64,000 nucleotides of DNA, taken from NCBI GenBank assembly GCA_965652395.1, contig CBFGUW010000002.1, forward strand, positions 57,583 through 121,582. The letters are read 5' to 3'. Below are positions 1 to 64,000 of the stretch, piece after piece. The notes under the pieces were generated by a model, which saw only the letters and a list, made by a program, of their open reading frames with translations, was not told the DNA's origin and searched no databases. The position numbers were made by a program, and so were the translations under genes. The stretch's first letter is position 1. Every line of letters starts with the position of its first letter. This DNA is from an uncultured Saccharospirillum sp. Its GTDB lineage: Bacteria; Pseudomonadota; Gammaproteobacteria; Pseudomonadales; Natronospirillaceae.

Positions 1-130
1 CGGCATTCGCGCTTTGCTGTGAACGGGCCAGATCGGTTTGCAGGGATTGGTAGATATAAGCCCCTACTGCCGAGCCGACCACTAAAATGACCGCCAGCGC
101 TACGGATACCCAACCTCTTTGTGCTACCAC
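1..130 (-). CDS. hypothetical membrane-anchored protein, N-terminal fragment (gene runs off the window start)
   Basis: Minus-strand GTG at 128-130 preceded by GGAGG; translation VVAQRGWVSVALAVILVVGSAVGAY... is a single TM helix; remainder outside window. Confidence 0.3.
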   Translation of the reverse strand, partial: MVAQRGWVSVALAVILVVGSAVGAYIYQSLQTDLARSQQSANA

Positions 131-218
131 CTTGTTCGCCTCCTGCCGTGCGTTATTGTTGTCGTTTGTAAAGTTAAACTAGCAGTCTAGTGCAGCCTGA
201 TAAACTTTTCATTGCAAG

Positions 219-510
219 GGAACCTCTGAACAATTCCCCCTGGGCTCTGCGGGAGCCAAAACGTTCTGCCACAGTGGTGCGGCATCCCGACGGACTTCGC
301 AGCGCAATGGCCTTAGTCCTTGTCAAGAAGTCCAACGACGGGGCAGGACGTTTTGGCCCCGCCCGGAGGGGCTTTCCGAGGAACGCTACCACTTCGTTGG
401 ACTCATTTGAAAGGTCTGGACATTCCTGCATGAGTCCGTCGGGATGCCGCATCACTCGCGGTACCGTCCCTCGGAAAGCCAGAGCCCCGGGGGAATTGTT
501 CAGAGGCTCC
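219..510. repeat. ~292-bp palindromic MITE-like element, copy A (terminal inverted repeats GGAGCCTCTGAACAATTCC / GGAATTGTTCAGAGGCTCC)
   Basis: Near-identical second copy at 41948-42209; element is a long imperfect palindrome; copy A carries a complementary extension on both arms relative to copy B. Confidence 0.8.
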
Positions 511-530
511 CAAGACTTGGAGGATAACCC

Positions 531-932
531 ATGGAAACCACGGATCAGCAAGACGAGACCATCGACCGCGTTCGCGCCTTTATTCGCGAACACGCTCCGG
601 ATCTGATCGAAACCGGGGGCGACAGCCGTTGGACGGTGGGGAACATTCTGTTCCGCTACGAATCGGATGCGCCTGGGATGTACGCTTATATGGTCGGTCC
701 GTTGAAGAATGGCAAGGTAAGTTGGCACCTGATGCCGCTGTATGCTGTGGAATCCATCCGGGAAAAATGCTCGGAGCCCTTGAAACCTTTTATTTCGGGC
801 AAAAGTTGTATCCAATTCGCCCGGTTTGATGACTTACCGCTGGAGACTCTGAGGTTGTTGGTCACAGACGGCACGCCCCTGTTCAAAGAGGCGATGGAGG
901 CGCATCTGAGGAAGCGGAAGCCTCGGAAGTAG
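531..932 (+). CDS. DUF1801 (YdhG-like) domain protein
   Basis: 133-aa ORF with GGAGGA RBS 6 nt upstream, immediately after repeat copy A; sequence resembles YdhG/DUF1801 family (family call from memory). Confidence 0.55.
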   Translation: METTDQQDETIDRVRAFIREHAPDLIETGGDSRWTVGNILFRYESDAPGMYAYMVGPLKNGKVSWHLMPLYAVESIREKCSEPLKPFISGKSCIQFARFDDLPLETLRLLVTDGTPLFKEAMEAHLRKRKPRK

Positions 933-1006
933 AAAGCGGAACGGAGACAGGCGCTATACTTGAACTCAAGTTTCAGTGTTAGCGAGATGCTGGTTGCCAG
1001 AATTGC

Positions 1007-1119
1007 GCACCGGCTACCTGGTAGGCCCGTCAAGGGTCGGCATAAACCCATCCATGGGGCCTGGACCGCAGCATCCTTGCTGCGGACCACCCTTGACGGG
1101 CCTACCAGGCATCCGGTGC
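1007..1119. repeat. intergenic hairpin repeat (conserved core AACCCATCCATGGGGCCTGGACCGCAGC...GCTGCGGACC with copy-specific complementary arms), copy 1
   Basis: Core shared with elements at 1651-1774, 6469-6546, 6640-6767 (both inverted) and 63682-63787; arms CCTGGTAGGCCCGTCAAGGGT / ACCCTTGACGGGCCTACCAGG are perfectly complementary. Confidence 0.7.
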
Positions 1120-1166
1120 TCGCCTTGCCTGCTAACACGGACTGTGAGAGTGGGAGGAGGTCAAAC

Positions 1167-1595
1167 GTGCGTCAGTACATTCGACACCCGACAGACATAC
1201 CCCTGCACTATCATCTGGCCGATGAGCCGGAGGAATGCCACCCGCGCTTGAAGGATGTCAGCACGGGCGGTCTCAGTTTTTCCACCGACCAGCCGTTCGA
1301 TGCGGGGCAGATGCTGCGGATTCGCATTGATGTGACCGATCCGCCGTTCGAGATTCAGGGCCAGGTGGTGTGGTGCCATGCCCAGGATGACCATTATCTG
1401 GTGGGCATCAGTTTCGATTCCGTGGAAAAGGCTTTTGCGATCCGTATGGTGGAGCAGGTGTGCCACATCGAGCAGTATCGGTCGGCGGTCAAGCAATTGG
1501 AGCGGCGCGAGTTATCCTCGGAGGAAGCCGCCCAGGAGTGGATTGAGCGCCACGCCCGGGACTTTCCTGCCTGGCAGCCTCGGCAGGAGTCTTGA
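1167..1595 (+). CDS. PilZ domain protein (c-di-GMP receptor family)
   Basis: GTG start with GGGAGGAGG RBS at 1152-1160; RxxxR (RQYIR) and DxSxGG (DVSTGG) PilZ motifs. Confidence 0.65.
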   Translation: MRQYIRHPTDIPLHYHLADEPEECHPRLKDVSTGGLSFSTDQPFDAGQMLRIRIDVTDPPFEIQGQVVWCHAQDDHYLVGISFDSVEKAFAIRMVEQVCHIEQYRSAVKQLERRELSSEEAAQEWIERHARDFPAWQPRQES

Positions 1596-1650
1596 TCGAG
1601 TGTCCCCACCCTCCAACAATGGTTTAGATGTGTGAAGGCTAGCACCGGGT

Positions 1651-1774
1651 GCCAGGTAGGCTCATCCAGGGTGGTCCGCAGTATGGATCGGTCCGACGCC
1701 TCGGCTGCGGCCCAGGCCCCATGGATGGGTTGAGTGGGCGGCATTCCGCACGACCCTGGAGGAGCCTACCTGGC
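1651..1774. repeat. intergenic hairpin repeat, copy 2 (inverted orientation, expanded inner loop)
   Basis: Reverse complement contains CCATCCATGGGGCCTGGGCCGCAGC core; flanked by complementary arms GCCAGGTAGGCTC... / ...GAGCCTACCTGGC; lies between convergent PilZ and pullulanase genes. Confidence 0.65.
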
Positions 1775-1812
1775 AACCGATGCGGGTTCTCGGCACCAGA
1801 CTGTCTAAGGTG

Positions 1813-3984
1813 TCAGTCCTGATACAACACCGTCACAGCCGTCCCCTCGATGTCCACCGTGCCACTAACAGTCCTTCCGTTACCGGCATTCGGATCATTC
1901 CTTTCCATCGCCACCTTCCAGGTGCCGCCCGGTAGCGGGTAGCTGAAGTTTCCGCCCGAAGCGTAAATCACCAGGATTCGCGACCAGTCATCTCCGTTGG
2001 CACCGGCATTGATGTCGGTCACCAAGACATCGTTCGCGTAGCGCGTGGTGGTGACGTGTTGGTCGATCTCGTTCCAGCTGTTCATGCGGAAGCCGGGGTG
2101 GGCTTTGCGCAGGGCGATGGCGTCGCGGTAGTACTGATAGATGTCGGCGTTGTCGATTTTCCAGTTCCAGCGGATTTTGTTGACGGAGTCCGGTGAGCGG
2201 TAGCTGTTATGGTCGCCGTCTTTGTCACGCAGCATCTCGACCCCGCCGTGCAGAAAGGGGATGCCTTGGGAGGTCAGCACCATGCCGTTGGCGAAGTTGT
2301 GAATCCGCCGCAAATAGTCGCTGTTTTCAGGCACGTTGTTGAGCGCCGCCCAGGCGAGGATTTTGTCGCGGAGTGAGAGGTTGTCGTGTGCGGAGACGTA
2401 GTTGATGCTCTGCTCGGGGTCGGTGGCGAACATCGGGTCCCAGAGGTCGATAACCTGGTTCGGGTCGTTGTTGTATCGAATGCCGCCGCGGCTGCCGAAG
2501 TCGATTTGCCAACTTTGGCCTTGGTTAAAGGCGAAGCCTCCACCGTGGCCGCTGTCGTTGTCGCCTTTGATGGCTTCCCGGTATTTCGGGTTGAATACGC
2601 CAACGTGGGCGCTTTCCTCGCGCGCTATGGTGCCGAGGCGAACGCGTTGGGCTTCTCGGGTATCGGTGGCGTAGCCGTTCCAGGGTTCGCCGTAAATCAG
2701 CAGGTTCCGATCCGGGAACTGCTGATTCAAATGACGGCCCCAAGCGCCGAATTCGTCGTAATCGAAGATTCCCACCAGGTCGAAACGGAAGCCGTCCAGG
2801 TTGTATTCACGCACCCAGTATTCGAGGGAGTCCTGGATCATCCGTCCGACCATGGGGACGTTGGCATCCGTTGAGTTTCCGGTGCCGGAGAGGTCGGTGT
2901 CGGTGTAATACTGCATGGAGATGTTTTCGAACATTTCGAAATCGAAGGTGTGGTTGTAGACCACGTCCATTACCACCCGAATGCCCGCTTTGTGGAATTC
3001 GTTGATCATGGTTTTTACTTCGCGCACCCGCTCCAGATAGTCCGTGGTGGTGGCATAGCGTTCTTCGGGCACGTTGTAGTTGCGCGGGTCGTAGCCCCAG
3101 TTATAACAACTGGTGTCCGCCGGATCGGAGCAGGTGGAAAAATCGTAGAACGGTAATATCTGAACGTGGGTGACGCCCAGTTCTTTCAGGTGGTCGATTC
3201 CGGTAGTCACACCCTGATAGGTGGTGCCGCCTTCGACCATGCCGAGGTATTTGCCACGCTTTTCCGGTGATACGCCGGAGGTGGCGTCGATGGTGAAATC
3301 CCGAATGTGGATCTCGTAAATAATGGCGTCTTCACGTTCCACCAACGGCGGCGGTGCCACCCAGCCTCCGGCCGGTTCCGTGCGGCTCATGTCCATCACG
3401 ATGTTCACGTCCTGGTTGGGCAGGGCCATTTTACCGTAGGGGTCTCTCACCTGGACGCCATCGATGGTGAAGTAGTATTCGGCACCGTGCAGGTCTCCGG
3501 CGATTTCGATGCCGTAAATGTGGCTATAGCCCTGTTGATCAGCGAGCCTTGGCAGGGAATATGGCTGGCCGTTGAGCACCAGCCCGACGTTGGCGGAGTC
3601 CGGCGACCAGATGGCGAAGGTGGTTGCGCTCGGGCTGTATTCCGCGCCCAGTCTGTCAACGGTCAGGTTACCGGCCACAGTCTCGACCAGGCTGATCTGT
3701 TGGCTGCCGGTATCGAAGCAGATCTCGTAACGGGTGTCGGCCGCGACGTTATAGTCCGCCGAGGGGTAGCTTTCACTCCAGTCGGCATAACGGTCGATTT
3801 TAAAGCGGGGGCCGCCCGCCGAATCGCCATTACCGAAACTCTGGGTGGTGCACCAGCGGTTGCCGGTTTCCTGAGTCATCTGGGTCGCGCCCCAGCCGTT
3901 TGGCGTGCCGCGAAAATACCAGTCCGCCTGGGCCAGGCTGCTGCTTAGCGCGAGCAGGCCCACCATCGCCGTGATTTTCAACAT
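1813..3984 (-). CDS. pulA: type I pullulanase (GH13 family) with signal peptide and N-terminal CBM-like region
   Basis: YNWGYDP pullulanase motif, GH13 catalytic regions; start placed at MLKITAMVGLLALSSSLAQA signal peptide with AAGAGGAG RBS. Confidence 0.85.
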   Translation of the reverse strand: MLKITAMVGLLALSSSLAQADWYFRGTPNGWGATQMTQETGNRWCTTQSFGNGDSAGGPRFKIDRYADWSESYPSADYNVAADTRYEICFDTGSQQISLVETVAGNLTVDRLGAEYSPSATTFAIWSPDSANVGLVLNGQPYSLPRLADQQGYSHIYGIEIAGDLHGAEYYFTIDGVQVRDPYGKMALPNQDVNIVMDMSRTEPAGGWVAPPPLVEREDAIIYEIHIRDFTIDATSGVSPEKRGKYLGMVEGGTTYQGVTTGIDHLKELGVTHVQILPFYDFSTCSDPADTSCYNWGYDPRNYNVPEERYATTTDYLERVREVKTMINEFHKAGIRVVMDVVYNHTFDFEMFENISMQYYTDTDLSGTGNSTDANVPMVGRMIQDSLEYWVREYNLDGFRFDLVGIFDYDEFGAWGRHLNQQFPDRNLLIYGEPWNGYATDTREAQRVRLGTIAREESAHVGVFNPKYREAIKGDNDSGHGGGFAFNQGQSWQIDFGSRGGIRYNNDPNQVIDLWDPMFATDPEQSINYVSAHDNLSLRDKILAWAALNNVPENSDYLRRIHNFANGMVLTSQGIPFLHGGVEMLRDKDGDHNSYRSPDSVNKIRWNWKIDNADIYQYYRDAIALRKAHPGFRMNSWNEIDQHVTTTRYANDVLVTDINAGANGDDWSRILVIYASGGNFSYPLPGGTWKVAMERNDPNAGNGRTVSGTVDIEGTAVTVLYQD

Positions 3985-4265
3985 GAGTCGAGCTCCTCTT
4001 TTTGTTGTTGTCGCGTCGACTATGCCGTTTTCCCTCGCCCTTTGGCTTCCTCCCTGGGGATGATTTTCCATGCGCTCCAGTCAGCGCCCCGTTCCCCAGG
4101 GCTTTAGAGGGTTTTGCGGCAACGGCGGGGAAACCAACCCTTTGGCAAATTCCGCCCCCGGGGGAGGAAGACCTGAAAGAGCAGTGGGGGCACACTGTTG
4201 ACACTGAGTTGTACCTGCCCGAAATCCGGGCCGCACCCTACAAAAACAACGACGAGGTGATATTC

Positions 4266-6233
4266 GTGACACACTCTGTATTACACCCGAGCCGACTGGC
4301 GCTGGCCGGTTCCCTGGTGTTGGCCTCCCTGGCCATGCCCGCCCTGGCCGATATGGCCGCTTCCGCCAATGTGATGGCCCCGCTTGAAGTCAGCGACTAC
4401 GGCGCGTTCGAAAATCAGCTGCAAACCGCGAAGAATATGGGCGTGACCGCAGTGTCGGTCGATGTCTGGTGGGGCAAGGTGGAAGGCGCCGGTGACCAGC
4501 AGTTCGACTGGGGTTACTACGACGACCTGTTTGGCCGTATCACTGCCGCCGGGCTGGATGTGGTGCCCATCATGTCGTTCCACCAGTGCGGTGGAAACGT
4601 CGGCGACACCTGCAATATCCCGATTCCAGGCTGGATCTGGAACCACTACAGCGTGCCTTCGTCCGACCTGCGCTATAAGAGCGAACAGGGCAATGAATCC
4701 TGGGAAACGGTGTCTCTGTGGGCGGATTCCCTGGTGCTGGGCGAGTATCAGGAATTCATGGAAGCCTTCGAAAGCCACTTCTCCTACATGGCCGGTGACA
4801 TCGATGAGATCAACATCTCCATGGGCCCGGCCGGTGAGCTGCGCTACCCCTCCTACAACAGCCACGACACCGGCAGCGGTTACCCGACCCGGGGCGCGTT
4901 CCAATCCTACAGCGACCCGGCCAAGGCGGATTTCCAGGCTTGGGCTATCGACAAATACGGCAGCCTCTCAGGCGTGAACAATGCCTGGGGCACCAGCCTG
5001 AGTTCCACAAGCCAGATTCAACCGCCCTCCAACGCGGGCACTTTCGTCAGCAACGGCGACCATTACTACACCCAGTACGGTCGGGACTTTGTCCGCTGGT
5101 ATCACGACAGCCTGATGGGCCACGGTTACAACATGATGGACACCGCCCTGGCCGGTTTCGACGGCGCCTTCGCGGACATCGAGCTGGGCATGAAGATTCC
5201 GGGTATCCATTGGAAAATGTCGGCGACGGACAATACCAAGCGCAGCGCGGAAATCGCGGCGGGTTTGATACCCTCCGATGTCGACCTGGACAGCAGCGCC
5301 ACCGGTCACGGTTATGCGGATATCGTGGGTATCCCGGCCAGCTACCAGAGCGAGCCTCGCGGTGTGGTACTGCATTTCACGGCACTGGAGATGAACGACG
5401 ACCCTTACGGCGGCGGTCAGTCCCTGGCGCAAACGCTGGTCTTCTGGGTGGCCGAGGAAGCGGCGAACCAGGGCGTTCCCATCAAGGGTGAAAACGCGCT
5501 GGCCGGTGGTGTCACCAACGATAACGGCTGGGACAACATCGAGAATGCCTTCGACTATGCCAGTTACAGTGGCATGACGGTGCTACGCATCAACCAGGTG
5601 GCCACCGGCGGCACGGGGCAATACCGCTACGAGCAGTTCATCAATAATTATCTGCAGGTGGAAGGCGACTGGCAGCGGACGGTAATCTTCATGTACGGCC
5701 AAACGCAAAGCGGTCAGGATATGTTCATTCGCGGCGGCATCGACCACGATTACGCGAACAACAATCTGGGCCGCAACTGCGCGACGTCGAATTTCGACTG
5801 CGCCATCCGCATCCAGCACAACAATCTGCTCAATGCGACAACCCAACCCTGGAAACAGGGCGATTTGTACCTTGACTGGTACGGCCTGGAGGCCAATCAG
5901 GGTTCCGGTGCCGAGGGAACAGCGATGGATTGGACGACTAACCTGTGGCCAACCAGCTGGGGCACAAAGCGCACGGTGGCTGTCGACGGCTACGGTGAAG
6001 AACCGCTGAACAATTACGGTGACCATTACTGGATGCTGGATGTCCAAATGGACTGCTCCAACACCGTCAATGGCTGGTTCGAACTCAAGTCCTACATTTC
6101 CAACGGTCCTGGCTGGGAAGGCACCATCAGCCAAAGCGGCACGCCATATGCCTCCGGCAACCACATGGCGCAGTGCGGCAAGATCAACGTCTTCCAACGC
6201 AACAACAGCAGTGCTCAGATCCTGAACTTCTAA
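4266..6233 (+). CDS. beta-amylase (GH14) with signal peptide and ~230-aa C-terminal extension of unknown family
   Basis: [27 protein letters not shown] (catalytic Glu) and FTALEM (second catalytic Glu) motifs of GH14; GTG start with GAGGTGA RBS; signal peptide [28 protein letters not shown]. Confidence 0.85.
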
Positions 6234-6257
6234 CGCTAACTCTCTGTCGGACTTCAC

Positions 6258-6280
6258 GGGCGCTTCGGCGCCCTTTTTTT
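6258..6280 (+). terminator. rho-independent terminator of beta-amylase gene
   Basis: GGGCGCTTCGGCGCCC hairpin followed by T7 tract. Confidence 0.6.
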
Positions 6281-6287
6281 GCCTGTC

Positions 6288-6444
6288 GTTTTGGGATGGT
6301 GCCTCTGCTCGTTATGGCTAAGCCTTCTACGGTGTCTATCGTTTGGAATTGTGCCACTGTTTTATACGGCTAGGCCTTCTACTCTGCCTATGGTTTGGGA
6401 TGGTGCCACTGTTTTACGCGGCTAGGCCTTCTACTTTGCCTGTG
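6288..6444. repeat. three tandem direct repeats of ~52 bp (GTTTGGGATGGTGCCACTGTTTTA.GCGGCTAGGCCTTCTAC...)
   Basis: Units at 6288-6340, 6341-6392, 6393-6444 with ~85% identity; each unit contains a GGATGG/GGAATT motif and a palindromic GGCTAGCC. Confidence 0.8.
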
Positions 6445-6468
6445 GTCCGTGCCTGCTACTGGGGTAAG

Positions 6469-6546
6469 CCCCTGGAGGGCACGCCATTAACCCATCCATG
6501 GGGGCTCGGCGGCGCGCATCCCTGCGCGCCGACGTCCCTCCAGGGG
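6469..6546. repeat. degenerate copy of intergenic hairpin repeat (core CCATCCATGGGGG + inner stem GGCGCGCA/TGCGCGCC)
   Basis: Arms CCCCTGGAGGGCACG / CGTCCCTCCAGGGG complementary; inner stem-loop differs from other copies but preserves pairing. Confidence 0.5.
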
Positions 6547-6639
6547 CTTCCCCCAGCATCAGGCACTTGTTCTTAGGCTGACTGTGAATTGTATGATCCC
6601 TTTTTGCTTTATGGTTCAACCACAGTTGGAGTATGGGTG

Positions 6640-6767
6640 GGTCGAGGGGTCGGGGACTACCCTATGGGGATGTCGGCAGTATGGATCGGTCCGACGCCTC
6701 GGCTGCCGTCTAGCCTCCATGGATGGATTCACGGCGACCCCAGAGGGTAGTACCCGACCCCTCGACC
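6640..6767. repeat. intergenic hairpin repeat, copy (inverted orientation)
   Basis: Shares GCAGTATGGATCGGTCCGACGCCTCGGCTGC and CCATGGATGG core with 1651-1774; arms GGTCGAGGGGTCGGG.ACTACCCT / AGGGTAGTACCCGACCCCTCGACC complementary. Confidence 0.7.
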
Positions 6768-6935
6768 CGCCCTGGCACAAAAGGAGCACTACAAAAGTGC
6801 CACCAAAACAACCACGGGCACAAAAAGGGTAGGAAATATCAAACTACGGGCTAATTCGTCCTGATAGTGGGAGGAGGGTTGATTTAGGCTTGCGGGCGGT
6901 ATGGACTATTACAGCGTTCCTATTGAGCCCGGTAC

Positions 6936-9614
6936 ATGACATCGAATAAGAATAATACTTCTCGGTTCGTTCCCGACGCCAGCCGCAACCGGTTGTGGAT
7001 ACAGCCCTATAAACTCGTTCAGCCCAGCAGTGGTTCGCCCCTGCTCGACCGACCACGACTGATATCGCAACTGGATCAATGTCGGCAGTTTCCGCTCACC
7101 CTGCTGCGCAGCCCCGCCGGTTATGGCAAAACCAGCCTGCTGACGCAATGGGCCGCCGACACCCGCGCCAACGTCATGTGGTATGGGCTCGACCCCAGTG
7201 ACAACGACCCCAGTTATTTTGCCAGCCACCTCATTTACGGCCTCCACATCGCCACCGGCGAAGGGTGCCCCGACTCCCTGCGGCTCGTCGAAACCAACCA
7301 GTTCGACCGGCTCGACAGCCTGCTGACCAAAGCCTTGATCGAACTCTCCCACCACTTCGAGCCCCTGTTTATCGTGCTCGACGACGCCCATACCCTGGTA
7401 GAACCCGCCATTCTCAGTGCACTGAAACAATGGATTCGCTTTCTGCCACCCAACATTCATCTCATCCTCACCGGCCACCACGAACCCGGCCTCGGGCTCT
7501 CCGCTCTGCGGGTAAAAGGCCAGCTGCTCGAAATTCAGGCCGACCAGCTCGCCTTCAATCGTGACGAGCTCGACCGCTTTTTGCACAAACGCCTGCCGTT
7601 TACTCCCTCCGCCGACGCCATCGACCGCCTGATGGAAGAGACCGGCGGTTGGCCTGGGGGCTTGGAGCTGATCAGCCGTAACGCCCACAGCGAGGACGAC
7701 CTGGTCTACGCCAGTGGAAAGTTGCAGCGGTCTTTCCAGCATCTGGAAGCCTATCTCGACGATGAAATCTTGAGCGACCTGCCCGAGGCGCTTTACCACT
7801 TTTTAACGTCAGTCTGTGTGTTCGGGCGGTTTGATGCGCCGCTGTGCGATCAGTTGCTGGGGCGGAACGACTCCGAGACGTTGATCCAACAGTTGCGCGA
7901 GCATCAGTTGTTTATCGTTCCCGTCGATGAGGATAAAGGCATTTTTCGCCTGCAAGCTCTGTTTCGACAAACGCTGATCAAGCGGATGCACAGCCACGAG
8001 CCGGAGCGCTGGCGACAGATTCGCGTTCGGGCGGGTTACGCTTACCTGCATCAGGGGCGGCCTATGGAGGCGGCGCAGTTGGCTCTGCAGTTGAGTGATT
8101 CCGACCTTAACCTGGCGATTCTTACCTCCGGTGGGTTGGATTTTTACCGGTCCGGGCAATTCTCGGTGGTGCTGCGGTTACTTGAGCCGCTGGATGAAGC
8201 CACGCTGCTCGCCCACACCGATCTGATTCTGCTGAAAGCCTGGATTTGTCTGCTCAGCTACCAGGAAGACAAGGTGCTGCCCATGCTGGCTCAGGCGGAA
8301 AGCCGGTTGGGGCGGGACCAGCCCCAAATCGGGCTGGAATATGCCGTGGCCCGCGCTCAGGCGGCTATCAATGGTGAGCATTTCGCTGAAGCCAAAGCAT
8401 TGGCCGGTGGTGCCATCGATCAGTTACCCAGTGGTAGTTTTGTATCGCGAACGGTGGCGGCGTCGGTGTTGGGACAGGCGGCGCTCTGTGAGGGAGAGCT
8501 GGAGCAGGCGACGCACTATCTCGCCCAGGCGGAGGCGCTTTCGGTACAGCAGGGTTTGACCCAGCAACGGCTTTGGGCGTTGTGTTTGATGGCGGATGTG
8601 CAGATGGTCAAAGCCGAACCTGATTCAGCCTTGGATCGGCTGAATCAGGCCATGGCGTTGGCCAGGAATCATTGCATCGAGCAGGTCCTGCATATGGAGT
8701 TTGTGTATCGTAACAAGGCGCAGGTTCTGGTCGAGCGGGGGCAATGGGAAACAGCCTTGGAATGCCTGGAGTTGGGTACGGAAATCATCGAGCCTCTGGG
8801 TGACTACGGTCTGCTGAACGCCTACGTCATGCGTGGGCGCCTGGCGCTGCTCTCCAACGACCCGCATCTTGCCGGGCAGTTGGCGATTCAGGTTCGTAAT
8901 CTGCTGCAACGTTACCACTACCATACCGATTGGGTGGCCCAGGCCCATGAATTCCTGATCTGTGCGGATCGCCTGCTGGAACCGGGTGCCAGCCCGGTCT
9001 TCATGCCACCGGAATGCGACAGTGGCCCAGCCATTAATCATTTCTACCAGCATTATGATCGCAACCGGGCCATCGCCGCCTGGCTGAACGGCGATGAGGC
9101 CGAGGCGCGTCAGGCGGTGGAGACGCTGCTATCGCTGGCGGACCGACATGGCCTGAAACTGATGTCGCTGAAAGCCCATTTACTGCTGGCGGTCTGGTCG
9201 GACGACGACCGGGGTCTGGCTCATTGGCAGGCCATTCAGCCGGATTTACCCAAGGTGAGGCCGGTGACCACGTTGGACATCTATCGCCGCCTGTTCAACA
9301 TCGGCCACCGTGACTGGCCGGATTGGGATCTCTGGTTTCAGCCCAAAGACCCTCATCGCCCCAAGGCACAGGCCACCGATGCCGACCCTCGGTTGAAGCA
9401 GTTGAACCAGCGACACGCCCGGGGTCATGAATCGGTGACGGTGAAAGAGTTTCAGGTGCTGTTACTCATCGGTGAGGGGCTGAGTAATGAAGACATCGCC
9501 CAGTGCATGCATGTGGCGCTATCGACGGTGAAAAGCCACATTCGCCGCCTTTACCGCAAGCTGGACATCGACAACCGGGAACAGGCCAGAACCCTGATGC
9601 GAATGCTTCAGTGA
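6936..9614 (+). CDS. malT: MalT-type transcriptional activator (STAND NTPase + LuxR HTH)
   Basis: N-terminal SPAGYGKTSLLTQWAA Walker A and WYGLDPSDND/FASHLI blocks closely resemble E. coli MalT; C-terminal LuxR-type HTH; 892 aa; adjacent to amylolytic genes. Confidence 0.8.
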   Translation: MTSNKNNTSRFVPDASRNRLWIQPYKLVQPSSGSPLLDRPRLISQLDQCRQFPLTLLRSPAGYGKTSLLTQWAADTRANVMWYGLDPSDNDPSYFASHLIYGLHIATGEGCPDSLRLVETNQFDRLDSLLTKALIELSHHFEPLFIVLDDAHTLVEPAILSALKQWIRFLPPNIHLILTGHHEPGLGLSALRVKGQLLEIQADQLAFNRDELDRFLHKRLPFTPSADAIDRLMEETGGWPGGLELISRNAHSEDDLVYASGKLQRSFQHLEAYLDDEILSDLPEALYHFLTSVCVFGRFDAPLCDQLLGRNDSETLIQQLREHQLFIVPVDEDKGIFRLQALFRQTLIKRMHSHEPERWRQIRVRAGYAYLHQGRPMEAAQLALQLSDSDLNLAILTSGGLDFYRSGQFSVVLRLLEPLDEATLLAHTDLILLKAWICLLSYQEDKVLPMLAQAESRLGRDQPQIGLEYAVARAQAAINGEHFAEAKALAGGAIDQLPSGSFVSRTVAASVLGQAALCEGELEQATHYLAQAEALSVQQGLTQQRLWALCLMADVQMVKAEPDSALDRLNQAMALARNHCIEQVLHMEFVYRNKAQVLVERGQWETALECLELGTEIIEPLGDYGLLNAYVMRGRLALLSNDPHLAGQLAIQVRNLLQRYHYHTDWVAQAHEFLICADRLLEPGASPVFMPPECDSGPAINHFYQHYDRNRAIAAWLNGDEAEARQAVETLLSLADRHGLKLMSLKAHLLLAVWSDDDRGLAHWQAIQPDLPKVRPVTTLDIYRRLFNIGHRDWPDWDLWFQPKDPHRPKAQATDADPRLKQLNQRHARGHESVTVKEFQVLLLIGEGLSNEDIAQCMHVALSTVKSHIRRLYRKLDIDNREQARTLMRMLQ

Positions 9615-9720
9615 CGCCGATTGACCGCTTTTTGAGAGCACCAGGCAAACGACCATTGCAGCGCCGCCCGGCACACCCCATACAGAAAGAGGTTAACCCC
9701 AAGGAAAAGGAGTCACTGCT

Positions 9721-10146
9721 ATGACACCCAGCCAAATCATGCTGCTTTGGAGTTTCGGCGGCCTGGCCACTTTCGTGATACTGGCCCTGTTGCCCTGGGT
9801 CAACCTGGGCATGATGGGTTATCTCAGGGAGTTCAGCGCACTCATTCTGGCGTTTCTCGCAGGCACCCTTTGGCTTCCGGCGGTGCGTAACGCCGATGAC
9901 CGCCACCCTAAAGCCACGGCTCTGGCCATGGCGATTTTCCTGCTGTGTTGGCTGGCGCTTTTCATTCCGGCCTGGGCTGCAGTGGCGCTATTGACTGTGG
10001 GCTACCCGGTGGTCTGGTGGTTTGAGCGCCACTGGTATGGTGCCGATCAAAGTCTGGATTACCGAAACCTCCGCACCCTGCTGACCTGGGGTGTGGTGGC
10101 GGCTCATTTACTGGCTCTGGCGGCGCTGTCCCGCAGTCCGGGTTAA
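9721..10146 (+). CDS. small integral membrane protein (4 predicted TM helices)
   Basis: AAGGAG RBS; hydrophobic segments throughout. Confidence 0.5.
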   Translation: MTPSQIMLLWSFGGLATFVILALLPWVNLGMMGYLREFSALILAFLAGTLWLPAVRNADDRHPKATALAMAIFLLCWLALFIPAWAAVALLTVGYPVVWWFERHWYGADQSLDYRNLRTLLTWGVVAAHLLALAALSRSPG

Positions 10147-10391
10147 TGGCCATTCCTAGTGGATACTCAGTGGAACTGGAACTTTATTACGTTCCGACTA
10201 GCGATACTCAGTCGAAGTCCCTCAAAAAAGTCTGAAAACGGGGGTTTTCCACGTTAAAATGGTCGCCAAACAGAAGCGCTCGCCACCATGGCTGTAATTT
10301 TGTTACATTCAGCGCTCTTCAACAGACAGCGGCAGGGTCGGACAGTAACCTTTCTCCGGCCTCTGGAACCAGCGACAACACGTTAAAGGTA

Positions 10392-11363
10392 GTGCAGGCC
10401 ATGATTAATAAAATTGGTGTACTGACCAGCGGAGGCGATGCGCCGGGCATGAATGCCGCCGTTCGCGCCGTGGTAAGAACCGCGATCAGCAAGGGTGTTC
10501 AGGTATACGGTGTCTGGGATGGGTATCTCGGTTTGCACCAAAACCGTATCGAGAAACTGGAACGCCACGACGTTTCCGACCTGATCAACCGGGGCGGCAC
10601 CTTTCTGGGCTCAGCCCGGTTCCCTGAGTTCAAAGAGGAATCCGTGCGTCGCGAGGCCATTGAGAACCTGCGGGAACACGGAGTGGAGGCTCTGGTGGTC
10701 ATCGGCGGTGACGGCTCCTACATGGGTGCCAAACGCCTGACCGAAATGGGCTTTCCCTGCATCGGCCTGCCGGGCACCATCGATAACGACGTGGCCGGAA
10801 CCGACTTCACCATCGGCTTCCACACCGCCCTGAATACCGTCCTCGACGCTATCGATCGTTTGCGCGATACCTGCTCCTCCCACCACCGCATCGCCATTGT
10901 CGAGATCATGGGTCGCTACTGCGGCGATCTGACGTTGATGGCCTCCATTGGCAGTGGCGCCGAATTCACCATCGTGCCGGAAAAAGGGTTCGATGAAGAG
11001 TCTTTGATTCAGACCGTAGCCCAGGACGTCGCCGCCGGTAAAAAACACTCCATCATCGCCATCACCGAGCATGTGACCGATGTCAGCGCGCTCGCCAAGC
11101 GAATCGAAGCGCGGACTGGCCTGGAAACCCGGGCGACGATTCTCGGTCATATTCAACGCGGCGGTGTCCCCTGCGCCTTCGACCGGGTATTGGCGAGTCA
11201 AATGGGTTCGTACGCGGTTGATCTACTGATTGATGGTGTAGGTGGCCGTTGTGTCGGTATCCAGAGCAACAAGCTAGTCCACCACGACATTGTGGACGCC
11301 ATCGAAAACATGCCCAGACCGTTCAAGCAGGACTTGTACGATTTGACCAGTCTGCTGGCGTAA
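10392..11363 (+). CDS. pfkA: ATP-dependent 6-phosphofructokinase
   Basis: [37 protein letters not shown] motifs. Confidence 0.9.
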
Positions 11364-11395
11364 AACCTTGTAACGCTGGATGCTAAACGGGAGAC

Positions 11396-11427
11396 GGGAG
11401 ACGCTTACTTAGCGTTCAGCGTCTCCC
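11396..11427. terminator. putative bidirectional terminator hairpin between convergent pfkA and motB
   Basis: GGGAGACGC ... GCGTCTCCC 9-bp stem; weak U-tract; same 20-mer occurs inverted at 16757-16790. Confidence 0.35.
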
Positions 11428-11447
11428 GTCATGCCTCTCCCGGCCTC

Positions 11448-12410
11448 TCAAAAGATTTCCTCCGGCTCCAACCCAAACAGGGAAGGATCTCCGAACTCAA
11501 TCTCTTCGCCCTGCTCTTCTTCCGGTACCACGTCACCCTGAAAATCAGGATTGTCCTTACGCACAATGATTTCCACGCGGCGATTGGTGGCTCGGCCTTC
11601 CGGTGTCTCGTTGGAGGCAATCGGCTCGGTGGAGCCATGACCGACAATGGTAAAACGGTCCTCCGGCATTTCTGGCGCGGCCCAGAGGTATTCCGCCACC
11701 GACAGCGCCCGGGCGGAGCTCAACAGCCAGTTGTTGCGGAAGCGGGCGGTAGCGATGGGGACGTTGTCGGTATGCCCTTCCACGGAAATCGATCCCGGCA
11801 CGGTCACCAGCAGGTCACGCACCCGGTCGAGAATGGGCAAATAGGCGTCGGCGACGAAATCCGTTCCTTCACCAAAAGACTGCTCCTTCACTCGAATGAT
11901 GATGGTCTGATTGACGGTTTCGATCTGCAGCAAGCCGTCGGCGATCACATCCGACAGCGCTTCGGCGATTCGCTGCGCTTCCTCCTGGACCTCCTTTTGC
12001 AATTGCTCGTCGGGCACCACGATGCGCCGCGTCAACTGGCCGTCTTCGCCTTGCGCCGTCTCCTGCATCGTCATGGTGTCCTGACAGAGGACTTCGAGGG
12101 AATCCTTCAGATCGGAAATCGTATCCTGACGGATAACGTTCAACGGGGTCGGGTCGGGCCGGGCCGGACTAAATTCCTGGGCGATAATGGAGGTACCCTT
12201 GGGAATCTCATTCACATTCAGTTCGGCCTGCACCCCGAAGGCATTGCGCATAGAACCGGCCAGCCGCTTGAACTTCAGCGCGTCCATTTCCGAAAATGAC
12301 AACAACAGCACGAAAAAGCACATCAGCAGCGCCATCAAATCGGCAAAGGTCGCCATCCAGGCGGGTAACCCGGGTTCGCATTCAGGGCATTCGTCGAAAT
12401 CGTCGCTCAT
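11448..12410 (-). CDS. motB: flagellar stator protein MotB/PomB (OmpA-like C-terminal domain)
   Basis: N-terminal TM with FADLMALLMCFFVLL plug region; C-terminal OmpA/MotB peptidoglycan-binding motif (NRRVEI). Confidence 0.8.
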   Translation of the reverse strand: MSDDFDECPECEPGLPAWMATFADLMALLMCFFVLLLSFSEMDALKFKRLAGSMRNAFGVQAELNVNEIPKGTSIIAQEFSPARPDPTPLNVIRQDTISDLKDSLEVLCQDTMTMQETAQGEDGQLTRRIVVPDEQLQKEVQEEAQRIAEALSDVIADGLLQIETVNQTIIIRVKEQSFGEGTDFVADAYLPILDRVRDLLVTVPGSISVEGHTDNVPIATARFRNNWLLSSARALSVAEYLWAAPEMPEDRFTIVGHGSTEPIASNETPEGRATNRRVEIIVRKDNPDFQGDVVPEEEQGEEIEFGDPSLFGLEPEEIF

Positions 12411-12428
12411 CTCTACTCCGGACCCGGC

Positions 12429-13181
12429 TTACTCGGTGCCACGCTTGGACGACGGCAGGTAGCTTTTCAGCATCGACTCGATGATGCGCGGGTTCTGACC
12501 CGCCTGAATGGAAAGCAGCCCATCGATGATCATGCGTTGAATGCGCTCTTCCTCCAATGCCCGCAGTTTGAGCTTGTCTCTGATCGGCAGCGCCACGGCC
12601 GTTGCCATGAAAGACCCGTACAGTGTGGTCAACAACGCCACCGCCATGGCCGGGCCGATGGACTTTGGATCGTCCATGTTCGCCAGCATGGCCACCAGGC
12701 CGATCAGGGTGCCGATCATGCCCATGGCCGGGGCGACATCCCCAATGGCGGCGAAAAAGGAAGCGCCCTCCTGGTGGCGGTCGGAGGTCATCTTCATGTC
12801 CTTGCCGAGCAACTGCTTAACCACTTCGGGGTCGTGACCGTCCACCAGCAACTGAATGCCCTTGCTGAGGAAGTCATTGCTGGTTTCGCGGCCTTCGAGA
12901 GACAGCAAACCGCCCTTACGGGCGGCATCCGCCAGCTCGACAATCTCTTCGATCAATTCATCCTGGCTGACCAATGAAAAGGAAAACGCCTTGCCGATCA
13001 CACTGCCTACGTTTAAAAAACGGTCCAGCGTCAGTTTCGACATGGCCACGAAGATCGAACCGACAACCACGATAAGAATGGACGGTACATTGATATACAT
13101 CCCGAAGCTGCCGCCCAACAGCATCGACATCAACACCATTGCTAAGGCCCCGATCAGGCCGATGATCATCGCTAAATCCAC
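12429..13181 (-). CDS. motA: flagellar stator protein MotA/PomA (MotA/TolQ/ExbB proton channel family)
   Basis: 4-TM MotA architecture, 250 aa, directly upstream of motB. Confidence 0.8.
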   Translation of the reverse strand: MDLAMIIGLIGALAMVLMSMLLGGSFGMYINVPSILIVVVGSIFVAMSKLTLDRFLNVGSVIGKAFSFSLVSQDELIEEIVELADAARKGGLLSLEGRETSNDFLSKGIQLLVDGHDPEVVKQLLGKDMKMTSDRHQEGASFFAAIGDVAPAMGMIGTLIGLVAMLANMDDPKSIGPAMAVALLTTLYGSFMATAVALPIRDKLKLRALEEERIQRMIIDGLLSIQAGQNPRIIESMLKSYLPSSKRGTE

Positions 13182-13508
13182 GGTTCACCCTTCCCGGACT
13201 GGCATGGGAGCCCTACCGGCCCCCGGGAACAACTCAGCCTGACCCACCGGGCCGGCCCTTGATAACCTGGCTTTCATCCTGAAATGCTTGATTTTGGCGA
13301 CGCATCCCGTCACCGCCTTTGTATCCGTTCAGTCTAGCAACGCAGCAGCCTGTCCGCGTGCAAGCTTGGAGAAATTCACTCAGGATAAAGTTCCCAACGG
13401 GCGCTTTATCGAGAGACTGACCTCTATTCTATCGGCCGCCGTTCTGATTAGTTGACCCCTTCGGCTTCGATCAGTACCTTTGCCGCCAGAGAATCTTAGG
13501 AAACCCCC

Positions 13509-13742
13509 ATGTCTGAGCAGAAAACTCCGGACTTCGAAAGCAAGATGGAAGCCCTGGAAACCTTGGTGGAGCGCCTGGAATCGGGCGAGTTGTCGCTGGA
13601 TGACGCCATGAAAACCTTCGAACAGGGCATTAAACTGACCCGTGAATGCCAGTCGGCGCTCGATGCCGCCGAGCAAAAAGTACAGGTATTGCTCGGCCAG
13701 GCCGGTGACGAACACCTGGAGCCCTTTACTCCCGAAAAGTGA
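13509..13742 (+). CDS. xseB: exodeoxyribonuclease VII small subunit
   Basis: FE..M..LE.LV..LE.G.L.LD family signature; conserved xseB-ispA-dxs order. Confidence 0.9.
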
Positions 13743-13753
13743 GCCCTCCCTGA

Positions 13754-14635
13754 ATGAATCTTGAGCGCTTCCAGGACGATACCCGTCGACGGCTGGAACG
13801 GCACCTGGATGATCTGACGTTGTCCGCGCCTTCGGAACGATTACGGGCGGCCATGCGATATTCCCTGCTCGACGGCGGTAAACGGCTGCGGCCGTTGCTG
13901 GTTCGGGCGGCGGCCCAGAGCTTGAAGGTGGACAGCGATCAATGGCTGTACCCCGCCGCCGCTTTGGAGATGGTGCATGCCTACAGCCTGATCCACGACG
14001 ACCTCCCGGCCATGGACAACGACGATCTGCGTCGGGGTCGACCAACCAACCATAGGGCATTCGATGAAGCCACCGCCATTCTCGCGGGAGACGCCCTCCA
14101 GGCGCTGGCATTCGAGCACCTGACCCAAACGCCGGACCTCTCCGACAGCACCCGTCTCAAAATGGTGCGGATTCTGGCCCGCCAGGCGGGACAACAGGGT
14201 ATGGTGGGCGGTCAGATGCTTGACCTTCAAGCCGAAGGCCGGGATCTGGACGAGACCGAATTGGCCTCGATTCATCGGCTCAAGACCGGCGCCCTGATCG
14301 AATCGGCCCTGCAATTGGGCGCCCTTTGTGCGCCGGGGTTGGATGAAGCCAGCCTGGAGCCATTCACCACCTACGGTCAGGCTTTGGGGCTCGCCTTTCA
14401 GATTACCGACGACATTCTGGATGTGACCACCGACACCGCCACCCTGGGCAAACCTCAGGGCAGCGACGTGGCACGTAACAAATCCACCTACGTGCGTCTA
14501 CTGGGGCTGGAGGGTGCGCGGGCCCAGGCATTACACCAGGTGAACACCGCCAAGACCGCCCTGGCATCACTGGCCATCGACACGGACAGCCCCTTACACT
14601 GGCTGGCCGACTACGTGCTCGCTCGGGATCATTGA
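13754..14635 (+). CDS. ispA: farnesyl diphosphate synthase (geranyltranstransferase)
   Basis: DDLPAMDNDDLRRGRPT first aspartate-rich motif; second FQITDDILD motif. Confidence 0.9.
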   Translation: MNLERFQDDTRRRLERHLDDLTLSAPSERLRAAMRYSLLDGGKRLRPLLVRAAAQSLKVDSDQWLYPAAALEMVHAYSLIHDDLPAMDNDDLRRGRPTNHRAFDEATAILAGDALQALAFEHLTQTPDLSDSTRLKMVRILARQAGQQGMVGGQMLDLQAEGRDLDETELASIHRLKTGALIESALQLGALCAPGLDEASLEPFTTYGQALGLAFQITDDILDVTTDTATLGKPQGSDVARNKSTYVRLLGLEGARAQALHQVNTAKTALASLAIDTDSPLHWLADYVLARDH

Positions 14636-14845
14636 CGCGAGACAATCGCTGACAGCCCCTGTTTTGGGTAAACTGTGCGGTTTCAGCACCCCGGCCAATC
14701 ACTTGGCCGTTCTGTTCCAACGACTTTTTTATGAGCGGTTCAGCCCGGTTTCAGATCGTCCCTTATCCGTTTGGCTGACCGAACAACGATAAACCGAATA
14801 ACCATGGGTACCGGGACGGGCCCTTTGGCAGGTACGCTCATTCGC

Positions 14846-16735
14846 ATGAAGGTTTTCACACACATCCCGAAAGCTCGGCCGACGACACCTTTGCTCGACA
14901 GCATCGACACCCCGGCCGATCTGCGTCGGTTGTCGGTGTCCGAACTGCCGGAACTGGCCGACGAGTTGCGGGAGTATTTGCTGTACACAGTCGGCCAGTC
15001 CGGCGGGCATTTTGGCGCCGGGTTGGGCGTTGTCGAACTGACAGTCGCCCTGCATTACGTCTATGAAACCCCGAACGAACGGCTGGTGTGGGATGTCGGT
15101 CATCAGGCGTATCCCCATAAAATTCTCACCGGCCGCCGGGAAAAAATGCCCACCATTCGTCAGGGTGGCGGTCTGGCCGCCTTCCCCGCACGCCAGGAGA
15201 GTGAATACGACACCTTTGGTGTGGGCCATTCCAGCACCTCCATTTCAGCCGCTCTGGGCATGTCCATCGCGGATCGGCTGGTGGGCCGGGCACGGCAATC
15301 GGTCGCTATCATCGGCGACGGTGCCCTGACTGCGGGCATGGCGTTCGAAGCACTGAACCATGCCGGGCATGACGGCGCCGATCTGTTGGTGGTTCTGAAC
15401 GACAACGACATGTCGATTTCGGAAAACGTCGGCGCGCTGTCGAAGGCGTTCTCCCGCGTGTTCGCCTCCAAAACCTACAGCCACATGCGTGAGAACAGCA
15501 AAAAAGTGCTGCAGAACCTGCCCCCCATGCTGGAATTCGCCCGCAAGGCTGAAGAACACATGAAAGGCATGGTCTCGCCGGGCACCCTGTTCGAAGAATT
15601 GGGTTTCAACTATGTCGGCCCGATCGACGGCCATGATGTTGTCGAGCTGGTGCATACCCTCAGAAATTTGCGCTCCTTCAAAGGCCCACAGTTTCTGCAT
15701 ATCGCCACCCAAAAGGGCAAAGGGTTCACTCCCGCTGAAAACGAGCCGATCAAATACCACGCCATCACCAAAATCGAACGGGAAGACACCGCCCCGGCTC
15801 CGAAAAAACCCAGCGGTCCAAAATACTCCAACGTTTTCGGGCAATGGCTGTGCGACATGGCCACTCACGACCAACGTCTGGTGGGCATTACACCAGCCAT
15901 GCGCGAAGGCTCGGATCTGGTGAAGTTTTCCGAGCAATTTCCGGAAAGATACATTGACGTCGCCATCGCCGAGCAACATGCCGTTACCTTGGCGGCTGGC
16001 CTGGCCTGTGACGGCGCCAAACCCGTGGTCGCCATCTATTCCACCTTCCTGCAGCGCGCCTACGACCAATTGATTCACGATGTCGCACTGCAGAATCTGG
16101 ATGTCCTGTTCGCGATCGATCGCGCCGGGCTGGTCGGAGAAGACGGCCCAACTCACGCGGGGAGTTTCGATCTGACCTATCTACGCTGCGTTCCCAACAT
16201 GGTGGTCATGGCGCCGAAGGACGAAAACGAATGCCGCCAAATGCTCACCACCGGCTACCGCCATGAAGGCCCGGCCGCCGTGCGCTATCCGCGTGGCACC
16301 GGTCCGGGAACGCCAATCGACCCTGAACTGATCGACCTGCCCATCGGCAAGGCCGAGCCCCTGCTGGAAGGCCGGAAAGTCGCCATTCTGGCCTTTGGTA
16401 GTCTTGTACCCGCCGCCATCGAGGCAGGCAAAGCTCTGAACGCCACCGTCGTCAACATGCGCTTCATCAAACCTCTGGATGTCGACTTGGTCGTCGAGAT
16501 GGCGGACAAGCATGACCTGCTGGTCACGGTGGAAGAAAACGCCATCATGGGCGGCGCCGGTTCCGCTGTCAGTGAAGCCTTACATGCACAGGGTATTAAC
16601 CTACCCATGCTGCAGCTCGGCCTGCCGGATACCTACATAGAACACGGCAAACCGGCGGATATGCTGGCCGGTGTAGGATTGGATGCCGCTGGAGTTCAAC
16701 GTGCTATCGAAGCCCGGCTCGCCGAGATGGATTGA
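14846..16735 (+). CDS. dxs: 1-deoxy-D-xylulose-5-phosphate synthase
   Basis: TPP-binding GDGA...NDN region, GGHFGAGLG motif; start placed at [18 protein letters not shown] by analogy to Pseudomonas Dxs N-terminus. Confidence 0.9.
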
Positions 16736-16906
16736 CATAGGGAGATGCTTGACGGAAGACGCTGAACGCAAGTTCTAAACAGCGCCTCCCGTCTCCCATC
16801 CAGCGTCTCCCATTCCGCATATATTCCATTTTGAGACCTCAATCGCATTCGTATTCCCCCGGTTATCGGCTAAACTGACCGCTCGGACTAACCAAGGGAT
16901 TCAATC

Positions 16907-17287
16907 ATGAATCAGGGACTCTCTACCTATCAGCAGCAAGTGGAAGAGTGGCGGGAGAGACTCTCGGCCAAGTCCGGTGCCCAAGAGGAGACTCCTTTCG
17001 GCCCCGAGGCTCTCGTTTATAAGGTCGCCGGTAAAATGTTCGCACTGATCAGCCTGGGGGAAAGGTTGCGACTGAACCTGAAGTGCGATCCGCAGGAAGC
17101 GATGATTCTGCGGGAGACATTTACCGCCGTTACTCCCGGATATCACATGAACAAGAAACATTGGAACAGTATCGACCTGCTGGCCGGGCTGGATACTGCG
17201 TTGATACAGGGCTGGGTGGATGACTCCTACGACCTGGTCACCGCCAAGCTGCCCAAAAAGGTTCAGGCTCACCTTACTGGGGCCTGA
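16907..17287 (+). CDS. MmcQ/YjbR family DNA-binding protein
   Basis: 126-aa protein with family-typical YKVAGKMFA block (family call from memory). Confidence 0.55.
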   Translation: MNQGLSTYQQQVEEWRERLSAKSGAQEETPFGPEALVYKVAGKMFALISLGERLRLNLKCDPQEAMILRETFTAVTPGYHMNKKHWNSIDLLAGLDTALIQGWVDDSYDLVTAKLPKKVQAHLTGA

Positions 17288-17307
17288 ACATCCGCCAAGG
17301 AGGACTT

Positions 17308-17964
17308 ATGAATAACCTGTCACTCGTCATCGGCAACAAGAATTATTCCAGCTGGTCGTTGCGGTCCTGGCTGTTGCTACGCCACTTCCAGATCCATTTC
17401 CGGGAAGTCAAAATTCCGTTGTACTCCGCGGAGACCAAAGCATTGCTGGCCCGCCATTCGCCTTCGGGCAAGGTGCCGGTTCTCGACATTGGCACCACCC
17501 TGATCTGGGATTCGCTGGCCATCGCCGAGACTGTCAATGAGCTCTACCTGGAAGGTTCCGGATGGCCGCGTAAGCCCGACCTGCGAGCGCTGGGCCGCTC
17601 CGCCTGCGCCGAGATGCATTCGGGCTTCAACCATTTGCGATCAAACATGCCGATGAACTGCCGCCGCCGGGTCAAGGGCTTCCAACCAGACGCCGCCACC
17701 CAGGCCGATATCGACCGTATGAACACCCTGCTGGGGGAATGCCTGGAACGTTCCGGCGGCCCTTTCCTTCTTGGGCGTTTTTCAATCGCCGATGCTTTTT
17801 TTGCTCCTGTGGCCAGCCGTTATGTCACCTACGGAATCGAGGTTCCGGCACCAATTGGCGCCTGGATGGACAAGCTCGCCAGTCTTGAGGCTATGCAGGA
17901 ATGGCTCTTGGAAGCGGAAGCTGAGCCGGAGGTAATCGAAGAAGCCGAAGTGGCGGATCGTTGA
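17308..17964 (+). CDS. glutathione S-transferase family protein
   Basis: N-terminal thioredoxin-like GST fold (YSSWSLR, KVPVL), C-terminal helical domain. Confidence 0.7.
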   Translation: MNNLSLVIGNKNYSSWSLRSWLLLRHFQIHFREVKIPLYSAETKALLARHSPSGKVPVLDIGTTLIWDSLAIAETVNELYLEGSGWPRKPDLRALGRSACAEMHSGFNHLRSNMPMNCRRRVKGFQPDAATQADIDRMNTLLGECLERSGGPFLLGRFSIADAFFAPVASRYVTYGIEVPAPIGAWMDKLASLEAMQEWLLEAEAEPEVIEEAEVADR

Positions 17965-17971
17965 CGGACAT

Positions 17972-18322
17972 TCAAACGTGGTGCTTTAAATAACGCCGCA
18001 TGACCTCAGCGTACTCTTCATCACGACTGATGGCCTGCACCCCCACCACCGTCTCCCGTCCGCCGGAGCGGAAGGTGGTGTAGGCCACTTGCCCCACAAA
18101 ACAGCAGTGCTGTTTTTTCCCATCAAAAAAAGCGTTTACGCAGACCAGTACTTTCTCACCTTTTTTCAGACAGGCATCCGTGGTGAATTGGATACCGTTG
18201 GCGCTGACATTGGTGGACCGCGCATTAACCTTTGTTTTATCAGCCTTGACCACAACCACAGACCAAAAGGCCTTGGCCCTCCCCTCACTACGCCGCTCTG
18301 ACATGGCTACTACTCTTAGCAT
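17972..18322 (-). CDS. PilZ domain protein
   Basis: RSEGR (RxxxR) and NVSANG (D/NxSxxG) motifs; true start may be internal Met (MSERR...). Confidence 0.55.
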   Translation of the reverse strand: MLRVVAMSERRSEGRAKAFWSVVVVKADKTKVNARSTNVSANGIQFTTDACLKKGEKVLVCVNAFFDGKKQHCCFVGQVAYTTFRSGGRETVVGVQAISRDEEYAEVMRRYLKHHV

Positions 18323-18433
18323 CGGGAACTGTCATTCAGTTTAGTTCGTGAACGACCCGCCGGTGGAAAAAGCTGCCAGAACTTCTTTAAAAATTGTTAA
18401 GCTAACCAATCGGACAACTTCCAGGACTGCGCT

Positions 18434-19261
18434 ATGTTGACTACCGAACAACTGAATTCTTTTAAAGAAGATGGCTATCTGCTGTTACCGGACATCGTTG
18501 ATGAGAGCGAGCGACAGGCGCTGATAGATCGGTCTTACGGCATCATCGAGGAGGCCAATCTGGACCAGACCAGCCGCTTTTCCACCACCGACCGGGCACA
18601 AATCAATCACGATTATTTTCTGGGTTCGGCTGAAACCGTGCGTTGTTTTTTCGAGGAGGGTGCGTTCGACACATCCGGCAGGTTGCAGCAGCCCAGAGCG
18701 CAGTCAATCAACAAAATCGGCCATGCGCTGCATGATCATGAGCCCTTGTTCAACCGCTTCGCGCGACGCGCCGACTTCAGCGAACTAGCCCGCGACCTGG
18801 GGCACGCCCAACCCGCCCTGTATCAAACCATGGTGATTTTTAAACAACCGCGCATCGGCGGCGAAGTCACTTGGCACCAGGACGCGACGTTCTTTTACAC
18901 CGAGCCGACCAGTGTTATTACCTACTGGTTTGCGCTGGAAGATGCCACCCTCGAAAACGGCTGCCTTTGGGTCGAGCCGGGCGGTCACAAAGGCCCGCTG
19001 CGAGAGCGGTACTTCTGTGAAAACGGGGAATTGCGAATGGAAACGCTCAACGACATGCCCTGGCCGGGCGACCACGGCACGCCCATGCCGGTGAAAGCCG
19101 GCAGCCTGCTGATATTTCACGGCCACCTTCCCCATTACAGCGCGCCCAACCGCTCAACCAGATCCCGTTTGGCGCTGACGTTTCATGTGGTGGACGCCGC
19201 CACTGACTACGCCACTGAAAACTGGCTGCAGCGTCCAAATCTTGGGGAGTTTCACCTGTAA
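18434..19261 (+). CDS. phytanoyl-CoA dioxygenase (PhyH) family Fe(II)/2OG oxygenase
   Basis: PhyH-like HxD...H arrangement (WHQD, HGHLPH). Confidence 0.7.
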   Translation: MLTTEQLNSFKEDGYLLLPDIVDESERQALIDRSYGIIEEANLDQTSRFSTTDRAQINHDYFLGSAETVRCFFEEGAFDTSGRLQQPRAQSINKIGHALHDHEPLFNRFARRADFSELARDLGHAQPALYQTMVIFKQPRIGGEVTWHQDATFFYTEPTSVITYWFALEDATLENGCLWVEPGGHKGPLRERYFCENGELRMETLNDMPWPGDHGTPMPVKAGSLLIFHGHLPHYSAPNRSTRSRLALTFHVVDAATDYATENWLQRPNLGEFHL

Positions 19262-19281
19262 CCGGGATCGAACCGCCCGGC

Positions 19282-19719
19282 TTACTCTCCGATATCCTCA
19301 TTCCAAAGCTCGGGGCGGCCTGCGATAAACCGCTCCATGAGGGCTATACAGTCTTCATTTTGAACGACTTCGACCTCAACGCCCCGGCTCTTCAACAGTT
19401 CCTCCTCCCCCATAAACGTCTTGTTCTCGCCAATCACCACCTTGGGGATGCCATACAACAGAATGGCCCCGGTACACATCGGGCAAGGCGACAGGGTGGT
19501 GTACAACACCGAATCCCGATAGACGGAAGCCGGTTGACGCCCGGCGTTTTCCAGGGCGTCCATTTCGCCATGCAGGACCACAGAACCGCTCTGCACCCGG
19601 CGGTTGTGACCGCGACCAATGATCACCCCCTTGTGTACCAATACCGAGCCGATAGGAATACCGCCTTCCCGAGCACCCAGTTCAGCCTCTTCCAACGCGG
19701 CCTGTAAGCATAAGTCCAT
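19282..19719 (-). CDS. nucleoside/nucleotide deaminase (CMP/dCMP-type zinc deaminase family)
   Basis: HGEMDA (HAE-type) and PCPMC zinc-binding motifs. Confidence 0.75.
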   Translation of the reverse strand: MDLCLQAALEEAELGAREGGIPIGSVLVHKGVIIGRGHNRRVQSGSVVLHGEMDALENAGRQPASVYRDSVLYTTLSPCPMCTGAILLYGIPKVVIGENKTFMGEEELLKSRGVEVEVVQNEDCIALMERFIAGRPELWNEDIGE

Positions 19720-19741
19720 GGTGACCTCCCTCTATTTATTG

Positions 19742-20221
19742 TCAGTCTCGCTGATAAGTCCCCACCAGGCGATTCATACCAATCACATGAGGCTCCACAG
19801 CTTCCAACAGTTGCCAGAGCGACATGCCCTTGTCCAGTTTCAGATCGGTATCCAGCGCCAAGACCCAGAAATAATAGCGATGCACTCCGTGGCCTTCCGG
19901 CGGCATCGGGCCGCCGTAACCGACTTTTCCAAAATTGTTCTTGCCGGGGGTGCCCAGCTCGGTTCCCTCCTCCAACGAAGTAGTGGAGGCGGGAAGGTTA
20001 TACAGCACCCAATGCACGAAACCATAGGTACCGTTGGACGAAATGAGGGGGGCATCCGGGTCGTGACACAGCACGGCCAGCGACTGAGTACCCTCTGGGA
20101 TGTTGCTCCAGTTCAAAGCCGGAGAGACATCCTCCCCTTCACCCGAGTATTTTTTGGGAATGGACCCGCCATCATCAAAGGCCGGGCTGGTCAAGGTGAT
20201 TTCAGATAACGCGAACGGCAT
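19742..20221 (-). CDS. YbhB/YbcL family phosphatidylethanolamine-binding (Raf kinase inhibitor-like) protein
   Basis: CHDPDAP and GHGVHRYYF PEBP motifs; start placed at MPFAL. Confidence 0.7.
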   Translation of the reverse strand: MPFALSEITLTSPAFDDGGSIPKKYSGEGEDVSPALNWSNIPEGTQSLAVLCHDPDAPLISSNGTYGFVHWVLYNLPASTTSLEEGTELGTPGKNNFGKVGYGGPMPPEGHGVHRYYFWVLALDTDLKLDKGMSLWQLLEAVEPHVIGMNRLVGTYQRD

Positions 20222-20318
20222 GGCAGACCTCCTGGATTTTTTATATGAGTCTACCGTTTCAGCATAGCCCAACTACCGGCCGTGAAGTCAATCAGATCAT
20301 TGGCGGGTTGTTAACGGG

Positions 20319-21782
20319 TTATAAGCCTGGAAGCGTATAAATCAACGGTAATTGAATCCGAACCACCAACCCACCCTGGGGATGGTTCTCCAACACCAAG
20401 TCGCCCCCATGCCCGTGAATAATGCTCTGGGCGATACCCAAGCCCAGGCCCATGCCCCCTGCATTCATGGTTTTTCCGTGATCCAGGCGGGTATAGGGGT
20501 TGAACAGCGCCTCGGGATTGTCGGTTTGCAGGCCGGGGCCATAATCCCGAATGATGATGACCACCTGATCGCCTTCTGTGCCCAACCTGACATCAGCGCG
20601 TTGACCGTATTGAATGGCATTTTCGATCAGGTTGGTGAGGCATCGTTTCAGGGCCAGGGGTTTGCCGATGTATTGGGCATCCTGTTCGATCCGGACCGAA
20701 ACACTCTGATCCGCCAGTTGTTTTTCATGGGCGATTTTTTGCAACAGCGCACCCAGGTCCACCGGCGTTGGCTCTTCATGGATGTCTGAATCCCGCACGG
20801 TTTGCAGAGCGCCCTTCACCATCATTTCCAGCTCTTCCAGGTCTTCGTCGAGCGAAGCCCGCAACGCGTCATCATCTATCATTTCCGCCTGCAGACGCAG
20901 GCGGGTTATCGGTGTTCTCAGGTCGTGCGAGATGGCGGCAAACAGCCGCTCCCGATCGTTCAGGTAGCGTTGAATGCGCAGTTTCATGGCCTGGAAGGCT
21001 TCGGCGGTCGCGTCCAACTCACGCATACCGGAGGCCTGAACCGGTGCCAACTCCAAGCCCCGGCCAAACGCATCCGCCGCTTCGGAAAGGCGCCGCAGAG
21101 GCCTTGTCTGCCAACGCACGAACAAAAAACATAACACGCCCACCACCAACAGGGTAGCACCGAGAGACCACCACCGGTCCCGCGTGAGAACACGGTTTTT
21201 GTCCAGCAGATAGGGGTCCGGCAGGAGAGTGGCCAGATACAGCCATTGGCCGTTATTCAAACTCACCTGGGTGGTGAGAATGGGTGCGGGGTCCGGTTCC
21301 AGGATCAGGCTTTGCCGAATCCACCGTACCGGGATGTCGGCAATGGGAATGCGTTCGTCATAAACCCGAACCTGGTCCGGCATCGATAACCCCAGTTCAA
21401 GCGTGACACCGTCCAGTTCGTCGTTCAATTGGGTGTGGATCGCCTCCAACAGCGGCTCCCTCAGCGGAGCGTCCACTTCCTGAGTCATGGGCACCCGCAT
21501 CTTGTTCACACTCATGAACAGACGACTGCCACCGACTTCCCGCTGCTGGTCAATGACTATGGGGCGAACGTTATCCGGTAGCGCCAGAAAATAACGGATC
21601 GTGGCCGAAAGCGAAGTGGCCAGATATTGGGCGTTTTTCTCCATGCGCTGGCGGCTGTCACTGTCGAGCTGTCCGGCCCAGATCAGGCTGGTGAGGATCT
21701 GCGCCAAGGTGATACCGGTCAACATCACCAGCAACAGCCGCCCGAATAATGACCGGGGTAACCATCGCTTAAGGCCGGTCAT
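20319..21782 (-). CDS. sensor histidine kinase (EnvZ-like)
   Basis: HAMP, H-box AISHDLRTPITR, N/G1/G2 ATP-binding boxes (GGMGLGLGIAQS); start MTGLKRWLP overlaps RR stop. Confidence 0.8.
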   Translation of the reverse strand: MTGLKRWLPRSLFGRLLLVMLTGITLAQILTSLIWAGQLDSDSRQRMEKNAQYLATSLSATIRYFLALPDNVRPIVIDQQREVGGSRLFMSVNKMRVPMTQEVDAPLREPLLEAIHTQLNDELDGVTLELGLSMPDQVRVYDERIPIADIPVRWIRQSLILEPDPAPILTTQVSLNNGQWLYLATLLPDPYLLDKNRVLTRDRWWSLGATLLVVGVLCFLFVRWQTRPLRRLSEAADAFGRGLELAPVQASGMRELDATAEAFQAMKLRIQRYLNDRERLFAAISHDLRTPITRLRLQAEMIDDDALRASLDEDLEELEMMVKGALQTVRDSDIHEEPTPVDLGALLQKIAHEKQLADQSVSVRIEQDAQYIGKPLALKRCLTNLIENAIQYGQRADVRLGTEGDQVVIIIRDYGPGLQTDNPEALFNPYTRLDHGKTMNAGGMGLGLGIAQSIIHGHGGDLVLENHPQGGLVVRIQLPLIYTLPGL

Positions 21783-22500
21783 GCACCCGCTCCACTTCGG
21801 CGGTGAATACATAGCCCTGGCCTCTGATGGTCTTGATCAGTTGACCGGTCCGGCCATCGTCACCCAAACGGGTGCGCAGGCGGCTGATTTGAACATCCAG
21901 ATAGCGATCCAGCGGGCCCAGATCCCGCCCTCGGGTGGCCTTCATTAAAAAACTGCGGGACAGTACTTCACCGCTATGGTCTAAAAACAGTTTCAGCAAC
22001 TGAAAATCCGCACCGCTGATGGTTTCGGGTTCGGTGCCGTTGCAGCTTAGGGTTCGCTCGAGTGTATCGAGGTAATGTCGGCTAAAGCGATAATAGCGGC
22101 CGCCTTCCGAAACCGACGCCGCCGTGGGTTCGTAGCGGCGGTGAATGGCTTTGATACGCGCCAGCAACTCCCGTGGGCTGAAGGGTTTTGCGATGTAATC
22201 GTCAGCCCCCATTTCAAGACCCACCACCCGGTCAGTTTCCTCCGCGTTCGCGGTCAGCATGATGATGGGAACATCCGATACCGAGCGGATCTTCTGACAT
22301 ACGCTGAAGCCGTCCTGACCAGGCAGCATGATATCCAACACTACCAGGGATATATCGGCCGAGGCGTCGCGGAACTCCGACAGAAAGGATTCGCCGTCCG
22401 CTGCCACCGTCACCCGGTAATTGTTCTTTTCGAGATAACTTTTCAGCAGCTCTCTAATTTTGTAATCGTCGTCTACCACGACAATGCGTTTTTGCGTCAT
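21769..22500 (-). CDS. OmpR-family response regulator
   Basis: Receiver domain (VVDDD...D) and winged-helix output domain. Confidence 0.85.
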   Translation of the reverse strand: MTQKRIVVVDDDYKIRELLKSYLEKNNYRVTVAADGESFLSEFRDASADISLVVLDIMLPGQDGFSVCQKIRSVSDVPIIMLTANAEETDRVVGLEMGADDYIAKPFSPRELLARIKAIHRRYEPTAASVSEGGRYYRFSRHYLDTLERTLSCNGTEPETISGADFQLLKLFLDHSGEVLSRSFLMKATRGRDLGPLDRYLDVQISRLRTRLGDDGRTGQLIKTIRGQGYVFTAEVERVHDRP

Positions 22501-23756
22501 TACCTTAATGCTCTCAGCGATTGCGCCAATTGGGCAGTGGCCATTTCCGGCGTGACCCGGTCGTCGATAAAGAAACGATGCACGATTTCGAACACGGCAT
22601 CTTCGGATTCGGGCGACGTTGCCATGGAATGAGCCATACTCGGGGCCAGACGGTTCTCGTTACCCGCTTGAACGAATACATGGTGAGAGGCGCGAGAACA
22701 ATCATCAAAGGCGACCATCGGGATGTCGCTGCGGGCCGGTATGGTTCCTTTGGCCTGGCTGAACGCCAGTTGCACTTCAGGCATCAGAAGAGCATCGATA
22801 AAAGGCGTAATGGATTCCGGTGTGGGGTTATCCTGATACACAACAAAGGTATCGATGCTGTACAAGTGCTGCTCGGTGGTCCCCGGGACCGGCAGGCACA
22901 GATAGTCATCACCCGCTTGCATTCCCCAGGCGGTGAACTCGCCCTTTACCCAGTCACCCATGATCTGAACGGCGGCTTCGCCTTCGGCCACCATTCGGCT
23001 CGCTTCCTGCCACTCCCGTCCACCGATGTCCGCATCCATCAACCCTTTCAGTTCACGCAGCAAACGAAAGCTTTCAATCACTCTAGGGTCATTCAGTACC
23101 GTTTCGTCATGCTCAACAAAATATCTCTGATAAAAAACCGGCCCGGCAACGCTCAATAATACCGTCTCGAACAGGGTGGCGTTTTGCCAGGGCTGGTTCC
23201 CATGGGCCAGCGGCACAATACCCGCATCTCTCAGAGCTGGGGCGAGATCGATAAACTGACTCCAGGTGGTCGGTAACGGTAACTTGAGCTGCTCGAACAC
23301 CTGGGGGTTCAGCCACATCCAATTGATGCGGTGAACACTGAGTGGAATGGCAACCCGATCATTGTCGACCCGTATCAAATCGTTGATCACAGGGTGGAAA
23401 AGCGCCCGATTATTCAATTGCGGATGTGAGAGCGGCGCTAAAAAGCCCAGGTTGGCCCAATGACGAATGTTAGGGCCGATAATCTGTGCGGCACCCGGCG
23501 GAGTACCCGCTATCACCCTGGCTTTCAATACCGCCATGGCGGAATCCCCTCCGCCGCCGCGCACCGGATAATCGACCCAGGCAACACCCCGCGCCGCCAG
23601 ATTGTTCTTCAATATCCGGAGTGCCGCCTCTTCACCGGCGGATGTCCACCAGTGCAGTACTTCCAGAGACTGCTCGGCATGGAGTGGCCGCAAAACCAGT
23701 TGCAGCACCAGTAATAACGTTACAGCTATCGGCTTCATCGTTGTTGTTATCGTCAC
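22500..23756 (-). CDS. periplasmic solute-binding protein (ABC family 1) co-operonic with two-component system
   Basis: Signal peptide, SBP fold; stop overlaps response regulator start (same operon as RR-HK). Confidence 0.7.
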   Translation of the reverse strand: MTITTTMKPIAVTLLLVLQLVLRPLHAEQSLEVLHWWTSAGEEAALRILKNNLAARGVAWVDYPVRGGGGDSAMAVLKARVIAGTPPGAAQIIGPNIRHWANLGFLAPLSHPQLNNRALFHPVINDLIRVDNDRVAIPLSVHRINWMWLNPQVFEQLKLPLPTTWSQFIDLAPALRDAGIVPLAHGNQPWQNATLFETVLLSVAGPVFYQRYFVEHDETVLNDPRVIESFRLLRELKGLMDADIGGREWQEASRMVAEGEAAVQIMGDWVKGEFTAWGMQAGDDYLCLPVPGTTEQHLYSIDTFVVYQDNPTPESITPFIDALLMPEVQLAFSQAKGTIPARSDIPMVAFDDCSRASHHVFVQAGNENRLAPSMAHSMATSPESEDAVFEIVHRFFIDDRVTPEMATAQLAQSLRALR

Positions 23757-24050
23757 CGTCCAACACCCATCCTACTCCACAACCACCCTTCAAAGTATGT
23801 CTTAATCTTACCAGTACCTTTCAATAAAGCCGTACGGCCTTTCATACAAGACAAAGATAGGTAGCACTGAATATAACCAATCATAACCACCAGCCCGCTC
23901 TCCGCGCCCGGCACCCGAACCTTCGGCATCTTTCCGACTTTGGAACACCGTATTAACAGTCAGATGAGCGACCGGATTATCGTGAACCTGCCATTCAATA
24001 CCCCTTCGCGTGAAGCGAAGTTTATCTATAACAACAAGAGGTACATTGTC

Positions 24051-25304
24051 ATGCCTTCTATCAAGCTGGGGCTGGCGCTGGTCACATTGGCTGGAGCCGT
24101 CAGTCTGAATAGTGCTGCCCAAACACTCACCATCGAAAGCTGGCGGGTGGATGATAAAGACCTGTGGGAAGATGTATTGATTCCCGCGTTCAACAAACAC
24201 AACCCCGACATTCAGGTTCGCTTTAACCCGACCTCCCCTACTGAGTACGACTCTTCCATCAACGCTCGCATGCAGGCGGGAACCGCTGGCGACCTGATCA
24301 CCTGCCGCCCCTTCGATGTGTCACTCAACCTGTACAAACAGGGAAATCTGATCCCGCTCAACGGCCTTTGGGGGCTGGACCATTATCAGGATTTCGCGAA
24401 ACGCGCCTGGAGTACGGACGACGGACAAACCACCTTCTGCATGCCCATGGCTTCGGTCATTCATGGGTTCTTTTACAACAAGGAGATATTCGAAGAACTG
24501 AATCTGAAGGTGCCGGAAACCCGCGAAGAATTCTTTAACGTTCTCGAAACCATCCAGCAGGATTCCAATTACACACCGATCGCCTTAGGCACCAACGACC
24601 AATGGGAAGCCAACCAGATCGTCTTCACCAACATTGGCGCCAATTACTGGAAAGGCGAAGACGGCCGGATGAAACTTCTGGAGGGAGACACGAAGTTCAC
24701 CGATCAGCCTTATGTGGACACCTGGGCCGAGATGGCTCGCTGGGGTGACTATATGGGACGTGGGTATGAAGCCCAAACCTATGGTGATTCGCAGAACCTG
24801 TTTGCTCTGGGCCGCGCGGCGATCTATCCGACCGGTTCCTGGGATATCTCTTATTTCAATGACCAGGCAGTGGCCGAATTCGGTGCTTTCAAACCGCCGG
24901 TGGCGAATAAAGGCGACACCTGTTACATCTCGGATCACACCGACATCGGCCTCGGCATCAATGCCGACTCCGACAATCAGGAAGCGGCCAAGGCATTTTT
25001 GAACTGGGTGGCCAGCCCTGAGTTTGCGGATTTATTCACCAACAAAGTCACCGGTTTCTTCTCCCTCTCGAACCACGAGGTGGAAGTGACCGACCCCGTC
25101 GCGGCGGAGATGATCAGTTGGCGGCAGGATTGTGAATCCACCATTCGTCTGAACGCCCAGGTGATGAACCGTGGCACGCCGAATATGGAGCAGGAACTCT
25201 GGGTCGTCAGCAGTCAGGTTTTAAACGGCACTCTGTCTCCTGAAGCGGCAGCCAAGCGCATCCAGGATGGTTTTGCTCAATGGTACGAACCTCAGTCTGA
25301 GTAA
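24051..25304 (+). CDS. ABC transporter substrate-binding protein (carbohydrate, CUT1 family)
   Basis: Signal peptide MPSIKLGLALVTLAGAVSLNSAAQ; family-1 extracellular solute-binding fold; RBS AAGAGG. Confidence 0.75.
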   Translation: MPSIKLGLALVTLAGAVSLNSAAQTLTIESWRVDDKDLWEDVLIPAFNKHNPDIQVRFNPTSPTEYDSSINARMQAGTAGDLITCRPFDVSLNLYKQGNLIPLNGLWGLDHYQDFAKRAWSTDDGQTTFCMPMASVIHGFFYNKEIFEELNLKVPETREEFFNVLETIQQDSNYTPIALGTNDQWEANQIVFTNIGANYWKGEDGRMKLLEGDTKFTDQPYVDTWAEMARWGDYMGRGYEAQTYGDSQNLFALGRAAIYPTGSWDISYFNDQAVAEFGAFKPPVANKGDTCYISDHTDIGLGINADSDNQEAAKAFLNWVASPEFADLFTNKVTGFFSLSNHEVEVTDPVAAEMISWRQDCESTIRLNAQVMNRGTPNMEQELWVVSSQVLNGTLSPEAAAKRIQDGFAQWYEPQSE

Positions 25305-25437
25305 TCGGGCTGTTGAGCCTACTGCTGAACCTGCACCTAGGCTCTTTTCAGGGGCTCATCGAGCCCCTCTTTTTCACTGTTTCGAGAAGCGCTCAGCGCC
25401 CATCGCACCAATAAGAAAAGAACCGATCGAGGCTATA

Positions 25438-26352
25438 ATGAGACGTACCTTCCCCTGGCACATCGTCGTATTCCTGGCACCTGCCGTGCTGATTTACGGA
25501 ATATTCAGTGCCTATCCTCTATTCGATACATTGCGCCTGAGCTTCTTCGCCGATACCGCCACCGGCGAACGATCATTCGCGGGCCTTGCAAACTTCGCCA
25601 CCTTGCTGGGCGATGATCTTTGGTCCGACGCTTTCTGGAATGCGATGTGGAACAACACCAAATTCTTTCTGATTCATCTGCTGGTGCAGAATCCGATCGG
25701 TCTCGCCATTGCGGCACTTATCAGTTTAAAAGGCCTGAAAGGCGCGCGGACCTACCGCACACTCATTTTTCTGCCGACGCTTTTGTCCGTGGTGATTATC
25801 GGTTTTATCTGGCAGTTGATCCTGAGCCCCCTGTGGGGTGTCTCCGAAGGATTCCTTGAGTTCTTTGGCCTGGGGTTTCTATTCGATGCCTGGCTGGGTA
25901 AAGAAAATACCGCACTCATAACACTGGCGTTGATTTCGGTCTGGCAGTTTATCGGCATACCCATGATGTTGATTTATGCCGCCATGCTGTCGATACCCGA
26001 TGATTTGATCGAAGCGGCGCACGTCGATGGTGCCTCACCCTGGAAAATTTTCTGGAAAATCCGCCTGCCGTTGATCTTTCCGACATTGGGGCTGGTCACC
26101 ATTCTCACCTTCGTCGGCAATTTCAACGCCTTCGAATTGATCTACGCCGTAAAAGGCGCCCTGGCGGGACCCAATTTTTCCACCGACATATTGGGTACCT
26201 TTTTCTATCGCACTTTCTTTGGTTATCAATCGCAGCTCGGTAGCGCCACCATGGGCGCAACCGTAGCCACCATGATGTTTCTGGTCATCCTGTTCGGTGT
26301 CATGGCGTATTTCTATTTGATTCAGCGCCGCCTGACGCGCTACCAGCTTTAA
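25438..26352 (+). CDS. ABC transporter permease (MalF/UgpA-like, CUT1)
   Basis: 6 TM, EAA loop (IEAAHVDGASPWKIFWKIRLPL). Confidence 0.8.
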   Translation: MRRTFPWHIVVFLAPAVLIYGIFSAYPLFDTLRLSFFADTATGERSFAGLANFATLLGDDLWSDAFWNAMWNNTKFFLIHLLVQNPIGLAIAALISLKGLKGARTYRTLIFLPTLLSVVIIGFIWQLILSPLWGVSEGFLEFFGLGFLFDAWLGKENTALITLALISVWQFIGIPMMLIYAAMLSIPDDLIEAAHVDGASPWKIFWKIRLPLIFPTLGLVTILTFVGNFNAFELIYAVKGALAGPNFSTDILGTFFYRTFFGYQSQLGSATMGATVATMMFLVILFGVMAYFYLIQRRLTRYQL

Positions 26353-26364
26353 GAGGTTAGGACG

Positions 26365-27207
26365 ATGAGCCCAAGCAATATTCAACAACGCAGCCGTACC
26401 GCACTGGTTCATGTCGCGCTGGCGGGGTATACCCTGATCGCCCTGTTTCCGATTGTGCTGGTAATTATCAATTCCTTTAAATCGCGCCGAGCTATTTTCA
26501 ACGACCCGCTGTCATTGCCCACACCCAGTAATTTCAGTGTAACGGGCTACGCCAAGGTGCTGGAGGAATCGAATTTTCTGCTGTTTTTCACCAACAGCCT
26601 GATCGTCACTCTTATTCCACTGATCCTGGTTTTGTTGTTTGGCGCCATGGCGGCCTGGGCGTTGAGTGAATATAAATTTCGAGGCAACCGACTCCTGGCG
26701 CTGTTCTTGGCCATGGGCATTATGGTGCCCATCCGGTTGGGTACCGTGAGTATTCTGGAAATCATGGTGGGGCTGGATCTGGTCAATACGAGGCTGGCAT
26801 TGATTCTGGTTTATACGGCTCAAGGCCTGCCGCTCGCTATTTTTATCCTGACGGAATTCGTCAACCAGGTTCCGGTCGAGCTAAAGGAAGCGGCACGGTG
26901 CGACGGCATCAGCGAATACCGGCTGTTTTTTCAGATTATTCTACCGTTGATTCGCCCCGCTGTAGCGACGGTCGCGGTATTCACCATGGTGCCGATGTGG
27001 AACGACCTTTGGTTTCCGTTGATCCTCGCGCCTGGAGAATCGACCCAGACCATTCAGTTAGGAGTGCAGCAGTTCATCGGTCAGTACGTGACGGATTGGA
27101 ACTCCGTGCTCAGCGCCCTGACCCTGGCGGTGCTCCCCGTGCTGGTGCTGTACGTCTTCTTTTCACAACAACTGATTCGGGGTTTGACCTCAGGAGCGGT
27201 CAAGTAA
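26365..27207 (+). CDS. ABC transporter permease (MalG/UgpE-like, CUT1)
   Basis: 6 TM, EAA loop (KEAARCDGISEYRLFFQIILPL). Confidence 0.8.
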   Translation: MSPSNIQQRSRTALVHVALAGYTLIALFPIVLVIINSFKSRRAIFNDPLSLPTPSNFSVTGYAKVLEESNFLLFFTNSLIVTLIPLILVLLFGAMAAWALSEYKFRGNRLLALFLAMGIMVPIRLGTVSILEIMVGLDLVNTRLALILVYTAQGLPLAIFILTEFVNQVPVELKEAARCDGISEYRLFFQIILPLIRPAVATVAVFTMVPMWNDLWFPLILAPGESTQTIQLGVQQFIGQYVTDWNSVLSALTLAVLPVLVLYVFFSQQLIRGLTSGAVK

Positions 27208-27246
27208 TTCGGCGGCCGGTTTTTTGGCCGGCCACCGTTCGGCACC

Positions 27247-28494
27247 TCAATTCGCCAGATAATGCTTCCGGGACCACATTTTCATGTCATCCAACCGGCG
27301 CAGACGCTCACCTATTTTTTCCAGCGTGGCCTGCACCGGTAACTCCCCGACCGCCATCTCTTGCAGATGAGCTTCCCAACTGCTCCAAAAACGGCGCATT
27401 TCAGGAATATCCGGCATGGTTTCGCCGGTGGCCGCCATGGCAAAGGTATGGGCGATACGCGGGTTGGCATCCAACTCCGCCATCAGTTGCTTGTTAGCGG
27501 CTGCACCCAGGGGGCGGTCGTCATTCATGGTCTTCACACCTTCGTAAATCACGACGTATTCTTCGAGAAACTGCTTGGCGATGGCCGTATTCGGGCTGTA
27601 TCCATTGATCGCTGCGGATAAAAAGCCGACGAAAGGGCGACCGTGCCCGGCCGTATCGGAAATGGCGGGAAAGCGCGCCAGTTCATAGTCGATACCGGCG
27701 GAGCTGATCTGGTTCCACGCCCAGGGGCCATTGATGATCATGGCAGTATCACCCGCCAGGAAACTTTCCATCATCAGGCTGTAGTTGTCTTCCGGCTCGA
27801 GCACCCCGGTTTCCATCAAACGATGCAGCATCGCCATCCCCTGAATGGCGCCTCGGTTATCCACCCCGACATCCGTCAATTGATACACCTGGTCAACCTT
27901 GCGGAACGAATAACCACCAGCGGAGGTCACCAGAGGCCAGGTAAAATAGGGGGTGGTGTAATCCCACACGATGGCTCGTTTGCCCTGTTCGCGCAGCTTA
28001 CGGTCAAGGGCAATCACCTCGTCCCAGGTGGCGGGTGGGGTGCTTACCAACGCTGGATTGTAGATAAGCGATATGGCTTCCATAGCCACGGGATAGCCGT
28101 AGATATTGTCGCCAACGGTCACCGCATTCCAGGCGAAATCGTGTATGGCATCACGCACTTCGGCCGAGGGCTCCACCGGTTCCAGATAACCTTCGTTTAT
28201 CCAACTGCCAAAGCGGTCGTGCGCCCAAAAAATGATATCGGGCCCTTCCGATGTAGCCGCGAATTTGGTGAAACGGGCGGCGGGGTCGTCCTCCCCTTCC
28301 CAGTCGTCCTGCGTTTGGATAATGACGGGAATACCCGTGGCCTTAGTGAACCGGTCCCCAACGGCTTGGAGCCCTTCGTAGCTTTTATCGTTGTTGATCC
28401 AGACTTCAAGGGCTTCCTGTTCAAACCCGTAGGTGGGAAATATAGTGGTCGTCAAACAGAAAGTGAGTGCGGTGAGCAGAGTGTGGATACGCAA
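27247..28494 (-). CDS. malE: maltose/maltodextrin-binding periplasmic protein
   Basis: Strong similarity along length to E. coli MalE (GPDIIFWAHDRFG, YPVAMEAISLIYN, EPYFTWPLV, GPWAW, RPFVGFLSA); start at MLRIHTLL with GGAG RBS. Confidence 0.8.
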   Translation of the reverse strand: MRIHTLLTALTFCLTTTIFPTYGFEQEALEVWINNDKSYEGLQAVGDRFTKATGIPVIIQTQDDWEGEDDPAARFTKFAATSEGPDIIFWAHDRFGSWINEGYLEPVEPSAEVRDAIHDFAWNAVTVGDNIYGYPVAMEAISLIYNPALVSTPPATWDEVIALDRKLREQGKRAIVWDYTTPYFTWPLVTSAGGYSFRKVDQVYQLTDVGVDNRGAIQGMAMLHRLMETGVLEPEDNYSLMMESFLAGDTAMIINGPWAWNQISSAGIDYELARFPAISDTAGHGRPFVGFLSAAINGYSPNTAIAKQFLEEYVVIYEGVKTMNDDRPLGAAANKQLMAELDANPRIAHTFAMAATGETMPDIPEMRRFWSSWEAHLQEMAVGELPVQATLEKIGERLRRLDDMKMWSRKHYLAN

Positions 28495-28846
28495 CATAAT
28501 CATCTCCAAGGGCCCGATCAACCTCGCTACCGAACCCGTGATCTTTGTTATTCTTATCTTCCATGCCGCCTCGAATGTGATCGAGTCGACAAATTGGAAG
28601 TGAGCGGCCTGCTATTATCCACAGTCGCCTCGCCACCATTCAGTTGAATTAGGGGTTGAACCCACCCGGTAGACCCGGGTGGAGAAAGGGTTGGATCACC
28701 CCATCTAGCATGACAAGGACAGCCATATGCACATAACACCCATGGACGGCGCCGCCTTTCCCCGCTGGTCTGTCACCTCTTACTCAAACACTCATGCCCA
28801 CGTGCCTCTAGGCCTTTTACAGCCTCTGCCTGCACATGCCAAGTTC

Positions 28847-28900
28847 TTACATGTAATACTTTCAATAAATTACATGTAATGATTGACAGCTTACATGTGA
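28847..28900 (+). promoter_or_regulatory. three copies of 10-bp perfect palindrome TTACATGTAA (third TTACATGTGA) at 21-23 bp spacing, overlapping a TTGACA -35 element
   Basis: Sites at 28847-56, 28870-79, 28891-900; TTGACA at 28883-88; immediately upstream of first gene of the PspA/flotillin cluster. Confidence 0.5.
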
Positions 28901-28917
28901 GAGATTAACTTGACGGC

Positions 28918-29559
28918 ATGAACACACGAAAAACATCCGCGGACTATCAACGGGAATACCGTAAACGGTTGCGCGCTCAGGGCCTGGTCAAGAAAGAAGT
29001 CTGGATTCACCCGGAGCACGCAAGGCTGCTCAGCCGCTTGGAAAAGCAGCTGCGCCAGCCGGGTTACGTCAAGGCTGACGCAGCCCCCGCTTTGAACCAT
29101 CAATCGGAGGTGAGCATGAGTAATACCCGAGTCTGGACCACCCACACCCTCTTCGAAGCCCTCAAAGAGGTCGAACCCTTTGCAAACGGCCAAGCCAGCC
29201 TGGAAATGGTGGAAGGCGCAGAGGCCAGCATCCACCTGACTATGCACGAATATGGCGACCTGCCTGTCTTCGTAACGGTTGCAGGCGAACAGATTATTGT
29301 GGATTGCCTGTTGTGGCCCGAATCCGATGTACGTGATCGAGCCTCCTTCAATGAAGAAGTGTTGACCACCCACAAACTCTTTCCGCTATCCACCATCAGC
29401 CTGGACTCTCTGCCGGATGGCGAGCGCTACTACACCATGTTCGGTGCGCTGAGCGCGTATTCGGTTCTGCCCAATATCGTCTTCGAAATCGAAGTGTTGG
29501 CAGACAACGTAATCAAAGCCACCGAAGCCTATGAACGCTTCCTCACCGTGGCCGCTTGA
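28918..29559 (+). CDS. DUF2170 (YjfI-like) family protein candidate, with 66-aa basic N-terminal extension (alternative internal start at 29116 with GGAGGTG RBS)
   Basis: C-terminal 148 aa resemble YjfI-type proteins that precede PspA-paralog YjfJ in E. coli (call from memory, moderate); N-terminal region is Arg/Lys-rich. Confidence 0.45.
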   Translation: MNTRKTSADYQREYRKRLRAQGLVKKEVWIHPEHARLLSRLEKQLRQPGYVKADAAPALNHQSEVSMSNTRVWTTHTLFEALKEVEPFANGQASLEMVEGAEASIHLTMHEYGDLPVFVTVAGEQIIVDCLLWPESDVRDRASFNEEVLTTHKLFPLSTISLDSLPDGERYYTMFGALSAYSVLPNIVFEIEVLADNVIKATEAYERFLTVAA

Positions 29560-29574
29560 AGCCGGAGACTGAAA

Positions 29575-30267
29575 ATGACTATCTGGAGCAAACTGGTAAC
29601 CGCACTTAGGGGCAATGTAAACGAACTGGGCGAGGCGGTGGTCGACAGTCAGGCCATGGTGATACTCGACCAGGAAATTCGCGATGCGGACAACGAACTG
29701 CGGCAGGCCAAATCGTCTCTGGCCGAAATTATGGCCAAGCACAAAGTGGCTCGCGACCATATCGAAACGCTGAACAGGAAAGCGGCCGAATACGAAGGTT
29801 ATGCCTTAAAGGCACTGGAAAAAAATGAAGAGACTCTGGCAGCGGAAGTCGCCGAGAAAATCGCCCAATTGGAAAACGAGACCCGGAACCAGCAGGTTGT
29901 TGTGGATAATTACGCCACCAGCGTGGCGGATTTGCGGAAAGCGGTGCAGCAGGCCGAAGGCAACCTGAAGCGATTGCGGCAGCAGGCCGATACGGTCAGA
30001 GCGACGGAGTCCGTCCAAAAAGCCCAGGCCGCCGTGGCCAGCCGCCACAGCGGCAGCAACGCCAAGCTGCGAACCGCCATGGATTCACTGGAACGCATCA
30101 AACAGAAGCAGGCGGAACGCGGGGCGCGCATGGAGGCGGCTCAAGAACTTGAACGGGAAACCCATGGCGACGAGCTGGCCACCAAGCTGAAAGCCGCCGG
30201 TATTACAGGGGAAAACCACAACGCCGCTGCTGTGCTTGAGCGATTGAAGAAACAACAACAAAAATAA
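29575..30267 (+). CDS. PspA/IM30 family protein (YjfJ-like, ESCRT-III-like superfamily)
   Basis: N-terminal MTIWSKLVTALRGNVNELGEAVVDSQAMVILDQEIRDADNEL closely parallels PspA N-terminus; long coiled coil. Confidence 0.8.
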   Translation: MTIWSKLVTALRGNVNELGEAVVDSQAMVILDQEIRDADNELRQAKSSLAEIMAKHKVARDHIETLNRKAAEYEGYALKALEKNEETLAAEVAEKIAQLENETRNQQVVVDNYATSVADLRKAVQQAEGNLKRLRQQADTVRATESVQKAQAAVASRHSGSNAKLRTAMDSLERIKQKQAERGARMEAAQELERETHGDELATKLKAAGITGENHNAAAVLERLKKQQQK

Positions 30268-30330
30268 CCTGGATTACCAGACAAGGCGGCGCACTCGTCA
30301 CCTTGTCTCATTACCTTAAGGGATCATTCC

Positions 30331-30969
30331 ATGGAAGTATTCATATCCCTCATTACCGCCTACCCGGTGGTACTTTACACTTTCGGGCTGGTGCTGGTTG
30401 TCCTCTACTGGCTTGTTGCCAGCATGGGGCTGCTTGATATAGACGCGCTGGACCTGCCGGACCCCGAATCCGATATGGATCTGGATGTCGGAGCCGAAGG
30501 TTTGGCCGGATTGCTGTTGAAGGTCGGCTTGAACGGCGTGCCGTTAACCATCGTTCTCAGCCTACTGATTCTACTCAGCTGGATATTCAGCTATTTCGCC
30601 AGCTTACTGCTTATGCCCATCGTACCGGGAGCCATCCTTTGGTTTTTCGCAGGGACGGCGATCCTGATCGGCGCGTGGGTGGTGGCCGTTCCCATCACGG
30701 CGATCCTGATCAAACCGCTTAAACCTCTTTTTGCAAAAACCAAGGGCCATTCACGGACATCCGTACTCGGCCAAGTGGCCATCATCCGAACCTCAAGGGT
30801 GGACGAAACCTTTGGCGAGGCGGACTTCAACGACGGCGGCGCGGGCTTGGTGCTGAAAGTGAGGGCGGAAACGCCAAACGAGTTCAAACGAGGTGATCGG
30901 GCTGTCCTGCTCGAGTACCTGGAAACCGACAACGCTTACCGCGTTATCCCCGAAAGGGACTTTTATTAA
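30331..30969 (+). CDS. NfeD-like inner membrane protein (YqiJ/DUF1449-like: polytopic N-terminal region + C-terminal OB-fold)
   Basis: Multiple TM helices followed by soluble beta-rich C-terminus; positioned directly upstream of flotillin as in yqiJ-yqiK. Confidence 0.6.
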   Translation: MEVFISLITAYPVVLYTFGLVLVVLYWLVASMGLLDIDALDLPDPESDMDLDVGAEGLAGLLLKVGLNGVPLTIVLSLLILLSWIFSYFASLLLMPIVPGAILWFFAGTAILIGAWVVAVPITAILIKPLKPLFAKTKGHSRTSVLGQVAIIRTSRVDETFGEADFNDGGAGLVLKVRAETPNEFKRGDRAVLLEYLETDNAYRVIPERDFY

Positions 30970-30992
30970 TCGCTAAAACGGAGACTTAATCT

Positions 30993-33008
30993 ATGGATTT
31001 GTCGCTTCTCATGCCTGTGCTCGTTGGCGCCGGGGTGTTCTTCCTGGTTTTGATGGGCATACTCGCCCTGTTCAAAGCCTTCTACGTTAAAGTTCCCCAG
31101 GGTTGGGCCTTGATTGTCAACGACATGTCGTCGACGCCCAAGGTCTATTTCACCGGCGGCATGGTGTTGCCGGTCATCCACAAAAAAGAATACATGCGGG
31201 TCTCGCTCATCTCTATGGAGATAGACCGCCGCGCGAAAGACGGCCTGATCTGCGCGGACAACATGCGCGCGGACATCAATGTCGCTTTTTACCTCCGTGT
31301 CAATGAAACCGCCGAAGACGTACTGAAAGTCGCCAAAAGCATCGGCGTTGACCGGGCATCCGATAAAGACGCCGTCAACGAACTGTTCGCCGCCAAGTTC
31401 TCCGAAGCACTGAAAACCGTTGGTAAACAGATTGATTTCGTCAAACTGTTTGAAGACCGTCAGTTCTTCCGCGAGAAGATCATCGAAACCATCGGCAACG
31501 ATCTGAACGGCTATGTGCTGGAAGACGTGGCCATCGATTACCTCGAGCAAACTCCTCGAGAGTCGTTGGACCCGAACAATATTCTTGATGCCGAAGGCAT
31601 TCGCAAGATCACCGAGCTGACCGCCAAGCAAAACGTCATCACCAATGAGCTCGAACGCAACCGTGAGTTGGCCATCACCAAGAAGAACGTCGAAACCCGC
31701 GAGGCGATGCTTGAGCTTGAACGCCAGGAAGCCGATGCCACGGCGCGTCAGCAGCGTGAAGTCGAGTCCATCAAGGCACGCGAGGAAGCCGAAACGGCAC
31801 GGGTTCGCGAAGAAGAGCGCCTGCGCTCGGAAACAGCCCGTATCGAAACCGAGAAGCAGCTGCAAATTCAGGAAGAAAACCGCCTGCGCGAAATCGAAGT
31901 GGCTCAACAGAATCGGGCACGGGCTGTGGCCATCGAAGAGGAAAAAGTCACGCGTGCACGCGACCTGGAGATTGTCGCCCGCGAGAAAGAAGTGACACTG
32001 CAACAGATCGACAAAGAGAAGTCGGTCGAGATCGAACGCAAGGACATCGCCAACGTTATCCGCGAACGAGTGGCCGTAGAGAAGACCGTCGCCGAGGAAG
32101 AGGAGCGCATCAAGCAGGTGCGTGAAGTCTCCGAAGCGGAACGCCGCAAGCAGGTGCACTTACTGGCGGCCCAAGCCGAGGCGGAAGAAGCCAAGGTGAA
32201 GGAAGTGACGGCGGCCGAAGCATCGGAAATCAAAGCCAAACACCGCGCCCAGGAAATCAACACCATCGCCCAGGCGGAGTTGGAAGCGGCGGCGAAGCAG
32301 GCCGAGTCGAAGAAGAAACTGGCCGAGGGCATCGAAGCCGAACGCGCGGCTCCAGGGTTGGCCGAGGCGAAGGTGAAGCAAGTGACTGCGGACGCCTTGG
32401 AAAAAGAAGGCCTCGCGAAAGCACGCATCGAAGAGGAATCCGGTCTTGCCCAGGCAAGAGTGCTCGAAGCGCAGGCGGTCGCCAAAGAAAAAGACGGATT
32501 GGCGGAAGCGAAAGTACTGGAAGAGAAACTCCACGCCGAGGCTCAGGGCGAAGAACAAATGGGTCTGGCCCAGGCGAAGGCGGAAAAAGAGAAGGGCTTG
32601 GCCGCAGCCGAAGTCACACGCGAACGCTTCAAGGCGGAAGCCGATGGCTTGGTGGAGAAATTCAATGCCATGAACGCCATGACCGAAGTGGCGCGCGAAC
32701 ACGAAGAGTTCCGCATGAAGCTGGAGAAGGACTACGAACAGAACATGGCGTCCATCGAAGCGAACAAAGAGATCGCGGAAGCTCAGGCCCGCATGCTGGC
32801 CGAGGCGCTGCGGGAAGCGAACATCGATATCGTGGGTGGCCAGGGCGACTATTTCAACAATTTCGCCAAATCGCTTGGGCTGGGTAAAGCCGTGGAAGGG
32901 TTTTCCGCCAAAAGCCCTACCGTGCAGGCGCTGCTGAACAAATTCCTGGGGGGCAACGGTCTGGACGGGGCCATCGCCAAGCCCGAGAAGGACACACTGC
33001 CTAACTAA
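30993..33008 (+). CDS. flotillin (SPFH/band 7 family, YqiK-like) with long Glu/Ala/Lys-rich coiled-coil repeats
   Basis: N-terminal TM + SPFH domain (VKVPQGWALIVN...), periodic GLA(E/Q)AK(V/A) repeats. Confidence 0.85.
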   Translation: MDLSLLMPVLVGAGVFFLVLMGILALFKAFYVKVPQGWALIVNDMSSTPKVYFTGGMVLPVIHKKEYMRVSLISMEIDRRAKDGLICADNMRADINVAFYLRVNETAEDVLKVAKSIGVDRASDKDAVNELFAAKFSEALKTVGKQIDFVKLFEDRQFFREKIIETIGNDLNGYVLEDVAIDYLEQTPRESLDPNNILDAEGIRKITELTAKQNVITNELERNRELAITKKNVETREAMLELERQEADATARQQREVESIKAREEAETARVREEERLRSETARIETEKQLQIQEENRLREIEVAQQNRARAVAIEEEKVTRARDLEIVAREKEVTLQQIDKEKSVEIERKDIANVIRERVAVEKTVAEEEERIKQVREVSEAERRKQVHLLAAQAEAEEAKVKEVTAAEASEIKAKHRAQEINTIAQAELEAAAKQAESKKKLAEGIEAERAAPGLAEAKVKQVTADALEKEGLAKARIEEESGLAQARVLEAQAVAKEKDGLAEAKVLEEKLHAEAQGEEQMGLAQAKAEKEKGLAAAEVTRERFKAEADGLVEKFNAMNAMTEVAREHEEFRMKLEKDYEQNMASIEANKEIAEAQARMLAEALREANIDIVGGQGDYFNNFAKSLGLGKAVEGFSAKSPTVQALLNKFLGGNGLDGAIAKPEKDTLPN

Positions 33009-33026
33009 TCTCCGGAGACAGGGACC

Positions 33027-36000
33027 ATGACCACTGACCATCAGGATGTCAGCCAGCAGGAACAGGATAGCGCTATCGACAAGGCCGTCTCCGAAGGTGG
33101 CGCTTACGATGTTATTCGCAAGCGGCTGCTGGACCAGGGCCGTCAACTGGCCACCGAGGTCGAGCATCTCAATAATGCACGACTGGAGGAGTTTGGAAAC
33201 ACCGGTCAGGAAGTGATCGGTCGCATGAGAGTGCGCACCGAGAACAACTGCGTTGCCCGCGACATTGTGAGAGTCGGTGAAAACCTGCTGTTCGGCTACA
33301 ACGTTTACATCGGGCTGAAGCAGACCACCCGGATCGAAGACGTGTTCGCCCTGTTTCGACTGGTCGACCAGGGCGGCCAGTTCGAAATGGAAGCCGTTTC
33401 TCTGAAGCCCTCCTTCCTAAGCGATCCGGGTTTTATTAAAGACTTCGAAGAACTCTATACCTATTACAAACAAACCAAGCTGATTCAGTTGCTGGTGATC
33501 AACGGCAAGCTCCTGGCGGCGTTCCAGATTGGCGAGCGCGCCTCCGACATTCGTGTTTTCCGTTGGTCGGTGTCAGCGGATGGTCAGGAGGTCCGCTATA
33601 TCGATAACAGAGGCGAGCGGGATATCGCATTGCCTCCGGCTCATGATTTCGAGTGGACCGCCACCACCCGAGACGACATCGTTCATGGCAGCCAGCCTCA
33701 CGTAAATATTCTGGATACCTTGTTCGTCGAAACCCTTCAGGGTGAGCTGACCATCAAGGTTGAAAACAACACGGAAGACGGGCTTGGTCTGTATCGGGAA
33801 CCGGTGGAAGAAGCCAACCAATCGCTGACCGACGCCGAGTTCCACTACGCGCGTCTGGGCGAATTGATCTTACTGAAAGTACTGCCCTACCGGGAGGACG
33901 CACCCCGCCACTTTGTATTCAACAGCCTGACACAAAGCGTTCACCGTATCGACGCACTGGGAGAAGCTTGCCAGCAATTGCCGGAAGACCACGGCATTAT
34001 ATTCCCGGGCGGTTATTACCTGACGAACGGTGAAATGAAACAGTTTGAAAGTAACAGCCAAGGGCTTAAATTTCGCCGGGTCATCAAGTCTCCCAATGGA
34101 GAGGATGTACTCTACGTTTTTTATGAACCCGAAGAAGGCCGGGTAGAACTGTTTCCCTACAATCTGATCAACAAGGCGCTGAGCAACCCGATCGTCGGTC
34201 ATGGTTATGCCCTGGGTGAGGACGGCAAACTGGTAATCTTCACGGCCGAAGGGGAACCCACCCGGGTCCACCCCATGCAGGTGTGGCAGACGCCGTTCTT
34301 TACGGAGGAGTTCGCCAGTGCTCAGCCGCCCAGTCAAAGTTTTTATGGCCGCATCGGCAACCCGGAGCTGGTGCGAGGTATTTCGGAAATCTATTCCATC
34401 GTCCGAACGATCAATCAACAATCGGCCTCCAGCCGCCTCTACAGTGACCTGGCGCAACATTGCCGCAAGGTGTTCGATGCCTATCACTGGCTCGACACCC
34501 AAGAGTTACAGGCCGCCGCTACACTCATCAAAGAAATCGCCAACACGGCCGAGCTGGTACTGGACGAGTTTGAAAAAGTCCAAACCATTCGGGAGCAGGC
34601 GGAAACCGCCCTTCGCGACGCCAGAGCCGACCAGGCCAAATTGATTGGCCAACTGCACATCGATAGCTGGCAAAGGCCGGATCAATACGTCGATGCACTG
34701 GCTCAGCTCAGGCGTCAACGCGGCCGCCTGCTGACCATCCGCGAACTTCGCTACATGGATGTCGCCGAGGTCGATGCCCTTGAAAACGAACTGGTCACAG
34801 CCGATGATCGGGTCGCTTCCGCAACGGCCACCTTTCTGGCCGGTGAAGAAGCGCTGTCACCCTACCTCACCCGACTGAATGAAATACAGGAAGCCATCGA
34901 AGCTGCCGACACTATTGCCGAACTGAAACCGGAACTCGCCACACTGGACCAGCTTTCTGAAGGACTCGACCTGCTTTCCGAGCTCGCCGCCGGGCTAAAG
35001 GTTGAGGATGCCACCCAACATACCCGCATCATCGATTCCATAGGAGAGGTTTACGCCCTGGTAAACCAACGAAAGGCTCAGGCACGCAATAAACAACAGA
35101 ATCTGGGTGGCGCCGAAGCACGCGCTCAGTTTGCCGCTCAATTCAAGTTATTCAGCCAGTCCATCACCAACGCACTCAGCCTGGCACGCACACCCGAACA
35201 AAGTGATGAACAGCTATCCCGACTGCTGGTGCAATTGGAGGAACTGGAAGGGCAGTTTTCGGAGCACGATGAATTTCTGGGCGATATCCTGACCAAACGT
35301 GACGAAATTCATGAGTCCTTCGAGGCCCACCGCCAGCGGTTAATGGATGAACGTCATGCCCGGGCACAATCGCTATTCGATGCCGCCAGCCGCATTCTGG
35401 ACAACTTGCAGCGCCGCGCTAACAAATTCGACAAGGCCGAAGAACTGAACAGCTACTTCGCGGCCGACGCCATGGTGCTCAAGCTCACCGACCTGGCCAG
35501 GAATTTGAGAGTGCTGGACGATGTCGTCAAAGCCGACGATATCGACGCGCGTCTTAAGTCTATTAAAGAGCAGGCGATACGTGGTCTGCGTGACAAGACG
35601 GACATTTTCGAAGAAGGTGGCAAGGTCATTAAACTCGGCCCCCGCCACAAGTTCAGTGTCAATACACAAGAACCAGACCTGACCTTGCTGCCACGCGAAG
35701 ACGATTTGTACCTGCATTTAACCGGCACCGATTATTACGAAGCGCTGAATCACTCTGAGTTGAACGCCTGCCGACCCTTCTGGCATCAGACTCTTGAGTC
35801 CGAAAACGAACAGGTCTATCGCGCCGAATACCTGGCGTCCCGCATCATGGAAGCGGCCGATCGAAACCTGGAAGGGCTCGATATCGAACAGCTGGAGTAT
35901 GCCGCCAGTGACTCCAAGGCACTGCTTGAACTGGTTCGACGTTACAGCGCTCCACGCTACAAGGAAGGTTATGAAAAGGGCATCCACGACGCCGATGCGG

Positions 36001-38282
36001 CCGCCATTCTCGCACGATTAATGCCCGTCAGGGCTCAAGCCGGTTTACTTCGCGTCGCACCCAAAGCCCGGTCTCTCGCCATGCTGTTCTGGGCCGCCGG
36101 TCAGAAAGAGCAACCCCAACGGGATTGGCCACAACGCGCCCGCGCCGCCACCCACATGGCCAGACTGTTTGCTTCGCGCGGCGCCCACGATTTACTGGTG
36201 GCCGAGGCATCCAGACTCCTTACTCAATTCGTCGAGGCGCACCAACTCCCGATGACGGAGCTTGAGTGTCAACGGGCGGCGGACTATCTGATTTCAGAGT
36301 TATCGGAGGAAAGACCCTCCTTTGGCATCAGTAAATACGCTCAGAGGCTGGCGGATGAACTGCGACAAAGGATGGATCAAAACAGCTGGCGCGATTACCA
36401 AAACGCTCTAGCCCAATTGAAAGGCCAGCCGGGTCCGCGCTGGGCGCTGACCGAAGCCTGGTTATTGGCCCTGGTGCGCACCGAAGAACTTGCCGGGCTC
36501 AGAGCCTACATACCCGAGGCGGTTGCACTCGTTAACACCGAGGAACGAATCGACCTGCGCCCGTCGGAAGTCGATCTGTCTTTCGAGGTGACGGGTCTGC
36601 TCGGCCAACACAGTCGAATCAAAAACCAATGCCTGTCGCTCCGGCTTGATGACTTCATCGAACGCCTGGATCACTATCGGGAAGTCACACTGCCCGGCTA
36701 CAGGGCCTATCTTGATTTACGTGGCAAGGTGCTGCATGAAGCAAGAGAGTCCATGCGGTTGGATGAATTCAAGCCTCGGCCTCTCAGTTCTTTCGTCCGC
36801 AACAAGCTGATCAACGAAGCTTACCTGCCCATTATCGGTGACAATCTCGCCAAACAAATGGGCACCGTGGGAGACACCAAACGCACGGACCTGATGGGCC
36901 TGCTTATGATGATCTCACCGCCCGGTTACGGTAAAACCACCCTGATGGAATACGTCGCCAACCGGCTCGGGTTGATTTTCATGAAGATCAATTGCCCCTC
37001 GCTTGGTCACGATGTTCTCTCACTCGATCCGGAACAAGCACCGAATGCCACCGCACGTCAGGAGCTGAACAAACTCAACCTGGCGTTGGAAATGGGTAAC
37101 AACGTCATGTTGTATCTTGACGATATTCAACATACTCATCCAGAGTTCCTGCAAAAATTCATCTCCCTGTGCGACGGCACCCGACGCATCGAAGGCGTGT
37201 GGAAAGGCCGAACGCGGACCTACGACATGCGCGGCAAGAAATTCTGCGTGGTCATGGCCGGAAACCCCTACACCGAATCCGGCGAGGCGTTCAAAGTGCC
37301 CGACATGCTGGCCAACCGGGCGGACATTTACAACTTGGGTGATATTCTGGGCGGCATGGAAGAGCAGTTCGCACTGTCGTTTATCGAAAACTGCCTTACC
37401 TCGAACCCGGTACTGGCGCCACTCGCCACGCGCGAAATGTCGGATTTTTACAGGCTTGCCGAACTGGCCGCCGGTAATAATGTGAGCACCAACGACCTGT
37501 CGCACGACTATTCCGCCGCTGAAGTTGCGGAAATCACCGGCGTATTGAAAAAACTCTTCGTCATTCAGAATGTCGTGCTTAAAGTAAACCAGCAATACAT
37601 TCACAGCGCCGCCCAGGCGGACAAATACCGAACCGAACCGGGCTTCCGTTTGCAGGGTTCCTACCGGAACATGAACAAGATGGCCGAAAAGGTCTCGGGC
37701 ATTATGAACGACGCCGAGCTCAACCGCTTAATTGACGACCACTACCTCGGCGAAGCCCAGCTGCTGACCTCCGGTGCCGAAGAAAACCTGCTTAAACTGC
37801 GTGAAATCAGGGGCATTCTCACGGAACAGGAGACCCAGCGTTGGCAGCAAATAAAAGCCGACTTTCTGCGCAACAAAGCCATGGGTGGTGAAGACGCCGA
37901 CACCGGCAGCCGGGTCGTCGCCCAGTTGGCCGACATCGCCGCGGCATTGCAACAACCGGAAACAAAGGGAGAGCCCAATTGGCAAGCCCCGTTGGCGGCT
38001 CTTGACCAGGGGTTGAAACAAATAGCCTCGGCGCTCACCAAGGCCCAATATCAGGTGGAAGTCATCAACCAGCCGGTGCCAGGAATGGACAAAGTCCTGA
38101 ATACGCTGGCCGATACCGTGGAGAATTCCCTGATGCCGTTGGTTCACGCCATGGAGGGAAAACTCGGTATCGATCTGCGTACACACGACCGTCTGGTCTC
38201 CATCAGTCAGGAAATAAAAGAGCTTAAGCAGGAAGTGATCCGCACCACATCGGTTAAACATCGGCCGGTGGCGGATAGCTGA
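33027..38282 (+). CDS. 1751-aa multidomain protein: beta-rich N-terminal region, long alpha-helical/coiled-coil middle, C-terminal MoxR/AAA_5-type AAA+ ATPase
   Basis: Single uninterrupted ORF; Walker A SPPGYGKTT (~36921-36941), Walker B VMLYLDD (~37111-37125), sensor-1 VMAGNPY, LANRADIY; 18-nt gap after flotillin stop. Confidence 0.7.
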   Translation: MTTDHQDVSQQEQDSAIDKAVSEGGAYDVIRKRLLDQGRQLATEVEHLNNARLEEFGNTGQEVIGRMRVRTENNCVARDIVRVGENLLFGYNVYIGLKQTTRIEDVFALFRLVDQGGQFEMEAVSLKPSFLSDPGFIKDFEELYTYYKQTKLIQLLVINGKLLAAFQIGERASDIRVFRWSVSADGQEVRYIDNRGERDIALPPAHDFEWTATTRDDIVHGSQPHVNILDTLFVETLQGELTIKVENNTEDGLGLYREPVEEANQSLTDAEFHYARLGELILLKVLPYREDAPRHFVFNSLTQSVHRIDALGEACQQLPEDHGIIFPGGYYLTNGEMKQFESNSQGLKFRRVIKSPNGEDVLYVFYEPEEGRVELFPYNLINKALSNPIVGHGYALGEDGKLVIFTAEGEPTRVHPMQVWQTPFFTEEFASAQPPSQSFYGRIGNPELVRGISEIYSIVRTINQQSASSRLYSDLAQHCRKVFDAYHWLDTQELQAAATLIKEIANTAELVLDEFEKVQTIREQAETALRDARADQAKLIGQLHIDSWQRPDQYVDALAQLRRQRGRLLTIRELRYMDVAEVDALENELVTADDRVASATATFLAGEEALSPYLTRLNEIQEAIEAADTIAELKPELATLDQLSEGLDLLSELAAGLKVEDATQHTRIIDSIGEVYALVNQRKAQARNKQQNLGGAEARAQFAAQFKLFSQSITNALSLARTPEQSDEQLSRLLVQLEELEGQFSEHDEFLGDILTKRDEIHESFEAHRQRLMDERHARAQSLFDAASRILDNLQRRANKFDKAEELNSYFAADAMVLKLTDLARNLRVLDDVVKADDIDARLKSIKEQAIRGLRDKTDIFEEGGKVIKLGPRHKFSVNTQEPDLTLLPREDDLYLHLTGTDYYEALNHSELNACRPFWHQTLESENEQVYRAEYLASRIMEAADRNLEGLDIEQLEYAASDSKALLELVRRYSAPRYKEGYEKGIHDADAAAILARLMPVRAQAGLLRVAPKARSLAMLFWAAGQKEQPQRDWPQRARAATHMARLFASRGAHDLLVAEASRLLTQFVEAHQLPMTELECQRAADYLISELSEERPSFGISKYAQRLADELRQRMDQNSWRDYQNALAQLKGQPGPRWALTEAWLLALVRTEELAGLRAYIPEAVALVNTEERIDLRPSEVDLSFEVTGLLGQHSRIKNQCLSLRLDDFIERLDHYREVTLPGYRAYLDLRGKVLHEARESMRLDEFKPRPLSSFVRNKLINEAYLPIIGDNLAKQMGTVGDTKRTDLMGLLMMISPPGYGKTTLMEYVANRLGLIFMKINCPSLGHDVLSLDPEQAPNATARQELNKLNLALEMGNNVMLYLDDIQHTHPEFLQKFISLCDGTRRIEGVWKGRTRTYDMRGKKFCVVMAGNPYTESGEAFKVPDMLANRADIYNLGDILGGMEEQFALSFIENCLTSNPVLAPLATREMSDFYRLAELAAGNNVSTNDLSHDYSAAEVAEITGVLKKLFVIQNVVLKVNQQYIHSAAQADKYRTEPGFRLQGSYRNMNKMAEKVSGIMNDAELNRLIDDHYLGEAQLLTSGAEENLLKLREIRGILTEQETQRWQQIKADFLRNKAMGGEDADTGSRVVAQLADIAAALQQPETKGEPNWQAPLAALDQGLKQIASALTKAQYQVEVINQPVPGMDKVLNTLADTVENSLMPLVHAMEGKLGIDLRTHDRLVSISQEIKELKQEVIRTTSVKHRPVADS

Positions 38283-38824
38283 TGGCGAGATTACGCTCCG
38301 CTTTTATCGCCGTCGCGCTCATTTGGGTGGTTTTCTTGGCCAATGCATTCCTGCCAACAATTGAACTGCGCACTTTCGGCGTACTGCCCCGCGACCCAGA
38401 CCGCCTCTGGGCGGTTCTGACCAGCCCCTTCCTGCACGGTAACTGGCAACATCTGATCGGCAACAGCATTCCGCTGTTCATTTTCAGCTGGCTGGTGCTG
38501 CGCCGGGGGCAGCGACGCTATCTCACGGCCAGTGCCTTCATCATCATTGTGGGGGGGTTGATCCTCTGGCTGATCGGTCGCCCGGCACTTCATATTGGGG
38601 CCAGTGGCTGGGTATTCGGGCTCTGGGGGCTGATCATCGCCGATGGCTGGTATGAGCGCAGCCTGGCAGCGGTGCTGACCAGCCTGGCGGTGATCCTGCT
38701 GTACGGCGGAATGCTCTGGGGGCTGCTGCCCCAGGCCACAGTGAGCTTCGAAGCCCACCTGGGAGGCTTGGTGGCCGGTGTGATGTATTCGGCACTGAGT
38801 CATACCCGGAAACAGAAAAGATGA
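38282..38824 (+). CDS. rhomboid family intramembrane serine protease
   Basis: FLHGNWQHLIGN (TM2 motif), GASGWVFG (GxSG catalytic Ser), HLGGLVAG (catalytic His); ATG overlaps stop of upstream ATPase (ATGA... coupling). Confidence 0.75.
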   Translation: MARLRSAFIAVALIWVVFLANAFLPTIELRTFGVLPRDPDRLWAVLTSPFLHGNWQHLIGNSIPLFIFSWLVLRRGQRRYLTASAFIIIVGGLILWLIGRPALHIGASGWVFGLWGLIIADGWYERSLAAVLTSLAVILLYGGMLWGLLPQATVSFEAHLGGLVAGVMYSALSHTRKQKR

Positions 38825-38897
38825 AAGCAATGACATCCCTCAATGACGTTGCTTCCTTCGGGCTGTTATCATAGCCGCCATTCCCAATTACCCGAGT

Positions 38898-40127
38898 GTG
38901 CTCATGGAGCCCTTTGACATTGCCATTGTCGGCGGCGGCATGGTGGGTCTGACCCTGGCATCCGCACTTCGCCCCGCACTGGACGCCGGTGCCCGGCTGG
39001 TTTTGGTCGACCCCGCGCCTCAGCCGACCGATTCCGTCCCACAATCGCCCAGTTTCGATGACCGGGCCACCGCCCTTTCCTCCCTCACCTGTACCGCGCT
39101 GGACCGCCTCGGCCTGTGGTCCCGCCTGGAACCACACGCCAGCGCCATCAACTGGATTGAAGTGAGCGATCGCGGTCATGCCGGTTACCAGGTGATGGAC
39201 GCCAAGGAATTTCCGGGCCATCCCTTTGGCTCTGTCGTGGCCAACCGGAACCTGGGTGTGGTGCTCTGGCAGGGTTGTCAGGATCTGCCTTCGGTGGAGT
39301 GGCGTTTCGATACCAGTGTCGAACGCCTTGAACCCGACAATGAATACCAACAACTCCAGCTAAGCTCCGGCGAAACCCTTCGCGCCCGTCAGGTGTTTCT
39401 CTGCGATGGCGGTCGTTCGCCGCTGGCTCGCCGCCTGGGCATTCAATATCGCCAGCAGGATTATCAGGCCAGCGCGCGCGTGGCCTCCGTTCGCACCGAG
39501 GAACACCACGGCGGCCGGGCGTTCGAACGCTTCACTGAGGACGGCCCGATTGCACTGCTGCCCTTCGGCGAGTATTCAGCTCTGGTCTGGACTGTTCCGG
39601 ATCGCCTGCTTTCCCGCATACGGGCTATGAGCAAGACTGAACAGCTTGGCTGGCTCAACGAGCGTTTTGGCCAACGTCTGGGGCGCATCACTGACATCAG
39701 CGACCCCTCAAGCTACCCCCTTATTCTGCGCCAATGCCGGGAACCGGTTCGCCACCGGTTGATGGTGCTGGGAAACTCCGCAGCCACGCTCCACCCGGTC
39801 GCGGGGCAAGGCTTCAATCTCGCCATGCGTTCCGTGCTGAGAACCGCCGAGCGTATTAACGCCACCCTGCTCAATGCCCGGGACCCTGGTGATTATCGGG
39901 GCCTGCGCGACCTCGCCGCAGAGATTGATCGCGACCAACGGCTGACCGCCACCCTGTCGGATGGCCTGGTGCGTACCTTTGCCAATCCACAGCCCTGGTT
40001 CCAACTGGGGCGCAACCTCGGTCTGAACATGCTCGACCGTCACCCTTTACTCAGCAAAGCCTTCACCCTGACCAGCATGGGGGTACTGCAAGGAGCCCCA
40101 CTACCCAAAGGAGATGCCGTTCTATGA
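38898..40127 (+). CDS. ubiH: FAD-dependent ubiquinone biosynthesis hydroxylase, UbiH/UbiF/UbiI(VisC)/Coq6 family
   Basis: [17 protein letters not shown]-binding GxGxxG; family architecture; E. coli-like ubiH-ubiI tandem. Confidence 0.6.
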   Translation: MLMEPFDIAIVGGGMVGLTLASALRPALDAGARLVLVDPAPQPTDSVPQSPSFDDRATALSSLTCTALDRLGLWSRLEPHASAINWIEVSDRGHAGYQVMDAKEFPGHPFGSVVANRNLGVVLWQGCQDLPSVEWRFDTSVERLEPDNEYQQLQLSSGETLRARQVFLCDGGRSPLARRLGIQYRQQDYQASARVASVRTEEHHGGRAFERFTEDGPIALLPFGEYSALVWTVPDRLLSRIRAMSKTEQLGWLNERFGQRLGRITDISDPSSYPLILRQCREPVRHRLMVLGNSAATLHPVAGQGFNLAMRSVLRTAERINATLLNARDPGDYRGLRDLAAEIDRDQRLTATLSDGLVRTFANPQPWFQLGRNLGLNMLDRHPLLSKAFTLTSMGVLQGAPLPKGDAVL

Positions 40128-41338
40128 CCACACACCACTCGCACGATGCCATTATTGTTGGCGGCGGCATGGTAGGCCTGGCACTGGCGGTGGCCGCCGC
40201 TCGCGAAAATCTGTCCGTTCTGGTGATCGAGCAACACTATCCGGAAATCGAAGCGCCTAATCCGGGCAAATTCGCGCCCCGGGTAAGCGCGATCAGCCAT
40301 CACAGCCAACAATGGCTCGCCCGCCAGGGTGCCTGGCAGCGACTGCCCAAAGGGCGGGTGTGCAGCTACGGGCACATGAGCGTTTGGGACGGGCTCGGCA
40401 GCGGCCACATAGACTTCGACGCCGCCGAGGTGCAGGCCGAAAGCCTCGGGCACATCGTGGAAAATCACTGGGTGACCCAGGCACTGTGGGAAACCGCCGA
40501 AGAGCACCCCACCCTGCAACTGGTGGCTGGACACAAAGTGGCACACTGGGAGGAATCCGAATCCGGTGTCGAGGTGACGCTGGATGACGGTCAGGCGTTC
40601 TCAGCGCCGGTGTTGGCCGCCTGTGATGGCAAATTCTCTAAAATTCGGGAGGAAGCAGGCTTTGATACCCGGGAGTGGGCCTATGGCCACACCGCCCTCG
40701 TCACGTCGATCCGGCACAGTCATTCCCATGCCTTCACCGCCCGCCAGGTGTTTCTGGATTCAGGACCGCTCGCCTTTTTGCCACTCACCGACGAAACCGG
40801 CACCAGCGAATGGTCTTCTATTGTCTGGAGTGCTGAAACCGAGCGGGCGGAAGCCTTGTTTCGACTCGATGAGGCCGAATTCCTGACTGAATTGAACCGT
40901 TTCAGCGAGGGTTGCCTCGGGGAAATCACCGCCACCGATCCGCGCTTCCGCTTTCCACTGACTCAAATGCATGCCAAGCGCTATTGGCGTGGCCGGGTTG
41001 TCCTTCTGGGGGATGCGGCCCACGCCATCCACCCTCTTGCAGGCCAGGGTGTGAACCTGGGTTTTTTGGATGCGGAAGCCCTAAGCCGGGAATGGGTAGA
41101 GGCCAAAAACCAAGGCCGCTCGACCGGCGATGCCTGGACGCTGAGACGTTTCCAACGAAAGCGTCAGGCCCACAACCTGGCCGCAATGGCGACGATGGAA
41201 GGTTTCAAGCGTTTGTTTGGCACCGACCACCCGGCACCGGTGCTGTTGAGAAACCATGGCCTCGCCTTGTTCGATCGCTTCACGTTGGCCAAACGCCCTT
41301 TGATTCACGCTGCCATGGGTGAATTCACCGGGGGTTAA
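40124..41338 (+). CDS. ubiI: FAD-dependent ubiquinone biosynthesis hydroxylase, UbiI(VisC)-like
   Basis: [14 protein letters not shown] GxGxxG; start overlaps upstream stop. Confidence 0.55.
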
Positions 41339-41799
41339 ACGGCCCCCTCGAATCCTATCTGGCGCCAAGCCTCGTATACCATGATGGCTGCCGCATTCGA
41401 CAAGTTCAGGCTGCGGCTGTCCGGTGTCATTGGCAAGCGCAGCACCTGGCCTTCCGGCAGCGCTTCGCGCACCTCAGCAGGAAGCCCGCGGGTTTCCGGT
41501 CCGAACATCAAATAATCCCCCGGCTGAAAACGAACATCGGACGGGTAGCGCTTGCCTTTGGTCGAAAGCGCGTACAGCCGCTCTGGTCTGGCCTCGGCCA
41601 GAAAAGCCGCGTAATCCGGCCAGATTCGGATATCAGCGAACTCATGGTAGTCGAGCCCCGCCCGGCGTAGCGCCTTCTCTTCCATACTGAACCCCAAAGG
41701 CTCGATCAGATGCAGGTGGCAACCGGTGTTGGCACACAACCTGATAATGTTACCCGTATTGGGCGGAATTTCGGGCTCGAAAAGCACGATGTGAAACAT
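41335..41799 (-). CDS. trmL: tRNA (cytidine34/cmnm5U34-2'-O)-methyltransferase TrmL (SpoU family)
   Basis: [26 protein letters not shown] and SLN(L/V)S.A SPOUT motifs; 154 aa. Confidence 0.85.
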
Positions 41800-41947
41800 G
41801 ACCGGTTTTTCCTTTAGAATTGTGAGACAGTTAACAATAAATCACATACACTGCGGAAAATTCGCTTGTGTTTTTGACGCCAAGGCCGACAACACCGTTA
41901 GAAGGCGTCAAGAACTTGAACATCCATAAGGACATCGCGCCGCTTTA

Positions 41948-42209
41948 GGAGCCTCTGAACAATTCCCGCGCGGCTCTGCGGGAGCAAAAACGCTTTGCCA
42001 CTAGGCGGACTTCGCAGCGCAATGGCTGGTCATTGTCAAGAAGTCCAACGACGGGGCAGAGCGTTTTGGCCCCGCCCGAAGGGGCTTTCCGAGGAACGGT
42101 GCCACTGCGTTGGACTCATTTGAAAGGTCTAGACATTCCTGCATGAGTCCGCCTTGTGGCACCGTCCCTCGGAAAAGCCAGAGCCACGCGGGAATTATTC
42201 AGAGGCTCC
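41948..42209. repeat. palindromic MITE-like element copy B (~262 bp)
   Basis: ~90% identical to 219-510 apart from matched indels on both arms; TIR GGAGCCTCTGAACAATTCC / GGAATTATTCAGAGGCTCC. Confidence 0.8.
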
Positions 42210-42354
42210 TTAATCGTGGCATCCCCTGTAGCGGCTCCCGTAATTACAGGGGTTCTTCAAGCCAAATGACGGCTAATCCCGGGAAAGGTTGCTAAACTGC
42301 TGTCTAACTGTATTTGACACCCTAACTTTTTGGGAATTGTGGAGCGCTGAGCTT

Positions 42355-43305
42355 TTGGGCTTATTGTCACCGATTCGACGTAACAAACGCCAACATTGGA
42401 TTTACCTCACCGAAGAGGGCATGGGGCTGGCGGGCATTCAGGCCAATGGCGATGCCATGCCACGGCTGGAATATTGCGACTGGCTGTCCGAGCCGGATGC
42501 ATTGAACCGCCCGGGCGAACTGGCCTCTAAAGTGGCCGAGAAAGCCAGTGGCACGGTGAATCTGTTGCTGGGTGAAAGCTTCTATCAGTTATTACTGGTC
42601 GATGTTCCCGATGTCCCGGCCGAGGAAATCGAATCCGCTCTGCGACTCAAGGCGGCGGAACTCATCAGTTATGACATCGAAGAAGCGGCTATTGATGTGA
42701 TATTGCTGCCGACGGATGCCTATCGCGGCCGGTTGCGCATGGCATTCGTCGTGGCCACCCAAAAAGCGCCGTTGCGCCAATGGGCTCTCGAGCTCGCCAA
42801 GCGCGGACTGATACTGTCGGTTATCGATATCGACCAGATGCAACTGCGCAACCTCGCCATTCGCACCCAGCAGCGTCATCAGAGCGGTCTGCTCCATTTA
42901 GGGCCGACCCAGTGCCGCCTGGTGCTTCTCTACGAAAACGAGATCGTCTTGTCGCGCCAGTTCGATATAGGCTACCAAAGCCTTGGCATGGAAGGCCCCG
43001 GCGAACCGGGACTGGTGCTGGAGGGGCAGGACGATATCCAGCTTGAATCCCTGGTGCTGGAGCTACGCCGCTCGTTCGATTATTACGAATCCCAACTCGG
43101 CCTTGGCAGCATCAGCGAAGTGTCGTTGCTGGGTTGGCCCGGCGATACCAGTCTGGCGGGCTCCCTGGGTGATAAAATGGGCGTTCGCTTCCAATTGTTG
43201 ATGCCCGAAGACGTACTCCTGTTACCGGCTGAACTGGAGAGCTCCCCCCTGCCCGACCCGGTTATTCCGCTATTGGGAACCGCCTTTCGGGAGGTCAGCC
43301 CATGA
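42355..43305 (+). CDS. mshI: MSHA pilus biogenesis protein MshI (PilM-like actin-fold domain); start uncertain (TTG at 42355 chosen; ORF opens at 42289 in AT-rich leader)
   Basis: PilM-like N-terminus LLGLLSPIRRNKR...; first gene of msh-type cluster. Confidence 0.55.
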   Translation: MGLLSPIRRNKRQHWIYLTEEGMGLAGIQANGDAMPRLEYCDWLSEPDALNRPGELASKVAEKASGTVNLLLGESFYQLLLVDVPDVPAEEIESALRLKAAELISYDIEEAAIDVILLPTDAYRGRLRMAFVVATQKAPLRQWALELAKRGLILSVIDIDQMQLRNLAIRTQQRHQSGLLHLGPTQCRLVLLYENEIVLSRQFDIGYQSLGMEGPGEPGLVLEGQDDIQLESLVLELRRSFDYYESQLGLGSISEVSLLGWPGDTSLAGSLGDKMGVRFQLLMPEDVLLLPAELESSPLPDPVIPLLGTAFREVSP

Positions 43306-43925
43306 CTCGTCATATCAATCTGATGCAGCCGGACATCCTACCGGGCTTCGGGCGCTGGCAGGTTCCTTCGTTTATTGCCGCTGTCCTGGTGACACTGATC
43401 ATCAGCGGGCTCTATACCCTCTACCAATGGAACGAACGACAAGAACTGCTCGACGAAACCGCCTATTGGCAAGGCGAAGTGGTCACCAGCCAGCAGCGTC
43501 TGCAGGATTTCCAACGCGCCAATCCTTCCATGGCGAGCGAAACGGAGCTGCAAAAGGAAAACGAGACCCTGAAAACCCGGCTGAAAGAGCGTGAGTCGGC
43601 CTTGAGCGGCCTGGCCACCCAGCTGGATATCTCAGCCCAAGGGTTTTCCCAATCCCTGGCGAATCTGTCCAACTATGACCTGGACGGCATCTGGCTGACT
43701 CACATCCAATTGAGAGACAGCAGTGCCCATCTGGGCCTGGAAGGCTTTACCCGCGACCCCGGCCTGGTACCCCGCTATCTGGCACAACTCGAAGGGTCGG
43801 TATTCGACGGTTTGAGCATTCGCAACCTCAACATTCAGCAGGCAGGCGAAGAAGCGGACAACCTTTGGCGGTTCTCCATCGCCGATACCGCTGTCACCCC
43901 AACCACTGACGGAGGGGTGCGCTGA
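43302..43925 (+). CDS. MSHA biogenesis protein, PilN-like (MshI C-terminal half / MshI2)
   Basis: Single N-terminal TM, coiled coil, PilN-like periplasmic domain; overlaps upstream stop. Confidence 0.5.
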   Translation: MTRHINLMQPDILPGFGRWQVPSFIAAVLVTLIISGLYTLYQWNERQELLDETAYWQGEVVTSQQRLQDFQRANPSMASETELQKENETLKTRLKERESALSGLATQLDISAQGFSQSLANLSNYDLDGIWLTHIQLRDSSAHLGLEGFTRDPGLVPRYLAQLEGSVFDGLSIRNLNIQQAGEEADNLWRFSIADTAVTPTTDGGVR

Positions 43926-44567
43926 ATGGCCTGGACATTCCAACTGAGGCTCTGGCTCGATCGTTTCCAGCCCCGGGAACGTTTGTTAATGCTGATTTCC
44001 CTGGTACTGGTGGTGGGATTCTTGTTTCAGGCAGGAATCTGGCTAAGTGGCCTGACCCACCAGGACACCCTCGAACAACGCATTGAAACGCTGCGCAAGG
44101 AGTTCACAGCCAACCAAAACGCGCTGATCGCCTTGCAGGAAGCGATGAACAATCCACTGGCCCGAAACCTGAGCGAGCAAAACCGGGCTCTGCAAGACCA
44201 ATTGCAGGAACTCGACAATCGTATCAGCCGAGTGACCGATGTCCTGATTCCACCGGACCGGATGGTCACCCTGCTGCGCGAACTGTTAAACGAAAACGGC
44301 CTTACCCTGCAGCGCCTGGACGTCAAACCAGCGGCCAGAGTGCAAAGCAGTGAAGGCGACCCGGGGGTCATTCTCTATCGACACCGGCTGGAACTGGATT
44401 TGCAAGGCAACTACACCGCCTTGATGCAATATCTTGACGCTATCGAGGCCAAACCCTGGCAACTGTTTTGGGATGAGATCAGCATCGAAACCAAGAATTA
44501 CCCCCAATTGAACATCCGGCTGCGGGTTCATACCCTCAGCGATCAGGAGGAGTGGTTGAATGTTTAA
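43926..44567 (+). CDS. mshJ: MSHA biogenesis protein MshJ (PilO-like)
   Basis: TM + coiled coil + PilO-like domain; position in cluster. Confidence 0.55.
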   Translation: MAWTFQLRLWLDRFQPRERLLMLISLVLVVGFLFQAGIWLSGLTHQDTLEQRIETLRKEFTANQNALIALQEAMNNPLARNLSEQNRALQDQLQELDNRISRVTDVLIPPDRMVTLLRELLNENGLTLQRLDVKPAARVQSSEGDPGVILYRHRLELDLQGNYTALMQYLDAIEAKPWQLFWDEISIETKNYPQLNIRLRVHTLSDQEEWLNV

Positions 44568-44904
44568 AGCTCGCTCCTTGATCTGGGCGCTGATACTGCT
44601 GCCCTGGGTTTCGGCTACTCACGCCGACCCCATGCGACCGGACAACTATCAGTTGCCGCAGACAAACCAGGCTCCATCAATCGTCTCCGAACCCAGCCTG
44701 GTACTGAGCTCCATCTATATTCTCGACGATCAGCGCTATGCCGTGATCAACGGTCAGTGGCTGACTCTGAACGATACCATTCACAACTACCGGTTGACGG
44801 ATATCAGACCCGACCATGTTCACCTCAGACAGGGCAGCCGCCAGCGCACCCTGGAACTGCGGCAGGCGGGATCGCTATCCATCACCGAAACCGACGAGGA
44901 ATGA
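44560..44904 (+). CDS. mshK: MSHA biogenesis protein MshK (PilP-like lipoprotein)
   Basis: Signal peptide, ~110 aa, position between mshJ and secretin. Confidence 0.5.
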   Translation: MFKARSLIWALILLPWVSATHADPMRPDNYQLPQTNQAPSIVSEPSLVLSSIYILDDQRYAVINGQWLTLNDTIHNYRLTDIRPDHVHLRQGSRQRTLELRQAGSLSITETDEE

Positions 44905-44920
44905 CCTTGTGACAGCCCGT

Positions 44921-46480
44921 ATGCCCTCGGCCATCGTCAAACCGCTGTTCGTCCTGGGGGGAATCGTCCTCACCGGCTTGGTGGGATGCGCTTCCGTTCC
45001 CGACCAACCGGATGAAGTCCCCGATTTTGATGCCCGCGCCGCCCTGGCCGAAGAACGCCCGAATGCGGTTCCGAATCCACGGCCGGCCACACCGGTCAGC
45101 GCGCCCTCCGCGCTGGAAAGCGATCTGCTGGATTTCAGCCAGGCGCCCCGCACCGCCAAGCGGTTCGATGTGCAGGCCCAGAACGTTCCATTGCAACGAT
45201 TCTTCGCCGACCTCGGCCAAACTGAAGGCATCAACGTTCTGGTGGACCCTACGATCAATGGGAGCATCAGCCTGAACATGCGGTCGGTTACGATTGATCA
45301 GGTCATGAATGCCATACGCGATCTCTATGGATACGATTACCGCCGTACGGACTACGGCTACCGAGTGCTACCCAACCAGATCCAGACCCGGATTTACCAT
45401 TTGAACTACCTGAATGTATCGCGTTCGGGTCGTTCCGATACCACCGTCAGTGGCGGCCAGATTGTTGCTTCTGAAAGCGGCAGTAACGAAACCAGCAGCG
45501 TTTCCACCGAATACAGCGCGGATTTCTGGCAGGGTATGGAAACCACTGTTCTGGGCCTGCTTGAAGATGAACCGGGCCGCCAGGTCGTGGTCAACCCGCA
45601 GTCCGGGCTGCTGGTTGTACGCGCCACGCCCCGTGAACACGAGACAGTCGCCCGGTTTCTGGAAGATGCCGAAGGCAGCCTGCAAAAGCAGGTAGTGATT
45701 GAAGCCAAAGTGGTTGAGGTGACTCTTAGCAACGAGTTCAGGGCCGGTATCAATTGGAACACCTTTGCCAACGATCTGAGCCAGGCCTCCTCTGAAACCG
45801 GTGGCATCCTCAGTGGTAACGCCCTCTCGGGTGTTGGTGGCATTGGCGGTGTCTTCAGCCTGAGCATTGCCAGTGGCGATTTCGCCGCCATGTTGCAGTT
45901 GTTGTCTCACCAAGGCGATGTTCAGGTGCTCTCCAGCCCTCGGGTTTCCACCGTAAATAATCAGAAAGCTGTGATTAAGGTCGGTACCGATGAATTCTTC
46001 GTTACCGAAGTGACCTCACGAGTGGAGGACGAGGATACGGGAGAGGCCACGCCCGAATTCGTGTTATCCCCTTTCTTCTCTGGTATCGCGCTTGACGTTA
46101 CCCCTCAGATCAGTGCTGAAGACAACGTAATCCTGCATGTTCGCCCCTCAGTGACCGAAGTGACCGAAAGCACCAAGGTGATCAATGTAGGCGGCGCCAC
46201 CTACAACCTGCCGCTGGCCCTGTCTAACATCCGGGAAACAGACAGCATTATTCGGGCGTCCAGCGGCCAGATCGTCGTCATCGGCGGGCTGCTGTCCCAG
46301 AAAAACGATACCTCGGCCACCGGCCTGCCCTGGCTCTCCCAGGTGCCGGGTTTGAAATTCCTGTTCGGTCAACAGCGGCAGGCCCGCAGCAAGAGCGAAC
46401 TGGTGATCCTGTTGAAGCCGATCGTCTACGACGAAGGCACCACCCTGAACGACCTGGACCAGGTCCTCAAACGGATGTAA
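44921..46480 (+). CDS. mshL: MSHA secretin MshL (type II/IV secretion secretin family lipoprotein)
   Basis: Lipobox LVGC; secretin C-domain (VIKVGTDEFF..., LLSSPRV, VVIGGL); alternative GTG start 44909. Confidence 0.8.
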   Translation: MPSAIVKPLFVLGGIVLTGLVGCASVPDQPDEVPDFDARAALAEERPNAVPNPRPATPVSAPSALESDLLDFSQAPRTAKRFDVQAQNVPLQRFFADLGQTEGINVLVDPTINGSISLNMRSVTIDQVMNAIRDLYGYDYRRTDYGYRVLPNQIQTRIYHLNYLNVSRSGRSDTTVSGGQIVASESGSNETSSVSTEYSADFWQGMETTVLGLLEDEPGRQVVVNPQSGLLVVRATPREHETVARFLEDAEGSLQKQVVIEAKVVEVTLSNEFRAGINWNTFANDLSQASSETGGILSGNALSGVGGIGGVFSLSIASGDFAAMLQLLSHQGDVQVLSSPRVSTVNNQKAVIKVGTDEFFVTEVTSRVEDEDTGEATPEFVLSPFFSGIALDVTPQISAEDNVILHVRPSVTEVTESTKVINVGGATYNLPLALSNIRETDSIIRASSGQIVVIGGLLSQKNDTSATGLPWLSQVPGLKFLFGQQRQARSKSELVILLKPIVYDEGTTLNDLDQVLKRM

Positions 46481-46492
46481 CCGACCAACCCT

Positions 46493-47407
46493 ATGTACGA
46501 AGCGCACTTCGGGCTACAGCAACGGCCTTTCAGCCTGTCTCCGGACACGGCCCTGTTCGTGCAACTGGACGATCACGAAGCCTGTTACCGGCTGCTGACG
46601 CACGTATTGGACACCGGAGAAGGGTTTTTGAAGGTGATCGGCGACGTGGGCACCGGCAAAACCATTCTTTGCCGCCGCCTGCTGCGCTATCTCAGCGACG
46701 ACCCGGTCGCCAAAGACCGTTTTCACAGCGTATATATTCCCAACCCCATGCTGTCCCCGGTGGGGCTTTACCGGGCGGTCGGGCATGAGCTGGGGCTCAA
46801 GCTTTCCGAGCAGGCCGATAACGCCGCGCTGCTCGAACATATCAACCGGCGCATTCTGGCCCTGGCGGAACAGGAGCGGGGCGTGGTCATCGTCGTTGAC
46901 GAGGCCCAATCACTGCCCGCCCAAACCCTGGAAGCGCTGCGGCTGATCACCAATCTGGAAACCGAGCGGCAAAAGCTGGTACAGATCATCCTGTTCGGCC
47001 AGCCGGAGCTGGATGATCTGCTGAACCACAAACGTTTTCGCCAGTTGCGGCAGCGAATCACCTTCGCCCACTACTTAAAACCGCTTGATCGGCAAGCCAC
47101 CCGTCAATACCTTGACTACCGGCTATCCCGTTGCGGTTATAACGGCCCGACACTATTCGACCAACGCACTTTGGCCACGCTGCACAAGCGCACCCATGGT
47201 GTGCCCCGAATGATCAACGTTCTGGCGCACAAAGCTCTGCTGTCAGCATTTTCCGAACAACGACGCCAGATCAAACCGGCCGACATTGACCGCGCCTGGA
47301 GGGACAGTCAACCGGAACACCAAGGCTACCGTCGATGGCTGGCCCCTTCGATGGCCGTATTGACCGTAGGCCTCCTGATCGCCGTGTCGGCCTGGAGCTT
47401 CCTGTGA
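46493..47407 (+). CDS. mshM: MSHA biogenesis protein MshM (ExeA-like AAA ATPase)
   Basis: Walker A GDVGTGKT, Walker B VVIVVDEAQ; ExeA family. Confidence 0.75.
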   Translation: MYEAHFGLQQRPFSLSPDTALFVQLDDHEACYRLLTHVLDTGEGFLKVIGDVGTGKTILCRRLLRYLSDDPVAKDRFHSVYIPNPMLSPVGLYRAVGHELGLKLSEQADNAALLEHINRRILALAEQERGVVIVVDEAQSLPAQTLEALRLITNLETERQKLVQIILFGQPELDDLLNHKRFRQLRQRITFAHYLKPLDRQATRQYLDYRLSRCGYNGPTLFDQRTLATLHKRTHGVPRMINVLAHKALLSAFSEQRRQIKPADIDRAWRDSQPEHQGYRRWLAPSMAVLTVGLLIAVSAWSFL

Positions 47408-48504
47408 GCCTGATCCATCAGGCGCTCAACCGACCGGAACCGCCGGAGCGGGAGAATAACTCTCAGTTCAACCCTATGGGCCGACCGAACAGCCAAAGCC
47501 GGGCGCTCTGGTGGTGGATCACCGCCATGGCAAGTCTCGCCACCCTATCCCTTTTGGGTTATCAGGGCTGGCAATCTCTGAACAACACCCCTGCCGTACA
47601 GGAATCTACACCTCAAACTCCGTCGGCGAATCAGGCGGTCGCAAGGCTCAGCCCACCGAAAGAGGTTGCCAAGCCAGTAGACCCGTCCTCCGGCTCAAGT
47701 GTTGAACAGACACCCATCATTCAGAGCAAACCTGAGGAATCGCTCCCGGCAGCACCGGTTCCAGCAAATCCCAAACCCGCGACGCCGAAACCAGCACCCA
47801 TCGAAGCACCTCAACCTGAGACTCAGCCAAAGGTTGAGGTGGATGTTGAAACAAAAGCGGCACCAGAGATGACCCAACCGGAACCCGAAGTAAAACCGGA
47901 AGCGGTTGCCAACGCGCCAACAGAGGAAACACCGGCTAAGGAAACCGGTGCGAATTCGACACCAACCATCACCAAAGCTACCGTTAAACCGGTCATGGAG
48001 ACGGCGAACACCGACACTGCGGAAAGCAACCCGGTAAGACCGGCGCGAAACCCAGATCAGGACCTGGAAGCCCGGGTGCAAAACGCGCTTGACCAAGGGG
48101 AACTGGAACGCGCCGAATCCTTGCTTAAAGGGTGGATCGACCGCGCGCCTGACGCCGAAATGCCGCGTCTTTGGCTGGCCAAAATCTATCTCTCCAGCGG
48201 GCTGCCTGAAGCAGCCGACCCCTTGTTAAACGGCCTCGGCTCAGTGGAAGCGCTGGGGCTTCGGGGCTTGCTGCTGGAAAAGACCGGGCGTTATCAGGAT
48301 GCTTCCCGAGTGTTTGAACACCTGACCCGCCGGGAGCCGGAAACCCCCGGCTGGTGGCTTCATTGGGCGATTAACCAGGAAAACGGCGGTCAACTGGCAA
48401 AGGCACGAATCTTGTATCAGACTTTCCTGAAAGAATTCTCAGCCTATGACGCCAGCCTGACTGCTTTTGCCAGGGAGCGTTATCAGGCACTGGAGGGGTG
48501 GTGA
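47404..48504 (+). CDS. mshN: MSHA biogenesis protein MshN (TM + Pro/Ala/Glu-rich linker + C-terminal TPR)
   Basis: GTG start overlapping mshM stop (GTGA); low-complexity PAPxxPKP linker; TPR-like C-terminus. Confidence 0.5.
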   Translation: MSLIHQALNRPEPPERENNSQFNPMGRPNSQSRALWWWITAMASLATLSLLGYQGWQSLNNTPAVQESTPQTPSANQAVARLSPPKEVAKPVDPSSGSSVEQTPIIQSKPEESLPAAPVPANPKPATPKPAPIEAPQPETQPKVEVDVETKAAPEMTQPEPEVKPEAVANAPTEETPAKETGANSTPTITKATVKPVMETANTDTAESNPVRPARNPDQDLEARVQNALDQGELERAESLLKGWIDRAPDAEMPRLWLAKIYLSSGLPEAADPLLNGLGSVEALGLRGLLLEKTGRYQDASRVFEHLTRREPETPGWWLHWAINQENGGQLAKARILYQTFLKEFSAYDASLTAFARERYQALEGW

Positions 48505-49346
48505 TGGCGACCAGCAGGCTGTATCAGGTATTGCGAGAGCATTCGGACATCGATCCGCAAATGCTGGATGCAATCCAGGCTGACCTGGAAGACCCCGAGG
48601 ACGGACGCAAGCTGGGTGAAACGGTCGTTAGAGAGGGCCTGATTTCGTTTTCCACTATGATGGAGCTGTCCTTTACCCACGAACTGTTTCCAAAAACGCA
48701 AAGTGTCCTAAAGCGCATCGCCAAGGCCCGCCAAAAGCGTCAGTTCATCAAACCCAAAGCACATGAGACCCGCTACCGCCTCGCCGATGATGAGAAAATG
48801 TCTGAAATGGTGGTGTTTCCCGGAAACGAGATTCAGCTGAAAATCCCCAGGCCCAATCTGGCCCGTTACAACGCCGTCAGCACGGACGAACGACAGGTGG
48901 TGGAAATGGCTGTGGAGCTGGTCAACATCGGGCAACTGCGGGAAGCGGAAATGTTCCTGATAGACGCCCGGGAGGAATTTCCAAATTCAGTCCGGGTCCC
49001 ATTGCTGATCGTCTGGCTTTATTTTTTGTGTCAACGCTTCGGCCCTGCCTGGGAATGTGCCAACCAGGCCAGAAAAGAACACCCATCGGACGTCAATCTC
49101 CTCGAATATCAGGCTTTTTTGGAACAATGCATCGGCAAGCATTTGCTTGCCGTCCACCATTACCAGCAACTCACCTTGCTCGCGAATATCAAAAACATCT
49201 GGTACCTGCTGCTCGCCTACTCTTTGGAACACGCGGGGCTCGCCATGGATGCGGCTATTAACTATCGAATCTTCCTGAAGCTCAATCAACAGGAGGAATT
49301 GACCCATTTTGTTCAACATCGATTGGAAAAACTGGTTTCCCAATGA
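48498..49346 (+). CDS. hypothetical protein with T2SS-E-N-like N-terminal segment and TPR-like helical repeats, inserted between mshN and mshE
   Basis: Overlaps both neighbours by 4-7 nt (operon member); no confident family. Confidence 0.45.
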   Translation: MVMATSRLYQVLREHSDIDPQMLDAIQADLEDPEDGRKLGETVVREGLISFSTMMELSFTHELFPKTQSVLKRIAKARQKRQFIKPKAHETRYRLADDEKMSEMVVFPGNEIQLKIPRPNLARYNAVSTDERQVVEMAVELVNIGQLREAEMFLIDAREEFPNSVRVPLLIVWLYFLCQRFGPAWECANQARKEHPSDVNLLEYQAFLEQCIGKHLLAVHHYQQLTLLANIKNIWYLLLAYSLEHAGLAMDAAINYRIFLKLNQQEELTHFVQHRLEKLVSQ

Positions 49347-51100
49347 CACAACAAAACGACGCAAGCCGTAGTCAAAAACGCGTCCGACTGGGTGACCTCC
49401 TGGTCGAAGCTGGCCTCATCACCGAAGGGCAGCTGAACCTCGCGCTTCAGGAACAAAAGCACACCGGTAAAAAAATCGGCAGGGTGTTGGTCGATATGGG
49501 ATTGGTTCCTGAGAACAAACTGCTGGGCACGCTATCCAACCACTTGAAAATTCCGTTTATCGAGTTGCGCCAGTTCCAGCTGAACAACGATGTGATGCAA
49601 CGCCTTGATGAATCCATCGCCCGCCGTTTCCGTTGCCTGCTGCTGGCCGACAACAACGACGGTCTGCTGCTCGCCATGGCCGACCCGTTGGACTTGATGG
49701 CCATCGACGAGGTTGAAAAACGTCTTAAGAAAACCGTCAAACCGGCCATTGTTCGTGAATCGGAACTGTTGGCCACGCTCGACTCGGTTTATCGTCGGAC
49801 CGGACAAATCGAATCCATCGCAGTGGAACTGGAAGGCGAACTGCGCGACAGCGACTTCGACCTCGCCAACCTCGCCGACGATACGGACCTTCAGGACGCG
49901 CCCGTCGTTCGTCTTCTGCAAAGCCTGCTGGAAGACGCCGTCTCGGTGCGTGCCTCGGACGTTCACATCGAACCGGACGAGGCGGTTTTCCGCATTCGCA
50001 TGAGGGTCGACGGTGTTCTACAGGAACAGGTGATCAAAGAAAAACGGGTCGCCTCAGCGCTCGTGCTGCGCCTTAAAATCATGTCCAACCTGGATATCTC
50101 AGAACGCCGCCTGCCACAGGATGGCCGCTTCAATATTCGGGTCAACAACAAGTCCATTGATGTGCGTCTGTCCACCATGCCCGTTCAATACGGCGAGTCG
50201 GTTGTGATGCGACTGCTTGATCAAAGCGGCGGTGTGCTGTCGCTTGAAGCCCTGGGCATGCCGGAAAGTGTTCGCAAGCGGTTTGAGTTAATGATTGAAC
50301 GGCCACACGGCCTGATTCTCGTTACCGGTCCGACGGGTAGTGGTAAAACCACGACCCTCTATTCGGCTTTAAACCTGCTGAATAAACCGCAAAACAAAAT
50401 CATCACGGCGGAAGACCCGATTGAATACCGGATGAGCCGTATCAACCAGGTTCAGGTCAACCCCAAAATCAATCTCGATTTTGCCAGCATTCTGCGCACC
50501 GCCCTGCGTCAGGACCCGGACATCATTCTCGTCGGCGAGATGCGCGACCACGAAACCGTCTCCATCGGCGTGCGCGCCGCCTTGACCGGCCACCTGGTGA
50601 TGAGCACTTTGCACACCAACGATGCCATATCCAGCGCCATGCGCCTGGCTGACATGGGAGTGGAACCCTATCTGGTCGCCTCGGCACTGCGCGGCGTAAT
50701 GGCGCAGCGACTGCTGCGCAAAGTCTGCGAAGACTGCCGCCAACCACATGAACCCAGCGTACGGGAAAAGCTTTGGTTGCAAAACATGGCCGGAGGCCGA
50801 TTTGTCGACCATCATTTTCACACCGGCGCGGGGTGCTACCAATGCAACAATACCGGCTATCGCGGTCGGGTGGGTGTTTATGAGTGGCTTGAGCTGGATG
50901 AAGCCATGCTCCTGGCACTACGGGACCAAAACCACAATGCTTTTGTCGACGCTGCGCGACGCAACCCCAACTTTAAATCGATGGAAGAATGGGCTCTGGA
51001 ATATGCCGAAGCCGGCATTACCGATCTGAATGAAGTGTTCAAGATCACCGCCGATCTGAACGAAGACTCATCGACTGAACAGACGACCCAACATGGCTGA
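49343..51100 (+). CDS. mshE: MSHA pilus extension ATPase MshE (GspE family) with N-terminal c-di-GMP-binding MshEN domain
   Basis: RLGDLLVEAGLITEGQLNLALQEQ...GRVLVDMGLV MshEN motifs; Walker A GPTGSGKTTT; tetracysteine CxxC...CxxC zinc motif. Confidence 0.85.
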   Translation: MTQQNDASRSQKRVRLGDLLVEAGLITEGQLNLALQEQKHTGKKIGRVLVDMGLVPENKLLGTLSNHLKIPFIELRQFQLNNDVMQRLDESIARRFRCLLLADNNDGLLLAMADPLDLMAIDEVEKRLKKTVKPAIVRESELLATLDSVYRRTGQIESIAVELEGELRDSDFDLANLADDTDLQDAPVVRLLQSLLEDAVSVRASDVHIEPDEAVFRIRMRVDGVLQEQVIKEKRVASALVLRLKIMSNLDISERRLPQDGRFNIRVNNKSIDVRLSTMPVQYGESVVMRLLDQSGGVLSLEALGMPESVRKRFELMIERPHGLILVTGPTGSGKTTTLYSALNLLNKPQNKIITAEDPIEYRMSRINQVQVNPKINLDFASILRTALRQDPDIILVGEMRDHETVSIGVRAALTGHLVMSTLHTNDAISSAMRLADMGVEPYLVASALRGVMAQRLLRKVCEDCRQPHEPSVREKLWLQNMAGGRFVDHHFHTGAGCYQCNNTGYRGRVGVYEWLELDEAMLLALRDQNHNAFVDAARRNPNFKSMEEWALEYAEAGITDLNEVFKITADLNEDSSTEQTTQHG

Positions 51101-52340
51101 GTTTTTTTACCGGGGCCGTACCCAGGACGGCCAGGCCGTTGAAGGTGTATTGGAAGCCGCTTCCCAGGGAGCGCTGCTGCAACAGCTGAAGCGCCAGAAC
51201 ATCATCCCCACTACCGTACAACCTGCTGGAAAACGAGCGGGCTCGGGCGGTTCAAAGTTCAAACTCGACGTTTCGATGGGCGAGCTGCTGAATCGGAAGA
51301 AAAAAGTCAGCACCGATGAACTGATCATGTTCTGTCGCCAGATGTTTGCCCTCACCCGCTCGGGCATTCCGCTGATGCGTGCCATCAACGGTCTCGCCGA
51401 TGCAACGCGTTCACCGCGCCTCGGCGAAGTACTGCGCGACATTACCCGCAGCCTGACCCAGGGCACCACTCTCTCCACAGCGTTTCGCGGCCACCCGGAT
51501 GTGTTCAACGATTTATTCATCTCGATGATTCGCATGGGGGAATCCACCGGGCAACTGGACACCGCGTTCAAGCAGCTGATTACCCATCTTGAGCTGGAAA
51601 AAGAAACAAAAAAACGCATTGCCTCGGCCACGCGTTACCCCATCATTGTGGTCAGCGCCATTATGGTGGCCATGCTGGTAATTAACTTCTGGGTGATTCC
51701 CGCCTTTGCCGGCGTGTTCGCCAAACTCGGCGCCGACCTGCCGATACCCACCCGCATTCTCATCGGCAGTTCCGAATTCATGCTCAGTACCTGGCCTTAC
51801 CTGCTGGGGCTGATCGCGCTGTGTCTCTACGCGTTCTTCCGGTGGAAAAAGACATCGGAAGGCCGTCTGAAATGGGATCGTCTGATTCTGAAATTCCCGC
51901 TGCTGGGCGGCGTCTACGAACGCATTGCGCTCGGACGCTTCGCACGCCCCTTCGCTATGATGCTGGAAGCCGGAGTTCCGCTGCTGCAGGCACTGAATGT
52001 CGCCAGCCGCACCACCGGTAACCGCTATATCGGTCGCGGTATAGAAGGCATGGTGGGTGGCATCGAGCGGGGCGAATCACTGCTCGCCACCGCATCGGCG
52101 AGCGGCATGTTCAACCCCCTGATTCTGCAAATGATCGCCGTTGGCGAGGAAACCGGTAACGTCAGTGACTTGCTCGTCGACATCGCGGATTTTTACGACC
52201 AGGAAGTGGAATACGATCTCAAACGCCTCGCCGAAGCCATAGAACCCATACTGTTGGTATTCATGGGCGCCATGGTATTGGTGCTGGCTCTGGGCGTGTT
52301 TTTACCGATGTGGGATTTGGGGTCGGCGTTTGGGGGGTAG
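51093..52340 (+). CDS. mshG: MSHA platform protein MshG (GspF/PilC family)
   Basis: Two GspF repeats, 3 TM; overlaps mshE stop. Confidence 0.8.
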   Translation: MAEFFYRGRTQDGQAVEGVLEAASQGALLQQLKRQNIIPTTVQPAGKRAGSGGSKFKLDVSMGELLNRKKKVSTDELIMFCRQMFALTRSGIPLMRAINGLADATRSPRLGEVLRDITRSLTQGTTLSTAFRGHPDVFNDLFISMIRMGESTGQLDTAFKQLITHLELEKETKKRIASATRYPIIVVSAIMVAMLVINFWVIPAFAGVFAKLGADLPIPTRILIGSSEFMLSTWPYLLGLIALCLYAFFRWKKTSEGRLKWDRLILKFPLLGGVYERIALGRFARPFAMMLEAGVPLLQALNVASRTTGNRYIGRGIEGMVGGIERGESLLATASASGMFNPLILQMIAVGEETGNVSDLLVDIADFYDQEVEYDLKRLAEAIEPILLVFMGAMVLVLALGVFLPMWDLGSAFGG

Positions 52341-52357
52341 TTATATCAGAGCAGAAT

Positions 52358-53035
52358 TCAAACCGGCCGCACATCCGCGAAAACAAACTGACCTCGTTGG
52401 ATGACTTCGCCCACCTCTATGTCGATAGGGGAATCAAAAAACGGGGCATCGAATACAAAGCTGTGGAACTCCCCGTTTTCACCACAGGGGTCTACCTTTT
52501 CAGGCAGGTTCTCCAAAAGGGCGTCGTCATAATAGCGGCCGACGTATTCTCCGGGAAGCTGTTCCGTATCCACGCAGGTCAGAACTGTTTTAATCCCCGT
52601 TTTCACCATTTGGCGGGAGAGGGTTTTGGTATCGAGCCCCCAAATCGGAAACAGGGGCGTAATACCCGTGCCTTCAAGGTTTCTCTCACGATAGCGCCTA
52701 ACGTCCTCCAGAAAGAGATCCCCGAAGGCAAAACAGTCGATTTCACGCCGTTTGACATCCTCCACAAAGGCACTCATGAGGTGTTCATATTCGTCATTGG
52801 GGCAAGGGTTTGGTATCTCTATAATCTCCAGAGGAAGACCAATCCGGCTTGCTTGTTGCTCAAGGAGCTCCCGCCGAACGCCATGCATCGCGACGCGGTC
52901 ATATTCGGCGTTCAGGGTGGAGAAGAGACCCACCACCTCCACATCGGCGTTATTCAACAGTGCCTGCAGAGCCCAGGCGCTGTCTTTGCCACTGCTCCAT
53001 GACATCAATACTCGTGATTTAGCGTTTTTTGGCAT
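52358..53035 (-). CDS. PP-loop ATP pyrophosphatase, MJ0570/Dph6-related (DUF71) family
   Basis: SWSSGKDS PP-loop motif; 225 aa. Confidence 0.7.
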   Translation of the reverse strand: MPKNAKSRVLMSWSSGKDSAWALQALLNNADVEVVGLFSTLNAEYDRVAMHGVRRELLEQQASRIGLPLEIIEIPNPCPNDEYEHLMSAFVEDVKRREIDCFAFGDLFLEDVRRYRERNLEGTGITPLFPIWGLDTKTLSRQMVKTGIKTVLTCVDTEQLPGEYVGRYYDDALLENLPEKVDPCGENGEFHSFVFDAPFFDSPIDIEVGEVIQRGQFVFADVRPV

Positions 53036-53184
53036 TGCCGGTCACATCTCTTACTGAAAGACGAAATGAGGTTTGATTTCAGTCTATCACTTATCACTCT
53101 CTTAAGGCCCAGCTCTGGAAATGATTCGCCCGCACCGCCATAGTAGAGGCTGAGAGTTGGCATTTACTACAGGGAGTACTCATT

Positions 53185-54138
53185 GTGAATACGAAAACCG
53201 TCGCATTGGTTCTAGGCAGCGGAGGGGCGCGCGGTATCGCCCATATCGGCATCATTCGCTGCCTGGAGGATTACGGTTACGATATACGTTGCATCGCCGG
53301 TTCCAGCATCGGCGCGCTGATTGGCGGCTTCTACGCCGCCGGCAAGCTCGACAGCTATCAAAGCTGGGTGTGTGCGCTGGAACGGTCGGACGTGCTGCGC
53401 CTGCTCGACCTGAGCTTCAACGGTGGCGGGCTGTTCAAGGGCTATAAGATCATGGATGTGCTCAAACGCCTCGTTGGTGATGCCCAGATCGACGAACTGC
53501 CCATCGACTTTACCGCTGTCGCAGTCGATATCGAACGCCAGAAGGAAATCTGGTTTACCGATGGTTCGTTGTTCGAGGCCATCCGGGCTTCCATTGCCAT
53601 TCCTTCGGTGTTTCGACCGCACACCTACAGAGGCATGATGCTGGTGGATGGTGGCGTGCTCAACCCCGTGCCCATCGCACCGACATTGCGGACGACCACT
53701 GATCTCACTCTGGCGGTCAATTTGAACGGTCGCGAGGAAATGCCTGCCTTGAGGCACGGCCAAAACGAACAGAAGCCGGTGAAATTGAGCGAAGAATCCC
53801 AGAGCACCGTCCATAAGGCGATCAATCGCTTCATCGACCGGTGGTGGACTGAAAACGAAGTGAAAGAACCCCAAAACCAATGGAGCGTACTCGAATTGAT
53901 GACCCGCTCCATCGATACCATGCAGAACAGCATCGCTCACATGAAACTGGCCGCGCACCGGCCGGACATCATGATCGAAGTCCCGCGCAGCACCGGCGGT
54001 CTGTTCGACTACCACCTGTCGGACCAAATGATTGAAGAAGGTTACCGCCTGTGCGAGGAGGCGCTGCATCGATATGAAAGCCGTATGGCGCCCAGCGAGC
54101 CCTTGGAAGAAGCGCAAAACGGAGTCGAGGTACAATAA
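53185..54138 (+). CDS. patatin-like phospholipase family protein
   Basis: GSGGARG oxyanion motif, GSSIG (GxSxG) nucleophile, DGG catalytic Asp motif. Confidence 0.8.
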   Translation: MNTKTVALVLGSGGARGIAHIGIIRCLEDYGYDIRCIAGSSIGALIGGFYAAGKLDSYQSWVCALERSDVLRLLDLSFNGGGLFKGYKIMDVLKRLVGDAQIDELPIDFTAVAVDIERQKEIWFTDGSLFEAIRASIAIPSVFRPHTYRGMMLVDGGVLNPVPIAPTLRTTTDLTLAVNLNGREEMPALRHGQNEQKPVKLSEESQSTVHKAINRFIDRWWTENEVKEPQNQWSVLELMTRSIDTMQNSIAHMKLAAHRPDIMIEVPRSTGGLFDYHLSDQMIEEGYRLCEEALHRYESRMAPSEPLEEAQNGVEVQ

Positions 54139-54177
54139 ACGGACAGGGGAGGCGTATTTTCACGCCCCCCTCTTGGA

Positions 54178-55188
54178 TCAGCGGTGATCGCTGTCCCAAT
54201 TGAACAGCAAGGCGGCGATCAACAGGAAGATAGCCGACATCCCGGCTAGAATCAGTAAGTGGTCACTCACTTGCATCAGTGTCGCACCCTCGGTCGTAAT
54301 CTCCCTGGCGGCCGATACCAAATGGGTTAACGGCAGCAACTGGGAGACCTGATGCACGCTCTCCGGTGCGCCTTCCAGCGAGAACCACACTTCCGACAGC
54401 CCCATCATCGGCCAAGTGGCCATGTTCATCAGCCCCCCCGTCAACTCTTCGCTGCGGGTACGGCTGGCTACGGCCAGACCGAGGGAAATCATTGCCAGGG
54501 CGCCCAATACAATAGTCAGCACCAAGGGACCATAGGAACCCAACATCAGAGTGCCCAACGCCCAATGGCTGCCAAAGAACAGAATGGCGGCGATCACCAT
54601 GACGGTAAGCAGGCGAGAGAGAATCTGAGCACCGACAAATTCGAACGCCGATAAGGGTGTCGCTTTCAACCGCTTCAATACACCGTTCTTGCGGTAGCGA
54701 ACAATCGCGTACCCCACCCCGAACAGTGAACTGAACATAATATTCATGCCGATCACACCCGGCAGCACCCAATCCACGTAACGAATCGGCTCACCATGGA
54801 CCAGTCGCCGGTTGAAATCCGTGTCCTCGGCGACCAACAGGCGCTCGGCCATATAGCCATTGCGGCTTTCCTCGTTGACCCAGTACAGGCGTTTGTCGAG
54901 ATCCAACAACAGATCGATCTGATGGCGGCGCACCCGGTCGATGGCGACATCCTGCTCCTCATAGGGCACGAACTGAATATGGTTCAGCGCCATGAAGCGG
55001 GGTTTGGTGATGTAAGCATCTTCCTGGCTGATCACCCCGACTTTGAACATGGGCATGCCCTGCCCGAAGATAAAGTAGAAACCGAAGACCAACAGGAACG
55101 GAAAGGCCAGGTTCCAGGCCAGTGAACTACGGTCGCGCCAGAATTCTTTATTGCGGGCGTTAAATACCGCCAGCATGCGTGTCAGCAT
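54178..55188 (-). CDS. ABC-2 type transporter permease
   Basis: 6 TM ABC-2 architecture; follows ATPase gene. Confidence 0.7.
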   Translation of the reverse strand: MLTRMLAVFNARNKEFWRDRSSLAWNLAFPFLLVFGFYFIFGQGMPMFKVGVISQEDAYITKPRFMALNHIQFVPYEEQDVAIDRVRRHQIDLLLDLDKRLYWVNEESRNGYMAERLLVAEDTDFNRRLVHGEPIRYVDWVLPGVIGMNIMFSSLFGVGYAIVRYRKNGVLKRLKATPLSAFEFVGAQILSRLLTVMVIAAILFFGSHWALGTLMLGSYGPLVLTIVLGALAMISLGLAVASRTRSEELTGGLMNMATWPMMGLSEVWFSLEGAPESVHQVSQLLPLTHLVSAAREITTEGATLMQVSDHLLILAGMSAIFLLIAALLFNWDSDHR

Positions 55189-55206
55189 TGCTCAGTCTCC
55201 AAGGGG

Positions 55207-56085
<879 letters not shown>

Positions 56086-56312
56086 GCTTTTTTCACTGTG
56101 GTTGCCCTGCCCCGGCCCGCTACAATGCGGCGGGTAGAGACTAGAGAATTAAGTCGACGCTTTCCATGGCCGATAAGTCATTCAATTGAACGGCCCCTAA
56201 GTGTTAGACTGACCTGTCAAAATCGCAGCCGGCAAGGCTGTGTGCCTGCTCTCTCTTTTCTGCTTTTTCTTACCGGTCACCGGGCAGGCCGTCACAACAT
56301 TGAGGTAGCTGT

Positions 56313-57077
56313 GTGATTCCCGAAAAAGTCCTGGTGGTGTCTCCGGCTCTGGCAGAGACACTGGGCCTGGAAGAGGCGCTATTGTACCAGTTGCTGACCG
56401 AGCTGGCCCTACTGGGTGGTCAACCGTTACAGCTGACGGAAGAGCATCGCCGTCGGCTGCTTCCCTTTTGGAGCCCGACCCAACTCAGCTCGGTACTGCG
56501 TCGTCTACAGGCGCAGGGCTTGCTGACAGCGGAAGGGAGCGCTCCCTGGCAGGTCAGACTGATCGATCTCGACAACGAAGCAACGGAACCTGAGCCGGAG
56601 GCCAAAGCCACTGCACCGGCTGTGAGTCAACCCGTCGAACCACTCAATCGAGTGCCTGTGTTCGGAATGAACGATGCCCGGCGGCGGAACCAAATGGAAG
56701 ACGACCTGGCTTATCTGCGTAACGATCAGGCTCCCCAGGAATCGGTCAGAGCGGAACGGACGCGGATGCACGACAGCTGGGAACCCTCGGAAGACTTTCC
56801 CCGATTACTGTCTTTCCACGACATCCCACTGACGTTCGCCTTATCCGAACTGGCCAAGTTCCGTCAGTACTACCAGGATAAGGACAGAGCGGAATACAGC
56901 TGGGATGTTCGTTTTTTAAACTGGGTCCAACGGGCCTGGCACGACCAACTGAATAACAAGGGCCGATATGAGCGTACCCAACGAACCCAAAACACCCCAG
57001 AGAGTGCAAACCCTGCTCGGGAAAAGCGGGCCAAAGTTCGTGAAGCCCTTCGAAACATCCAAGACACAGACTGGTGA
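56313..57077 (+). CDS. DnaT-like protein (N-terminal winged-helix-like region, acidic linker, C-terminal DnaT ssDNA-binding domain homolog)
   Basis: C-terminal WEPSEDFPRLLSFHDI...ELAKFRQYYQDKD...VRFLNWVQRAWHD parallels E. coli DnaT C-terminus (YPDWQPDADFIRLAALWGV...ELASFIAYWQAEGK...VQWQQKLARSLQ). Confidence 0.6.
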   Translation: MIPEKVLVVSPALAETLGLEEALLYQLLTELALLGGQPLQLTEEHRRRLLPFWSPTQLSSVLRRLQAQGLLTAEGSAPWQVRLIDLDNEATEPEPEAKATAPAVSQPVEPLNRVPVFGMNDARRRNQMEDDLAYLRNDQAPQESVRAERTRMHDSWEPSEDFPRLLSFHDIPLTFALSELAKFRQYYQDKDRAEYSWDVRFLNWVQRAWHDQLNNKGRYERTQRTQNTPESANPAREKRAKVREALRNIQDTDW

Positions 57078-57765
57078 CGCTTCACCGCTGGATCACGAAA
57101 CCAAACTGCTGATCAACATGCTGTTCGCTCGGCTGCAGCTCATTTACACCCACCGTTTCGAAAGCGCCTACGGCGATGAGACCACCATCACCCAGGCCAA
57201 ACGCGAGTGGGGGTACAGTCTGGCCGGTTGCCCCAGGGAACGCATCGAATATGCTTTGGAACGCTGCAAACTGGAGTTGGCCTGGCCCCCGACCATCGCC
57301 GAATTCCGCGCCTATCTGGAACCCCGGCCCGAGGACCTCGGTTTGCCATCCACCCGCGAGGCCTACCTGGAAGCCTGCCAGAAAAGCCATGCCCCGCTGC
57401 GGGAGCGCTGGTCACACATTGCCGTCCACCTGGCAGCCAGAAACACCGGCTATTTCTCGCTCCGGTCGGAGTCCGAACGACTGACCTGGCCATCTTTCGA
57501 GAAAGCTTATAAAGAAGTGGTCTCGCGCTATGCCGATGGCGAAGAGCTGGTCATCGACACTCCAATAGCCCTGCCCGAGCCAGACCTGAGCGCCGAAGAG
57601 CGGTTGGTGGAACAGCTGGTGGCGGCCGGAGTGGAAAAAGCCGAGGCCTACCCTCTGGCCTACTACTTGGAAAAGCCCCAGGGCAGTGCCGTGAGAACGC
57701 GTTATCGGGAGCGGGCGCAACACCAACTCAAGGCGTTGAACATAGAGCTGACACTGCCGGATTAG
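56968..57765 (+). CDS. phage lambda replication protein P-like helicase-loader homolog (start uncertain: 56968 with 110-bp overlap, or 57118)
   Basis: LLINMLFARLQ...REWGYSLAG...LAWPPTIAEFRAY aligns in order with lambda P GVFSQLLATF...RQWVLAFREN...PFLPSPGQFVAWC; N-terminal length matches lambda P if 56968 start used. Confidence 0.5.
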   Translation: MSVPNEPKTPQRVQTLLGKSGPKFVKPFETSKTQTGDASPLDHETKLLINMLFARLQLIYTHRFESAYGDETTITQAKREWGYSLAGCPRERIEYALERCKLELAWPPTIAEFRAYLEPRPEDLGLPSTREAYLEACQKSHAPLRERWSHIAVHLAARNTGYFSLRSESERLTWPSFEKAYKEVVSRYADGEELVIDTPIALPEPDLSAEERLVEQLVAAGVEKAEAYPLAYYLEKPQGSAVRTRYRERAQHQLKALNIELTLPD

Positions 57766-57784
57766 TCCAGCGAATTGCCCGCAA

Positions 57785-58705
57785 TCAGGGGTTAACCGCC
57801 AGCTTTTCGCGATAGAAATCGATAAAAGCCCGTACCTTGGTCGGCATCTGCTTCCGGCTGGGATAGAGGGCAAACATCTGGTTGACCGGCAAACCTTTGA
57901 TATCGAACCGATATTCAGGCATCAATGCCACCAACTCGCTACGCTCAAGCGCCTCGCCGATCAGCAGATCCGGCAGCAGCGCCAACCCCAGATGCTGTTT
58001 AACGCCGCTGATAACCGCCGCTACCGAATGGCTGGCTACCCGGCTGTCGACATCCAGACTGTGATGGTCTTTTCCCTTCGTGCAGATCAATGACCGATAG
58101 TGTTTAAAGGTCAAAAAGGGATGATTCGACAGATCGGCGATGGTCCTGGGCTCCCCTCTTTCCGCCAGATAGTTCGGAGTGGCGCACAGCACCAGCCGGA
58201 CATCGGCGAAGGGCACCGCTATGTATGACGAATCAACCAGGCGCCCCACCCGAATCACCAGATCGAGTTGATCGGCCACCATATCCTGGAGGCTGTCGTC
58301 GCATTGAATTTCAAGCCTGATGTCCGGAAACCGGTTTAGAAATTCACCCAGGTGGGGCGCGATTTTCGCTTCCATCCAGGTGTGAGGAGCGCTGACCCGG
58401 AGCAGCCCAGAGGGCCTATCATGAAACTCGCTGACAGCCTGATGGGCCTCCGTCACCCGCCGCTGCACATCACGCGCCTTCTCATAATACAGCTGGCCCG
58501 CCTCGGTAAGGTTCAAACAGCGCGTGGTACGTTGCAGCAGCCGCACATTCAAATGCGCTTCGAGCGCATTCACCTGACGCGACACCGATGGCTGTGACAG
58601 CCCCAACCGCCGTGCGGCCTCGGAAAAGCTGCCGCTGTCGACCACGGCGATAAACACCTGCATGGATGCCAGAAGATTGGTATTCAGCAAAACCGGCTCA
58701 CTCAT
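57785..58705 (-). CDS. LysR family transcriptional regulator
   Basis: N-terminal HTH (FIAVVDSGSFSEAARRLGLSQPSVSRQVNALE), C-terminal LysR substrate-binding domain. Confidence 0.85.
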   Translation of the reverse strand: MSEPVLLNTNLLASMQVFIAVVDSGSFSEAARRLGLSQPSVSRQVNALEAHLNVRLLQRTTRCLNLTEAGQLYYEKARDVQRRVTEAHQAVSEFHDRPSGLLRVSAPHTWMEAKIAPHLGEFLNRFPDIRLEIQCDDSLQDMVADQLDLVIRVGRLVDSSYIAVPFADVRLVLCATPNYLAERGEPRTIADLSNHPFLTFKHYRSLICTKGKDHHSLDVDSRVASHSVAAVISGVKQHLGLALLPDLLIGEALERSELVALMPEYRFDIKGLPVNQMFALYPSRKQMPTKVRAFIDFYREKLAVNP

Positions 58706-58803
58706 ACGTTTTTCAAATAAATACTATGCGCCTGGGCATTATTGTCAAAAATCATTTATGAAATAACAATCGTCGCCTCCACATCACGCTTAAGAGGTTC
58801 ATC

Positions 58804-59544
58804 GTGCCATTTACGCTCTCTGGGAAAACCGTTTTGATCACAGGGGCCAACCGGGGTATCGGCTTGGGTTTTGTCACCACCCTGTTGGAGGCCGGAGTCA
58901 GCCGGATTTACGCCACCGCCCGTCAGGCGGAGGGGTTACAGCAATTGGCGGATATGAATGCGGACATCATTCGGGCGCTGCCGCTGGACCTGAACGATAC
59001 CGCCTCCATTCAGGCACTGGCCGGGCAGATTGAATCACTGGACATTCTGGTCAACAACGCAGGGACCATCGCCGCCACACGCTGCAGCGACGATAACGCC
59101 GTAGAAATGATCCGCCAGGAAATGGAAACCAACCTGTTTGGAGCGATGAAATTGACCTCTGAACTATTGCCCTTGCTCAGGCAATCCCAAGAGGCGGCGA
59201 TTGTGAACGTGTCATCCATCGCCGCGATCTGCAACTTTCCGTCCATTGGCACCTACTCGGTGACCAAAGCGGCCATGCAATCCTATACCGAAGGCCTGCG
59301 GGCGGATCTGGCCGGATCGTCGATTCAGGTGGTTGGAGTGTACCCGGGCCCGCACGACACCCGCTTGGCTGCCGGCACCGAGATGGATAAACCGGCTCCT
59401 GACAATGTGGCGGTAAAGACGTTCGAGGGCCTGGAACAGGGCAGTCTGGACATCTACCCCGACGAATTTTCGGCCCAGATGAGAAGTCTGTTCCGGGAGG
59501 ATGAGGCAAAACTGGCCCAACTCTTTGCCCAGATGAGCCAGTAG
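58804..59544 (+). CDS. SDR family oxidoreductase
   Basis: TGANRGIG cofactor motif, YxxxK catalytic (YSVTK). Confidence 0.8.
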   Translation: MPFTLSGKTVLITGANRGIGLGFVTTLLEAGVSRIYATARQAEGLQQLADMNADIIRALPLDLNDTASIQALAGQIESLDILVNNAGTIAATRCSDDNAVEMIRQEMETNLFGAMKLTSELLPLLRQSQEAAIVNVSSIAAICNFPSIGTYSVTKAAMQSYTEGLRADLAGSSIQVVGVYPGPHDTRLAAGTEMDKPAPDNVAVKTFEGLEQGSLDIYPDEFSAQMRSLFREDEAKLAQLFAQMSQ

Positions 59545-59553
59545 ATAGAAGGG

Positions 59554-60681
59554 TTATTCGTCGGCCGGTGTCATGTAGCGCCCACTGGCATAGCCGACGG
59601 TATCTCCGACCCGCACTTGCTGCCAGAAGCCTTCGGATTTGGAAGGATCGACCCAGACTTCAGCGCCGTCGCCGAGTTTCATAACGATCTCGGCATCCAG
59701 GGAAGGCTCCGCACGCACGTTCAACACCGAAGCGGTGATCGTCATCAGGATTTCCTTAGCAGGTGCCTGCTCAAGGTTGGGTTCGGGTTCTTCCTGTACT
59801 TCTGCGGTCGGAGCCTGAGCGGCATCAGACTCGGACGCCAGGGAAGAATCCGGCTCGACGGCAGGTTCCTGAGGCAGGTTTGGCGCTTCAGGCGCCTTAC
59901 TTTGCTCAACCGACGACTCGGCATTGGGCTCGAACGGCTCAATGGCGGGAGCTGGTCCACTGTCCCGGCTATTCGGCGAACCGGATGATTCCATGACCAG
60001 GTGCGACATTCTCGGAATGGTCTGGCGCCCCAATTGCAGTGGGCCCCACACCAGAAAAGCCAACACACCGGCCCCAAAAACCACCCCGGCCATGAACAGC
60101 CCAAGCCAGGCCCAACTTCGGCCCGCCGGTGGTTTTTCGTAGTGTGAATAGTTGCGCCGAACCGGATCGCTCACGCCGTAGAGGCGCCATTCCACCCGGT
60201 CGAGATAGCGCGGGTCCTCGGGCAGTAATGGCGCGAGATTTTCCTCGGCCTCCCCCTGAGTCTCTCGTTGAACCTGTTGACCGATGTCCAGAATCTCGAA
60301 TTCGGGAACATCCAGAATTCGCCCCATCAGCCTGAGCGCGAGGGGAACATGGCTGGGCATGTCGTGCGAAACCAGCAACAGCCGCCAGCAGCTCTCCACC
60401 AGGAAGGGCACCTGCTCCCGCGACAACGTTTTGGACAGCCAGCGCAACGCCTCGACATGATCGTCGACGCCCTTCTCTTCCAAAAAATCACGCCACCGCT
60501 TGCTCAATTCCGGGTCGGCATAGGGCAGCGCCTGTCGCAGTGTCGCTTCGAGATGCAGCTCACTGGCAGGATAAACATAGGCGAGCCACTGCAGCGCCAG
60601 GTGCACGGCCGCCTGGGTCGGGTCGGGGTGACGCAACCAGAAAGACGAGCTTTTCACATCAATATCAGCCAAGGATTTCAT
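59554..60681 (-). CDS. membrane-anchored protein: cytoplasmic helical N-domain, one TM, Pro/Glu-rich linker, C-terminal bacterial SH3 domain (start uncertain)
   Basis: TM WAWLGLFMAGVVFGAGVLAFLVWG; SH3_3-like C-terminus; ORF upstream of 60768 overlaps pnp terminator so earlier start unlikely. Confidence 0.4.
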   Translation of the reverse strand: MKSLADIDVKSSSFWLRHPDPTQAAVHLALQWLAYVYPASELHLEATLRQALPYADPELSKRWRDFLEEKGVDDHVEALRWLSKTLSREQVPFLVESCWRLLLVSHDMPSHVPLALRLMGRILDVPEFEILDIGQQVQRETQGEAEENLAPLLPEDPRYLDRVEWRLYGVSDPVRRNYSHYEKPPAGRSWAWLGLFMAGVVFGAGVLAFLVWGPLQLGRQTIPRMSHLVMESSGSPNSRDSGPAPAIEPFEPNAESSVEQSKAPEAPNLPQEPAVEPDSSLASESDAAQAPTAEVQEEPEPNLEQAPAKEILMTITASVLNVRAEPSLDAEIVMKLGDGAEVWVDPSKSEGFWQQVRVGDTVGYASGRYMTPADE

Positions 60682-60767
60682 AGTTCCGTCATTCAACCAT
60701 TGGCGCCGCAGGTTCGCAACAGGGCAATGCCAACAGGTCGCAGCGTCCCAACCCAATTGTGCGTCCA

Positions 60768-60794
60768 TAAAAAAACCCGGCATTTAGCCGGGTT
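60768..60794 (-). terminator. rho-independent terminator of pnp
   Basis: Minus-strand hairpin AACCCGGC-TAAAT-GCCGGGTT followed by T7 tract. Confidence 0.6.
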
Positions 60795-60820
60795 CTCATC
60801 AAGCTGCCTTGGAAAGCGAA

Positions 60821-62974
60821 TTATTCGCCTTCGGGACCTTCGACCTCGACACTGTCAGGATCAACAGCGGCGCGCTCTTCAGCGGTCACTTCGCGGATAG
60901 ACAGCTTCACACGGCCACGGTTGTCGACGTCCAGGATCTTCACGACCACGTCGTCTCCTTCACTCAGCTCATCGGTCACCTTGGCGATGCGGCGATCAGC
61001 GATCTGGGAGATGTGGACCAAACCGTCCTTACCGGGCAGGAACTGAACAAAGGCACCAAAGTCGGCGATGCGAACGACCTTGCCCTTATAAACAGAACCC
61101 GGCTCCGGCTCGGTGGTCAGGGACAGGATCTTGTCCTTGGCGGCCTGAGCGGATTCTTTGTTCGGGGCGTAGAGACGAACGGTACCGTCATCGGAAATGT
61201 CGACTTCGGAGCCGGTCTCTTCCACGATGGAACGGATGGTGGCACCGCCTTTACCGATCACGTCGCGGATCTTGTCGGTGTCGATCTTCATGGTTTCCAT
61301 GGTCGGCGCGTTCTCGGACAGCTGGCTGCGCGACTGTTGGATGACCTTCGCCATCTCACCCAGGATATGGGTACGGGCGGCGTGGGCCTGCTCCAGCGCA
61401 ATTTCCATGATCTCTTCGGTGATACCCTCGATCTTGATGTCCATCTGCAGGGCGGTCACACCGGCGTCGGTACCGGCCACTTTAAAGTCCATATCGCCCA
61501 GGTGATCTTCGTCACCCAGGATATCGGTCAATACCGCGAACTGATCGCCGTCTTTCACCAGACCCATGGCAATACCCGCTACCGGGCGTTTAACCGGCAC
61601 ACCGGCATCCATCAGGGCCAGAGAGGCACCACACACGGACGCCATGGAAGAGGAACCGTTGGATTCGGTGATTTCAGACACGACACGAATCGAGTATGGG
61701 AAATCGTCCTGTTTGGGCATGAGCGCCAAAACGCCACGCTTGGCCAGACGGCCATGACCGATCTCACGACGCCCTACCGCACCGATACGACCGGCTTCGC
61801 CGACGCTGAACGGAGGGAAGTTGTAGTGGAACATAAAGTGGTCGGTGAAGTTGCCCTGCAGCGAGTCTTCCATCTTGCCATCGCGCATGGTGCCCAGTGT
61901 GGTGGTGACCAGGGCCTGGGTTTCGCCACGTGTGAACAGAGCGGAACCATGGGCGTTGGGCAGGACACCGACTTCGACGCTGATCGGACGCACGGTCTTG
62001 TTGTCACGTCCGTCGATGCGGGGTTCGCCCTTGACGATGCGCGAGCGCACCAGTTTCTTCTCGAGCTTGGCGAAAATGGCCTGAACGTCGTCAGCCTTGG
62101 GCTGGCCGTCCTCTTCACCGGCAATGGCTGCTACCGCTTCGGCACGCAGGTTCGACAGGATGTTGTAACGCTCCATTTTGTCGGAAACCTGATACGCTTC
62201 GGCGATCTTGGCGCCAAAGCCATTGCTGACCTGTTCGATCAAGGCGGTGTTTTCAGGTTCAGGCTGGAATTCCCATTTCGGCTTACCGGCTTCGGCGGTG
62301 AACTCGGCAATGGCGGTAATGGCACCTTGGAATTCCTGGTGGGCGTAAAGAACGGCGCCCAGCATCTGGTCTTCGGACAGCTCATCCGCTTCGGACTCAA
62401 CCATCAGAACGGCATCTTTAGTACCTGCCACGACCATGTCGAGGCGGGATTCTTTCAACTGCGCGAAGGTCGGGTTCAGCAGGTAGCCTTCGGCATCGGT
62501 GTAACCTACACGGGCGGCGCCGATGGGTCCGGCGAACGGGATGCCGGAAATGCTCAGGGCGGCGGAGGTCGCGATCATGGCGCAGATATCGGGGTCATCC
62601 GTTTTGTTGGCGGAGATGACGTTCAGGATCACCTGCACTTCGTTCATGAAGCCCTTGGGGAACAGCGGGCGGATCGGGCGGTCGATCAGGCGGGAGGTCA
62701 GGGTTTCCTTCTCGGAAGGACGACCTTCACGCTTGAGGTAACCACCGGGAATTTTACCGGCGGCGTAGTATTTTTCCTGGTAGTGGACGGACAGGGGGAA
62801 GAAGTCCTGACCGGGTTTGGTGTCTTTGGCGGCGACGACGGTGGCCAGTACTTGAACATCGTCGATGGAGCACAGGACGGCTCCTGTGGCCTGACGGGCG
62901 ATACGGCCGGTTTCCAGGGTGACGGTTTTACCGCCGAATTCGAATTGCTTGGTAATCGGGTTCAAATGACTCAC
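60821..62974 (-). CDS. pnp: polynucleotide phosphorylase
   Basis: Two RNase PH domains, KH and S1 domains; GTG start with AAGGAG RBS. Confidence 0.9.
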
Positions 62975-63027
62975 ATGAGTCTCCTTTTCAGCTTTCTTTC
63001 AGTTAAAAGGATACCGATCCCAACGAT

Positions 63028-63080
63028 GCTTCTATCAATACGCCCTTTCCTTGAGAACATGAGGACACATTGATAGAAGC
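63028..63080 (-). promoter_or_regulatory. pnp leader stem-loop (candidate RNase III autoregulatory processing site)
   Basis: 12-bp perfect inverted repeat GCTTCTATCAAT / ATTGATAGAAGC in the rpsO-pnp intergenic leader; matches known E. coli organisation. Confidence 0.5.
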
Positions 63081-63207
63081 TCCACGGTTGGGCCAGCCCA
63101 TACCGGGGAAGATATCGTTGTTCACGGCTATCCGGATTCTTGGTTTTTCACCGACCCTTACAGTAGTCGGCGGGCGGGGAGTTGCAAGCGGCAACACTGT
63201 CTTGAAA

Positions 63208-63238
63208 TGACAAGGGCTCCCGTGGGGAGCCCTTGCTG
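63208..63238 (-). terminator. rpsO terminator hairpin (partial terminator allowing read-through into pnp)
   Basis: CAAGGGCTCCC-GTGG-GGAGCCCTTG hairpin 12 nt after rpsO stop, followed by U-rich TCATTTC. Confidence 0.55.
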
Positions 63239-63250
63239 GAAATCGTTGGC

Positions 63251-63520
63251 TTAGCGACGCAGGCCCAAGCGCTTGATCAGGCTGGCGTAACGCTCAACAT
63301 CTTTGCGCTTCAGGTAGTCCAGCAGTTTACGGCGCTGGTTTACCATGCGGATCAGACCACGACGAGAGTGGTGATCTTTGCCGTTGGCTTTGAAGTGGCC
63401 TTGCAGACCTTCGATGTTGCGGGTCAGCAGGGCGACCTGAACTTCAGGAGAGCCGGTGTCGGTTTCGTTCGCACCAAACTCTTTTACGATTTCAGCTTTT
63501 TGCTCAACAGTGAGTGCCAT
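63251..63520 (-). CDS. rpsO: 30S ribosomal protein S15
   Basis: 89-aa, canonical S15 sequence ([19 protein letters not shown]). Confidence 0.9.
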
Positions 63521-63681
63521 GGGCTAATAACTCCACGAATGTGCCTAATAAAAGGAGTGACCACCGTGCACATTAACAGTGGCATTCCAGCCCCGATCCC
63601 ACATGGACCGAAACCGCGCGCATTATACATGAAGCCCGTGGCCGAACAAACCCAGGTTGCGGCTCCTGCCGATAACCCGTA

Positions 63682-63787
63682 CCGGTGACTGGGTAAGCTG
63701 ATACAGGGCCGGCGTGAATCCATCCATGGAGCCTGGACCGCAGCGTCCTGCTGCGGACCTCCCTGTATCAGCTTACCCAGCCACCGG
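63682..63787. repeat. intergenic hairpin repeat, copy (same orientation as 1007-1119)
   Basis: Core AATCCATCCATGGAGCCTGGACCGCAGCGTCCTGCTGCGGACC; 27-bp arms CCGGTGACTGGGTAAGCTGATACAGGG / CCCTGTATCAGCTTACCCAGCCACCGG (1 mismatch). Confidence 0.7.
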
Positions 63788-63846
63788 TACTAGCCATGAG
63801 CGGAAAAATAAATCTCTTCGGCTTACCCGCAATGGAGTTCGTTCGT

Positions 63847-64000
63847 TAACCAGCAGGATTAGCCACAACCCGAACGGGCTGCAACTCCCCCTGCTCGGTC
63901 ACCTCTCCCACACCAAGGAAGCGACCGGTGCCCTCTTCACGCACCCGTACCTGTCCGGGCGCCATTGGAGCAATACGATCCACCGGGTTGCCGTGACTGA
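63847..64000 (-). CDS. truB: tRNA pseudouridine(55) synthase TruB, C-terminal (PUA) fragment; gene continues beyond window end
   Basis: Minus-strand translation ...GRFLGVGEVTEQGELQPVRVVANPAG* resembles TruB PUA C-terminus; conserved truB-rpsO-pnp order. Confidence 0.65.

Follow-up and report, generated by a model that had tools for sequence, protein, structure and literature searches.

A facultative rhomboid protease gene at the end of a bac-type membrane-stress operon in an uncultured Saccharospirillum

In a 64,000-nucleotide stretch of DNA from an uncultured Saccharospirillum sp. (the whole of which is referred to here as the window), a short gene resembling those of rhomboid proteases starts on the very base at which the gene for a 1751-aa ATPase ends. 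The locus raises the question of whether the protease belongs to the flotillin- and ATPase-encoding module that precedes it, and if so, in what capacity it may serve that module.

The rhomboid and its host operon

The rhomboid gene closes a bac-type membrane-stress operon, of which it is a facultative member, after the genes for BacA/DUF2170, PspA, BacC, BacD and BacE. The features of the locus are, in window coordinates:

28847..28900, no strand assigned: three palindromic boxes TTACATGTAA (starts 28847, 28870 and 28891), overlapping a TTGACA -35-like hexamer
28918..29559, + strand: bacA, DUF2170 / CesT-Tir-like (BacA/YjfI family); Pfam DUF2170, 173.8 bits
29575..30267, + strand: bacB, PspA/IM30 (bacterial ESCRT-III) family; Pfam PspA_IM30, 169.7 bits
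30331..30969, + strand: bacC, multi-pass membrane protein, YqiJ / short-NfeD-like; assigned by synteny and tblastn
30993..33008, + strand: bacD, flotillin-like, with an N-terminal transmembrane (TM) segment, an SPFH (Band 7) domain (PF01145) and a long coiled coil
33027..38282, + strand: bacE, DUF3686 + DUF7902 + AAA+ ATPase, 1751 aa; assigned by Pfam
38280..38284, + strand: TGATG junction read from the sequence, with the ATPase TGA at 38280-38282 and the rhomboid ATG at 38282-38284
38282..38824, + strand: rhomboid intramembrane serine protease gene, 180 aa, minimal six-TM core; PF01694, 94.3 bits

The rhomboid reading frame is real and, as an in-frame TAG (38276-38278) lies two codons 5' of the ATG at 38282, cannot begin earlier; its N-terminus falls in alignment with those of 15 orthologues. 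In a profile search, Pfam Rhomboid matched residues 40-173 well above its cut-off of 22.6 bits. The GxSG motif (G106-A-S108-G109) carries the catalytic serine (codon 38603-38605), TM6 the catalytic histidine, H159 (codon 38756-38758), and TM2 the HxxxN motif of the oxyanion region, formed by H57 (38450-38452) and N61 (38462-38464). All of these residues are invariant among 16 orthologues from the loci and 51 database homologues, which bears out the intramembrane serine protease, with GxSG and His, recognized in the first-pass annotation. An AlphaFold2 model (pLDDT 93.9, pTM 0.90), compared with the PDB by Foldseek, returned GlpG structures as all of its top 34 matches (TM about 0.66-0.72 over ~178 columns), the best being E. 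coli GlpG, matched over the full length at about 0.70-0.72. The six-TM core (TM-score ~0.7), the Ser-His dyad (GxSG, TM6) and the TM2 HxxxN are common to this protein and to GlpG of E. coli and H. influenzae, although the sequences are only 17-22% identical, and a sequence-profile search of solved structures gave a single match at E = 0.003. The present protein further differs from GlpG in lacking the cytoplasmic N-terminal domain, in its genomic context, and, by our reading of the alignment, in an invariant P36-R37 in L1 where GlpG has W-R. Its product is, to judge by these residues, an active-type minimal rhomboid, presumably proteolytic. A more specialized identity, that of a rhombosortase acting on GlyGly-CTERM sorting signals, is suggested by its sole NCBIfam match, TIGR03902, but this match falls below threshold (36.3 bits against an equivalog cut-off of 84) and we noticed no candidate GlyGly-CTERM signal in the proteins of the operon; we regard this identity as extremely improbable.

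The five preceding genes can be assigned with some precision. BacA matches NCBIfam NF050185, 'biofilm formation regulator BacA' (317 bits, cut-off 300). BacC has no match in Pfam; tblastn gives it 45-54% identity to the same-position gene of Pseudomonas bac operons, the product of which has been described as NfeD/YqiJ-like (PMC13086221, PMC11237479). BacD (671 aa) is ~70% identical to its Pseudomonas paraeruginosa counterpart and, while the full-length protein as query gives no Pfam match, residues 25-256 alone match Band_7 (29 bits, cut-off 23.6); its short N-terminal tail precedes a single TM segment rich in small and helix-breaking residues (MDLSLLMPVLVGAGVFF...), with a predicted N-out/C-in topology. 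BacE scores 666 bits for DUF3686, 88 bits for DUF7902 and 28.9 bits for AAA; its matches to AAA, AAA_5 and AAA_22 are all weak. Species-representative genomes contain at least 581 of its relatives, and no relative of solved structure was found by sequence.

This arrangement closely resembles the six-gene bacABCDEF ('biofilm-associated cluster') operon of P. aeruginosa, for which there is RT-PCR evidence and whose products increase jointly when bacA is mutated (PMC10948618), and which comparative genomics places in the CesT/Tir-PspA-flotillin-AAA+-YqiJ class (Ravi et al. 2024, PMC11237479). The first five genes are alike in order and families, and in both the bac operon and the present one the ATPase gene is immediately followed by a small sixth gene. 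That sixth gene, however, is of the PLD family in P. paraeruginosa (and in P. aeruginosa by inference) and a rhomboid here, where no PLD homologue was found anywhere in the window. Ravi et al. mention PLD as an extra gene (PMC11237479); a rhomboid is mentioned neither by them nor in PMC10948618. The upstream regions also differ, in that a sigma-54 promoter has been proposed in P. aeruginosa (PMC10948618) and has no counterpart here: a consensus scan of 28083-31420 found no TGGCAC-N5-TTGCW -24/-12 element with up to three mismatches, and the three palindromic boxes are present instead. The TTACATGTAA pattern occurs exactly three times in the window against 0.5 expected, and the boxes are conserved upstream of bacA in a related locus (L089); this region is probably the operator/promoter of the operon.

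The junction with the ATPase gene

The ATPase stop and rhomboid start codons share a single A (...GATAGC TGATG GCG). The first-pass annotation was thus right about an overlap, and mistaken about its form, which is a 1-nt TGATG and not a 4-nt ATGA. Among 48 ATPase-rhomboid junctions from different taxa, 23 overlap, by 4 nt (17, all ATGA or GTGA), 1 nt (five) or 11 nt (one), while gaps of 0-10 nt occur in 12, of 11-70 nt in another 12, and of 82 nt, the maximum, in one; in 35 of the 48, the genes overlap or lie at most 10 nt apart. A 4-nt overlap, the conservation of which had been proposed as a check, is thus confined to those 17 junctions, and the others have shorter or longer overlaps or gaps. 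TGATG recurs in one further locus (L091), and Providencia has TAATG. One such overlap is nothing unusual in a bacterial operon; it is conservation across taxa that exceeds chance. The ubiH and ubiF genes of the same window likewise overlap, at 40124-40127.

No sigma-70-like site was detected within the 3'-terminal ~280 nt of the ATPase gene, nor a terminator-like site at the junction, and intergenic gaps within the operon do not exceed 94 nt; together with the 1-nt overlap, these observations lead us to infer that the rhomboid is transcribed with the operon. That so many junctions overlap or nearly abut makes both co-transcription and translational coupling plausible. Given the shared stop/start base, the weak Shine-Dalgarno-like GGCGGA and the lack of a promoter-like site upstream, ribosomes that finish the ATPase gene would most likely translate the rhomboid by termination-reinitiation. 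A hairpin predicted to hide the rhomboid start codon in the window (z = -2.1) is not conserved at other orthologous junctions, and coupling may not depend on RNA structure. Reinitiation would tie rhomboid synthesis to operon induction, but would not make it equimolar with that of the ATPase; the stoichiometric co-expression claimed in the first-pass annotation does not follow from a start/stop overlap.

Recurrence across gammaproteobacteria and the variable tail

Were the rhomboid an independent housekeeping gene that lies 3' of the ATPase gene by chance in this one genome, the same neighbourhood would not be expected to recur. It does so directly 3' of the ATPase gene in 23 of 76 judgeable species-level loci with this ATPase, and in 19 of the best 80 metagenomic relatives of the rhomboid. 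The linkage extends over several gammaproteobacterial families, being found in Pseudomonas and relatives, Cellvibrionaceae and Oleiphilaceae, as well as in Providencia, Sinobacterium, Arenicella, Litoribacillus and Entomomonas, and supports the view that the rhomboid shares a module with the ATPase and flotillin genes. Orphan copies in close relatives, and the unrelated contexts in which roughly half of the top-ranking metagenomic relatives lie, might speak for chance adjacency; against this, the same or a tighter junction recurs in many genera with differing flanks, and both orphans from the closest relatives (L005 and L088) are demonstrably deletion derivatives of the linked state. These two have lost bacA-E and keep a rhomboid that is intact in every catalytic residue; in L088, ~115 nt from the 3' end of the ATPase gene also survive, including the TGATG junction. 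Chance adjacency is already contradicted by these conservation data and is, in our estimation, very unlikely.

The linkage is nonetheless optional. Most of the 76 ATPase loci lack the rhomboid, the ATPase-linked rhomboid clade has ~28% of its leaves in unrelated contexts, and a whole neighbouring clade lies in such contexts too, from which it follows that the rhomboid family is not exclusive to these operons. The two observations that the first-pass annotation had named as refuting its own reading, orthologous loci without the rhomboid and dispersal of the gene, are each borne out in part. Within ATPase loci, the occurrence of the rhomboid follows that of the PspA/DUF2170 pair (24/2 versus 17/28; Fisher p = 4.6e-6, phylogeny ignored), and so, with phylogeny again ignored, appears linked to PspA rather than to the ATPase alone. 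A coherent sister clade of rhomboids lies directly after pspA in operons of the DUF2170-PspA-rhomboid-yjfKLMC type, which have neither flotillin nor ATPase. In the Pseudomonas fluorescens group version (DUF2170-PspA-rhomboid-Ion_trans_2-DUF2491-DUF350-DUF1190-GSP_synth), the sister rhomboid, of ~44% identity, likewise follows DUF2170-PspA, but does so ~64 nt after pspA and in the absence of flotillin, YqiJ and the DUF3686 ATPase.

The rhomboid is also not the only gene found at the operon tail: genes for PLD-family enzymes, Zn-ribbon proteins, homologues of M50B intramembrane metalloproteases and TelA-like proteins occur there too, in its place or in addition to it. PLDc_2 (103 bits) occupies the tail slot in L043 and others, and PLD-family genes often adjoin the rhomboid instead of replacing it. 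In L050 and L053, the same slot is filled by a Peptidase_M50B homologue (154 bits) unrelated to the rhomboid, which would fit a proteolytic role for that position.

Substrates, partners and a proposed role

Partnerships between SPFH scaffolds and membrane proteases are well established, and include HflK/C-FtsH, stomatin-NfeD (STOPP) and mitochondrial SLP2-PARL-YME1L, in which PARL is itself a rhomboid; bacterial and archaeal cases have been reviewed (PMC13086221). The parallel drawn in the first-pass annotation is legitimate, as the 671-aa protein does have a Band_7 domain, and, as in those systems, the gene for a membrane protease is linked to that for an SPFH scaffold. Here, however, a physical partnership is putative, and the rhomboid is optional and also present in PspA operons that have no SPFH gene. 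The further suggestion, that a regulated proteolysis step takes place within the module, would have the rhomboid cut the membrane anchor of BacD or BacC, so that the flotillin scaffold is assembled, released or dismantled. Cleavage of stomatin by NfeD (STOPP) and trimming of the TatA N-terminus by AarA provide precedents, the archaeal stomatin case being reviewed in PMC13086221. The short tail and MDLSLLMPVLVGAGVFF TM of BacD, in an N-out/C-in orientation, present the topology that rhomboids favour; the SPFH identity of BacD is confirmed; the rhomboid is tightly linked to loci with flotillin and NfeD-like genes; and an M50B intramembrane protease homologue takes the same slot in two loci. Yet the N-termini of BacC and BacD do not differ between rhomboid-plus and rhomboid-minus loci, and so provide no hint of a target among the module's own products. 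Of the ATPase/flotillin loci, two thirds do without a rhomboid, the operons of the sister clade have no SPFH or NfeD gene, and the orphan rhomboids outlast deletion of the module. We therefore consider proteolysis of a module component rather unlikely, and a substrate within the module is not supported.

Alternatively, the rhomboid and the giant ATPase might form an extraction unit, in which membrane proteins are recognized or clipped by the former and passed on to the latter, much as Derlin and RHBDL4 work with p97, and YqgP serves as an FtsH adaptor. A bacterial rhomboid acting with an AAA+ protease is indeed known (PMC7231995), stop/start overlap is frequent, and in bac-type operons the rhomboid directly follows the ATPase gene at all 48 downstream junctions, the exceptions being L007, with the rhomboid at the operon front, and L037, where it is divergent upstream. 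This position may, however, merely reflect the appending of accessory genes at the 3' end, as for PLD and Zn-ribbon genes; the sister clade's operon has no AAA+ partner; rhomboid presence correlates with PspA/DUF2170; and an unfoldase function of BacE is unsupported here, given its weak AAA matches and the lack of a solved relative by sequence. Such a unit is, on balance, improbable. A related and similarly doubtful proposal is that the rhomboid clips TM proteins trapped in damaged patches or in a flotillin cage, which the DUF3686 AAA+ protein then extracts, the M50B homologue being an alternative intramembrane-protease module. Were this true, an ESCRT-III/flotillin/AAA+ repair machine with a rhomboid would be a prokaryotic counterpart of rhomboid/Derlin-p97 dislocation.

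We favour, with moderate confidence, a tail rhomboid of a bac-type operon that is coupled by reinitiation and serves in quality control. It would be one of several interchangeable membrane-acting tail genes, and would cleave destabilized or orphaned TM segments, or a substrate encoded outside the operon, at a time when PspA, flotillin and the ATPase are repairing or remodelling a membrane under stress. The model is membrane-protein quality control as performed by GlpG/Rhom7 of Shigella and YqgP of Bacillus, bacterial rhomboids that license the degradation of orphan or unwanted membrane proteins, YqgP together with the AAA+ enzyme FtsH (PMC7232013, PMC7231995), although those genes lie outside PspA/flotillin operons. 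The gene, its fold, its catalytic residues and the conserved linkage and junction are established, and protease activity is presumed. The coupling mechanism is deduced from the junction; quality control is the most likely role by analogy, and by the lack of a substrate signature in the operon, a weak negative.

The rhomboid-ATPase link is thus recurrent in many gammaproteobacteria and optional, in an operon type that was itself already known and which in P. aeruginosa has been connected with biofilm formation and virulence. Our findings refine the picture of this operon by adding a variable enzymatic tail (rhomboid, PLD-family, M50B-like, Zn-ribbon and TelA-like), which suggests that the bac core machine recruits differing membrane-acting activities in different lineages. 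To our knowledge, the physiological roles of bacterial rhomboids are still mostly unknown. A link between a rhomboid and the PspA-flotillin-ATPase operon was not found described in the literature searched, and a 2025 review of the rhomboid superfamily does not mention operons, PspA or flotillin (PMC12615303). The repeated presence of one rhomboid clade in PspA/flotillin/AAA+ stress operons, often with its start codon overlapping the ATPase stop, offers both specific conditions and partners for a substrate hunt, and with them a testable lead on the function of bacterial rhomboids.

The rhomboid gene and its operon

The 180 codons directly 3' of the 1751-aa ATPase gene form an uninterrupted open reading frame, as read from the window, in which the ATG at 38282 is the earliest possible start because an in-frame TAG lies two codons 5' of it (38276-38278). 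The N-terminus of the product, including the first transmembrane helix, can be aligned with 15 orthologues from other loci. The first-pass annotation had named this product a rhomboid protease with a GxSG motif and a histidine, and that identity is well founded: the protein matches Pfam Rhomboid at 94.3 bits (cut-off 22.6), and G106-A-S108-G109, H159 and the TM2 residues H57/N61 are unchanged across 51 homologues of 36-93% identity. The AlphaFold2 model, computed with database homologues as alignment input, is confident (pLDDT 93.9, pTM 0.90), and all the solved structures that match it best are GlpG, at TM ~0.7 over the whole length. Every defining feature of the family that can be tested is present, and the protein is a minimal six-helix rhomboid without an extra domain. 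Identity as a rhombosortase was rejected (36 bits against a cut-off of 84).

Features of the locus, in window positions
28576-28693: intergenic block of ~110 nt (…ATTATCCACAG…TCAGTTGAATT…TAGACCCGGGTGGAGAAAGGGTTG)
28847-28900: three palindromic TTACATGTAA boxes (the third being TTACATGTGA), spaced by 23 and 21 nt
28918-29130 (+): residues 1-70 of BacA, a basic N-terminal extension (…YQREYRKRLRAQGLVKKEVWIHPEHARLLSRLEKQLR…)
30993-33008 (+): bacD, 671 aa
38282-38824 (+): rhomboid gene
38898-41338: ubiH, then a second UbiH/UbiF-family hydroxylase gene

The five same-strand genes 5' of the rhomboid gene encode BacA/DUF2170, PspA/IM30, a 212-aa membrane protein, a 671-aa SPFH protein and the 1751-aa ATPase, and their order matches that of the Pseudomonas aeruginosa bac cluster, in which RT-PCR identified bacABCDEF as a six-gene operon and the levels of its products increase jointly when bacA is mutated (PMC10948618). 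BacA matches the NCBIfam model 'biofilm formation regulator BacA' at 317 bits (cut-off 300), the ATPase BacE comprises DUF3686, DUF7902 and AAA+ regions, and the multi-pass BacC has no Pfam match. Full-length BacD has none either, even at E = 1; with the coiled-coil tail removed, residues 25-256 match SPFH/Band_7 at 29 bits (cut-off 23.6). This match is apparently masked by the long, Glu/Ala/Lys-rich coiled coil, and the SPFH identity of BacD could therefore escape automated annotation. Sequence searches of solved structures with BacD and BacE found no relative. The same operon class was described by comparative genomics as CesT/Tir-like DUF2170, PspA, TM-band7-flotillin, a novel AAA+ ATPase and YqiJ/YuaF, sometimes with an added phospholipase D (PLD)-family gene (Ravi et al.; PMC11237479). 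In its first five genes, the window locus conforms to the bac type; it differs from the described P. aeruginosa version in that its sixth gene encodes a rhomboid, not a PLD. No rhomboid is mentioned in either operon paper (PMC10948618, PMC11237479), and literature searches for a link of rhomboids to PspA, flotillin or the bac operon, and for DUF3686, found no papers. The operon type is already known; the rhomboid as its sixth gene appears to be a variation within it, not another kind of system. A 73-nt gap separates the rhomboid gene from the hydroxylase pair, whose members share 4 nt (40124-40127); the pair is syntenic in the closest relative (L090) only, and elsewhere lies outside the module.

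The palindromic boxes overlap a TTGACA hexamer just 5' of bacA, are conserved in comparison locus L089 and have no other copies in the 64 kb window (0.5 expected); they look like a putative repressor operator of the operon. Whereas a sigma-54 promoter has been proposed in P. aeruginosa (PMC10948618), the region upstream of bacA in the window has no match to a -24/-12 element, and carries the three palindromes instead. The BacA extension, which precedes the DUF2170 domain and is covered by the NCBIfam BacA model, may be a DNA-binding module, a candidacy based on its basic character, the upstream palindromes and a report that BacA controls the operon negatively in P. aeruginosa (PMC10948618). 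Separately, the intergenic block adjoins a divergent solute-binding-protein gene and is conserved in L089 and in Saccharospirillum salsuginis (L005); an Rfam search with it returned a chance-level match only, and no family.

The ATPase-rhomboid junction

The stop codon of the 1751-codon frame (TGA, 38280-38282) has one base in common with the rhomboid ATG. The genes do overlap, as first annotated, but by 1 nt (TGATG) rather than by the 4 nt of an ATGA. That ATGA/GTGA form is the most frequent junction type in orthologous loci: among 48 junctions, overlaps of 4, 1 and 11 nt occur in 17, 5 and 1, and gaps of 0-10, 11-70 and 82 nt in 12, 12 and 1, respectively. Conservation of the 4-nt overlap thus holds in spirit, overlap or abutment being the rule, and the junctions rarely leave space for separate expression signals. 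In the window, the final ~280 nt of the ATPase gene hold no promoter-like site, the junction has no terminator-like site, and the Shine-Dalgarno-like element before the rhomboid is no stronger than GGCGGA. In a predicted RNA hairpin (38230-38310; dG -28.9 kcal/mol, z = -2.1), ATPase-tail codons are paired with the rhomboid AUG and with this weak Shine-Dalgarno; the hairpin is kept only in the 91%-identical L091 among the orthologous junctions folded, and was rejected as a conserved feature, as eight others gave z of -2.3 to +1.3 and unrelated folds.

By genomic arrangement, the intact rhomboid gene is shown to be an operon member, and its overlap or abutment with the ATPase gene is conserved. 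We infer co-transcription with bacA-E and a coupling of rhomboid translation to termination at the end of the ATPase frame, which would tie rhomboid synthesis to operon induction. Such coupling does not imply equimolar output, and the 'stoichiometric' co-expression proposed in the first-pass annotation is therefore unwarranted.

Distribution of the linkage and the variable operon tail

An alignment of the C-terminal third of the ATPase, used to scan a set with a single genome for each species, found at least 581 relatives, of which the best 80 loci were retrieved and 76 had enough downstream sequence to judge. The rhomboid lies directly 3' of the ATPase gene in 23 of these 76, from several Pseudomonas and Phytopseudomonas species, Cellvibrionaceae, an Oleiphilaceae bacterium, Arenicella, Litoribacillus and Entomomonas; in one further locus it is divergent, upstream of bacA. 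Individual rhomboid homologues add yqiJ-flotillin-ATPase-rhomboid with a TAATG junction in Providencia rettgeri, all six genes in Sinobacterium, all six with an ATGA junction on a metagenomic Saccharospirillum-like contig, and a rhomboid as first gene of the cluster in Aliikangiella. Judged from gene order, the rhomboid is facultative and the operon tail variable and combinatorial.

Tail genes downstream of the DUF3686 ATPase gene, loci L008-L087
PLDc_2 protein (103 bits): abuts the ATPase gene; P. paraeruginosa and others
Peptidase_M50B homologue (154 bits): abuts the ATPase gene; L050 and L053 (Candidatus Thiodiazotropha and a Sedimenticolaceae genome)
TelA-like coiled-coil protein: abuts the ATPase gene, mostly with a 4-nt overlap; 13 Xanthomonadales
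SRPBCC protein: operon tail; L067
Zn-ribbon protein: abuts the ATPase gene; in some loci nothing recognisable lies there

Compound tails (for example rhomboid-PLD, rhomboid-PLD-Zn-ribbon or rhomboid-Zn-ribbon-PLD) are frequent; the window tail is the rhomboid alone. The Peptidase_M50B homologue also occurs 5' of yqiJ in L039. That an unrelated intramembrane protease family occupies the same slot is the strongest indirect argument for a proteolytic function there.

Among loci with both ends visible, the rhomboid accompanies 24 of 41 operons with bacA and pspA and 2 of 30 without them (Fisher p = 4.6e-6, kinship ignored). When metagenomes were scanned with a rhomboid alignment and the 80 best relatives sorted by context, 19 lay directly 3' of the ATPase gene, with two more on truncated contigs with PLD downstream, and 18 lay directly 3' of pspA, in operons without flotillin or ATPase (DUF2170-PspA-rhomboid-Ion_trans_2-DUF2491-DUF350-DUF1190-GSP_synth); the Pseudomonas fluorescens group has the same DUF2170-PspA-rhomboid arrangement. 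The remaining ~41 have heterogeneous contexts, and neighbour clustering of 41 gave small taxon-level groups and no recurrent third partner. A neighbour-joining tree of 116 rhomboids has three groups, namely a coherent PspA-linked clade, a clade of 'other' contexts only, and a large clade that includes the rhomboid of the window. ATPase-linked proteins make up 47 of the ~65 leaves of this last clade, with orphans interspersed. The rhomboid-linked architectures have no operon protein common to all of them.

Orphan rhomboids and the likely function

Two close relatives carry the rhomboid without bacA-E. In S. salsuginis (L005, region 9783-10000; 72% identity to the window's rhomboid), synteny with 23002-28430 and with 28614-28693 of the intergenic block is followed at once by the rhomboid gene, preceded by a strong Shine-Dalgarno (AAGAGGGGAA), acquired or retained, compared with GGCGGA in the window; an equivalent of bacA-bacE is missing. 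In GCA_018402545.1 (L088; 76% identity), in a different neighbourhood, the final ~115 nt or so of the ATPase gene persist as a remnant, TGATG junction included (L088 9890-10003), with an IS110-family transposase gene 3-4 kb upstream. Both keep every catalytic residue. Read from these traces, the orphans are independent products of deletions that removed bacA-E, and the linked state is therefore ancestral in this lineage; the protease was retained at least twice after loss of the rest of the module. Their persistence speaks against any role with a strict requirement for the ATPase or flotillin. A unit in which rhomboid and AAA+ protein extract substrates together is, in our estimate, improbable.

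The proteolysis step inside the module that was first envisaged also appears unlikely. BacD offers a suitable N-out single transmembrane segment with small and helix-breaking residues; however, no extension or motif specific to rhomboid-bearing loci was seen when the first 45-70 residues of BacD and of BacC were compared with their counterparts from loci without a rhomboid. We favour intramembrane cleavage, under membrane stress, of transmembrane segments that are destabilised or orphaned, or alternatively of a substrate encoded outside the operon, because no rhomboid-specific feature was found in BacC or BacD, no operon protein is common to all architectures, the orphans outlast the module, and quality-control roles of bacterial rhomboids are documented (PMC7232013, PMC7231995). 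A parallel with the SPFH-protease pairs HflK/C-FtsH, stomatin-NfeD and SLP2-PARL-YME1L is reasonable as a functional analogy, at the level of what the module may work like. For rhomboid biology, the locus provides a concrete, conserved context for testing.

Follow-up and report, generated by a model that had tools for sequence, protein, structure and literature searches.

Two open reading frames that a sequence-only reading had singled out at 56313-57765 are both present on the plus strand of the window (the whole 64-kb stretch of DNA that was analysed), flanked as that reading claimed by an ABC exporter on one side and a LysR/SDR pair on the other (Table 1). The pair probably represents the Saccharospirillum orthologues of dopC and dopE, a phage-derived module turned resident operon, and these gene names are used throughout. 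The dopC-dopE system has already been described (Brezellec et al. 2017, Genome Biol Evol, PMC5509034), and the copy here is an ordinary, chromosomal one.

Table 1. Positions of genes, protein regions and flanking features at the dopCE locus (numbering of the window).
Feature	Position	Strand	Description
ABC-2 exporter	54178-56085	-	
Conserved block	56164..56211	+	CCATGGCCGATAAGTCATTC ... GTGTTAGACTG; divergent ABC/dopC intergenic region
dopC	56313..57077	+	254 aa, GTG start, TGA stop; putative winged-helix + DnaT-CTD-like adaptor protein
DopC N-terminal winged-helix domain (aa 11-87)	56343..56573	+	Most conserved part of DopC, VSPALAETLGLEEALLYQLL...LLPFWS
DopC conserved linker motif VPVFGMNDARRRNQMEDDLAYL (aa 114-135)	56652..56717	+	Follows disordered P/E/A-rich linker, aa 90-113
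DopC DnaT-CTD-like three-helix ssDNA-binding domain, predicted (aa 151-215)	56763..56957	+	
Out-of-frame overlap, 110 nt	56968..57077	+	DopC tail Y219-W254 (...KRAKVREALRNIQDTDW) and DopE aa 1-36, +1 frame
dopE	56968..57765	+	265 aa from conserved ATG, TAG stop; putative lambda-P-type helicase loader
DopE N-terminal disordered region (aa 1-41)	56968..57090	+	pLDDT <50 for aa 1-37
DopE helical core (aa 43-194)	57094..57549	+	pLDDT 90-97; equivalent to lambda P domains II + III
DopE C-terminal helices (aa 208-256)	57589..57735	+	Helices 208-219, 224-235, 241-256; pLDDT 86-92
LysR	57785-58705	-	
SDR	58804-59544	+	

Family and fold of DopE and DopC

DopE matches PF06992 (Phage_lambda_P) over aa 48-194 (E 3.7e-7, 30.5 bits with the gathering cutoff at 26) and the PHROG family phrog_109, annotated as "P-like helicase loader", with an E-value of 5e-26. 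Its model is all-helical and lacks a P-loop fold, and the top three Foldseek matches are the lambda P chains 9oa1_Z, Y and V, with probability 1.00, TM-scores on the target of 0.47-0.52 and 192-208 aligned columns. The family and fold assignment is solid, but the earlier statement that this frame aligns "block-by-block" with lambda P was generous, as hhalign places DopE 43-194 against lambda P 34-195 over 148 columns at 23% identity with an E-value of 0.0098. A search of PDB sequences with the DopE profile did not recover lambda P and returned only Med18 (unrelated, E ~0.2) and SPP1 G39P (E 0.44), so that the Pfam, PHROG and fold comparisons were all needed to make the link. The 88 DopE homologues are named "replication protein P" in Saccharospirillum, Reinekea, Salinispirillum and Marinomonas, and the closest among GTDB representatives is that of S. 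salsuginis (81%). In IMG/VR, the search yielded only three partial P-like open reading frames of 177 aa, none with a DopC-like neighbour.

DopE and lambda P (PDB 9oa1/9oa2) are organised alike: the N-terminus is disordered, the helical core has two parts, and a further helical segment follows at the C-terminal end. Neither has an ATPase domain, and both are encoded after an initiator-like gene. Beyond the low identity, they differ in that the C-terminal region of DopE is longer and unrelated in sequence, and in that dopE is a chromosomal resident whose partner gene carries no origin, whereas lambda P is a phage gene. Domain I of lambda P (aa 1-29), an intrinsically disordered stretch, folds onto the DnaB DH helix as part of a lasso mechanism (PMC12661323), and aa 1-41 of DopE would be the positional equivalent of this "N-terminal lasso". 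DopE is 33% identical to the P-like loader that Pseudomonas phage PAJU2 encodes directly after an O-like gene; residue 1 of the PAJU2 protein aligns to DopE residue 17 and the alignment ends at DopE residue 204. Past that point R247 is invariant and Y233, R243 and L254 are nearly so, and we regard aa 208-256 as a candidate DnaB-binding "C-terminal lasso", longer than that of lambda P or PAJU2 P. Assignment of either protein to DnaC/DnaI or DciA was rejected, as neither open reading frame matches the AAA+ IstB-like or PF05258 families (Pfam, NCBIfam).

DopC, which is identical to the 254-aa database entry P0089, matches PF17948 (DnaT DNA-binding domain) over aa 151-215 (E 1.4e-16, 60.3 bits, cutoff 25) and carries the C-terminal DnaT_C motif (PDB 2ru8-like) expected of a DopC. 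The first frame had been read as ending in the DnaT C-terminal domain; the homology is confirmed, but about 40 aa of conserved tail follow the domain. The C-terminal helix of this tail, with its ...DTDW tip, is invariant. In the linker motif, N126 and Y134 are invariant and P115 and D130 nearly so in the alignment, and aa 121-131 form a predicted helix after a stretch with pLDDT <50. The 66 homologues are named "DnaT-like ssDNA-binding domain-containing protein" in Saccharospirillum and Reinekea, and the representatives of the family are almost all metagenome proteins, with one from a Marinobacterium sp.

Identification of DopC as an E. coli-type DnaT was rejected: NF002770 requires 201 bits and DopC reaches 17.3, aligning to no more than positions 65-133 (linker/CTD) of the 179 in that profile. 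The likeness to the E. coli dnaT-dnaC operon that had been pointed out earlier thus holds for the gene order, dnaT-like gene then loader, and not for the first gene itself, which is no DnaT orthologue: where DnaT has its own N-terminal domain DopC has a winged helix, and its partner is a loader of the P type instead of the AAA+ DnaC. With lambda O and O-like initiators DopC shares the place directly upstream of a P-like gene and a winged-helix N-terminal domain, whereas dopC has no iteron array or AT-rich origin; a search of dopC for iterons found only two-copy repeats at chance level. There was no match of DopC to PF04492 (Phage_rep_O), to which the O-like protein of PAJU2 scored 69 bits in the same search, and no similarity between DopC and PAJU2 O. 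Against lambda O, hhalign returned only an E-value of 0.23 in a non-homologous region, amounting to no detectable sequence similarity, and tblastn with DopC gave no match in 50,697 phage records and none in IMG/VR. The phage origin of DopC is therefore argued from gene order, from matches at its C-terminal region to PHROG "replication initiation protein" families (PHROGs 1032, 1408 and 2509), and from fold matches over the whole length of DopC to phage replication proteins some 268 aa long. In total, these comparisons establish the domain and fold identities of the two proteins.

Start sites and the dopC/dopE overlap

The GTG start of dopC is kept in eight Saccharospirillum species, with a likewise conserved GAGG (56302-56305) 8 nt upstream. 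For dopE, database entry P0001 begins at GTG 57040 (241 aa), and many annotated homologues (215-217 aa) begin at an internal ATG equivalent to position 57118 here. Comparison across loci places the start further upstream, at an ATG made by DopC codons Y219-E220 (tAT Gag) directly past a conserved KGR. This ATG lies within dopC in 79/79 scored loci, and the 110-bp overlap that the sequence-only reading had offered as a possibility is supported as one instance of an established, conserved overlap of 92-125 nt (92 nt in 52 loci, 95-104 nt in 22, 110 nt in two and 122-125 nt in three). Where the internal methionine motif was found (78/78 loci), the dopE frame is open for at least 52 codons upstream of it, with the ATG inside the dopC 3' end, and between 37 and 130 nt, always 1 mod 3, separate the dopC stop from the internal methionine. 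The third-position diversity of dopC is 0.33 within the overlap against 0.46 outside it. By comparison, lambda O and P overlap by 4 nt and the PAJU2 genes by 1 nt. A universal dopE Shine-Dalgarno sequence embedded in the DopC KGR codons was considered and rejected: AAGGG/AAAGG is found in Saccharospirillaceae, but the upstream context differs in Marinomonas, and the element is for this reason not claimed as general.

The long overlap may be more than compact packing. It could encode at once the DopC C-terminal helix and the DopE "lasso" as a possible interface, and couple dopE translation to that of dopC so that loader and adaptor form a fixed-ratio unit, with DopC serving as a DnaA/DnaT-like ssDNA platform that replaces DciA at oriC as well as the PriB/DnaT step of restart. 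We consider this extended reading unlikely and offer it as speculation; if true, a single phage-derived module would have taken over two host pathways.

Genomic context and residency

In the window, dopC lies directly before dopE on the same strand. Among related loci, tblastn detected dopC at 74/80, and the DopC C-terminal tail is present at every locus scored for the overlap. The closest relatives of the pair are in Saccharospirillum species and, more widely, in Saccharospirillaceae and Marinomonas. A check of synteny and vertical inheritance, as had been suggested from the sequence, found the same cellular site in relatives: the arrangement of ABC exporter, dopC-dopE, SH3 gene and pnp is kept across Saccharospirillum, and Reinekea, Salinispirillum and Natronospirillum retain the ABC-exporter side as well. 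Marinomonas carries dopCE at a different but equally cellular site. The LysR and SDR genes downstream of dopE are an insertion absent from all related Saccharospirillum and Reinekea loci compared.

Distances in dopC (r 0.90) and dopE (r 0.94) follow those in the ABC genes next to them (Mantel 0/2000), a comparison made against linked neighbours and not against a species tree, and dN/dS values of 0.05-0.13 indicate purifying selection. GC content is uniform over the window. The claim that no integrase, capsid, repressor or other phage gene lies near the pair can be widened, with none found in the entire 64 kb. These observations establish the pair as a resident of the chromosome under purifying selection.

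The dopCE locus is not an origin. DnaA boxes number three in the window against 2.7 expected, with no cluster and none at the locus, and cumulative GC skew falls steadily over most of the window without a turning point there. No DUF721 or IstB/DnaC-like gene occurs within the 64 kb, which is the scope of that search. Upstream of dopC, the columns of the conserved block are shared by eight Saccharospirillum species while the remaining spacer is not alignable. To judge from its letters, this block may tentatively be a putative extended -10 promoter (TGtTAGACT) or regulator site; a scan for consensus sigma-70 promoters found nothing there or elsewhere at the locus. Searches with Rfam, a tRNA scan and PADLOC likewise returned no features at the dopCE locus.

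Proposed function and alternative explanations

Brezellec et al. (PMC5509034) describe a lambda O/P-type module domesticated in Cellvibrionales and dciA-less Oceanospirillales and propose it as the helicase loader of marine bacteria in which the usual loaders are absent; dopE was recognised from a phylogenetic pattern in which it and dciA, the gene of an initiation factor, exclude each other. According to the same paper, Saccharospirillaceae and Marinomonas are dopCE carriers without dciA and dnaC/I, and Gynuella, an original dopCE genome from the dciA-less set, belongs to the same family as Saccharospirillum. A 2016 table, in which Saccharospirillum and Reinekea do not appear, records Marinomonas with 0 dnaC/I and 0 dciA. 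Our literature search found no experimental work on DopE or DopC, and papers as late as 2024 speak of the loader function as "suggested"; it is a bioinformatic proposal.

The architecture of the pair, its conserved non-prophage site and the purifying selection on it bear out the earlier suggestion that the locus is an instance of a domesticated lambda O/P-derived helicase loader. Compared with the published account, the genes and their order are the same, DopE carries PF06992, and DopC resembles the published protein, which is about 253 aa long, has an HTH/winged helix at its N-terminus and DnaT_C at its C-terminus, and contains no iterons; that paper relates its HTH by HHpred to the one of lambda O (HTH_36, PF13730). 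The context of non-prophage cellular genes in alternating transcription directions is also shared, DopE is 37-42% identical to Marinomonas copies including that of M. posidonica, and we see no difference in kind from the published system. Details that go beyond the portion of PMC5509034 available are the conserved overlap, the Saccharospirillaceae-specific context between the ABC exporter and SH3/pnp, the LysR-SDR insertion downstream of dopE, and the presence of one DnaT repeat, where a Porticoccaceae DopC has three and many members of the family show 3-5 matched stretches.

The mechanism that we propose is modelled on lambda P. A phage replication module, comprising an initiator-like gene and a P-type loader, would have settled as a resident operon in a bacterium ancestral to Cellvibrionales and to some Oceanospirillales. 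DopE would act as lambda P does, its C-terminal helical segment binding the host DnaB hexamer at its DH-LH junctions and opening the ring while the helical core oligomerises atop DnaB; lasso-type binding is assumed here by analogy, and the disordered N-terminus could be a second lasso or a contact for DopC. DopC would no longer mark an origin. Its DnaT-like three-helix domain would bind, and probably form filaments on, ssDNA at a DnaA-opened oriC or at abandoned forks, and its winged helix and conserved tail would recruit the DopE-DnaB complex. Both proteins would be made from one transcript, and as dopE initiation falls inside the last 110 nt of dopC, their synthesis is proposed to be coupled.

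A reading that overlaps this one and does not exclude it is that the pair serves mainly replication restart, with DopC as a functional analogue of DnaT that takes lagging-strand ssDNA at PriA-bound abandoned forks and recruits DopE-DnaB, oriC being served by DopE alone or by another factor. The DnaT-type CTD is the sole DopC domain with a known biochemical role, and in E. coli this domain forms filaments on lagging-strand ssDNA within the PriA/PriB/DnaT preprimosome, with a proposed role in DnaB/DnaC recruitment (PMC13377028). Brezellec et al. raise the possibility themselves (PMC5509034), and the gene order is that of dnaT-dnaC. However, neither the N-terminal domain nor the PriB-docking linker of DnaT is present in DopC, only the CTD region aligning to NF002770, its N-terminus is a winged helix of the replication-initiator kind, and the exclusion pattern by which dopE was recognised involves an initiation factor. 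We consider a main role in restart unlikely.

Maintenance mainly as a phage-exclusion device, in which a resident P-type loader holds DnaB too tightly for phages to hijack it, is highly unlikely. It is mentioned as a possible added selective advantage by Brezellec et al., who cite that lambda P out-competes DnaC for DnaB (PMC5509034), but neither protein matches any PADLOC defence model, the neighbours are a pilus operon, the ABC exporter and pnp and not a defence island, and the strictly vertical, single-copy and clade-wide distribution differs from the patchy one of defence genes; nor could exclusion be the sole function if no other loader exists. It is hardly credible that the two genes are the leftovers of a decaying prophage or other mobile element and do nothing for the host. 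Lambdoid phage replication modules typically contain both families, and yet the window holds no other phage gene, the chromosomal site is the same in at least four genera, and in 79 loci the two genes are intact and their overlapping start is conserved. The low dN/dS, the divergence that follows that of neighbouring genes, the lack of a compositional anomaly and the near-complete absence of close relatives from viral collections also argue against a remnant.

The locus adds one more dopCE orthologue, in a Saccharospirillum-like genome, and leaves knowledge of the dopCE system unchanged. What it offers for testing is practical: a likely true dopE start, the long conserved overlap with dopC, a conserved upstream element, domain boundaries and confident structure models for both proteins, and evidence from fold comparison that the entire architecture of DopC also occurs in phage replication proteins. 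DopCE is the proposed third type of bacterial replicative-helicase loader, besides DnaC/DnaI and DciA, and its validation would close the last sizeable free-living clade without a known loader.

The dopC-dopE pair and its carriers

The sequence-only reading had described a DnaT-like gene followed by one resembling the lambda P helicase loader, and the profile matches show that this observation was correct. ORF2 (DopE) matched PF06992 (replication protein P; aa 48-194, 30.5 bits, cutoff 26) in Pfam and PHROG 109 "P-like helicase loader" (E 5e-26). ORF1 (DopC) matched PF17948 (DnaT DNA-binding domain; aa 151-215, E 1.4e-16, 60.3 bits, cutoff 25) and fell far below the NCBIfam DnaT equivalog cutoff (17 bits, cutoff 201); the DnaT-like domain stands, but it is not terminal as first read, with a conserved tail of ~40 residues beyond it.

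The same gene pair was named dopC-dopE by Brezellec et al. 2017 (PMC5509034), who describe dopC as the upstream companion of dopE, with an N-terminal HTH, a C-terminal DnaT_C motif, ~253 residues and no iterons, in a cellular, non-prophage context. The nearest named homologues are Saccharospirillum proteins (62-81% for DopE and as high as 86-87% for DopC), followed for both proteins by Reinekea, Salinispirillum, Natronospirillum and Marinomonas at ~40%. The pair in the window is an orthologue of the published dopC-dopE, from a family already sampled by the original paper, as Gynuella, a member of Saccharospirillaceae, is among its dopCE genomes. A 2016 supplementary table lists Marinomonas species with 0 dciA and 0 dnaC/I. 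A literature search turned up no experiments on either DopC or DopE, and the dopCE role was still termed "suggested" in a paper from 2024. As a predicted role, the proposed domesticated lambda O/P-type helicase loader is supported by the match to the published pair and by the resident, non-prophage locus.

Two further carriers were observed. NZ_JBHTMN010000017.1, labelled Rhodanobacter aciditrophus JCM 30774, holds a pair with a Marinomonas-type DopC tail (SSALTNIHDTDW); because Rhodanobacter belongs to Xanthomonadales, this record is probably mislabelled or contaminated. In two Porticoccaceae metagenome contigs (L086/L087, 6001-7672), a locus adjoining radA encodes a Cellvibrionales-type DopC of 364 aa (P0153) with three tandem DnaT-like repeats C-terminal to the winged helix; the 177-aa gene downstream has no recorded Pfam match, yet is clearly DopE-like (hhalign 99.8%). 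Many DopC family representatives have 350-450 aa and 3-5 matched stretches.

Features of the window (nt) and of the two predicted proteins (aa)
Feature	Position	Strand	Description
DUF2170	28918-29559	+	PspA cluster, Pfam
PspA/IM30	29575-30267	+	PspA cluster, Pfam
ORF	30331-30969	+	PspA cluster, no Pfam match
ORF	30993-33008	+	PspA cluster, 671 aa, no Pfam match
DUF3686 protein	33027-38282	+	1751 aa; DUF3686 ("ATPase involved in DNA repair"), DUF7902, AAA domain (Pfam)
DnaA-box consensus	28615-28623	+	TTATCCACA, perfect
DnaA-box consensus	29901-29909	-	TTATCCACA, perfect
MSHA-type pilus operon	42289-52340	+	type IV pilus biogenesis
Conserved block	56164-56211		CCATGGCCGATAAGTCATTC ... GTGTTAGACTG
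dopC (ORF1)	56313-57077	+	254 aa, GTG start
dopE (ORF2)	56968-57765	+	265 aa from first ATG
LysR	within 57785-59544	-	between dopE and SH3 gene
SDR	within 57785-59544	+	between dopE and SH3 gene
DopC winged helix	aa 11-87		predicted model
DopC linker	between winged helix and bundle		disordered, then short conserved helix; predicted model
DopC three-helix bundle	aa 150-226		predicted model
DopC terminal helix	aa 234-250		predicted model
DopE N-terminus	aa 1-41		disordered, AlphaFold model
DopE helical core	aa 43-189		confident, AlphaFold model
DopE three C-terminal helices	aa 208-256		AlphaFold model

The dopC/dopE overlap and the dopE start

The internal methionine motif NM[LI]FAR could be placed in 78 loci. 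In all 78/78, the dopE frame is open for at least 52 codons upstream of this methionine, an ATG lies 47-74 codons upstream of it within the dopC 3' end, and the relative frame of dopC is identical. Between the dopC stop and the internal methionine lie 37-130 nt, a number that is invariably 1 mod 3, so that every indel is a multiple of three, and the "spacer" is therefore coding. In several Saccharospirillum loci, the sole available start codons are the ATG inside dopC and the internal methionine. Third-codon-position diversity of dopC falls from 0.46 outside the overlap to 0.33 inside, even though the amino acid sequence is more variable there. In addition, the alignment of DopE with the P-like loader of Pseudomonas phage PAJU2 begins at DopE residue 17 and loader residue 1, indicating that the DopE extension is homologous to a phage P N-terminus. 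From these lines of evidence we conclude that the likely dopE start is 56968, with dopC overlapped by 110 nt as the earlier reading had thought possible; database DopE entries starting at 57040 (P0001) or at the internal methionine are probably too short.

Of 79 loci, 52 have an overlap of 92 nt (the ones inspected belong to Marinomonas or near relatives), 22 one of 95-104 nt and three one of 122-125 nt; two loci, those of the window and of S. salsuginis, overlap by 110 nt. In contrast, O and P overlap by 4 nt in lambda and 1 nt in PAJU2.

Residency of the locus

The pair is resident, not a prophage. A Pfam survey of candidate ORFs found no phage, DnaC/IstB or DUF721 genes within the 64-kb window, in keeping with the earlier remark that phage genes were lacking nearby, and recovered the ABC exporter and LysR/SDR flanks. 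Its genes include amylases, MalT, PFK, MotAB, IspA-Dxs, a two-component system, sugar ABC transporters, the PspA/DUF3686 cluster, UbiH-like oxidoreductases, the MSHA-type pilus operon, patatin, the ABC-2 exporter, dopC-dopE, LysR, SDR, an SH3 protein and PNPase. GC content is even throughout, the window has no tRNAs, and no Rfam matches surround the locus. The site of the pair is the same in S. mangrovi, R. thalattae and Salinispirillum, between the divergent ABC exporter and SH3/pnp-rpsO-truB-rbfA-infB-nusA; in Marinomonas the pair sits at a different, also cellular, site. GTDB representative genomes yielded 76 loci when scanned, and tblastn mapping of the window's neighbour genes showed the same arrangement in every Saccharospirillaceae locus. 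This genome carries the LysR and SDR pair as an insertion, missing at this position from all related Saccharospirillum and Reinekea loci compared, S. salsuginis and S. mangrovi included.

DopC and DopE diverge in step with the neighbouring ABC genes (correlation of pairwise protein distances, r 0.90 and 0.94, respectively; Mantel 0/2000), and dN/dS of the two genes is 0.05-0.13. Close relatives of both proteins are essentially missing from phage genomes and IMG/VR, where DopC had no matches; the best phage P match to DopE reached 33% identity. Neither protein matched PADLOC defence models.

The locus is not an origin. No iteron-like arrays were found in or around dopC, in agreement with PMC5509034; DnaA boxes in the window are at chance level (3 matches, 2.7 expected), with none at dopC-dopE, and cumulative GC skew falls steadily over most of the window without a turning point there. 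In the divergent ABC/dopC intergenic region, 100-150 nt upstream of dopC, eight Saccharospirillum species share the conserved block within an otherwise unconserved spacer. The block may serve as a regulator site or an extended -10 promoter; a consensus promoter scan returned nothing there.

Elsewhere in the window, the two DnaA-box copies are separated by 1.3 kb and close to the DUF2170/PspA genes, which belong to a co-directional cluster of five genes (28918-38282). PADLOC gave no real defence-system match for this cluster, only weak coiled-coil matches of PspA to JetC and LmuB. The pilus operon, a few kb upstream of dopC-dopE, encodes PilN-like, T2SSM-like, secretin, AAA_22 ATPase, TPR, MshE ATPase and T2SSF platform proteins; its mshE-mshG end is syntenic in relatives whose fetched loci extend that far upstream.

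Predicted structures and proposed loading mechanism

For the DopE model (AlphaFold with 19 sequences, mean pLDDT 83), the top three PDB matches were all chains of lambda P from 9oa1, a DnaB6-P5 complex (probability 1.00, TM on target 0.47-0.52). The predicted DopE layout appears to mirror the four domains described for lambda P, namely an N-terminal lasso, domains II and III, and a C-terminal lasso wedged into the DnaB DH-LH junction (PMC12661323). The DopC model (mean pLDDT 77) matched phage "replication protein" and "replisome organizer" models of ~268 aa lengthwise in the BFVD viral-structure library (E 6e-6), and PHROG replication-initiator families matched its C-terminal part. The fold matches, by themselves, suggest that the winged-helix and DnaT-like architecture was already present in phage initiators and predates domestication, rather than arising by a later domain swap. 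Direct comparison found no similarity between DopC and lambda O, and PF04492 had no match in DopC.

By analogy with lambda P, the DopE C-terminal segment would bind the host DnaB hexamer and open the ring. The DnaT-like domain of DopC may bind the exposed ssDNA, much as the CTD of E. coli DnaT forms filaments along lagging-strand ssDNA, with a proposed part in bringing in DnaB/DnaC (PMC13377028), and DopC could deliver DopE-DnaB via its winged helix and/or conserved tail. Candidate sites of action are the DnaA-opened oriC, restart forks, or both. To the published system, the window adds the conserved long overlap with its probable true dopE start, predicted domain maps for both proteins, and an apparently phage-like whole architecture of DopC.
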